A DNA stretch of 14,706 bases, from positions 1 through 14,706 of the forward strand of contig JBIKWC010000004.1 of assembly GCA_044356535.1 (NCBI GenBank), in the 5' to 3' direction. The position numbers were made by a program, and so were the translations under genes. Positions 1 through 14,706 of this stretch are shown here, in pieces. Source of the stretch: Myxococcota bacterium (GTDB lineage Bacteria > Myxococcota_A > UBA796 > GCA-2862545). Within the stretch, counting starts at the first letter, position 1; each line of letters begins with the position of its first letter. The notes beneath the pieces were generated by a model. That model made no database searches. It worked only from the letters and a program-made list of their open reading frames with translations, and had not been told where the DNA came from.

Positions 1-80
1 ACCTCCTCGACCTGTACCCCTTCGCGTACGACTCCCTCGGCTTCAACCTCGAGCTCACCACCTCGCTGAGTCAGTTCTGA
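1..80 (+). CDS. 3' end of a CDS that starts upstream of the window (product unknown)
   Basis: Frame 3 is open from the window edge to the TGA at 78-80 (...LLDLYPFAYDSLGFNLELTTSLSQF*). Third codon positions are strongly G/C-biased. The stop overlaps the next gene's ATG (TGATG at 78-82), which suggests translational coupling. Confidence 0.45.
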   Translation, partial: LLDLYPFAYDSLGFNLELTTSLSQF

Positions 81-511
81 TGCGCCTCTCCGCCCCGTTG
101 TGCCTCGTCGCGTCGCTCGCCACCGGCTGCGAGCGCGACCCTACGTTCTTCGGCTACTGGGACCTCGACCAGGTGACGCGCGGGGGGGTGGTCCAGGACG
201 ACATGGGGTTCCTGGAGATCCTCGAGGACGGCTCGGTCGCGGTGTTCGTCCGGTACACCTGGAGCGGCGGCGCGTTCGTGCCCGTGGCGCAGCCGGAGAT
301 CGTGCTCGGCACCACCGACGCGGTCGCGCAGGAGCCGTTCGGGAACTACAAGACCAAAGGCGAGACCTACGCCCTGCTGCTGGAGCCGTTCGACGCCACG
401 TTCGACGTCACCGACTACCGAGGGGACCGCGCCGAGCTCGATGCCGCGGAGGCCGGGTGGCCGACGGGCGCGGGGGAGCTCGCGCCGACCACGCTGCGCC
501 TGCTGCGCTGA
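80..511 (+). CDS. small secreted lipoprotein (143 aa), function unknown
   Basis: The ATG at 80 overlaps the upstream stop. The N-terminus MRLSAPLCLVASLATGC is a signal peptide with a lipobox (L-A-T-G-C). GC3 is high throughout. The protein has an acidic, non-repetitive composition. The stop is TGA at 509-511. Confidence 0.75.
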   Translation: MRLSAPLCLVASLATGCERDPTFFGYWDLDQVTRGGVVQDDMGFLEILEDGSVAVFVRYTWSGGAFVPVAQPEIVLGTTDAVAQEPFGNYKTKGETYALLLEPFDATFDVTDYRGDRAELDAAEAGWPTGAGELAPTTLRLLR

Positions 512-513
512 CG

Positions 514-1767
514 TCAGCAGGGGCCGTTCGGGTCGCCCGGGGTGCCGAGCTCGCCGTTCGGCATCACCGCGGTCGAGGGGCACCACTGCGTCCCGTCGCC
601 GTTGTCCACGCTTGCCCACGGCGTCCCCAGCTGCATCGACGCCCCCGTCTCGTCGGGCCAGTCGGTGCCGCCGTCCCACTCCACGCGGTCGAGCTCCGTG
701 CCGTCGGGCGCGGTGAGGATCAGCTCGTCGTCGCCGTTCCCGAGCGACATCGCGCTGCCCCAGCCCCACGCGGCGGAGATGCCGCCGTTCACCACCGGAT
801 CGGCGGCGGCGGCCAACACCACCGCGGCGCCCGGCGCCACGAGCACCGCCGTCGACACCGTGAAGACCTCGCCGTCCGCGTCCGCGACCTCGAGGCCGTC
901 CAGGTCCACCGTCGCCGCCGTCGTGTTCGTGAGCTCGAACCACTCGCCGTCGTCGTCCGGCACCGTCGTCACGTCCTGCATCACCTCGGTGATCACGAGG
1001 TCGCCGTCCTCGAGGTCGTCCACCCCGGTGGTGCCGCAGTCGTTGGCTGCGCCCGGCGTCCCGGCGTCGCCGGCGCCGAAGGGGGTGACTGCCACACACC
1101 ACGAGGTCGGGTCGCCGTTGTCGCCCTCGAGGCCCGGGAGCAGCGAGAACGACGCGCCCTGCGGGTCCGGCCAGGCGACACCAGCGTCCCACCGCACCTC
1201 GTCCACCACCACGCCCGCTGGGGTCAGCAACACGAGCTCGTCGTCGTCGTTCCCGAGCTGCATCGACGCCGGGTCGAACACGAAGTCCACGACCACGCCA
1301 CCGTTGCGGGACGGGTCGCCGTCCACCCCGAACACCAGGCGCTGCCCGGGCCCCACGACGAGCGTGACGTCGACGGTGAAGGCCTGGGTCGCTGCGTCGT
1401 TCTCCACGCGGAGCCCGCGCAGATCGAGGTCTCCGCTGGTGGCGTTCCACACCTCGAACCACTCCCCGAGCGTGTCCGAGACGGCGTCCGGGTTCTTCAG
1501 CACCTCGGTGATCACGAGGTCCCCGGCCGCGAGGTCACCCGCCGGCGGCCCGCCCGTGTCGGTGTCCGAATCGGTGTCGGTGTCGGTGTCCGAATCGGTG
1601 TCGGTGTCCGAATCGGTGTCGGTGTCGGTGTCCGCGTCGGTGTCGGTGTCGGTGTCGGTGTCCGCGTCCGTATCGGTGTCCGCGTCGGTGTCGGCCGCCT
1701 TGTCGAAGCTCGTGGCGGTGAACGGCGCGCAGCCGGCGGTGAGGACGAGCAGGGTTCTCAGGGACAT
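514..1767 (-). CDS. lipoprotein with an (Asp-Thr)n acidic linker and two lamin-tail domains (LTD)
   Basis: ATG at 1767 (minus strand) with AGGAG 8 nt upstream. The start overlaps the upstream gene's stop by 10 nt. N-terminus MSLRTLLVLTAGC is a signal peptide plus lipobox. A ~46-aa DTDADTDTDSDTDT linker follows. Two repeated modules show LTD hallmarks (GDLVITEV...LGEWFEVWN / GDLVITEVM...DGEWFELTN, with VDLxGL after each). It ends ...LGTPGDPNGPC*, with the stop at 516-514. Confidence 0.85.
   Translation of the reverse strand: MSLRTLLVLTAGCAPFTATSFDKAADTDADTDTDADTDTDTDTDADTDTDTDSDTDTDSDTDTDTDSDTDTGGPPAGDLAAGDLVITEVLKNPDAVSDTLGEWFEVWNATSGDLDLRGLRVENDAATQAFTVDVTLVVGPGQRLVFGVDGDPSRNGGVVVDFVFDPASMQLGNDDDELVLLTPAGVVVDEVRWDAGVAWPDPQGASFSLLPGLEGDNGDPTSWCVAVTPFGAGDAGTPGAANDCGTTGVDDLEDGDLVITEVMQDVTTVPDDDGEWFELTNTTAATVDLDGLEVADADGEVFTVSTAVLVAPGAAVVLAAAADPVVNGGISAAWGWGSAMSLGNGDDELILTAPDGTELDRVEWDGGTDWPDETGASMQLGTPWASVDNGDGTQWCPSTAVMPNGELGTPGDPNGPC
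1555..1696 (-). repeat. imperfect hexanucleotide tandem repeat (GTCGGT/GTCCGA/GTCCGC on the plus strand; (ACCGAC)n on the coding strand) encoding the (Asp-Thr)n linker
   Basis: Direct reading shows ~23 consecutive 6-nt units (gtcggtgtcggtgtccgaatcggtgtc...) with occasional cgaatc/cgcgtc variants. On the minus strand this translates to DTDADTDTDADTDTDTDTDADTDTDTDSDTDTDSDTDTDTDSDTDT, inside CDS 514..1767. Confidence 0.9.
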
Positions 1768-2984
1768 GGCGGGTTCTCCTCACCGGGGGTGCCGAGGTCG
1801 CCCGCCCCGTACCGCGAGTCTCCAGGGCACCAGTTCTCGGCGCGGTCGTTGTCTCCCGTGTTCGTGCGGCCCGCGTCGAGCGACTTGGACGCGCCCTCCA
1901 CGTCCGGGAACGTGGGGTCGTAGGCCACCTCGTCGAGCACGCGCGTGCCGTGGACCAGGCGGACCGTCTCGCCGGAGTTCGACAGCCCGAACGACCAGCG
2001 CCACTCCCAGTCGACCGGAGCGCCGCCGTTGACCTGCTGGGCGGTGAACGAGCCGAACACCACGTACCCGTCGGCCGGCACCACCAGCGACCGGTCGACG
2101 GTGAAGTCGTCGCCGTCGTCGTTCTCCACGCCCAGGAACTGCAGGTCGACCGGCTCGTCGAGCGCGTTGTGCACCTCGAACCACTCGCCGTAGTCGCCCT
2201 CCACCTCGGCCGGGTCGGACATCAGCTCGGTGATCACGAGGTCGCCCGGGACCACGTCGGCCAGGGTGAGCCCCGTGAACGGCGCTGGGCAGGCGGGGTT
2301 CGTCGCGCCGGGGGTCCCGCGGCCTCCGACCCCGTAGACGTCGTCGTCACCGGCCAGGCACCAGCGGTCCGCGTCCGGGTCCCGGCTGGTCGACCGGCCG
2401 GACTCGAGCGGCCAGGTCGCGTCCCAGGTGACCTCGTCGAACACCACGTCCCGCCAGGTCAGGCGGATGGCGTCCTCGTCGTTGGTGAGCCCGAAGTCGG
2501 CCTCCCACACCCAGTCCACCGCCACCCCGCCGTTGGCAACAGGCAGGTCCGAGCCGCCGAACACCACGCTCGCGCCGGCCTCCACCACGAGCGGCGCCGA
2601 CACCACGAAGTCGTCGCTGCCCAGGTCCAGCACCAGCAGCCCCTGCAGGTCGATCGCCTCGCCCCGCGTGTTGGTGACCTCGAACCACTCGCCCAATGCG
2701 CTGTCGACCCCCACCGGCGCCGGCAGGAACTCGGTCACCTGCAGCTCGCCGGGCGCCACCGCCGCGAGGGGCCACGCCTCGTCGTCTGCGCCGTCGCAGT
2801 CCTGGTCCTGCCCATCCCCCGGCGCGTCCACCCCGAGGGGCGAGACCAGCGGATCGGCGTCGTCGCAGTCCCCGTCGGCCGGACCGAACCCGTCGCCGTC
2901 GACGTCGAACACGGCCGGCACCCCGGTGGACAACAAGGCGCCGCTGCAGCCGGCGAGCAGGGCGAGGAGCGGGAGCGCGCGCAT
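1758..2984 (-). CDS. lipoprotein with a DGDG/DCDD 'putative metal-binding' motif region and two lamin-tail domains (LTD); paralogue of the downstream gene
   Basis: ATG at 2984 (minus) with GGAGG ~8 nt upstream. The ATG overlaps the upstream gene's TGA by one base (TGATG). N-terminus MRALPLLALLAGCSG is a signal peptide plus lipobox. Then VFDVDGDGFGPADGDCDDADP...DGQDQDCDGADDE resembles the myxobacteria-enriched metal-binding motif. Two LTD modules follow (GELQVTEFL...LGEWFEVTN; GDLVITELMSD...YGEWFEVHN). It ends ...LGTPGEENPPCP*. The 949-aa ORF in the track is an upstream in-frame Arg-rich artefact. Confidence 0.85.
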   Translation of the reverse strand: MRALPLLALLAGCSGALLSTGVPAVFDVDGDGFGPADGDCDDADPLVSPLGVDAPGDGQDQDCDGADDEAWPLAAVAPGELQVTEFLPAPVGVDSALGEWFEVTNTRGEAIDLQGLLVLDLGSDDFVVSAPLVVEAGASVVFGGSDLPVANGGVAVDWVWEADFGLTNDEDAIRLTWRDVVFDEVTWDATWPLESGRSTSRDPDADRWCLAGDDDVYGVGGRGTPGATNPACPAPFTGLTLADVVPGDLVITELMSDPAEVEGDYGEWFEVHNALDEPVDLQFLGVENDDGDDFTVDRSLVVPADGYVVFGSFTAQQVNGGAPVDWEWRWSFGLSNSGETVRLVHGTRVLDEVAYDPTFPDVEGASKSLDAGRTNTGDNDRAENWCPGDSRYGAGDLGTPGEENPPCP

Positions 2985-4081
2985 CAGGGACCTCCGAGGG
3001 GGAGCGCGCCCGCGAGGCGGGTCTGCAGGTGCAGGAACACGGTGTCGGTGCGGGCCAGCACCGCGCTGCCGGCGAGGGGAGCAGCGTCGGGGCCGAACCG
3101 GCGGGCCTCCCACCCCAGCACCAGCGCGGTCGGTGCGCCGGGCTCCGGCGGAAGGCGCAGGCCCGCGCCCAACAGCGCCAGGGTGGAGGCGGCGCCCGGC
3201 GCAGTGGGCAACGCGGTGGTGCGGTCCACGCGCCCGAAGGCGGCGAGGGGCGTCTGGTCTCCGCTGCGGGCCCACACCGAGGCGCCCGCGGGCCGCAGCG
3301 ACCCGTCTCCGAGGAGCCCCGTGCCCAGGAGGCCGTCCACACCGGCCGCGACCCAGGGGTGGGCGATGGAGACCATGGCCCCGGCGCGGTGATCGGGCGA
3401 CTGGCCGAGCCCGTAAGAGCCGTCGCGGCCCATCACCCCGAGCATCAGGTCCAGGTCGCTCCCGCTGCGTGCCAGCGGGTGGGCCCGGGCCACGACCGTG
3501 GTGTTCACGCCGTCGTTGCGCTCCCGGCGCTGGAAGCCCTCGCCCGAGGTCACCGACACCGTCACGTCCACGAGGTCGTCGGGGGCCGTCCACGACAGCC
3601 AGCCGCCCACGTCCGACCGGGTGAAGAAGGCGCTCTCCGTCACCATCGGACGCAACAAGGGGCGCCAGGCCCAGCCCGGCTGCACCGTCATCACCCAGGG
3701 GTCGTCCACCACGCCCCCGGCGACCGTAAGGCCCGCTTGGCGCCAGTCCCAGCGCGCCTCGGCGGTCTGCACCACGGGGACCAGGCTCTCGCCCGCGACG
3801 CCCACGTAGCCCTGCTCTCCGCCCGAGCGCAGCGGCAGCAGCACGATCCGGGCCTGGGCGTCCCCCGCCGAGCGCACCCCGAGCTCGGCCCGCGCCCACG
3901 GCAGCGACACCCCGCGCGACACGCCGGTGTCCGGGAACGACGCCCCCAGGCGGCCCGCAGCGCCCACGTCGCCGAACAGGCAGCCCCCGTCGAGGGGTTC
4001 GGCGCCGAGCGGTTCGGCCCGGGAGATCGGCGCGGGCGCGCAGTCGGCGGCCTCGGCGGAGGGGGTGAAGGCGAGGATCAT
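2984..4081 (-). CDS. hypothetical protein (365 aa), Gly/Ala/Leu-rich, no recognisable domain
   Basis: ATG at 4081 (minus) overlaps the upstream stop (ATGA). Its TGA at 2986-2984 overlaps the downstream ATG. Codon bias is good over the whole frame. In-frame sequence upstream of the ATG is Arg-rich junk. The N-terminus MILAFTPSAEAADCAPAPI is not a classical signal peptide, so the start or localisation is uncertain. Confidence 0.6.
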   Translation of the reverse strand: MILAFTPSAEAADCAPAPISRAEPLGAEPLDGGCLFGDVGAAGRLGASFPDTGVSRGVSLPWARAELGVRSAGDAQARIVLLPLRSGGEQGYVGVAGESLVPVVQTAEARWDWRQAGLTVAGGVVDDPWVMTVQPGWAWRPLLRPMVTESAFFTRSDVGGWLSWTAPDDLVDVTVSVTSGEGFQRRERNDGVNTTVVARAHPLARSGSDLDLMLGVMGRDGSYGLGQSPDHRAGAMVSIAHPWVAAGVDGLLGTGLLGDGSLRPAGASVWARSGDQTPLAAFGRVDRTTALPTAPGAASTLALLGAGLRLPPEPGAPTALVLGWEARRFGPDAAPLAGSAVLARTDTVFLHLQTRLAGALPLGGP

Positions 4082-5460
4082 CGTCCGTACGCTCCGAGCA
4101 GGGGTCCGAACGTGTCGAGCGCCGACACGAACAGTGCGTGGTCCGCGAGGGTGCGGTCGAGGTCCGGCAGCGCGTCCGCGACCCGCTCGTCGACGAAGGC
4201 GTCCGTACGGCCCCGCAGATCGGTCCACAACGCAGGCAGGGCGGGCTCGAGCTCGTGCGTGACGGTGCGCGCGTGGGCGCCGCCCAGCACGCCGCCCAAC
4301 ACCCGGGCCAGCGCCAGGGCGTCGTCGGTCCGGAGCGCTTCGAGGTCGCGGAGGGCCTTGTTGTGGTCGAGGGACTCCTGGAACGACGACCAGGTCTGGG
4401 TCTTGAACCCCTGGGCGCCGTCCGTGACGCCCCCGAGGCGCACGTCGGCGTCGGGGCGGGACCACAGGAGCTCCGCGGCGGCCACCAGGCGGGCGGGGTT
4501 GTCGTCGAACGACGCAGCGGGGATGGCCCACGAGTCCGGCAGGACCGGCGGATCCACGACCTCCCGCAGCTGAAGGAGCTCGTCGTCTTCGGGGCCCGGC
4601 GCGCCACGGTCCCAGGCCACCACGTACCGGAGGGCGGGGAGCGAGGCGATCCCAGCGCTCTCGCGGCGGGCGACGTCGAGCACGCGGAAGCCGTCGGGCG
4701 CGGGCCAGCGGGAGAGGAGGTGGTCGAGCTGCGCGTGTTGTTCTGCGTCGAGCGAGAGGAGCTCCGGCGCCCCGGGCCGGAACCGTCGACCCGAACCCAC
4801 CACCTCCGTGGCCTCCACGAGCTGCTCCCGCGTCACGCCTTCCTCGGTGACGTCGGTCCACAGGTGGTCCACGACGATCCCGCGGTCGGTGGGGACCGCA
4901 GGCCCCGTCCCCACCCCGGTGGTCGCGACCTGCTCGAGCTCGGTCACGTACGCCTCGGTGAACGCGCGCGCAGCCTCCTCGAGCGCTGGACGCGGGTACC
5001 CGGCGGCGTCCAACAACACCAGGAGGCCGAGCACCCCGCGGCGCACGTCCACGATGTAGGGGCCGAACCCGGCGCCGTCGAAGTCGTTGAACTCGAGCCG
5101 CAGCGGGACCTCGCCCGCCGTCGGACCGGGCCCCTCTCCGGGGAGGAAGGTGCCCACGTTCTCGGGGTGCGGATCGCCCACCAACAACACGGCGGCCGAG
5201 CCGGGGACGGAGACGAAGGCCGTGGGCGCGCGCCCGGTTCCGGGGCGGTCGAGGTCGCGCAGGAACACCGCGAGCGAGCCGCGCATGTAGTCGTAGGGGT
5301 CCTCCGCCATCGCGGCGTACTTCTCGGCCAGCGCGTCCCAGCGCCCCTCCCACACCCGGTTGTCGTCGGTGAGGGTGTCGACGAGCCACGCGCGCCGGAA
5401 CGCCTCCGGGGCAGTTGCGCCCGAACACCCCACCAGGAGCGCAGCCACTGCGATCCGCAC
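4078..5460 (-). CDS. DUF2252-like lipoprotein (460 aa), first gene of the minus-strand operon
   Basis: GTG at 5460 (minus), preceded by GAGGTGG. N-terminus (M)RIAVAALLVGCSG is a signal peptide plus lipobox. The motifs YDYMRGSLAVFLRD and LLVGDPHPENVGTF resemble the conserved FYRG...A.DL and CGDAHL.NFG blocks I associate with DUF2252 proteins; this is pattern recall, not a search. The stop at 4080-4078 overlaps the next ATG. Confidence 0.75.
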   Translation of the reverse strand: MRIAVAALLVGCSGATAPEAFRRAWLVDTLTDDNRVWEGRWDALAEKYAAMAEDPYDYMRGSLAVFLRDLDRPGTGRAPTAFVSVPGSAAVLLVGDPHPENVGTFLPGEGPGPTAGEVPLRLEFNDFDGAGFGPYIVDVRRGVLGLLVLLDAAGYPRPALEEAARAFTEAYVTELEQVATTGVGTGPAVPTDRGIVVDHLWTDVTEEGVTREQLVEATEVVGSGRRFRPGAPELLSLDAEQHAQLDHLLSRWPAPDGFRVLDVARRESAGIASLPALRYVVAWDRGAPGPEDDELLQLREVVDPPVLPDSWAIPAASFDDNPARLVAAAELLWSRPDADVRLGGVTDGAQGFKTQTWSSFQESLDHNKALRDLEALRTDDALALARVLGGVLGGAHARTVTHELEPALPALWTDLRGRTDAFVDERVADALPDLDRTLADHALFVSALDTFGPLLGAYGR

Positions 5461-5595
5461 CCACCACCTCGCGAGCGGGCTATCGGGCGAACCTCCGCGC
5501 GGCGGTGCCGTCTCGCATTCGTTGCGCAGCCCTCACGGGTTGGTCACACGGTGCGGCGGCGCCGCGTCGACTACAGTGCCGGCCCGGAGGGGTGG
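5461..5595. promoter_or_regulatory. divergent intergenic region, presumably holding promoters for the minus-strand lipoprotein operon and the plus-strand sensor/channel operon
   Basis: 135-bp non-coding gap between the divergent starts at 5460 (-) and 5596 (+). It contains a GGAGGGG ribosome-binding site at 5586-5592 for the plus-strand gene. I cannot read confident -35/-10 hexamers in this GC-rich context. Confidence 0.3.
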
Positions 5596-6702
5596 ATGTC
5601 GTTCGGCAGGCACGTCGTGGTGGTGATGGTGGTGTCGGCGGCCGCGGTCCTGCTCGGCAGCCTCGCCGTCGCCGACGGTCTGTTCGGCTCCCTCGTCGAG
5701 AAGGTCGAGGTCGACCGGTACCAGGCGATCGAGACCGCCCTGGTCGATCGCCTGGAAGAGGCGCAGAACAAGGCCCTCGCGCGCGCCACGATGGTCGCTG
5801 CCCTCCCCAGCGTGCAGGCGCTCGTGGCGGCCCAGGATCGGACCGGACTGCAGGCGGAGCTGGCCGAGCTGTACCAGTCCGCGCACGACCGCGGCGGGGT
5901 GGCGCAGGCCCAGTTCCACGTCCCGCCAGCGACCTCGCTCCTGCGGCTGCACGCGCCCGAGCGGTTCGGCGACGACCTGTCGAAGTTCCGCCCCATGGTC
6001 GTCGACGTGAACCAGGACCACGAGACCCGGAAGGGGCTGTCCATCGCCGTCGCGGGGCCCGCCATCTTCGGCATCACCCCCGTCCACGACGCCGCCGGCG
6101 CCCACGTCGGGAGCTTCGAGATCGGGCTCGACGTGGCGGATGCCCTCGACGCCCTCAAGGCGCGCTTCGAGGTGGACGCCGCGATCTGGCTCGACGAGAA
6201 GACCCTGCGCGACGTGGCCACCGGGGCCCCGCCCGGCAGCCTGTCGGAGGACAAGCGCGTGGGGCGCTTCCTGCGCTGGCACAGCACCCACGACGAGCGC
6301 ACCGCCGGCCTCGTCTCCGACGCCGACCTCGACGGGGGCGCGCACCGCTACGTGCGCGAGGTGCAGGGCGTGGCCTACGGGGTCGCGCTGGTGCCCGTCA
6401 CGAACTACGCGGGCAAGCCGCTCGGGGTCGCCATGGTCGCCGCCGACTTCAGCTCCTCGCGCGGTGCCCGCCTGCGTACCCGGGTGTGGTTGGGGCTCGT
6501 CGGGCTCGTCGGGAGCACCGTCCTCGCCGGCATCGTGTCCGTGGGCATCCGCGGCTTCGTGCTCCGCCCGCTCGGTTCCGTCGCGGCGACGCTCAAGGCG
6601 GTGGCGGACGGCGACCGGTCGAAGGGGCTCGAGACGGATGGGTTGTGCGCCGAGTTCGAGCCCGTGGCCGCCGAGATCGAGCGCCTGCGGAGCCGGCCGT
6701 GA
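5596..6702 (+). CDS. membrane protein with TM, a periplasmic Cache-like sensor domain, a second TM and a HAMP domain, and no output domain
   Basis: ATG at 5596, 4 nt after GGAGGGG. TM1 is HVVVVMVVSAAAVLLGSLAVA. The ~260-aa periplasmic region contains FHVPPATSLLRLHAPERFGDDLSKFRPMVVDV and ...YVREVQGVAYGVALVPV blocks typical of Cache-type (double-Cache / Cache_3-Cache_2-like) chemoreceptor or kinase sensors. TM2 is VWLGLVGLVGSTVLAGIVSVGI. It is followed by VLRPLGSVAATLKAVADGDRSKGLETDGLCAEFEPVAAEIERL, which has the HAMP pattern (P...A..GDL.......DE...L...FN.M). The protein ends 8 aa later at TGA 6700-6702. Confidence 0.8.
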   Translation: MSFGRHVVVVMVVSAAAVLLGSLAVADGLFGSLVEKVEVDRYQAIETALVDRLEEAQNKALARATMVAALPSVQALVAAQDRTGLQAELAELYQSAHDRGGVAQAQFHVPPATSLLRLHAPERFGDDLSKFRPMVVDVNQDHETRKGLSIAVAGPAIFGITPVHDAAGAHVGSFEIGLDVADALDALKARFEVDAAIWLDEKTLRDVATGAPPGSLSEDKRVGRFLRWHSTHDERTAGLVSDADLDGGAHRYVREVQGVAYGVALVPVTNYAGKPLGVAMVAADFSSSRGARLRTRVWLGLVGLVGSTVLAGIVSVGIRGFVLRPLGSVAATLKAVADGDRSKGLETDGLCAEFEPVAAEIERLRSRP

Positions 6703-7748
6703 CCCCGGCGCTCGCGGTGCTCGTCTCTGGGTCCGCGTTCGCCGCGCCCGAAGGGGTGACGCTCCCGACGGGCCGGGGGCTCCCCGTCCGGGTGCGGGTG
6801 GGTGTCCAGTACGTCGACGTGGGAAGCGTCGACGAGAACGCGCACACCTTCGACGGAACGGTGGATCTCCGGGCCGTGTGGATCGACGGCCGGGAGGCCT
6901 CGGCGCGCCGCGACGTCCTCGAGCTGCGCGGCGAGGCGCTGGAGGGCGCGCTCGACCAGACCTGGATCCCCGAGCTCGCCGTGGACAACCTCGTGGGCGA
7001 ACCCGCCCGGCTCGAGCGCACGTTGTCGGTCGCGCCCTCCGGCGAGCTCGAGCTCCTCCAGCGCGTCACCGGCACGTTCGCGATCCCCTTCGACCCTGCC
7101 GACTTCCCGTTCGATCGGAACGCGCTCGAGGTCGCGGTCGCCGTGCGCGGCGACGACACCAACCGCGTGGCGCTCGACTTCGTGCAGGCCGACCTCGCCT
7201 TCAGCCACGCCAACCCGGGTGTCGTGGTGCCCGGCTTCGACCATGGCCTCGTGGACCTCCGCCGCGCGCCGATCCGCGGCTGGCACGACGTCCTGCACAG
7301 CCGCGTCGTGGCTGCGCTCGCGGTCCGGCGGGTGGCCAGCACCACCATCCCGGCGGTGTTCCTGCCGCTGTTCGCGTCGTTGCTCATCCCGTTGCTGGCC
7401 ACCTGGCTCAACGACGTGGAGGACGGCTCGTTCAAGGTCGACGCGTTCGAGCTCGCGAACGTCGTCGTCGGCGGGCTGTTCGCGGTGATCGCGCTCAACT
7501 TCGCCATCGCCTCGAGCTACACGGACCTGGCCAGCGGCGACAACACGGTCAACCGCCTGTTCGCGTTGAACTACTCGGCGTTGGGCGTCGCCCTCCTGAT
7601 CGTGATCGTGTTGTACCGCTTCCGGTTCGTCGAGCGGTGGCTCGGCGCGTCGGTGCAGGAGGAGCTGTTCCGCTGGCTCGTGTGGGGGGTGCCCACGATC
7701 GTGTTCGGCGCGGCCGTGGCGGTGGTGAGCGCCGCCTGGGCGGGTTGA
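6699..7748 (+). CDS. prokaryotic pentameric ligand-gated ion channel (pLGIC / Cys-loop receptor family, GLIC/ELIC-like) homologue
   Basis: GTG at 6699 overlaps the upstream TGA (GTGA). Signal peptide (M)TPALAVLVSGSAFAAPEG. The extracellular domain has the family pattern VRVRVGVQYVDVGSVDENAHTFDGTVDLRAVWIDGR, then WIPELAVDNL, and the signature FPFD (IPFDPADFPFDRNALEV) with no Cys pair, as in bacterial members. Four C-terminal TM helices follow. M1 is TTIPAVFLPLFASLLIPLLATWL with the conserved Pro. M2 is ELANVVVGGLFAVIALNFAIASS, close to GLIC M2. M3 is NRLFALNYSALGVALLIVIVLY. M4 is FRWLVWGVPTIVFGAAVAVVSAA. Total length 349 aa. Confidence 0.85.
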   Translation: MTPALAVLVSGSAFAAPEGVTLPTGRGLPVRVRVGVQYVDVGSVDENAHTFDGTVDLRAVWIDGREASARRDVLELRGEALEGALDQTWIPELAVDNLVGEPARLERTLSVAPSGELELLQRVTGTFAIPFDPADFPFDRNALEVAVAVRGDDTNRVALDFVQADLAFSHANPGVVVPGFDHGLVDLRRAPIRGWHDVLHSRVVAALAVRRVASTTIPAVFLPLFASLLIPLLATWLNDVEDGSFKVDAFELANVVVGGLFAVIALNFAIASSYTDLASGDNTVNRLFALNYSALGVALLIVIVLYRFRFVERWLGASVQEELFRWLVWGVPTIVFGAAVAVVSAAWAG

Positions 7749-8687
7749 TCAGCGGAGCGAGCGGGCCAGCCGCACCCGCAGCGTTTCGTCGTCCAGGAGC
7801 TCGGCCATCGCGGCTACCCGGGACTGCGCGTGTTGGTCTCCCGGGCGGATCCGCAGGACCATCAAGAGCGCCATCGCGCGGAGGCGCACGTGGCCTCCGT
7901 CTCCGGCGTGCCGGGCGGCGTCGGCGGCGTGGGCCAGGGCCTCGTCGGCGCGTCCGGACCGCCACGCGGCGTAGGCCAGGCCGTTGCAGCGGCGGGCGCG
8001 GGCGAAGGGGGGCCCGATCTCGGGGAGCGAGCGGTACAGCGCCTCGGCGCCAGCGTGGTCGCCAGAGGCGTTCCGTCGGAACGCGTGGTGATCGACCCAC
8101 CGAGCGCGCAGCACGGAGGCGGTGTCGCGGTCGGCGACGAGGGGCAGCGCGGCCTCCACCTCGTCGAGCAGCGTGAGGTCGCGCTCGCGGGCCTTGGTCG
8201 CCACGAAGTCGTCGGCCAGCCGACGCTCGATGCGGGCCTCGGGTGGGGCGTGGGCTTCGTCGCGGCGGGCCTCGGCGGTGGCGGCGGCCATGGCCCCGGT
8301 GTCGTGTGCGCGCTGCGCCACGGACGCGCGAGCGAGGGCGAGCCAGACCCGGGCCTCGGGAGCGGCCGTGACCGGCGGGTGGTCCCAGGCGCGGATCAGG
8401 TCGGCGCAGACGGACACGGGCAGGTCGGTGAACCGCGAGTGGTACGCGCCCATCCACGCGAGGCGGCGGAGGACCTCTCCAGGGAGCCCGAACCGCCGGA
8501 GCAACCGCTGGCCCCACTGCCCTCCGTCCCGGGTGCCGCGGGCCCGCAAGCGGCGGAGCGCGCGCTCGGTCGAGGCCGGCGTGGTCGGCGCCAGGGTCTC
8601 GGCGAGCGCGGTGAGGGTACCGTGTTCGGAGACGAGGGCGTCGAGGTAGGCGGCCCAGTCGTAGCCGGGCGGGGCAGTGGTGGGCAT
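7749..8687 (-). CDS. hypothetical helical protein (312 aa), possibly a TPR-like or regulatory protein
   Basis: ATG at 8687 (minus); MPTTAPPGYDWAAYLDALVSEHGTLTALAETL... Coding bias is consistent. The C-terminal half is Ala/Arg-rich with helical-repeat character (NGLAYAAWRSGRADEALAHAADAARHAGD). The stop at 7751-7749 abuts the convergent pLGIC stop (TGATCA). No confident domain assignment. Confidence 0.65.
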   Translation of the reverse strand: MPTTAPPGYDWAAYLDALVSEHGTLTALAETLAPTTPASTERALRRLRARGTRDGGQWGQRLLRRFGLPGEVLRRLAWMGAYHSRFTDLPVSVCADLIRAWDHPPVTAAPEARVWLALARASVAQRAHDTGAMAAATAEARRDEAHAPPEARIERRLADDFVATKARERDLTLLDEVEAALPLVADRDTASVLRARWVDHHAFRRNASGDHAGAEALYRSLPEIGPPFARARRCNGLAYAAWRSGRADEALAHAADAARHAGDGGHVRLRAMALLMVLRIRPGDQHAQSRVAAMAELLDDETLRVRLARSLR

Positions 8688-8750
8688 GTCCGGGATCGTG
8701 TCCGGTCCGCGGCGGGGGCCGGGGGCTACCGGGTGGGCAGGAGGTGGAAC

Positions 8751-9776
8751 GTGAACCGGACCATCATCATCGGAGACATCCACGCGTGCCACGCCGAGCT
8801 CGTCGAGCTCCTGGACGCCGTCGGCCTCACCCCCACGGACCGGCTGATCAGCGTCGGGGACGTGGTCGATCGGGGCCCCTCGCCGGGGGAGGTCGTGGAC
8901 CTGCTGCGGTCGCGCCCGAACACAGTCGTGGTGTGCGGGAACCACGAGCGCAAACACGTGCGGGGCCAGCAGACGCCCGGGCTCCTCGGCTTCGGCCAGG
9001 AGATCACCCGGCTGCAGCTGGGGGCGCGCTACGCGGAGGTCGTGGCGTGGATGGCCACACTGCCCTACTCGTTCGAGGACGACGCCGTGCGCGTGGTCCA
9101 CGCGGGCCTGATCCCGGGCACGCCGCTGGGTGACACCCCCGCGGACATCCTGTCGGGCACGACCAGCGGCGAAGCCCGCCTCCGGGAGCAGCTGGGGGGC
9201 GTCTACTGGCCGGAGCTGTACACCGACGACAAGGTGGTGGTGTTCGGGCACCACGTGGTGGGCCCGGAGGCGCTGGTGGTGCGCGACCGGGTGTACGGCC
9301 TGGACACGGGCTGCTGCCACGGCCAGTTCCTGACGGCGCTGATCCTGCCGGAGCGGCGCCTGGTCTCGGTGCGGGCCCACGCGAACCACTGGAAGCAGAC
9401 GCAGCAGCGTTGGCAGCTCCCGGTGCTCGCTTCTCGGCCCTGGGCAGCGTGGACGTTCGACCAGGTGGCGAAGAAGGCAGCAGAGCTGACGGACCGACAC
9501 CCGGCAGCTGCGGACTGGCTGGCTTCGGTGGTGGCGTGGTCGGAGGCAGTGTTGGGCTGGGTCCCCGCGCTGGCGGACGCGATGGACACGCGGTTGGCGG
9601 GGGTCGCGGACGCGCCCCGGGACCTCGTGGGCCACCCGGCGCACCCGACGCTGGTCCGGTACGCCCAGGGCAAGCTGTCGAGGACCCACCTGGGCTGCAC
9701 CTCGCCCGCCGCGGTGTTCGCGCTCGCGGACGCGCTGGGCGTACCCGTGGCGCTCCCGCGGTCGCCTCCGGGGTGA
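8751..9776 (+). CDS. PPP-family metallophosphoesterase (Ser/Thr protein phosphatase / ApaH-like) with a ~120-aa C-terminal extension
   Basis: GTG at 8751, 6 nt after AGGAGG (8739-8744). Canonical motifs are present: IIIGDIHAC (a GDxHG variant), GDVVDRGP (GDxVDRG), and GNHE. Downstream come VVHAGL and GHHV. 341 aa. The C-terminal ~120 aa (WKQTQQRWQLPVL...) lie outside the phosphatase core. Confidence 0.85.
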   Translation: MNRTIIIGDIHACHAELVELLDAVGLTPTDRLISVGDVVDRGPSPGEVVDLLRSRPNTVVVCGNHERKHVRGQQTPGLLGFGQEITRLQLGARYAEVVAWMATLPYSFEDDAVRVVHAGLIPGTPLGDTPADILSGTTSGEARLREQLGGVYWPELYTDDKVVVFGHHVVGPEALVVRDRVYGLDTGCCHGQFLTALILPERRLVSVRAHANHWKQTQQRWQLPVLASRPWAAWTFDQVAKKAAELTDRHPAAADWLASVVAWSEAVLGWVPALADAMDTRLAGVADAPRDLVGHPAHPTLVRYAQGKLSRTHLGCTSPAAVFALADALGVPVALPRSPPG

Positions 9777-9860
9777 GCCATCGGAGGCATCGTCCGCATC
9801 GACGTGTCTTGATTCCGGCGACCCCCGGTCGGGCCCCGAGGTGCGGGGTAAGGTGGGACC

Positions 9861-10190
9861 ATGGATCCGTCGCCGCTGTCCACGTTTCTCGCCCAGCTCG
9901 AGGACCCTGGGGAGTGCTGGCCCCTCTCGGCCGCGATCGCTGCGGCGGCGCCGACGCGGTGGCAGCCCGGCGGACCGTTGCTCGTGGTGGAAGAGCACAC
10001 CGCGTGCAGCGCCCCGCCCGTCCGTGATCCCGGTCTCGCGTTCGGAGCGGTGCCGCCTGCGCCGCTTCTGGCCGACCTCGCGCAACGCGCCGCAGCGCGG
10101 TGGACCACCGGGGAGGGCTGGCTCCGCGTCTCCCACCCGCTGTCGCCGACGGACGCATCGCCGGGAGCGGCCCGGTTCCTGCGTCGTGGC
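9861..10190 (+). CDS. questionable small ORF, or remnant of a frameshifted gene, in the 415-bp gap between convergent genes
   Basis: ATG at 9861 preceded by AAGGTGGG. The first ~110 codons (MDPSPLSTFLAQLEDPGECWPLSAAIAAAAPTRWQPGGPLLVVEEH...) have reasonable GC3 bias. The frame has no stop until 11153 and runs exactly antisense, codon-aligned, to the acyltransferase gene from 10191. The true end is therefore undefined. The end coordinate I give is only the point where antisense overlap begins. Confidence 0.2.
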
Positions 10191-10961
10191 TCAGCGCGCC
10201 AGGTCGTCCAGCGCGGCCTGCATCTGCGCGACGATCCCGTCGTAGAGCCCCTGCAGGATCGCAGGATCGTCGGCTGCCTCCGGCGGGTGACCGAGCGCCA
10301 CCGGCGGCAGGAACCGCGTGGTGCACTTCACGGGCAGGGGCAGGTGGAACATCGGACCCAGCGCCACCCCCCACGGCAGGCCCAGGAACAGCGGCCAGGT
10401 GTCGCTTCGCAGCCACTGATCCGCGCCGATCGCGTGCGCCAGCCGCCGTCCATCCCGGAGCACCACGAACCCGGAGTGGCCGCCGTGGTTCACCATCGGC
10501 ACCACGGGGACCTGGTGCCGCAGCGCCAGCTTCAGCCAGCCCGTCCGGCCCTCGAAGTGGATGCGGTTCCGGTCGCGCCAGGGGCGGAACGCCTCGGCGT
10601 TGCCCCCCGGGAACACGATGACCTTGCGGCCCCGCGCGAAGGCCGTGGCTGCAGCGTCGTGGCCTGCGCGCACCGCGCCCACCCGCGCGAGCAACGAACC
10701 CAGGAGCGGCGCATCGATCACGGCGTCGTGGGTCAGTCCCTGCCAGGGATCCTCCACGCCGCGTTCGCGCAACCAGCGGGCGCCCACGCCGATCGCCTCC
10801 ACGAACGTGACGCCCGAGTTGTGGTTGCCGACGAGCAGCGCGGGACCCGCCGGGATGGTCTCGAGGCCCTGCACCTCGAGCCGGAACCACAGGCGGCACG
10901 CGCGATCCACCCACGGCGCGAGTCGCCGGGCCAACTCCGGGTCGAAGGTGTCGGGTTCCAC
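10191..10961 (-). CDS. LPLAT-superfamily (PlsC-like) lysophospholipid/glycerol-phosphate acyltransferase
   Basis: Minus-strand frame ends TGA at 10193-10191 (...AILQGLYDGIVAQMQAALDDLAR*). The acyltransferase blocks PALLVGNHNSGV (motif I region) and RKVIVFPGGNAEAF (FPEG-type motif III) are present. The start is uncertain: GTG at 10961 gives 256 aa, and an alternative GTG at 10991 would overlap the divergent esterase's ribosome-binding site. Confidence 0.7.
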   Translation of the reverse strand: MEPDTFDPELARRLAPWVDRACRLWFRLEVQGLETIPAGPALLVGNHNSGVTFVEAIGVGARWLRERGVEDPWQGLTHDAVIDAPLLGSLLARVGAVRAGHDAAATAFARGRKVIVFPGGNAEAFRPWRDRNRIHFEGRTGWLKLALRHQVPVVPMVNHGGHSGFVVLRDGRRLAHAIGADQWLRSDTWPLFLGLPWGVALGPMFHLPLPVKCTTRFLPPVALGHPPEAADDPAILQGLYDGIVAQMQAALDDLAR

Positions 10962-10992
10962 CTGGCTCGGGTATCCTGCGCCGGAGGCCACG

Positions 10993-11850
10993 ATGTTGCT
11001 TTCGTTGCTCTCGCTCGGATGCCGCTCGGAAGAACCCGACCCGGACAGCCCGGACGCGCCCGACGAGACCGCCCACTCCGGGGGCACCGGGTCCGGGGGC
11101 CACGTCCCCGCCGACCCGTCCCCCGGCTGCGCGAGCGGGGCTGGCCTGGCTGACGGAGACCACCAGCTCCTCGTCGACGGCCTCCAGCGGGAGTACGCGT
11201 CGCGGGTCCCGGCCCTGGCGGGTCCGTTGCCGCTCGTCGTGGACCTCCACGGCACCGGGGGCACCCGTCGCCTGCAGCAGCGCCTGTCCGGGCTCGACGA
11301 CCTGGCAGAGGCCGAAGGGTTCGCCATCGTGTGGCCGGAGAGCCTCGAGCTCGGGCCCGTGAAGGCCTTCGACATCAGCTGCGACAACGCCGACGTGGAC
11401 TTCGTGGTGCAGCTCGTCGAAGCCGTCGGCCGGGACGTGTGCATCGATCGGGCCCGCACGTTCGTGACGGGGCTCTCGAACGGCGGGTACTTCTCGAACG
11501 TCCTGCTGGCCACCCACCCGGAGGTCTTCGCAGCCGGTGGGCCGGTCTCGAGCGGCCTGGGCGTGGTCCCCAGCCAGTGCCCCACGACCACCCCCCGGCC
11601 GGCCACCTTCGTCCACGGCGACGCCGACGAGTTCGTCGACCCCTCCGAGTCCGAGGAGGCGATGACCTGGTGGTCGGCGGTGAACGGTTGCACTGGGACA
11701 GACACCGACGCCGAAGGCTGTTCGGTCGGCACGGGGTGCGTGGCCCCCACCCGCCTGTGTCTCGGACCCGGCGCCACCCACATCGACATCTACGCGCGGT
11801 ACGACACCACTGCGCGCCTCACCGAGCTGTTTCGCGCCGCCGTGCCCTGA
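10993..11850 (+). CDS. lipoprotein esterase of the PHB-depolymerase / LpqC-like alpha/beta-hydrolase family
   Basis: ATG at 10993 with GGAGG 5 nt upstream. N-terminus MLLSLLSLGC is a signal peptide plus lipobox. Family motifs: PLVVDLHGTGG, GFAIVWPE, and a nucleophile elbow GLSNGG (G-x-S-x-G) in ...RARTFVTGLSNGGYFSNVLLATHPEVFAAGGPVSS. 285 aa. TGA at 11848-11850. Confidence 0.85.
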   Translation: MLLSLLSLGCRSEEPDPDSPDAPDETAHSGGTGSGGHVPADPSPGCASGAGLADGDHQLLVDGLQREYASRVPALAGPLPLVVDLHGTGGTRRLQQRLSGLDDLAEAEGFAIVWPESLELGPVKAFDISCDNADVDFVVQLVEAVGRDVCIDRARTFVTGLSNGGYFSNVLLATHPEVFAAGGPVSSGLGVVPSQCPTTTPRPATFVHGDADEFVDPSESEEAMTWWSAVNGCTGTDTDAEGCSVGTGCVAPTRLCLGPGATHIDIYARYDTTARLTELFRAAVP

Positions 11851-11867
11851 CGAGGTAGGCTCGCCCC

Positions 11868-13148
11868 ATGGCCAAGAGCGCAGCCGTGGAAGTCGAGGCC
11901 GCCGGGCGGCTGGTGCGGGTGTCCAACCCCGACAAACCCTGGTTCCCGGAGGCCGGGATCACCAAGCTCGAGGTGGTCCGCTACTACCTCGCGGTGGCGG
12001 ACGGCGCGCTGCGTGGGGTGTGGGGTCGGCCCATGCAGCTCGAGCGGTACGTCGACGGCGTCACCGAGCCGCCCTTCTACCAGAAGCGCGCGCCCGACAA
12101 GGGCCGCCCGGAGTGGATCGAGACCGTCACGCTGCGGTTCCCGTCGATGCGCACGGCCGAGGAGGTCGTCGTCCGCGACGCCGCCCAGCTCGTGTGGATC
12201 GTGAACCTCGCGTGCCTGTCGCTGCACCCACACCCCGTGCGCACCACCGACCTCGATCATCCCGACGAGCTGCGGATCGACCTCGATCCCGTCCCGGGCG
12301 TGCCGTTCTCCGAGGTGCTGGAGGTGGCCCGGGAGACCCGCGCGCTGCTGACCGAGCTCGGGCTCACCTCCTGGCCCAAGACCTCGGGGTCGCGCGGTGT
12401 GCACCTGCTGGTCCGGCTCCAGCCGCGGTGGACGTTCCCCGAGGTCCGTCGGGCCGCCCTCGCCATCGCGCGGGAGGTCGAGCGCCGGATGCCCGGGAGG
12501 GCCACGTCGAAGTGGTGGAAGGAGGAGCGCCAGGGCGTGTTCCTCGACTACAACCAGAACGCGAAGGACCGCACCACCGCCAGCGCGTACTCCGTCCGGG
12601 CGCGCCCCGACGGTCGGGTGTCGATGCCGTTCCGCTGGGACGAGCTCGACGGCCTCGACCCCGCCGCCTTCACCGTGCGCACGGTCCCGGGGCTGTTCCT
12701 CGCGAACGGAGACGCCCACGAGGGCATCGACGACGTGGCGCACGAGCTCGGCCCCGTCCTGGCGCTCGCCGACCAGCAGGGCGAGGCGGACGCGCCGTGG
12801 CCGCCGCACTTCCCGAAGGGGGAAGGCGAGCCCGCACCGGTGGCGCCGAGCCGCCAGCGGACAGAGCCGGGTACCGGCCGCCGCAAGCCGACGAAGCCCT
12901 TGCGCACCGTGGCCGAGTCGGAGTCCCTCGACGACGCCACGGCGGGGCTCGAGCGCTGGAAGGCCCGCCACGCCGAGGTCGTACCGCACCTGTTGCCCGC
13001 CGACGTGCTCGTCGACAAGATGCGGGGCCGGTACAGGCCGTGGTTCCGGATCCGCGTGAACCTCGAGCACGTGCCCCTCGCGCTCCACCCGCCGGTCGAG
13101 CCCCCAGACCCCGACGCCGCCCCCAAGGCTGCGTGGGGACCGGGGTGA
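11868..13148 (+). CDS. ligD: stand-alone LigD polymerase/primase domain protein (NHEJ PolDom, archaeo-eukaryotic primase fold)
   Basis: ATG at 11868 (GAGGTAGG upstream). N-terminus RLVRVSNPDKPWFPEAGITKLEVVRYY and the catalytic block SWPKTSGSRGVHLLV (KTSG.RG.H) are hallmarks of the LigD Pol domain. 426 aa with a Pro/Arg-rich C-terminal tail. There is no ligase or nuclease domain in this ORF. TGA at 13146-13148. Confidence 0.88.
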   Translation: MAKSAAVEVEAAGRLVRVSNPDKPWFPEAGITKLEVVRYYLAVADGALRGVWGRPMQLERYVDGVTEPPFYQKRAPDKGRPEWIETVTLRFPSMRTAEEVVVRDAAQLVWIVNLACLSLHPHPVRTTDLDHPDELRIDLDPVPGVPFSEVLEVARETRALLTELGLTSWPKTSGSRGVHLLVRLQPRWTFPEVRRAALAIAREVERRMPGRATSKWWKEERQGVFLDYNQNAKDRTTASAYSVRARPDGRVSMPFRWDELDGLDPAAFTVRTVPGLFLANGDAHEGIDDVAHELGPVLALADQQGEADAPWPPHFPKGEGEPAPVAPSRQRTEPGTGRRKPTKPLRTVAESESLDDATAGLERWKARHAEVVPHLLPADVLVDKMRGRYRPWFRIRVNLEHVPLALHPPVEPPDPDAAPKAAWGPG

Positions 13149-13594
13149 CGGAGTCCGCCGAGGCGCGCGAGCGCCAGACCGTCGCCAGCCTCTTCGTGCT
13201 GCACGCCGCGCTGCTGATCGGGTTCGACGTGGTGACGGGCTTCGCCTCGCTCCGCACCACCGCCATGACGGCCGCGGTCTCCCAGGACGCCGGGAACGGC
13301 TGGCAGATCGGGGGCCCGGCCCTGGTGGCGCTGCTCCAGTTCGTCGCTGCGGCGGGCGTCCTGGCCTGCGGGGGCTTCGAGGGGTACGCCGGGGCCCGGC
13401 TGCTCCAGGGTCACGTGCTCCCCACCCGCGGCCCAGCCCTCGCGGGTCTCGTGGGCTCCGTCCTCCTGCTGCCCACGTCGGTGGTGGGCTGCAGCGCGTG
13501 CGGGTTCCTGGGCTGGCCCCTCGCGCTGGGGGTGGCGCTGTCGACCGCGTTCGTCGCGTTCCGCGCGCCCGACCCGCGCGCTGGGGATCGCTGA
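13145..13594 (+). CDS. small hydrophobic membrane protein (149 aa), function unknown
   Basis: GTG at 13145 overlaps the ligD-Pol stop (GTGA). There are several hydrophobic stretches (LFVLHAALLIGFDVV; IGGPALVALLQFVAAAGVLACGGF; LAGLVGSVLLLPTSVVGCSACGFLGWPLALGVALSTAFVAF). GC3 bias is good. The start could instead be the internal ATG (MTAAVSQ...). Confidence 0.55.
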   Translation: MTESAEARERQTVASLFVLHAALLIGFDVVTGFASLRTTAMTAAVSQDAGNGWQIGGPALVALLQFVAAAGVLACGGFEGYAGARLLQGHVLPTRGPALAGLVGSVLLLPTSVVGCSACGFLGWPLALGVALSTAFVAFRAPDPRAGDR

Positions 13595-13686
13595 CGGCGA
13601 ACGTCCGCGGGCGTCCGCGCGGAGGCGCCAGCCGACGGCACGGGCCCTGCGGTGGGAGGCACGGTCCCCGGACCGGAGGAGCGCCC

Positions 13687-13980
13687 ATGCCCACCGAACC
13701 TCGACCCACGCCGCCCGCAGCCGGACTCGCCCGGTGGGAGGAGGACGGAGGAACCCCGGCCCTTCCGCTGGCGTTCGTGCCCCCGTCACCCGATGAGGAG
13801 CGGTCGCTGCTGCTCCTCGGCGCCGCGGTGGTGCAGCAGTGGAACCTGTTGGCCATGCCGGTCCGCCGCCAGCTGTTCGACGCTGCGCTCGCGCGCGCCG
13901 GCGCCCCCGAGCTGGCTGTGGTGCAGCGGCTCCTCGCCCGGTTCCTGCACGTCCACAAGGACGATGCCCCTACCTCCTGA
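13687..13980 (+). CDS. small hypothetical protein (97 aa)
   Basis: ATG at 13687, 6 nt after GGAGGA (13675-13680). MPTEPRPTPPAAGLARWEEDGGTPALPLAFVPPSPDEERSLLLLGAAVVQQWNLLAMPVRRQLFDAALARAGAPELAVVQRLLARFLHVHKDDAPTS*. Codon bias is consistent. No known motif. Confidence 0.5.
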   Translation: MPTEPRPTPPAAGLARWEEDGGTPALPLAFVPPSPDEERSLLLLGAAVVQQWNLLAMPVRRQLFDAALARAGAPELAVVQRLLARFLHVHKDDAPTS

Positions 13981-13992
13981 CCTGGAGTCCGC

Positions 13993-14706
13993 GTGTCCGA
14001 CCTGCATCCCAACATCGTCCTCGATGGAGGCATCGCCCACACCATCGGGTGCCCCAGCCGCACGTGCCGCGCCTGGAGCGCGGACCGACCCCCCATCGGC
14101 GCAGACGGGGGCGCATCCCACGCGGCCTTCGTGCAAGCCGGCGCGCGCATTCTCAGCACCGACACGATGCACCTCTGGCCTGCGGTCGGCTCGCCGTGGG
14201 CGGCGGACGTCGACAACGCCGTCGCACTCGCGCGCTCCCGCGCCGCCGCGGGCGAGGTGTGGGGCGTGATCCCGCCGGCGTCGATGGCGAAGTTCCGTTG
14301 GCTGGACGCTGGCTTCCGGGAGCGAGTGCGCCTGAAGAGCGGTTGGAGCCAGCTCGCGGCCCGGTTCGTCGCCGCCGGCGTCGACGGGCTCGTGTTGCAG
14401 GGCTTCTCCGACGTGGTGGAGTGCGCTGCCGCCGTGGCCGAGGTCCGCTCCGTCGCGCCGACCCTCCTGCTGGTGGCCTCGCTGTCCCCGCGCGACGACG
14501 GGCGCTTGCAGGACGGCTCGGACCCGGCCAGCGCCCTCCTGGCCTTGCGCCAGGCCGGGGCGAGCTGGGTGGGGTTCGGCTGTGGCACAGGTCCGGCCTC
14601 GATCTCCGCCGCGTTGGCGCTGGCACCGGACGCCGAGTGGGCGCGGCCGTCCGGCGGTGACCTCTCCCCCGGAGACGTGGCGGCCGCCCTGGTGCGCATG
14701 GGCGAG
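13993..14706 (+). CDS. homocysteine S-methyltransferase-family protein (PF02574-like); 5' part, continues beyond the window
   Basis: GTG at 13993 (GGAG 5 nt upstream), 13 nt after the previous stop. It is open to the window end. Family-like blocks: NIVLDGGIAHTIG (cf. ILDGGMGT.L), GARILSTDTM (cf. GADII.TNTF), GVDGLVLQGFSD (cf. G.D.L..ET), and GFGCGTGP (cf. G.NCG.GP). Confidence 0.7.
   Translation, partial: MSDLHPNIVLDGGIAHTIGCPSRTCRAWSADRPPIGADGGASHAAFVQAGARILSTDTMHLWPAVGSPWAADVDNAVALARSRAAAGEVWGVIPPASMAKFRWLDAGFRERVRLKSGWSQLAARFVAAGVDGLVLQGFSDVVECAAAVAEVRSVAPTLLLVASLSPRDDGRLQDGSDPASALLALRQAGASWVGFGCGTGPASISAALALAPDAEWARPSGGDLSPGDVAAALVRMGE

What the first reader, a model, noticed from the sequence alone, without database searches (positions are those of the whole stretch)
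1555..1696. In-frame hexanucleotide tandem repeat encoding a ~46-residue (Asp-Thr)n linker, a candidate length-variable site
About 23 near-perfect 6-nt units (ACCGAC on the coding strand) form a microsatellite-like tract inside the LTD lipoprotein gene. Such tracts are prone to slipped-strand mispairing. Because the unit is 6 nt, gains and losses stay in frame and would vary linker length rather than switch the gene off. The highly acidic DT linker between the lipid anchor and the LTD modules could act as a flexible spacer or a cation-binding stalk. The paralogue upstream uses a different spacer (the DGDG/DCDD motif region), which suggests modular linker swapping.
Basis: seen in the sequence. 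Interest (0 to 1): 0.5.

Follow-up and report, generated by a model that had tools for sequence, protein, structure and literature searches.

The report
Variable acidic Asp-Thr tether in lipoprotein
A bacterial membrane-anchored protein carries a 46-residue floppy, negatively charged Asp-Thr spacer encoded by an imperfect 6-base DNA repeat, and close relatives show that such spacers gain and lose whole repeat units, which is real but fairly ordinary biology.

Summary
Window 1555-1692 (minus strand) holds 23 in-frame hexamers encoding 46 residues: 17 Asp-Thr, 3 Asp-Ala and 3 Asp-Ser. Only 15 of 23 units are the consensus GACACC, and the longest pure run is 4 units, with 18/24/30/42-nt higher-order repeats.

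The tract lies between a lipoprotein signal (LTAG|C) and two lamin-tail (LTD) domains, and is predicted disordered.

No second copy of this exact gene exists in the searched collections, so its own copy number could not be compared. In near-identical alleles of homologous genes, including the orthologue in the same conserved four-gene cluster, the only length differences are in-frame indels of 30, 36 and 6 nt inside the tract, at direct repeats.

About 4-21% of LTD relatives carry such tracts, nearly always just after a lipobox. In one Myxococcota protein they link LTDs and directly precede a MYXO-CTERM anchor.

Best reading: a polyanionic, disordered, anchor-proximal stalk that changes length by replication slippage, analogous to staphylococcal Ser-Asp repeats but not a member of that family.

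"Linker swapping" between the two paralogues is not supported, because each keeps its own N-terminal module across roughly 50% divergence.

Interest is modest.

The parts
1555..1692 (-). Imperfect hexanucleotide repeat of 23 units (15 GACACC, 3 GACGCG, 3 GATTCG, 1 GATACG, 1 GACACG). It encodes residues 26-71, (Asp-Thr/Ala/Ser)23, with Asp invariant at every odd position.
   Evidence: internal perfect direct repeats at offsets 18/24/30/42 nt
1729..1767 (-). Lipoprotein signal peptide MSLRTLLVLTAG|C (residues 1-13). The lipobox is LTAGC and Cys13 is the predicted lipidated +1 residue.
   Evidence: Read directly from the translation. Homologues share lipobox Cys at residues 8-25. Not tested experimentally.
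1693..1728 (-). Short non-repetitive segment APFTATSFDKAA (mature +2 to +13) between the lipidated Cys and the repeat. Position +2 is Ala, not Lys or Asp.
   Evidence: the M. xanthus and E. coli inner-membrane retention rules (+2 Lys and +2 Asp) are quoted from PMC3222651
1776..1781 (-). Shine-Dalgarno GAGGAG, 8 nt upstream of the ATG. It lies inside the 3' end of the upstream paralogue, and the two genes overlap by 10 nt.
   Evidence: sequence; gene coordinates
1063..1554 (-). GGPPAG hinge plus the first lamin-tail (LTD) beta-sandwich, approximately residues 72-235.
   Evidence: Pfam PF00932; AF2 pLDDT >90; Foldseek matches to lamin A/C, B1 and B2 Ig-like tail domains, probability 1.00, target TM up to 0.69
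514..1035 (-). Second LTD beta-sandwich (approximately residues 245-417) and the stop codon.
1758..2984 (-). Upstream paralogue: a lipoprotein (MRALPLLALLAG|C) with a MopE-type Asp/Cys-rich motif in place of the DT tract, followed by two LTDs.
   Evidence: the identical protein is on record in two other assemblies
2984..4081 (-). Conserved hypothetical protein (365 aa) of the same operon. Its stop overlaps the start of the paralogue by 1 nt, and its ATG overlaps the DUF2252 stop (ATGA).
   Evidence: orthologue in L027 at 49% identity
4078..5460 (-). DUF2252 lipoprotein (VRIAVAALLVG|C), the first gene of the four-gene cluster.
   Evidence: orthologue in L027 at 46% identity

Best explanation
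The tract encodes an intrinsically disordered, strongly polyanionic tether (23 Asp in 46 residues, no basic residue). It joins the N-terminal lipid anchor of a probably outer-membrane lipoprotein to two folded lamin-tail (Ig-like) modules.

Its job is to act as an extended, self-repelling stalk, up to about 16 nm contour length for the repeat alone. The stalk holds the LTD modules away from the membrane, and a disordered N-terminal linker may also help Lol-type trafficking.

At the DNA level it is an old, imperfect hexamer array with 18-42-nt higher-order repeats. It evolves by replication slippage or recombination between short direct repeats. Because every unit is a multiple of 3 nt, this gives in-frame gains and losses of 2-14 residues. 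The result is allelic differences in stalk length, not on/off switching.

Shown: the anatomy, the predicted disorder, the conserved anchor-proximal position in relatives, and in-frame indel polymorphism in homologous tracts.

Inferred: membrane destination, the spacer function, and that this particular tract varies in its own population.
For: Anatomy:
- The order is lipobox, then 12 residues, then (D-T/A/S)23, then GGPPAG, then two LTDs.
- AF2 gives residues 1-70 as coil at pLDDT 45-52, against >90 for both LTDs. The folded part matches lamin Ig-like tails.

Signs of DNA-level expansion:
- Thr codon ACC is used 15/17 times in the tract against 17/33 in the rest of the gene (Fisher p=0.013).
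- The rare GATTCG unit recurs with period 18/24.

Length polymorphism in relatives:
- In the orthologue within the same four-gene cluster, L029 and L032 have identical 3-kb upstream flanks and 16 SNPs in the 3 kb downstream. The gene is identical except for one 30-nt indel in the tract, bounded by an 11-nt direct repeat.
- A third allele (P0006) has the same 23 units in a different arrangement. That is 5 events in 46 tract residues against 7 in 399 elsewhere, p=0.004.
- In an independent homologue, L034 and L033 show 0 mismatches in 4 kb of flanks plus the gene, and one 36-nt indel inside a 76-nt perfect period-36 repeat. Each allele is seen in at least two independent assemblies.
- Long tracts (46-52 aa) vary by 10-12 aa, a 28-aa tract varies by 2 aa, and tracts of 22 aa or less show no length change.

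Conserved position next to an anchor:
- All 25 tract-bearing proteins among the 120 word-search hits, and 6 among the 150 unbiased hits, carry the tract N-terminally. In the unbiased six it follows a lipobox Cys at residues 13-20.
- Unrelated lipoproteins in L027, L028, L002 and L021 also carry such tracts just after a lipobox.
- In L007, DT tracts link LTDs, and a 92-aa tract directly precedes a MYXO-CTERM anchor (TIGR03901, 29.8 bits against a cutoff of 20).

Literature:
- Disordered N-terminal linkers are needed for Lol sorting in E. coli (10.1101/2021.01.05.425367).
- SD-repeat regions of 25-275 dipeptides lie between the ligand domain and the anchor, and are thought to project the domain from the surface (PMC3794999 and PMC8360574).
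Against: - No second copy spanning this exact tract was found, so its own variability is unobserved.
- The repeat is imperfect, with at most 4 pure units, so slippage rates are probably low.
- The window and its distant orthologue (P0006/P0121) both have exactly 23 units. That could reflect selection for a set length rather than free variation.
- Several homologue clusters show no length differences (clusters 4-6).
- Metagenome assemblies can mis-handle repeats. However, the 11-nt junction homology in L029/L032 is too short to collapse a k>=21 graph, and the 268-aa and 256-aa alleles recur in independent assemblies.
- The spacer function and membrane localisation are inferred, not measured.
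Confidence: 0.7

Rival explanations
1. The tract is a static linker. It is a decayed relic of an old expansion, now held at a fixed length by selection, and it is not length-variable in this organism.
For: - Only 15 of 23 units are consensus, and the longest pure run is 4 units.
- The window and the 48%-identical orthologue both have 23 units, or 46 aa.
- Clusters 4-6 show no tract-length change among up to 6 members.
Against: - Near-identical alleles of the orthologue differ by 5 units (L029/L032) and by unit arrangement (P0006 vs P0121). Another homologue differs by 6 units.
- The window tract holds perfect direct repeats of 26-37 nt. These are at least as good a substrate as the 11-nt repeat used in the L029/L032 indel.
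Confidence: 0.2
2. The tract is primarily a divalent-cation (Ca2+/Mg2+) or mineral-binding module rather than a passive spacer, for example one that bridges to LPS-bound cations or binds metal.
For: - Asp is invariant at every second residue.
- The paralogue carries a MopE-type putative metal-binding Asp/Cys motif at the equivalent position.
- Other family members carry DDDD-type tracts, and 54 of 150 unbiased relatives have windows of at least 45% D/E.
Against: - There was no direct test.
- Free interchange of T/S/A and indels of 2-12 residues between near-identical alleles argue for loose sequence and length constraints.
- The AF2 model shows no ordered site.
- This reading is compatible with, and not exclusive of, the stalk reading.
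Confidence: 0.25
3. The tract is a substrate for post-translational modification (O-glycosylation or phosphorylation of Thr/Ser), as the Ser-Asp repeats of staphylococcal adhesins are for SdgA/SdgB.
For: - Thr or Ser fills 20 of the 23 even positions.
- The only NCBIfam matches are to the SD-repeat regions of SdrD/ClfB/ClfA/SdrC, at E about 1e-7.
- SDR glycosylation protects against proteolysis (PMC3794999).
Against: - Ala, which cannot be modified, freely replaces Thr/Ser here and is frequent in relatives.
- No glycosyltransferase or kinase gene is found in the window's operon or in the orthologous clusters.
- The NCBIfam scores are far below the cutoffs and reflect composition.
Confidence: 0.12
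4. The tract, or its length in the window, is an assembly artefact.
For: - Both public short-read assemblies with identical DNA break in or near it. The JGI contigs end at about window 1564 and start at about 1357, and Logan contig L035 ends at 1642.
- The longest exactly repeated k-mer in the tract is 37 nt.
Against: - L035 matches the window with 0 mismatches over 1718 bp, including the first 51 nt of the tract.
- The reading frame is intact, with GC3 of 0.95.
- Orthologues in independent assemblies have the same architecture and a similar tract length.
Confidence: 0.05

Closest known systems
Ser-Asp dipeptide repeat (R/SDR) region of staphylococcal Clf/Sdr MSCRAMM adhesins
   Same: - It is a long alternating Asp-X dipeptide tract next to the surface anchor, between the anchor and the folded binding domains.
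- It is encoded by a short in-frame DNA repeat with an 18-nt higher-order unit.
- Ala-containing variants exist (SdrI/SdrJ).
- It is thought to project the functional domain away from the surface (PMC3794999 and PMC8360574).
- The window tract's only NCBIfam matches are to these regions.
   Different: - Here X is mostly Thr rather than Ser.
- The anchor is an N-terminal lipid in a diderm (probably Myxococcota), not a C-terminal LPXTG tag on Gram-positive peptidoglycan.
- The cargo is LTD modules, not DEv-IgG A domains.
- No SdgA/B-like glycosyltransferase lies nearby.
- Scores of 27-30 bits against cutoffs of 999-2500 show similarity of composition, not homology.
Intrinsically disordered N-terminal linkers of Gram-negative outer-membrane lipoproteins (RcsF, NlpD, Pal; El Rayes et al. 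2021)
   Same: It is a disordered segment directly after the lipidated Cys. Its length and disorder, rather than its sequence, matter for Lol trafficking. The window tract is predicted disordered and tolerates T/S/A exchange and indels in relatives.
   Different: The E. coli linkers are not dipeptide repeats, are not polyanionic, and are not encoded by tandem DNA repeats. A sorting role for this tract is untested.
Disordered regions adjacent to MYXO-CTERM anchors in Myxococcota surface proteins (e.g. TraA)
   Same: This is an anchor-proximal IDR in the same phylum (PMC11980579). In L007 a 92-aa DT tract sits directly before a bona fide MYXO-CTERM tag on an LTD protein.
   Different: The window protein has no MYXO-CTERM and ends in ...PNGPC. 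Its anchor is an N-terminal lipobox.
Simple-sequence contingency loci (phase-variable genes of Neisseria, Haemophilus, Campylobacter)
   Same: A tandem repeat inside a surface-protein gene that changes copy number by slipped-strand mispairing.
   Different: A 6-nt unit keeps the frame, so there is no on/off switch. The tract is impure, with at most 4 perfect units. The indels observed in relatives are multi-unit events at 11-40-nt direct repeats, which implies much lower rates.

Membership tests
Lamin tail domain (LTD, PF00932) proteins | Match to the Pfam LTD profile above the gathering score | tested here: met
   109 bits against a cutoff of 34.3, in two stretches, E=2e-31
Lamin tail domain (LTD, PF00932) proteins | Ig-like beta-sandwich fold of the lamin tail | tested here: met
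   The AF2 model has pLDDT >90 over residues 72-417. Foldseek matches lamin A/C, B1 and B2 tail domains at probability 1.00, with target TM of 0.5-0.69.
Bacterial lipoproteins (SPase II substrates) | Signal peptide ending in a lipobox [LVI][ASTVI][GAS]C | tested here: met
   MSLRTLLV-LTAG-C at residues 1-13. A homologous position of the lipobox Cys is seen in 79 of 121 family members. This is a sequence criterion only.
Bacterial lipoproteins (SPase II substrates) | Actual lipidation and membrane localisation | not testable with these tools
   Needs globomycin sensitivity, palmitate labelling or fractionation.
Staphylococcal Clf/Sdr MSCRAMM family | NCBIfam family score above the cutoff | tested here: not met
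   27-30 bits against cutoffs of 999-2500. The match is confined to the repeat.
Staphylococcal Clf/Sdr MSCRAMM family | C-terminal LPXTG sortase anchor and an N-terminal A domain | tested here: not met
   The protein ends ...GTPGDPNGPC with no LPXTG, and its only domains are LTDs.
Phase-variable simple-sequence contingency loci | Long perfect short-unit tract whose copy change shifts the reading frame or promoter spacing | tested here: not met
   The unit is 6 nt and in frame. The longest pure run is 4 units, and 8 of 23 units are variant.
Length-polymorphic in-frame coding tandem repeats (VNTR-type) | Copy-number differences between otherwise near-identical alleles | tested here: inconclusive
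   Met for homologous tracts, with indels of 30, 36 and 6 nt. Not testable for the window's own tract, because no second copy spans it.
MYXO-CTERM-anchored proteins | C-terminal TIGR03901 sorting tag | tested here: not met
   No NCBIfam hit in the window protein. The tag is present in the L007 homologue.
Bacteroidota lipoprotein export signal (LES) | Acidic residues immediately after Cys+1, at positions +2 to +5 (from my own knowledge of Lauber et al. 2016) | tested here: not met
   The mature N-terminus is C-A-P-F-T-A-T-S-F-D-K-A-A. The acidic tract starts at +13.

The most novel reading that the evidence does not exclude
The (Asp-Thr/Ser/Ala)n tracts are a clade-wide, dedicated stalk module of Myxococcota-type envelopes. 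They are placed next to whichever anchor is used (N-terminal lipid or C-terminal MYXO-CTERM) and between Ig-like modules. Their Thr/Ser residues are modified, or their Asp residues chelate Ca2+, so that the tract stiffens into a rod of tunable length. Slippage-driven length alleles would then set how far LTD modules reach from the cell surface. This would be a diderm counterpart of the glycosylated staphylococcal SD-repeat stalk.
Probability: 0.15. Interest if true: 0.5.

Novelty: new variant of a known kind. Interest (0 to 1): 0.3.

Why it matters
The finding gives a concrete example, backed by sequence evidence, of an anchor-proximal polyanionic dipeptide-repeat stalk in diderm (probably Myxococcota) lipoproteins. 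I found no paper describing this feature, although it recurs in many uncultured lineages.

It shows that these tracts are hotspots of in-frame length polymorphism. That matters in two practical ways:
- Short-read assemblies break or may mis-size genes here.
- The tracts could serve as strain markers.

It also flags a conserved four-gene envelope cluster of unknown function (a DUF2252 lipoprotein, a hypothetical protein and two LTD lipoproteins).

It does not overturn any concept. Disordered lipoprotein tethers, Ser-Asp stalks and slippage in coding repeats are all established.

Tried and rejected
Searches for a second copy of the window's own tract:
- An exact look-up of the 417-aa protein found nothing on record.
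- The search for related loci on GTDB genomes and JGI metagenome contigs found relatives no closer than 51% identity.
- Looking up the identical neighbouring paralogue found two more assemblies, but both end inside the tract.
- An exact look-up of the 68-aa and 42-aa cut products failed, including for the positive control, so it was uninformative.

Checks on possible artefacts:
- Contig breaks as evidence of population heterogeneity were rejected. A 37-nt exact internal repeat explains a k=31 break on technical grounds.
- Coding on the opposite strand across the tract was rejected. The plus-strand ORFs 100..1923 and 542..2032 have the wrong GC1/GC2/GC3 pattern.

Literature and bias:
- Searches for Asp-Thr repeats by name and by sequence string returned only irrelevant hits, such as oligo-dT.
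- The 21% tract frequency from the word-indexed search is biased, because the query contained the tract. An unbiased search with the tract removed gave 6 of 150, though that list is dominated by giant multi-LTD proteins.

Families considered and rejected:
- Membership of the Sdr/Clf family, a contingency locus, the Bacteroidota LES and MYXO-CTERM were each considered and rejected (see the membership tests).
Full report
**What is in the sequence**

Window 1555-1692 is a tandem array on the minus strand. It reads, in frame, as 23 hexamers encoding DTDADTDTDADTDTDTDTDADTDTDTDSDTDTDSDTDTDTDSDTDT.
- TRF finds the array with periods 12/18/24/30 at 76-83% matches.
- The degenerate pattern (GAYNCN)6 occurs 18 times there, against 0 in 200 dinucleotide-preserving shuffles.
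- The array is imperfect. 15 units are GACACC, 3 are GACGCG (Asp-Ala), 3 are GATTCG (Asp-Ser), 1 is GATACG and 1 is GACACG.
- The longest pure hexamer run is 4 units.
- Perfect direct repeats of 26-37 nt exist at offsets of 18, 24, 30 and 42 nt.
- Asp is invariant at all 23 odd positions.
In frame the unit is GAC-ACC rather than ACC-GAC.

**The host gene**

A GC3 frame plot and Pfam identify the gene as 514..1767 on the minus strand, 417 aa. Its features are:
- a GAGGAG Shine-Dalgarno sequence 8 nt upstream of the ATG;
- a signal peptide ending in the lipobox LTAG|C;
- 12 ordinary residues, then the 46-residue tract, then a GGPPAG hinge;
- two lamin-tail domains (PF00932, 109 bits against a cutoff of 34.3).

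AlphaFold2, run with a 48-sequence alignment, gives pLDDT >90 for both beta-sandwiches. Residues 1-70 score 45-52 with no secondary structure. The folded part matches lamin A/C, B1 and B2 Ig-like tails.

The mature protein is very acidic, with 87 D+E against 8 K+R. The tract itself has 23 Asp and no basic residue.

**Genomic context**

The gene is the last of four abutting minus-strand genes:
- a DUF2252 lipoprotein (5460..4078);
- a 365-aa hypothetical protein (4081..2984);
- a paralogous lipoprotein with a MopE-type Asp/Cys motif and two LTDs (2984..1758);
- the DT-tract gene (1767..514).

The same four genes occur in loci L027, L029 and L032 from marine metagenomes, each 46-49% identical to its window counterpart, but there the DT-tract gene comes first.

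Reciprocal scores show that the two LTD paralogues diverged before these lineages split:
- DT-LTD against DT-LTD scores 263 bits, against 164 bits to its own paralogue.
- MopE-LTD against MopE-LTD scores 330 bits.

The two N-terminal modules are therefore old and paralogue-specific. This does not support recent "linker swapping".

The closest named relatives are MAGs labelled Myxococcota or Deltaproteobacteria. Together with 72-77% GC, that suggests a Myxococcota-type source, which is an inference.

**Is the tract length-variable?**

The direct test on this gene could not be done.
- The full-length protein is not on record.
- The best relatives in GTDB genomes and JGI metagenome contigs are at most 51% identical.
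- The assemblies that share identical DNA all stop in or near the tract.

I therefore compared members of >=90%-identity clusters of homologues that carry such tracts.

Orthologue cluster (same four-gene cluster):
- P0121 (445 aa, 5 contigs) and P0122 (435 aa) have no amino-acid mismatch and one 10-residue gap inside the tract.
- At the DNA level, L029 and L032 share an identical 3-kb upstream flank and differ at 16 sites in the 3 kb downstream, so they are distinct strains.
- Within the gene they differ only by a 30-nt indel bounded by the 11-nt direct repeat GACACCGATAC.
- That homology is too short to collapse an assembly graph at k>=21.
- A third allele, P0006, has the same 23 units in a different arrangement. 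That is 5 events in 46 tract residues against 7 in 399 elsewhere (p=0.004).

Independent single-LTD lipoprotein:
- The 268-aa allele is carried by P0097 and P0123 (3 contigs each).
- The 256-aa allele is carried by P0124 and P0125.
- They differ by 12 residues in the tract.
- L034 and L033 have 0 mismatches over 4 kb of flanks plus the gene, and one 36-nt indel within a 76-nt perfect period-36 repeat.

Other clusters:
- A third cluster shows a 2-residue difference in a 28-aa tract.
- Three clusters with tracts of 22 aa or less show none.

This class of tract therefore does gain and lose whole units in frame, more so when long, through short direct repeats. The window tract, at 46 aa with internal perfect repeats of 26-37 nt, belongs to the unstable class by analogy. 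That last step is an inference.

Inside the window gene, codon homogeneity points to DNA-level expansion rather than codon-independent selection for amino acids. ACC is used for 15 of 17 Thr codons in the tract against 17 of 33 outside (p=0.013), and the rare GATTCG unit recurs periodically.

**What the tract is for**

Position is the strongest clue.
- Among the 120 hits of the word-indexed search, 25 carry a strict (D[TSA])>=6 tract. All are N-terminal, before the first LTD, and 12-52 aa long. This frequency is inflated because the query contained the tract.
- An unbiased HMMER search with residues 72-417 found 8,107 LTD relatives. 6 of the top 150 carry a tract, and all six have a lipobox Cys at residues 13-20.
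- Unrelated lipoproteins in L027, L028, L002 and L021 also have such tracts just after the lipobox.
- In a complete Myxococcota chromosome (L007), a 1351-aa protein uses DT tracts of 64, 70 and 102 aa between LTDs. A 92-aa tract sits directly before a MYXO-CTERM surface-sorting tag (TIGR03901, 29.8 bits against a cutoff of 20).

The tract thus behaves as a generic linker that is preferentially placed next to the membrane anchor.

Relevant literature:
- E. coli outer-membrane lipoproteins need disordered N-terminal linkers of adequate length for Lol sorting (10.1101/2021.01.05.425367).
- Myxobacterial MYXO-CTERM proteins have adjacent disordered regions (PMC11980579).
- Staphylococcal Ser-Asp repeats of 25-275 dipeptides lie between the ligand domain and the anchor. 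They are thought to project the ligand domain away from the surface (PMC3794999 and PMC8360574).
- The +2 residue here is Ala, not the Lys associated with inner-membrane retention in M. xanthus (PMC3222651). That is weakly consistent with an outer-membrane destination.

I conclude that the tract is a disordered polyanionic stalk or tether. Cation binding and Thr/Ser modification remain untested possibilities. The free use of Ala, and the absence of glycosyltransferase genes in the window and in the orthologous clusters, argue against modification.

**Comparison with known families**

The tract works like the staphylococcal SD-repeat region. Its only NCBIfam hits are to those regions. The scores are 27-30 bits against cutoffs of 999-2500, and the protein lacks LPXTG and A domains, so it is not a member.

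It is not a contingency locus, because the unit is in frame and the array is impure. It does not fit the Bacteroidota LES, because the acidic run starts at +13. It has no MYXO-CTERM tag.

I found no paper describing Asp-Thr repeat linkers.

**Verdict**

- It is a length-polymorphic, disordered acidic tether in an LTD lipoprotein.
- It is a new variant of a well-known kind, of modest interest.
- Its own variability is inferred from relatives rather than observed.
- The "near-perfect microsatellite" and "linker swapping" parts of the interpretation are not supported.

Noticed in passing
window 514-5460 (minus strand); L027 6001-11028; L029 and L032 from 3001 to the locus end: A conserved four-gene envelope cluster of unknown function: a DUF2252 lipoprotein, a ~360-aa hypothetical protein, a MopE-motif LTD lipoprotein and a DT-tract LTD lipoprotein. 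Gene ends overlap (ATGA; 1 nt; 10 nt). All four are 46-49% identical between the window and L027, but the gene order is circularly permuted, with the DT-LTD gene last in the window and first in L027/L029.
   Followed up: partly
L007 5164-9219 (OZ245034.1, Myxococcota chromosome): A 1351-aa protein with four LTDs separated by DT-type tracts of 64, 70 and 102 aa. A final 92-aa tract lies directly before a MYXO-CTERM sorting tag (TIGR03901 above cutoff). A further 64-aa D-A/T/S tract lies in another ORF at L007 2032-2223 (minus strand).
   Followed up: partly
window ~1357, ~1564 and 1642: Public short-read assemblies holding identical DNA are fragmented here. A JGI 135-kb contig starts at about 1357, a JGI 7.6-kb contig ends at about 1564, and Logan contig L035 ends at 1642 inside the 4xGACACC run, with 0 mismatches over 1718 bp. 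The tract contains an exact 37-nt internal repeat, so the breaks are expected on technical grounds and do not show heterogeneity.
   Followed up: yes
window 5482-7748 (plus strand): Two genes lie divergent from the operon. One is a dCache_3 sensor-domain protein (5482-6702, E=2e-28). The next ORF (6600-7748) has a weak, sub-threshold match to the neurotransmitter-gated ion-channel ligand-binding domain (E=3e-4, 20.6 bits against a cutoff of 26), so it may be a prokaryotic pentameric-channel-like protein.
   Followed up: no
window 8610-14706: The remaining genes appear unrelated housekeeping or repair functions:
- a calcineurin-like phosphoesterase (8610-9776, plus strand);
- an acyltransferase (10191-10994, minus strand);
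- an S9/PHB-depolymerase-type esterase (10900-11850, plus strand);
- a LigD primase-polymerase domain protein (11868-13148, plus strand, E=3e-84);
- a homocysteine S-methyltransferase-like ORF that runs off the window end (13981-14706, plus strand).
   Followed up: no
window 1555-1692 compared with L027 6100-6237 and L029: The window tract and the tract of its 48%-identical orthologue both have exactly 23 units (46 aa), with 15 and 13 GACACC units respectively and a longest pure run of 4 in each. This holds although a sister allele (L032) has 18 units. It is unexplained whether this is coincidence or selection for a preferred stalk length.
   Followed up: partly

What the first reader, a model, noticed from the sequence alone, without database searches (positions are those of the whole stretch)
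5596..7748. Two-gene operon: an output-less Cache-HAMP membrane sensor coupled to a pentameric ligand-gated ion channel
The first gene encodes TM, a periplasmic Cache-like ligand-binding domain, a second TM and a complete HAMP domain, and then stops. There is no kinase, MCP signalling, GGDEF or other output domain. Its stop overlaps the GTG start of a bona fide pLGIC (FPFD signature, M1-M4 helices) as GTGA, which implies co-translation and matched stoichiometry. In described prokaryotic pLGICs the accessory periplasmic sensor domains (PBP, Cache, MCP-N) are fused to the channel's N-terminus. Here a comparable sensor is a separate HAMP-terminated polypeptide. That would suggest an accessory ligand-sensing subunit for a bacterial Cys-loop-type channel, or a channel-modulated sensor. 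I do not recognise this as a characterised arrangement.
Basis: partly seen in the sequence, partly recalled or inferred. Interest (0 to 1): 0.85.

Follow-up and report, generated by a model that had tools for sequence, protein, structure and literature searches.

The report
Chemoreceptor-like sensor paired with pentameric channel
Two overlapping genes encode a membrane sensor built like a chemotaxis receptor that stops after its HAMP domain and a GLIC-like pentameric ion channel; the pair is inherited as a unit across many bacterial phyla and was noted in one genome in 2004, but how the two proteins work together has never been tested.

Summary

- **Gene 1 (5596-6702, 368 aa):** TM1, periplasmic dCache_3 (Pfam E=1.6e-28), TM2 and a complete HAMP domain. 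The HAMP is weak in Pfam, but a family profile hits the Af1503 HAMP at 5e-5. The protein then ends.
- **Gene 2 (6699-7748, 349 aa):** a real pLGIC. It matches GLIC by phmmer at 8e-14. The AF2 model has pLDDT 92 and matches full-length GLIC at TM 0.82.
- **Overlap:** the genes overlap as GTGA.
- **Conservation:** in 80 loci from other species, every locus with enough upstream DNA has the same sensor gene directly upstream. An RTGA overlap occurs in 75 of 82 pairs, and no third gene is conserved.
- **Not a remnant:** all 115 sensor homologues are about 370 aa and lack an output domain, so this is not a truncated kinase or MCP. The nearest relatives with outputs are dCache_3-HAMP chemoreceptors.
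- **Prior art:** Tasneem et al. (Genome Biol 2004) noted a Rhodopseudomonas pLGIC (RPA2858) in an operon with a stand-alone Cache gene. The window pair belongs to a sister clade of that arrangement.

The functional coupling is strongly supported. Physical association and the direction of signalling remain inferred. This is a new member of a predicted but uncharacterised kind. Interest 0.6.

The parts
5586..5592 (+). Shine-Dalgarno-like GGAGGGG upstream of gene 1
   Evidence: Read from the sequence; lies 3-5 nt before ATG 5596. No sigma-70 consensus promoter was found in 5300-8000.
5596..6702 (+). Gene 1: output-less sensor, TM1 - dCache_3 - TM2 - HAMP (368 aa)
   Evidence: Translation; Pfam; AF2 pLDDT 90.6; 115 homologues of 357-385 aa carrying only dCache_3.
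5611..5685 (+). TM1 (residues ~6-30), continuous with the periplasmic stalk helix
   Evidence: Hydrophobic stretch HVVVVMVVSAAAVLLGSLAVADGLF; AF2 helix 5-68. R5/H6 lie on the cytoplasmic side.
5710..6453 (+). Periplasmic double-Cache (dCache_3) sensor, residues 39-286: distal module ~82-191, proximal module ~194-284
   Evidence: Pfam PF14827 E=1.6e-28. Foldseek finds DctB, Mlp24/37, PctA, vpHK1S-Z8 and rpHK1S-Z16; the distal module matches CitA at TMt 0.8. Distal motif QFHxPPATSxLRLHxPxxFGDDLxxFRP is shared with dCache_3 MCPs. R117 and R132 are invariant in 77/77.
6484..6549 (+). TM2 (residues ~297-318)
   Evidence: Hydrophobic stretch VWLGLVGLVGSTVLAGIVSVGI; AF2 helix 286-337 runs through TM2 into AS1. 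W298 is present in 70/77.
6550..6693 (+). Cytoplasmic HAMP domain (residues 319-366: AS1, connector, AS2); the protein ends 2 residues later
   Evidence: Family tail profile against the PDB: Af1503 HAMP E=5e-5 over the full length. P325 77/77, G339 67/77, E353 76/77. The region aligns with the Pfam-positive HAMP of MCP relatives. Pfam HAMP itself is sub-threshold.
6689..6692 (+). GGAG Shine-Dalgarno-like motif, 6 nt before the gene 2 start, inside gene 1
   Evidence: Read from the sequence.
6699..6702 (+). GTGA start/stop overlap (gene 2 GTG 6699-6701; gene 1 TGA 6700-6702)
   Evidence: Sequence. The same RTGA overlap occurs in 75 of 82 homologous pairs.
6699..7748 (+). Gene 2: pentameric ligand-gated ion channel subunit (349 aa)
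   Evidence: phmmer against the PDB: GLIC 8e-14. AF2 pLDDT 92, pTM 0.85. Foldseek: GLIC at full length, TMt 0.82-0.84.
6645..6647 (+). Alternative in-frame GTG start for gene 2; it would add MRRVRARGRRDRAPAEPAV and give a 58-nt overlap
   Evidence: Translation. Considered less likely because homologues start at the RTGA overlap with normal signal peptides.
6699..6743 (+). Predicted signal peptide (MTPALAVLVSGSAFA|AP)
   Evidence: Sequence. Aligns with the signal peptides of homologues. Low pLDDT at residues 1-20.
6747..7334 (+). Periplasmic beta-sandwich extracellular domain (residues ~17-212)
   Evidence: Alignment with GLIC; AF2 strands 30-211. Conserved R58 and W61 (77/77), W89xP91, and loop-C G194-W195.
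7104..7115 (+). Pro-loop signature FPFD (residues 136-139)
   Evidence: Sequence; invariant in 77/77; aligned to YPFD of GLIC.
7335..7406 (+). M1 (residues 213-236)
   Evidence: AF2 helix 213-236; aligned to GLIC M1.
7407..7442 (+). Clade-specific cytoplasmic M1-M2 insertion forming a beta-hairpin (residues 237-248, NDVEDGSFKVDA)
   Evidence: AF2 strands 239-241 and 244-246. About 11 residues longer than the GLIC loop. F245 77/77, G243 68/77.
7443..7517 (+). M2 pore helix (residues 249-273)
   Evidence: AF2 helix 249-273. E251, N254, G258, G259, F261, A265 and F268 are invariant in 77/77. Register against GLIC puts E251 at -1', G258 at 6', F261 at 9' and F268 at 16' (the register is inferred).
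7545..7619 (+). M3 (residues 283-307)
   Evidence: AF2 helix 283-307. N291 74/77, Y292 77/77.
7647..7742 (+). M4 (residues 317-348)
   Evidence: AF2 helix 317-348. W329 76/77, P332 77/77.

Best explanation
This is a self-contained two-gene sensory channel module.

Gene 1 encodes a chemoreceptor-derived sensor. It has the periplasmic dCache_3 module, TM2 and HAMP of a methyl-accepting chemotaxis protein, but lacks the kinase-control domain.

Gene 2 encodes a GLIC-like pentameric ion channel. Its pore helix is strictly conserved and carries a glutamate at the inferred -1' position, so the channel is probably cation-selective.

The two proteins are made from one transcript, with translational coupling through the GTGA overlap. 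Both are inserted in the inner membrane with their ligand-binding domains in the periplasm.

The most likely mechanism has three steps. First, the sensor binds a small periplasmic ligand in its membrane-distal Cache pocket, which has the same motif as in related chemoreceptors. Second, its TM2/HAMP conformational change, or its membrane-proximal Cache module, modulates gating of the neighbouring channel. Third, the output of the system is an ion flux or a change in membrane potential rather than a phosphorylation signal. On this reading the sensor acts as an auxiliary, regulatory subunit of the channel.

Shown here: the identity of the domains, the topology logic, the operon structure, the obligate co-occurrence and the co-inheritance. 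Inferred: physical contact, the direction of signalling, the nature of the ligand and the ion selectivity.
For: Domain identities.

Obligate pairing:
- 80 genome loci were found through the channel. Every locus with enough upstream DNA (78 plus the window) has the Cache-HAMP gene directly upstream on the same strand.
- Searches starting from the sensor also found a pLGIC immediately downstream. This holds even for a 27%-identical paralogue.
- Flanking genes differ between loci, and no third gene recurs in more than 11 of 80 loci.
- The RTGA overlap is present in 75 of 82 pairs.

Distribution: the pair occurs in Myxococcota, Verrucomicrobiota, Acidobacteriota, Alpha-, Beta- and Gammaproteobacteria and Leptospiraceae.

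Co-inheritance: the two proteins diverge at equal rates (mean distance 0.534 against 0.528). Their distance matrices correlate at r=0.887, Mantel p<=0.001.

No alternative output: every close sensor homologue is 357-385 aa with dCache_3 as its only Pfam hit. The nearest relatives with outputs are dCache_3-HAMP-MCPsignal chemoreceptors that share the distal-pocket motif.

Selection on the pore and the HAMP: E251, N254, G258, G259, F261, A265 and F268 are invariant in 77/77. HAMP P325 is 77/77 and E353 is 76/77.

Precedent: Cache and PBP domains fused to, or operonic with, bacterial pLGICs were interpreted the same way by Tasneem et al. 2004.
Against: There is no evidence of physical contact. 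Inter-protein mutual information on 77 pairs was no stronger than the intra-protein background and included topologically impossible pairs.

Cache-HAMP receptors are normally dimers and pLGICs are pentamers, so a defined complex would have a symmetry mismatch.

If the sensor only acted in the periplasm, a conserved cytoplasmic HAMP would be unnecessary. Its role is unexplained.

The channel's own extracellular domain keeps conserved loop residues (R58, W61, G194-W195), so it may bind a ligand by itself.

The mirror-tree correlation shows co-inheritance, not interaction.
Confidence: 0.5

Rival explanations
1. Ligand capture or hand-off without allosteric coupling (the original Tasneem et al. 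idea). The Cache protein concentrates or pre-binds a periplasmic ligand near the channel. The ligand then binds the channel's own extracellular domain. No conformational signal passes between the proteins.
For: Proposed for fused and operonic PBP/Cache partners in PMC549065. The channel's extracellular domain retains conserved binding-loop residues: R58, W61, WxP and G194-W195.
Against: A capture function needs neither TM2 nor a conserved cytoplasmic HAMP. Soluble periplasmic binding proteins normally do this job. Strict 1:1 translational coupling and equal evolutionary rates fit a structural partnership better.
Confidence: 0.12
2. Reverse direction. The channel is the primary sensor or provides a local ion signal. 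The Cache-HAMP protein is the transducer, and its HAMP passes the signal to an unlinked cytoplasmic partner such as a kinase, a chemotaxis array or a c-di-GMP enzyme.
For: HAMP domains are transmitters by design, and the family descends from chemoreceptors. HAMP key residues are conserved.
Against: No third conserved gene lies within 4 kb on either side in 80 loci. The sequence after AS2 is short (median 9 residues) and variable, so there is no obvious docking surface. A HAMP with nothing downstream has no known way to control an enzyme in trans.
Confidence: 0.1
3. Assembly, stability or localisation factor. The sensor-like protein is needed to fold, pentamerise or position the channel (for example at a pole or in receptor arrays). 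It does not act as a ligand-dependent regulator.
For: Translational coupling and obligate pairing are typical of chaperone/client and scaffold pairs. Eukaryotic pLGICs need dedicated assembly factors (background knowledge).
Against: The distal Cache pocket motif is conserved as strictly as in true chemoreceptors: R117 and R132 in 77/77, F107 in 76/77, H108 in 70/77. That argues for retained ligand binding. GLIC, ELIC and other bacterial pLGICs assemble without helpers (background knowledge).
Confidence: 0.13
4. Merely co-regulated. The two membrane receptors respond to the same environmental condition but act independently.
For: Nothing specific. This is the null reading of an operon.
Against: The output-less sensor would have no function on its own. 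The pairing survives across at least six phyla and into a 26-27%-identical sister clade, while all surrounding genes change.
Confidence: 0.05

Closest known systems
Rhodopseudomonas palustris RPA2858 pLGIC with a stand-alone Cache gene in a predicted operon (Tasneem, Iyer, Jakobsson and Aravind, Genome Biol 2004/2005, PMC549065)
   Same: A separate Cache-domain protein is encoded next to a plain bacterial pLGIC, and the authors proposed that the two cooperate. An RPA2858-type channel in Rhizobium terrae is 41-53% identical to the published RPA2858 blocks. It sits 4 nt downstream of a 368-aa homologue of the window's sensor, P0235 (E=2e-22). The architecture is therefore the same.
   Different: The window channel is only 26% identical to the RPA2858 type. 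It belongs to a sister clade with its own M2 sequence (GGLFAVIALNF) and an M1-M2 hairpin insertion. The 2004 paper saw the arrangement in one genome. It did not describe the membrane anchoring, the HAMP ending, the relation to MCPs, the start/stop overlap or the phylogenetic breadth. Nothing has been tested experimentally: searches found nothing further.
Bacterial pLGICs with N-terminally fused sensor domains (PBP-I, MCP-N + Cache; DeCLIC with its NTD)
   Same: An additional periplasmic ligand-binding module is associated with a GLIC-like channel core (DeCLIC papers listed).
   Different: Here the extra module is a separate polypeptide with its own two TM helices and a cytoplasmic HAMP. It is not fused to the top of the extracellular domain.
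GLIC (Gloeobacter proton-gated channel) and ELIC
   Same: Same fold over the whole subunit (TMt 0.82-0.84), the Pro-loop FPFD, four TM helices and a short M3-M4 loop.
   Different: 22-23% identity. The M1-M2 loop is about 11 residues longer and forms a hairpin. F lies at the inferred 9' and 16' positions and G-G at 6'/7'. There is an obligate operon partner. GLIC and ELIC function as stand-alone homopentamers.
dCache_3-HAMP methyl-accepting chemotaxis proteins
   Same: Homologous over TM1, dCache_3, TM2 and HAMP (about 180-211 bits, residues about 1-365). They share the distal-pocket motif QFHxPPATSFLRLHxxxKFGDDLSxFR.
   Different: Those proteins continue into MCPsignal, sometimes with extra PAS, HNOB or CZB domains. 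The window family stops after AS2 and has a family-specific membrane-proximal Cache module.
Alpha2-delta auxiliary subunit of animal voltage-gated Ca2+ channels
   Same: A Cache-domain protein serves as a ligand-binding accessory subunit of an ion channel. This analogy was already drawn by Tasneem et al..
   Different: Unrelated channel family, dCache_1 rather than dCache_3 domains, and no HAMP. It is an analogy of function only, and here the function is itself unproven.

Membership tests
Pentameric ligand-gated ion channel (pLGIC / Pro-loop receptor) | Extracellular beta-sandwich domain homologous to Neur_chan_LBD | tested here: met
   phmmer against the PDB: GLIC 8e-14 over residues 28-245. 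Homologues carry PF02931. Foldseek E=2.5e-23. The window protein's own Pfam score is sub-threshold: 20.9 against 26 bits.
Pentameric ligand-gated ion channel (pLGIC / Pro-loop receptor) | Pro-loop (Cys-loop equivalent) with the FPFD motif, and the WxP motif | tested here: met
   FPFD at residues 136-139, invariant in 77/77. W89-x-P91 conserved in 75-76/77.
Pentameric ligand-gated ion channel (pLGIC / Pro-loop receptor) | Four transmembrane helices M1-M4 after the extracellular domain, with a conserved pore-lining M2 | tested here: met
   AF2 helices 213-236, 249-273, 283-307 and 317-348 superpose on full-length GLIC. M2 is invariant at 7 positions.
Pentameric ligand-gated ion channel (pLGIC / Pro-loop receptor) | Assembles as a pentamer and conducts ions when gated | not testable with these tools
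   Only monomer prediction was available. Needs biochemistry and electrophysiology.
dCache_3 extracytoplasmic sensor (PF14827) | Sequence match above the curated threshold | tested here: met
   100.4 bits against a cut-off of 25.7, E=1.6e-28, covering profile positions 5-236 of 239. All 31 aligned homologues match.
dCache_3 extracytoplasmic sensor (PF14827) | Long N-terminal stalk helix plus two tandem PAS-like modules, flanked by two TM helices | tested here: met
   AF2 secondary structure. Foldseek hits to double-Cache sensor domains: DctB, Mlp24/37, PctA, vpHK1S-Z8 and rpHK1S-Z16.
HAMP domain | Pfam PF00672 above the gathering threshold | tested here: not met
   13.9 bits against a cut-off of 25 for the window protein. 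Only 6 of 31 homologues give any hit, best E=0.0015.
HAMP domain | About 50 residues directly after TM2: AS1 starting with a conserved Pro, a Gly-containing connector, AS2 starting with a conserved Glu, and detectable homology to a solved HAMP | tested here: met
   Family tail profile hits the Af1503 HAMP at E=5e-5 over its full length; the top 17 hits are all HAMP. P325 77/77, G339 67/77, E353 76/77. AF2 helices 286-337 and 352-366 with a connector between them. The region aligns column for column with Pfam-positive HAMPs of MCP relatives.
Methyl-accepting chemotaxis protein (the JGI annotation of gene 1) | Cytoplasmic MCPsignal (kinase-control) domain | tested here: not met
   No MCPsignal hit. 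The protein ends 2 residues after AS2. Homologues end a median of 9 residues after AS2. Related true MCPs do have the domain.
Sensor histidine kinase or GGDEF/EAL sensor | HisKA/HATPase_c or GGDEF/EAL output domain | tested here: not met
   No such Pfam hit at E<=1. None in 115 homologues.
pLGIC + stand-alone Cache operon (Tasneem et al. 2004) | Separate Cache-domain gene adjacent to, and co-directional with, a plain pLGIC gene, conserved in other genomes | tested here: met
   Link to the published RPA2858 case through L084.
Auxiliary (regulatory) channel subunit | Stable physical association with the pore-forming subunit and modulation of gating | not testable with these tools
The MI analysis was uninformative.

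The most novel reading that the evidence does not exclude
The Cache-HAMP protein is an obligate auxiliary subunit of a bacterial pentameric channel. In effect it is a chemoreceptor whose output is not CheA control but the gating of an ion channel. The signal would pass through TM2/HAMP to the channel's transmembrane domain or to its clade-specific cytoplasmic M1-M2 hairpin. This would be the first hetero-oligomeric prokaryotic pLGIC and a new output mode for HAMP domains.
Probability: 0.35. Interest if true: 0.85.

Novelty: new member of a known kind. Interest (0 to 1): 0.6.

Why it matters
Bacterial pLGICs such as GLIC, ELIC and DeCLIC are the structural models for human neurotransmitter receptors. 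Their native ligands and physiological roles are mostly unknown, and none has a known partner protein.

This cassette is a widespread, tightly conserved case in which a chemoreceptor-type sensor is genetically tied to such a channel. It raises two testable questions:
- How does an accessory sensor domain regulate a pentameric channel?
- What does a HAMP domain do when nothing follows it?

The pair occurs in culturable, genetically tractable bacteria, including Rhizobium herbae, R. populisoli, R. terrae, Azorhizobium oxalatiphilum, Bosea, Brevundimonas and Polaromonas. The distal Cache pocket is shared with chemoreceptors, so ligand screens on the soluble sensor domain could quickly give a natural agonist for a bacterial pLGIC.

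Tried and rejected
1. Truncated remnant of a kinase or MCP: rejected. All 115 homologues are 357-385 aa and carry only dCache_3. The 50%-identity representatives scoring above about 205 bits are also about 360-395 aa.
2. Chance adjacency: rejected.
3. A third conserved operon member: none found. The best recurrent neighbour occurs in 11 of 80 loci, all close relatives.
4. Upstream GTG 6645 as the channel start: considered, because it would give a basic signal-peptide n-region. Judged less likely because RTGA is the family norm and homologues starting there have normal signal peptides.
6. Inter-protein MI/APC covariation on 77 pairs: uninformative. The inter-protein 99.9th percentile was 0.361, against 0.369 and 0.345 for the two intra-protein sets. 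Top pairs included HAMP-ECD pairs that are topologically impossible.
7. Promoter and terminator scan of 5300-8000: nothing found.
8. Tracing the source contig through exact protein look-up: not on record. The listing of cluster members gave only the names 'methyl-accepting chemotaxis protein' and 'hypothetical protein'.
9. PDB sequence search with the whole sensor profile: only weak CitA/DcuS-like hits, E about 0.01. No ligand could be inferred.
10. Literature searches for a later description of this pairing: only the 2004 note. Jaiteh et al. 2016 does not mention operons or accessory domains.


Full report
**Observation.** The window is 73.6% G+C, and third-position GC statistics single out two co-directional reading frames between 5596 and 7748. 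Gene 1 runs from ATG 5596 to TGA 6700-6702 (368 aa). Gene 2 runs from GTG 6699 to TGA 7746-7748 (349 aa). The two overlap as GTGA. Both starts are preceded by GGAG-type motifs. The pair is bounded upstream by a divergent minus-strand gene (DUF2252, 4078-5460). Downstream, a convergent minus-strand ORF has its stop codon abutting that of gene 2 (TGATCA, 7746-7751). The transcription unit therefore has exactly two genes.

**Gene 1.** Pfam gives dCache_3 at E=1.6e-28 over residues 39-286. HAMP reaches only 13.9 bits against a cut-off of 25, and only 6 of 31 homologues give any Pfam HAMP hit. I therefore built a profile of 26 family C-termini and searched it against all PDB sequences. It hit the archetypal Af1503 HAMP at E=5e-5, aligned over essentially the whole domain, and the 17 best hits were all HAMP constructs. 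The key HAMP residues are conserved in 77 family members: Pro at the start of AS1 in 77/77, the connector Gly in 67/77 and the Glu at the start of AS2 in 76/77. The AF2 model (pLDDT 90.6) shows the following elements:
- one long helix for TM1 plus the stalk (5-68);
- two PAS-like modules;
- one long helix for TM2 plus AS1 (286-337);
- a connector;
- AS2 (352-366).

Foldseek places the periplasmic part among double-Cache sensors (DctB, Mlp24/37, PctA, vpHK1S-Z8, rpHK1S-Z16). The distal module resembles CitA. The protein ends two residues after AS2. No kinase, MCP-signalling or cyclase domain is present.

**Gene 2.** Almost all of the listed homologues carry PF02931. The AF2 model (pLDDT 92, pTM 0.85) superposes on full-length GLIC (Foldseek E=2.5e-23, TMt 0.82-0.84). 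FPFD and WxP are conserved. M2 is invariant at seven positions in 77 sequences: E251, N254, G258, G259, F261, A265 and F268. Continuing the GLIC register along the helix puts E251 at -1', which suggests cation selectivity, and F261 and F268 at 9' and 16' (the register is inferred). A clade-specific insertion of about 11 residues in the cytoplasmic M1-M2 loop is predicted to form a beta-hairpin with an invariant Phe.

**Is the pairing real?** Three neighbourhood look-ups from channel homologues in Polyangiaceae-like and Rhizomicrobium contigs all showed a 371-381-aa dCache_3 gene ending 4 nt into the channel gene, with unrelated flanks. A scan of one genome per species returned 129 relatives, of which 80 loci were kept. 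With home-built HMMs, every locus with enough upstream sequence (78 plus the window) has the sensor gene immediately upstream on the same strand. An ATGA or GTGA overlap is present in 75 of 82 pairs. Homologues starting at that overlap have ordinary signal peptides. This supports GTG 6699 in the window, even though its own signal peptide lacks a basic residue. No third gene recurs in more than 11 of 80 loci.

The hosts span Myxococcota, Verrucomicrobiota, Acidobacteriota, Alpha-, Beta- and Gammaproteobacteria and Leptospiraceae. The two proteins have diverged to the same extent (mean distances 0.534 and 0.528). Their distance matrices correlate at r=0.887, Mantel p<=0.001. That shows long co-inheritance without partner exchange, but it does not prove contact.

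Searching from the sensor side gives the same result. All 115 homologues are 357-385 aa or fragments and carry only dCache_3. The most divergent full-length hits also sit directly upstream of a pLGIC. These are P0231 (37% identity) and P0235 (27% identity, a second copy in Rhizobium terrae).

**Origin of the sensor.** An exhaustive profile search of 1.84 billion representatives found about 75 clusters at 50% identity scoring above about 205 bits, nearly all of the 360-395-aa output-less type. Immediately below them come proteins of 600-1500 aa. Those I sampled are dCache_3-HAMP-MCPsignal chemoreceptors. They share the distal-module motif QFHxPPATSFLRLHxxxKFGDDLSxFR almost letter for letter with the channel-associated family, while the membrane-proximal module is family-specific. 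The sensor is therefore best described as a chemoreceptor input-plus-HAMP module that lacks the kinase-control domain. It is a stable family and not a decaying gene.

**Prior knowledge.** Tasneem, Iyer, Jakobsson and Aravind (Genome Biol 2004, PMC549065) discovered the prokaryotic pLGICs. They reported N-terminal PBP-I and MCP-N+Cache fusions. They also reported predicted operons with stand-alone PBP-II proteins and, 'in one bacterium, namely Rhodopseudomonas', with a stand-alone Cache protein. They suggested that the two proteins cooperate. Their alignment gives the sequence blocks of that channel, RPA2858. The second R. terrae channel (L084) is 41-53% identical to RPA2858. It is 26% identical to the window channel. 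Its upstream partner, P0235, is a 368-aa homologue of the window sensor. The window pair therefore belongs to a sister clade of the arrangement noted in 2004. I found no later description or experiment.

**Mechanism.** Three things are established: the parts, their topology and their obligate, translationally coupled co-occurrence. The sensor has no output of its own and no third gene is conserved. The only effector available to the module is therefore the channel, so the system's output is most plausibly an ion flux. I favour, at about 0.5, a model in which the sensor binds a periplasmic ligand and directly modulates gating as an auxiliary subunit. The retained TM2-HAMP unit, and perhaps the channel's conserved M1-M2 hairpin or the family-specific proximal Cache module, would provide the coupling path. 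This step is inferred. The rivals are passive ligand hand-off, reverse signalling to an unlinked partner, an assembly or localisation role, and mere co-regulation. Each explains fewer of the observations but none is excluded. Against the favoured model stand the dimer/pentamer symmetry mismatch, the lack of any interface evidence and the conserved binding loops of the channel's own extracellular domain.

**Verdict.** The kind of arrangement was predicted twenty years ago from a single genome, so I rate the finding as a new member of a known, though uncharacterised, kind. The additions from this analysis are:
- the HAMP-terminated, MCP-derived nature of the partner;
- the near-universal RTGA coupling;
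- the absence of any other conserved gene;
- the spread over at least six phyla;
- the clade-specific channel features.

Interest is 0.6. The finding is not categorically new, but it gives an unusually clean and experimentally accessible system for two open questions: accessory regulation of pLGICs and the function of a terminal HAMP.

Noticed in passing
window 514-1767 (-) and ~1758-2984 (-): Two adjacent lipoproteins with Lamin Tail Domains (Pfam LTD 2e-31 and 1.9e-18). The first carries a long acidic (Asp-Thr/Asp-Ala/Asp-Ser)n repeat right after its lipobox. The second has a MopE-like metal-binding motif (9.5e-06, 26.2 bits, just below the 27-bit cut-off).
   Followed up: partly
window 7746-7751: The stop codon of the channel gene (TGA) directly abuts the stop codon of a convergent 312-aa ORF (7749-8687, minus strand, no Pfam hit). 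Together they form the palindrome TGATCA with zero intergenic bases. No terminator-like structure was found.
   Followed up: partly
window 6646-6648 (Cache residue C351) and homologues: The first position of HAMP helix AS2, normally the Asp of 'DEIG', is Cys in 50 of 77 family members and Pro in 14 of 77. A conserved cytoplasmic Cys in a dimeric HAMP could be redox- or metal-sensitive.
   Followed up: no
window 6645-6743: From the GTGA start, the window channel's signal peptide (MTPALAVLVSGSAFA/AP) has no basic residue, unlike the homologues shown. An in-frame GTG at 6645 would add an Arg-rich n-region (MRRVRARGRRDRAPAEPAV) and a 58-nt overlap.
   Followed up: partly
P0245, P0257, P0271 (representative library): Variants of the sensor family carry extra N-terminal sensor modules. 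P0245 and P0271 have 4HB_MCP_1 plus dCache_3, and P0257 has tandem dCache_3. Whether they keep a pLGIC neighbour was not checked.
   Followed up: no
L059 and L084 (Rhizobium terrae NAU-18): One genome carries two paralogous sensor-channel pairs, one of the window type and one of the RPA2858 type. The two clades therefore coexist and presumably sense different things.
   Followed up: partly
L002 6236-7015 and L003 2575-3354 (Rhizomicrobium): A Bestrophin-like channel gene follows the pair on the same strand about 100 nt downstream. It is not conserved in other loci.
   Followed up: partly
L008, L017: Two loci labelled 'uncultured Clostridia' MAGs encode pairs 46-49% identical to the window's channel, in the same range as the myxobacterial and proteobacterial loci. 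This may be mis-binning or horizontal transfer.
   Followed up: no
window 4078-5460 (-), 8751-9776 (+), 11868-13148 (+): Unrelated neighbours: a DUF2252 protein (6.9e-31), a calcineurin-like metallophosphoesterase (2.7e-12) and a stand-alone LigD primase-polymerase (3.2e-84). The composition and the closest homologues suggest a Myxococcota-like genome.
   Followed up: partly

What the first reader, a model, noticed from the sequence alone, without database searches (positions are those of the whole stretch)
5596..6702. Sensor protein terminates immediately after its HAMP domain
HAMP domains normally relay to a downstream output module. Here the ORF ends 8 residues after the HAMP second helix (…EIERLRSRP*). 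The downstream in-frame sequence belongs to a different, periplasmically targeted protein that has its own signal peptide. A simple frameshift-fusion explanation is therefore topologically implausible: HAMP is cytoplasmic and the next domain is extracytoplasmic. This points to a natural 'sensor-HAMP only' protein.
Basis: seen in the sequence. Interest (0 to 1): 0.55.

Follow-up and report, generated by a model that had tools for sequence, protein, structure and literature searches.

The report
Cache–HAMP sensor paired with ion channel
The sensor gene really does stop right after its HAMP relay domain, and this is natural: it is half of a widespread bacterial gene pair whose other half, overlapping it by four bases, is a GLIC-like pentameric ligand-gated ion channel that probably takes the place of the missing output domain.

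Summary
ORF 5596-6702 (+) encodes a 368-aa protein: TM1, periplasmic double-Cache domain (Pfam dCache_3, E 1.6e-28), TM2, then a divergent HAMP. It ends 2 residues after the predicted second HAMP helix.

The truncation is not an artefact. More than 100 homologues from many phyla are 360-385 aa and end at the same place. The HAMP segment is under purifying selection (dN/dS 0.25).

It is a pentameric ligand-gated ion channel (pLGIC): predicted fold matches GLIC at TM 0.74-0.83, with an FPFD Pro-loop and four TM helices.

- Its GTG start overlaps the sensor's TGA stop (GTGA, 6699-6702).
- The pairing holds in both directions: the channel lies downstream of the sensor in every locus with room, and the sensor lies upstream in 69 of 69 channel-selected loci with room.
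- 99 of 110 unique pairs share the 4-base overlap.
- The nearest relatives with output domains are chemoreceptors (MCPs) carrying a canonical HAMP at the same position.

Best reading: an MCP-derived sensor that lost its kinase-control module and works as an obligate partner of the channel. How the two proteins couple is inferred, not shown. Precedents: Af1503, and a Cache+LGIC operon noted in 2005.

The parts
5586..5592 (+). SD-like GGAGGGG upstream of the sensor start codon
   Evidence: Read directly from the sequence. No sigma-70-like promoter was found in 5350-7950.
5596..6702 (+). Sensor gene, 368 aa: TM1, dCache_3, TM2, HAMP, stop
   Evidence: Identical protein P0001 is present in public assemblies.
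5614..5676 (+). TM1 (about residues 7-27), the N-terminal part of the long helix 3-68
   Evidence: Hydrophobic run HVVVVMVVSAAAVLLGSLAVA. AF2 helix 3-68.
5710..6453 (+). Periplasmic double-Cache sensor domain (residues 39-286)
   Evidence: Pfam dCache_3, E 1.6e-28. Two PAS-like modules in the AF2 model. Foldseek hits to dCache ligand-binding domains of Mlp24/37, PctA, Tlp3, TlpA, DctB and KinD.
6481..6549 (+). TM2 (about residues 296-318)
   Evidence: Hydrophobic run VWLGLVGLVGSTVLAGIVSVGI, lying within AF2 helix 286-337.
6550..6693 (+). Divergent HAMP domain (residues 319-366): AS1 319-337, connector 338-351, AS2 352-366
   Evidence: Pfam HAMP 13.9 bits, below the cut-off. hhalign against HAMPs of homologous MCPs gives 94.8%, E 5.4e-8. 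The best PDB hits are all Af1503 HAMP. P325 is invariant and E353 at least 90% conserved. dN/dS is 0.25.
6689..6692 (+). SD-like GGAG inside the HAMP coding end, 6 nt before the channel start
   Evidence: Read from the sequence. GG(A/G)G is conserved in the two closest orthologues.
6699..6702 (+). GTGA overlap of the sensor stop (TGA) with the channel start (GTG)
   Evidence: The same 4-nt overlap ((A/G/T)TGA) occurs in 99 of 110 unique pairs and at the same column in L164 and L165.
6699..7748 (+). Pentameric ligand-gated ion channel (pLGIC) gene, 349 aa: short signal peptide, beta-sandwich ECD, M1-M4
   Evidence: Pfam Neur_chan_LBD, E 2.6e-4 in the window, and PF02931 in most homologues. phmmer to GLIC, E 8e-14. 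AF2 pLDDT 89.6. Foldseek to GLIC, E about 1e-21, TM 0.74/0.83.
7104..7115 (+). FPFD Pro-loop motif of the channel (residues 136-139), invariant in the family
7407..7448 (+). Extended, conserved cytoplasmic M1-M2 loop (about residues 237-250; LNDVEDGSFKVDAF) with a predicted small beta-hairpin. About 9-10 residues longer than in GLIC.
   Evidence: AF2 DSSP strands E239-241 and E244-246 between M1 213-236 and M2 249-273, with pLDDT about 77-80. G243, F250 and E251 are invariant. The comparison with GLIC rests on the alignment plus my own knowledge of the GLIC M2 sequence.

Best explanation
The ORF is an intact gene for a membrane receptor-like protein with this topology: N-in TM1, periplasmic dCache_3 sensor, TM2, cytoplasmic HAMP. 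It ends at the end of HAMP helix AS2.

It belongs to a large family that descends from dCache_3-HAMP chemoreceptors (MCPs) and has lost everything downstream of HAMP. It is the upstream gene of a two-gene cassette. The second gene, which overlaps it by 4 nt and is therefore probably translationally coupled to it, is a GLIC-like and probably cation-selective pLGIC.

Proposed mechanism:
- The two proteins form a complex in the inner membrane.
- The dCache-HAMP protein acts as a sensory or accessory subunit.
- Ligand binding to the Cache domain is transmitted through TM2 and HAMP, and/or through periplasmic Cache-ECD contacts, to modulate channel gating.
- The channel thus stands in for the missing cis output domain.

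Shown here: gene integrity, domain identities, family-wide conservation of the C-terminal end, obligate two-way co-occurrence, the overlapping stop/start, and purifying selection on HAMP.

Inferred: physical interaction, the direction of signalling, cation selectivity (invariant Glu251 at the cytoplasmic mouth of M2), and any role of the extended M1-M2 loop as a HAMP docking site.
For: Length and end point are conserved.
- 115 homologues are mostly 363-385 aa with about 100% coverage.
- The alignment shows only 2-17 residues after AS2 in nearly all members.
- The exhaustive representative search gives about 65 top clusters, mostly 360-400 aa.

Co-occurrence holds in both directions.
- Three full genomes with unrelated flanking genes have the pair.
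- Among 83 sensor-selected loci, the channel is directly downstream on the same strand wherever sequence is available. The exceptions are two contig ends and two distant Marinospirillum MCPs.
- Of 80 channel-selected metagenome loci, 69 of 69 with at least 390 nt upstream carry the sensor.

Translational coupling is indicated. 99 of 110 unique pairs have the -4 overlap and 108 of 110 lie within 4 nt. The window and its two nearest orthologues share GTGA.

HAMP identity is supported by hhalign at 94.8%, E 5.4e-8. Homologous MCPs carry Pfam HAMP at residues 317-374. The Af1503 HAMP is the top PDB match.

Selection: dN/dS is 0.25 for HAMP, 0.15 for dCache and 0.22 for TM2.

Channel identity.

Precedent for the idea of Cache-LGIC cooperation: Tasneem et al. 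2005, PMC549065.
Against: - No direct evidence of physical interaction exists. Inter-protein covariation on 110 pairs (Meff 64) gave only noise, and a complex could not be modelled with the tools.
- HAMP normally works as a homodimeric four-helix bundle, whereas pLGICs are pentamers, so the stoichiometry is unclear.
- The HAMP connector and AS2 are the least conserved parts of the protein (28-38% mean identity). That fits a structural cap as well as it fits a specific docking surface.
- The Pfam HAMP model is matched below threshold, and in only 6 of 30 members.
Confidence: 0.65

Rival explanations
1. Ligand-delivery or ligand-concentration partner. The membrane-tethered Cache domain captures a small molecule in the periplasm and presents it to the channel's own ligand-binding domain. 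This resembles stand-alone periplasmic binding proteins next to other bacterial LGICs. HAMP would be only a dimerisation or anchoring remnant with no signalling role.
For: This is what Tasneem et al. proposed for PBP-II and Cache genes operonic with bacterial LGICs. The channel ECD keeps conserved aromatic residues, for example W180 and W195 in the beta9-beta10 region. The HAMP connector and AS2 are only weakly conserved.
Against: TM2, AS1 and the whole HAMP are retained in every member across many phyla, with dN/dS 0.19-0.27. A mere anchor would need only TM1. The C-terminal end point is strikingly constant.
Confidence: 0.15
2. Functionally independent truncated receptor. The Cache-HAMP protein acts elsewhere, for example as a decoy or heterodimerising modulator of full-length MCPs or kinases, and is merely co-transcribed with the channel.
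For: Its closest relatives with outputs are MCPs. Af1503 shows that HAMP-terminal membrane proteins exist without a known partner.
Against: Pairing is obligate in both directions in every locus where it could be tested, across Alpha- and Betaproteobacteria, Verrucomicrobiota, Acidobacteriota, Myxococcota, Planctomycetota, Chloroflexota and others, with otherwise unrelated neighbours. About 90% of pairs have overlapping stop/start codons. This pattern is typical of subunits of one complex.
Confidence: 0.08
3. Biogenesis or assembly factor. The sensor-like protein is needed to fold, assemble or stabilise the pentamer rather than to regulate it acutely, as NACHO and RIC-3 do for animal pLGICs.
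For: Tight translational coupling also fits a co-assembly factor. Animal pLGICs have dedicated membrane chaperones, a topic that appeared among the search hits.
Against: A well-conserved ligand-binding-type dCache fold and a HAMP are signalling modules, not chaperone modules. Other bacterial pLGICs, such as GLIC, assemble on their own (my own knowledge).
Confidence: 0.07
4. Artefact or pseudogene. A sequencing indel or a recent nonsense or frameshift mutation cut a longer MCP or kinase gene.
For: In general, most HAMP domains are followed by an output domain. One related draft genome (L053) does have a frameshift at this junction.
Against: Hundreds of homologues end at the same place. There is no coding potential for an output domain downstream, because the next 1050 nt encode the channel in another frame. 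The same protein appears in two independent contigs. HAMP is under purifying selection.
Confidence: 0.01

Closest known systems
Af1503 of Archaeoglobus fulgidus (the prototype HAMP structure)
   Same: A transmembrane protein whose cytoplasmic C-terminus is a HAMP domain with no output domain (PMC3585426). Its HAMP is the best PDB match to the C-terminal profile of this family (E 0.011).
   Different: The match is weak and limited to HAMP. As far as I know, no channel partner is known for Af1503. Its neighbourhood and its sensor domain were not compared here.
dCache_3-HAMP-MCPsignal(-CZB) chemoreceptors, e.g. Marinospirillum L082/L083, P0302, P0310
   Same: Homologous over TM1, dCache_3, TM2 and HAMP (profile E about 1e-58; 31-33% identity). 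HAMP sits at the same residue positions.
   Different: They continue into the methyl-accepting signalling domain and have no adjacent pLGIC. The window protein stops after AS2. The database label 'methyl-accepting chemotaxis protein' is therefore wrong for it.
Cache + ART-LGIC predicted operon in Rhodopseudomonas palustris, and MCP-N/Cache-LGIC fusions (Tasneem, Iyer, Jakobsson & Aravind 2005)
   Same: A bacterial Cys-loop-type channel genetically linked to a Cache-domain protein, with functional cooperation proposed.
   Different: It was reported for one bacterium, as a 'stand-alone Cache domain'. HAMP, translational coupling and family-wide obligate pairing were not mentioned. I could not verify that the R. 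palustris genes belong to this family: no Rhodopseudomonas hit appeared.
GLIC (Gloeobacter violaceus proton-gated pLGIC)
   Same: The downstream protein has the same fold over its full length (TM 0.74-0.83; 21-23% identity), an FPFD Pro-loop, a pre-M1 Arg and four TM helices.
   Different: GLIC is a solitary gene product with no Cache-HAMP partner (my own knowledge). This family has an extended, conserved M1-M2 loop and an invariant Phe (F261) in mid-M2.
alpha2-delta auxiliary subunits of animal voltage-gated Ca2+ channels
   Same: A dCache-containing extracellular protein serves as an accessory subunit of a cation channel (PMC8915833; the parallel is drawn).
   Different: The Cache family differs (dCache_1), the channel superfamily differs, and there is no HAMP. 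This is an analogy only.

Membership tests
HAMP domain (Pfam PF00672) | Sequence match to the curated HAMP model above the gathering score | tested here: not met
   13.9 bits against a cut-off of 25 in the window protein. Only 6 of 30 family members match at E<1, best 0.0015.
HAMP domain (Pfam PF00672) | Homology to bona fide HAMP domains by profile comparison, at the canonical position directly after TM2 | tested here: met
   hhalign of the family C-terminus against HAMPs of homologous MCPs gives 94.8%, E 5.4e-8 over 53 columns. Those MCPs have Pfam HAMP above the cut-off at residues 317-374. The top PDB hits are all Af1503 HAMP.
HAMP domain (Pfam PF00672) | About 50 residues forming helix AS1, a connector and helix AS2, with the conserved Pro at the start of AS1 and Glu at the start of AS2 | tested here: met
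   AF2 shows a helix to residue 337, a loop 338-351 and a helix 352-366. P325 is invariant and E353 at least 90% conserved.
HAMP domain (Pfam PF00672) | Parallel four-helix bundle formed by a homodimer | not testable with these tools
   Only monomer prediction was available.
dCache_3 (Pfam PF14827) double-Cache sensor | Match above the gathering score and a fold of two tandem PAS-like modules on a long stalk helix between two TM helices | tested here: met
   E 1.6e-28, 100.4 bits against 25.7. AF2 pLDDT 90.7. Foldseek hits to dCache ligand-binding domains at probability 1.00.
Methyl-accepting chemotaxis protein (the name given by JGI) | Cytoplasmic MCPsignal domain (PF00015) with methylation helices and a kinase-control hairpin | tested here: not met
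   The protein ends 2 residues after AS2, and no PF00015 hit was found. Full MCP relatives do have it.
Pentameric ligand-gated ion channel (downstream gene) | N-terminal beta-sandwich ligand-binding domain with a Pro/Cys-loop (FPFD), followed by four TM helices M1-M4 | tested here: met
   phmmer to GLIC, E 8e-14. AF2 pLDDT 89.6, pTM 0.82. Foldseek to GLIC, E about 1e-21, TM 0.74/0.83 over about 335 columns. FPFD is invariant. In the window protein the Pfam LBD hit is below the gathering score (20.9 against 26), but PF02931 is recorded for most homologues.
Pentameric ligand-gated ion channel (downstream gene) | Assembly as a pentamer around a central pore, with ligand-gated conductance | not testable with these tools
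   No multimer modelling or experiment was possible.
Cache-HAMP + pLGIC two-gene cassette (family defined here) | Sensor of about 365-385 aa ending after HAMP, with the channel immediately downstream on the same strand and stop/start overlap or a gap of at most 4 nt | tested here: met
   Window: 368 aa, GTGA overlap at 6699-6702. Family.

The most novel reading that the evidence does not exclude
HAMP signals in trans to an ion channel. The Cache-HAMP protein would be the ligand sensor of a two-subunit 'chemoreceptor-channel', converting a periplasmic chemical cue directly into cation flux and a change in membrane potential. The channel's unusual conserved cytoplasmic M1-M2 hairpin would be the HAMP docking site. 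This would be a new output class for HAMP/Cache receptors, the first defined physiological input for a bacterial pLGIC, and a bacterial counterpart of Cache-containing auxiliary channel subunits.
Probability: 0.3. Interest if true: 0.8.

Novelty: new variant of a known kind. Interest (0 to 1): 0.6.

Why it matters
Bacterial pLGICs such as GLIC, ELIC, sTeLIC and DeCLIC are major structural models for neurotransmitter receptors. To my knowledge, their physiological roles and natural stimuli in bacteria remain largely unknown.

A pLGIC subfamily that is always encoded with, and overlaps the gene of, a Cache-HAMP receptor-like protein gives a concrete and testable handle on two points:
- what these channels sense, and
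- how an accessory sensor could gate them.

For signal-transduction biology, the pair would show a HAMP domain whose 'output' is a separate membrane protein rather than a cis domain. It also gives a possible rationale for HAMP-terminal receptors such as Af1503.

It corrects a systematic misannotation as well. Hundreds of these proteins are labelled 'methyl-accepting chemotaxis protein' although they lack the signalling domain.

Cultured carriers exist for experiments: Azorhizobium oxalatiphilum CCM 7897, Rhizobium herbae DSM 26427, and Polaromonas, Brevundimonas and Mesorhizobium strains.

Tried and rejected
1. Inter-protein covariation (MI with APC) on 110 paired sequences (Meff 64). The top pairs were topologically inconsistent, for example cytoplasmic HAMP residues paired with periplasmic ECD residues. 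This is uninformative and was not used.

It was redone with database proteins. No complex or fusion model could be submitted.

3. The apparent natural fusion in Shinella sp. CPCC 101442 (L053, 739 aa). The +1 frame still encodes the ancestral tail (…RIRNRRAEPEKAP*) followed by TAAGATG. It is therefore a 1-nt frameshift or assembly error inside AS2, not evidence for a designed fusion. No fusion proteins appear among the top 120 channel homologues.

4. dN/dS over all pairs was saturated. It was redone on 211 close pairs.

5. I tried to tie the family to the R. palustris operon of Tasneem et al. No Rhodopseudomonas member appeared, so this remains unresolved.

6. Literature searches for pLGIC + HAMP, Cache or operon, and for HAMP-only receptors, found nothing beyond Tasneem 2005 and the Af1503 papers.

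7. Promoter and terminator scans of 5350-7950 found nothing. This is unsurprising in 74% GC DNA.

8. NCBIfam has no model for the sensor, and only far-below-cutoff LGIC models for the channel.

9. An alternative upstream start for the channel would give an Arg-rich N-terminus from the out-of-frame HAMP region. I rejected it because the GTGA junction is conserved in the nearest orthologues.

Full report
**1. The observation**

The window is 73.6% GC. A GC-by-codon-position plot marks the frame of ATG 5596 as coding from about 5550 to 6600, then switches to the +2 frame from about 6700 to 7700. ORF 5596-6702 translates to 368 residues ending …EIERLRSRP*, preceded by GGAGGGG at 5586-5592.

- Pfam finds dCache_3 at residues 39-286 (E 1.6e-28).
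- Pfam finds only a sub-threshold HAMP at residues 319-365 (13.9 bits against a cut-off of 25).
- An AlphaFold2 model built on 30 homologues is confident (pLDDT 90.7). It shows a long N-terminal helix (TM1 plus stalk), two PAS-like modules, a long helix 286-337 (stalk, TM2, AS1), a loop 338-351, and a final helix 352-366.
- Foldseek matches the periplasmic part to double-Cache ligand-binding domains of chemoreceptors and kinases: Mlp24/37, PctA, Tlp3, TlpA, DctB, KinD.

The protein therefore stops 2 residues after AS2, not 8. The stop TGA (6700-6702) overlaps a GTG at 6699 that opens the next gene in a different frame.

**2. Is the C-terminal module a HAMP?**

The Pfam model is matched weakly, and in only 6 of 30 family members. 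Other evidence supports a divergent HAMP:

- An exhaustive profile search shows that the next-closest proteins are MCPs and other long receptors. Their curated HAMP lies at residues 317-374, the same position after TM2.
- A profile-profile comparison of the family's last 55-70 residues with those HAMPs gives 94.8% probability, E 5.4e-8, across AS1, connector and AS2.
- The best solved-structure matches of the C-terminal profile are all Af1503 HAMP entries (E from 0.011).
- The AS1 proline (P325) is invariant, and the AS2 glutamate (E353) is at least 90% conserved.

I treat it as a divergent HAMP. Its dimeric four-helix packing could not be tested.

**3. Is the truncation real?**

- A search of 5.8 billion proteins returns 115 homologues at 37-73% identity and about 100% coverage. 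Apart from obvious contig-end fragments (218-331 aa), they are 357-385 aa long and carry PF14827 only.
- A second family member as query gives 386 hits at E ≤ 1e-40. The 120 listed are 330-421 aa.
- In the alignment, nearly all members end 2-17 residues after AS2.
- The identical window protein is recorded on two contigs. Independent gene calls there give 368 aa and 349 aa with a 4-nt overlap.
- The two closest orthologues (71-73% identity) have the same …CGTGA junction at the same alignment column.
- On 211 closely related pairs, dN/dS is 0.25 for HAMP (AS1 0.19, connector 0.29, AS2 0.27), 0.15 for dCache and 0.22 for TM2. The HAMP is maintained by selection.

The artefact and pseudogene reading is rejected.

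**4. What lies downstream**

Gene 6699-7748 encodes 349 residues with these features:

- a short signal-peptide-like N-terminus;
- a weak Pfam Neur_chan_LBD hit;
- phmmer matches to GLIC (E 8e-14);
- an invariant FPFD Pro-loop, a pre-M1 Arg and four hydrophobic helices;
- an AF2 model (pLDDT 89.6, pTM 0.82) that superposes on GLIC over about 335 columns (E about 1e-21, TM 0.74/0.83).

It is a pentameric ligand-gated ion channel subunit. Compared with GLIC, the cytoplasmic M1-M2 linker is about 9-10 residues longer. It is conserved (…N-x-x-EDG-x-F-x-[IV]-[ED]-x-FE…; G243, F250 and E251 invariant) and is predicted to form a small hairpin. An invariant Glu at the cytoplasmic mouth of M2 suggests cation selectivity. 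That last point is an inference from my knowledge of pLGIC selectivity filters.

**5. The pair is a conserved cassette**

- Three genomes with unrelated flanking genes (Alphaproteobacteria bacterium SO-S41, Mesorhizobium sp. ASY16-5R, and a MAG) carry sensor plus channel with a 4-nt overlap.
- A scan of one genome per species gave 80 further loci. By the record titles, they come from Alpha- and Betaproteobacteria, Verrucomicrobiota, Acidobacteriota, Myxococcota, Planctomycetota, Chloroflexota, Riflebacteria and others.
- tblastn finds the channel directly downstream on the same strand in every one with sequence available. The exceptions are two contig ends and two distant Marinospirillum proteins (31-33% identity). 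Those two are full MCPs (dCache_3-HAMP-MCPsignal-CZB) without a channel.
- In the reverse direction, 80 metagenome loci were selected through the channel. All 69 with at least 390 nt upstream have the sensor there. The other 11 are cut by contig ends.
- Among 110 unique complete pairs, 99 have the (A/G/T)TGA overlap and 108 lie within 4 nt.
- A GGAG sits 6 nt before the window's GTG.

This is the signature of co-translated subunits of one complex.

**6. Mechanism**

Shown: an MCP-derived receptor stripped of its kinase-control module, kept under selection through HAMP, and obligately co-encoded with a GLIC-like channel.

Inferred: the two associate in the membrane, and the Cache-HAMP protein modulates gating. 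Under this reading the channel is the functional 'output'. Contact could run through periplasmic Cache-ECD contacts, through TM-TM packing, or through HAMP against the channel's enlarged M1-M2 loop.

I could not discriminate among these. Covariation on 110 pairs was noise, and complexes could not be modelled. The dimer-versus-pentamer symmetry mismatch and the modest conservation of the connector and AS2 are open problems.

Rivals, scored in the report sections:
- ligand delivery only, with HAMP as a remnant;
- an independent decoy receptor;
- an assembly factor;
- an artefact.

**7. Relation to what is known**

- HAMP-terminal membrane proteins have a precedent in Af1503, described as a non-signalling TM protein lacking an output domain (PMC3585426).
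- Tasneem et al. 2005 noted one predicted operon, in Rhodopseudomonas, of a bacterial LGIC with a 'stand-alone Cache domain' gene. They also noted MCP-N/Cache-LGIC fusions, proposed cooperation, and drew the parallel with Cache-containing alpha2-delta subunits (PMC549065).
- They did not mention HAMP, translational coupling or a family-wide pairing. I could not confirm that their locus belongs to this family.
- No later paper on pLGIC with HAMP or Cache partners was found in the searchable library.
- Databases label these proteins 'methyl-accepting chemotaxis protein' or 'cache domain-containing protein'. The first label fails the defining MCPsignal test.

**8. Verdict**

The finding becomes more interesting once the partner is recognised.

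I rate it a new variant of known kinds (HAMP-terminal receptor; Cache-associated bacterial LGIC) with moderate to high interest (0.6). It offers an experimentally tractable entry to the unknown physiology of bacterial pLGICs, and possibly a trans-acting HAMP output.

Noticed in passing
window 6699-6790: The window's channel has an unusually short N-terminal signal sequence (MTPALAVLVSGSAFA|AP) with no Arg or Lys. It is 19 residues shorter at the N-terminus than its closest orthologue (L165: V-RRHLALIGAVLLLALAVLGFA…, 368 aa). Almost all homologues start M-R/K-R.
   Followed up: partly
L053:4001-6220 (Shinella sp. CPCC 101442): Sensor and channel read as one 739-aa ORF because of a 1-nt frameshift inside AS2. 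The +1 frame still carries the ancestral tail and TAAGATG junction. This is probably an assembly error or a very recent mutation. It shows that a fusion would be topologically possible, with the signal peptide serving as a third TM helix.
   Followed up: yes
window 7407-7448; alignments A2/A5: The channel family has a conserved insertion of about 9-10 residues in the cytoplasmic M1-M2 loop (EDGxFx[IV][ED]), predicted to form a small beta-hairpin. It also has an invariant Phe (F261) in mid-M2. Both are unusual compared with GLIC.
   Followed up: partly
L055, L056, L057, L069, L077, L081 (channel genes, 417-455 aa): Some Myxococcota and Rhodomicrobium channels carry a long Pro/Ala/Glu-rich low-complexity linker (60-100 aa) between the signal peptide and the ligand-binding domain.
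   Followed up: no
P0248, P0273, P0257: Variants of the sensor that still end after HAMP but have extra N-terminal sensor modules. P0248 and P0273 have a 4HB_MCP four-helix bundle in front of dCache_3. P0257 has a tandem dCache_3 (745 aa).
   Followed up: partly
window 514-1767 (-) and 1758-2984 (-): Two tandem paralogous genes for secreted or lipoprotein-like proteins, each with two Lamin-tail (LTD) domains. The first has a long Asp-Thr/Asp-Ser dipeptide repeat (DTDADTDTDADTDTDTD…, about nt 1540-1690). The second has a MopE-like metal-binding motif. The gene content and 74% GC suggest a Myxococcota-like host, which is an inference.
   Followed up: partly
window 7746-7751: The channel's stop codon (7746-7748) abuts the stop codon of a convergent minus-strand gene (7749-about 8690; weak TPR hit). 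No intergenic space remains and no terminator-like hairpin was found.
   Followed up: no
window 11868-13148 (+), 8750-9776 (+), 4078-5460 (-), 13981-14706 (+): Unrelated neighbours: a LigD primase-polymerase domain protein (E 3e-84), a calcineurin-like metallophosphoesterase, DUF2252, and the start of a homocysteine S-methyltransferase-like gene. None of them recurs next to the cassette in other genomes.
   Followed up: partly
L033 and L062 (Aquabacter sp. CN5-332): One isolate genome carries two separate copies of the sensor-channel cassette on different contigs.
   Followed up: no
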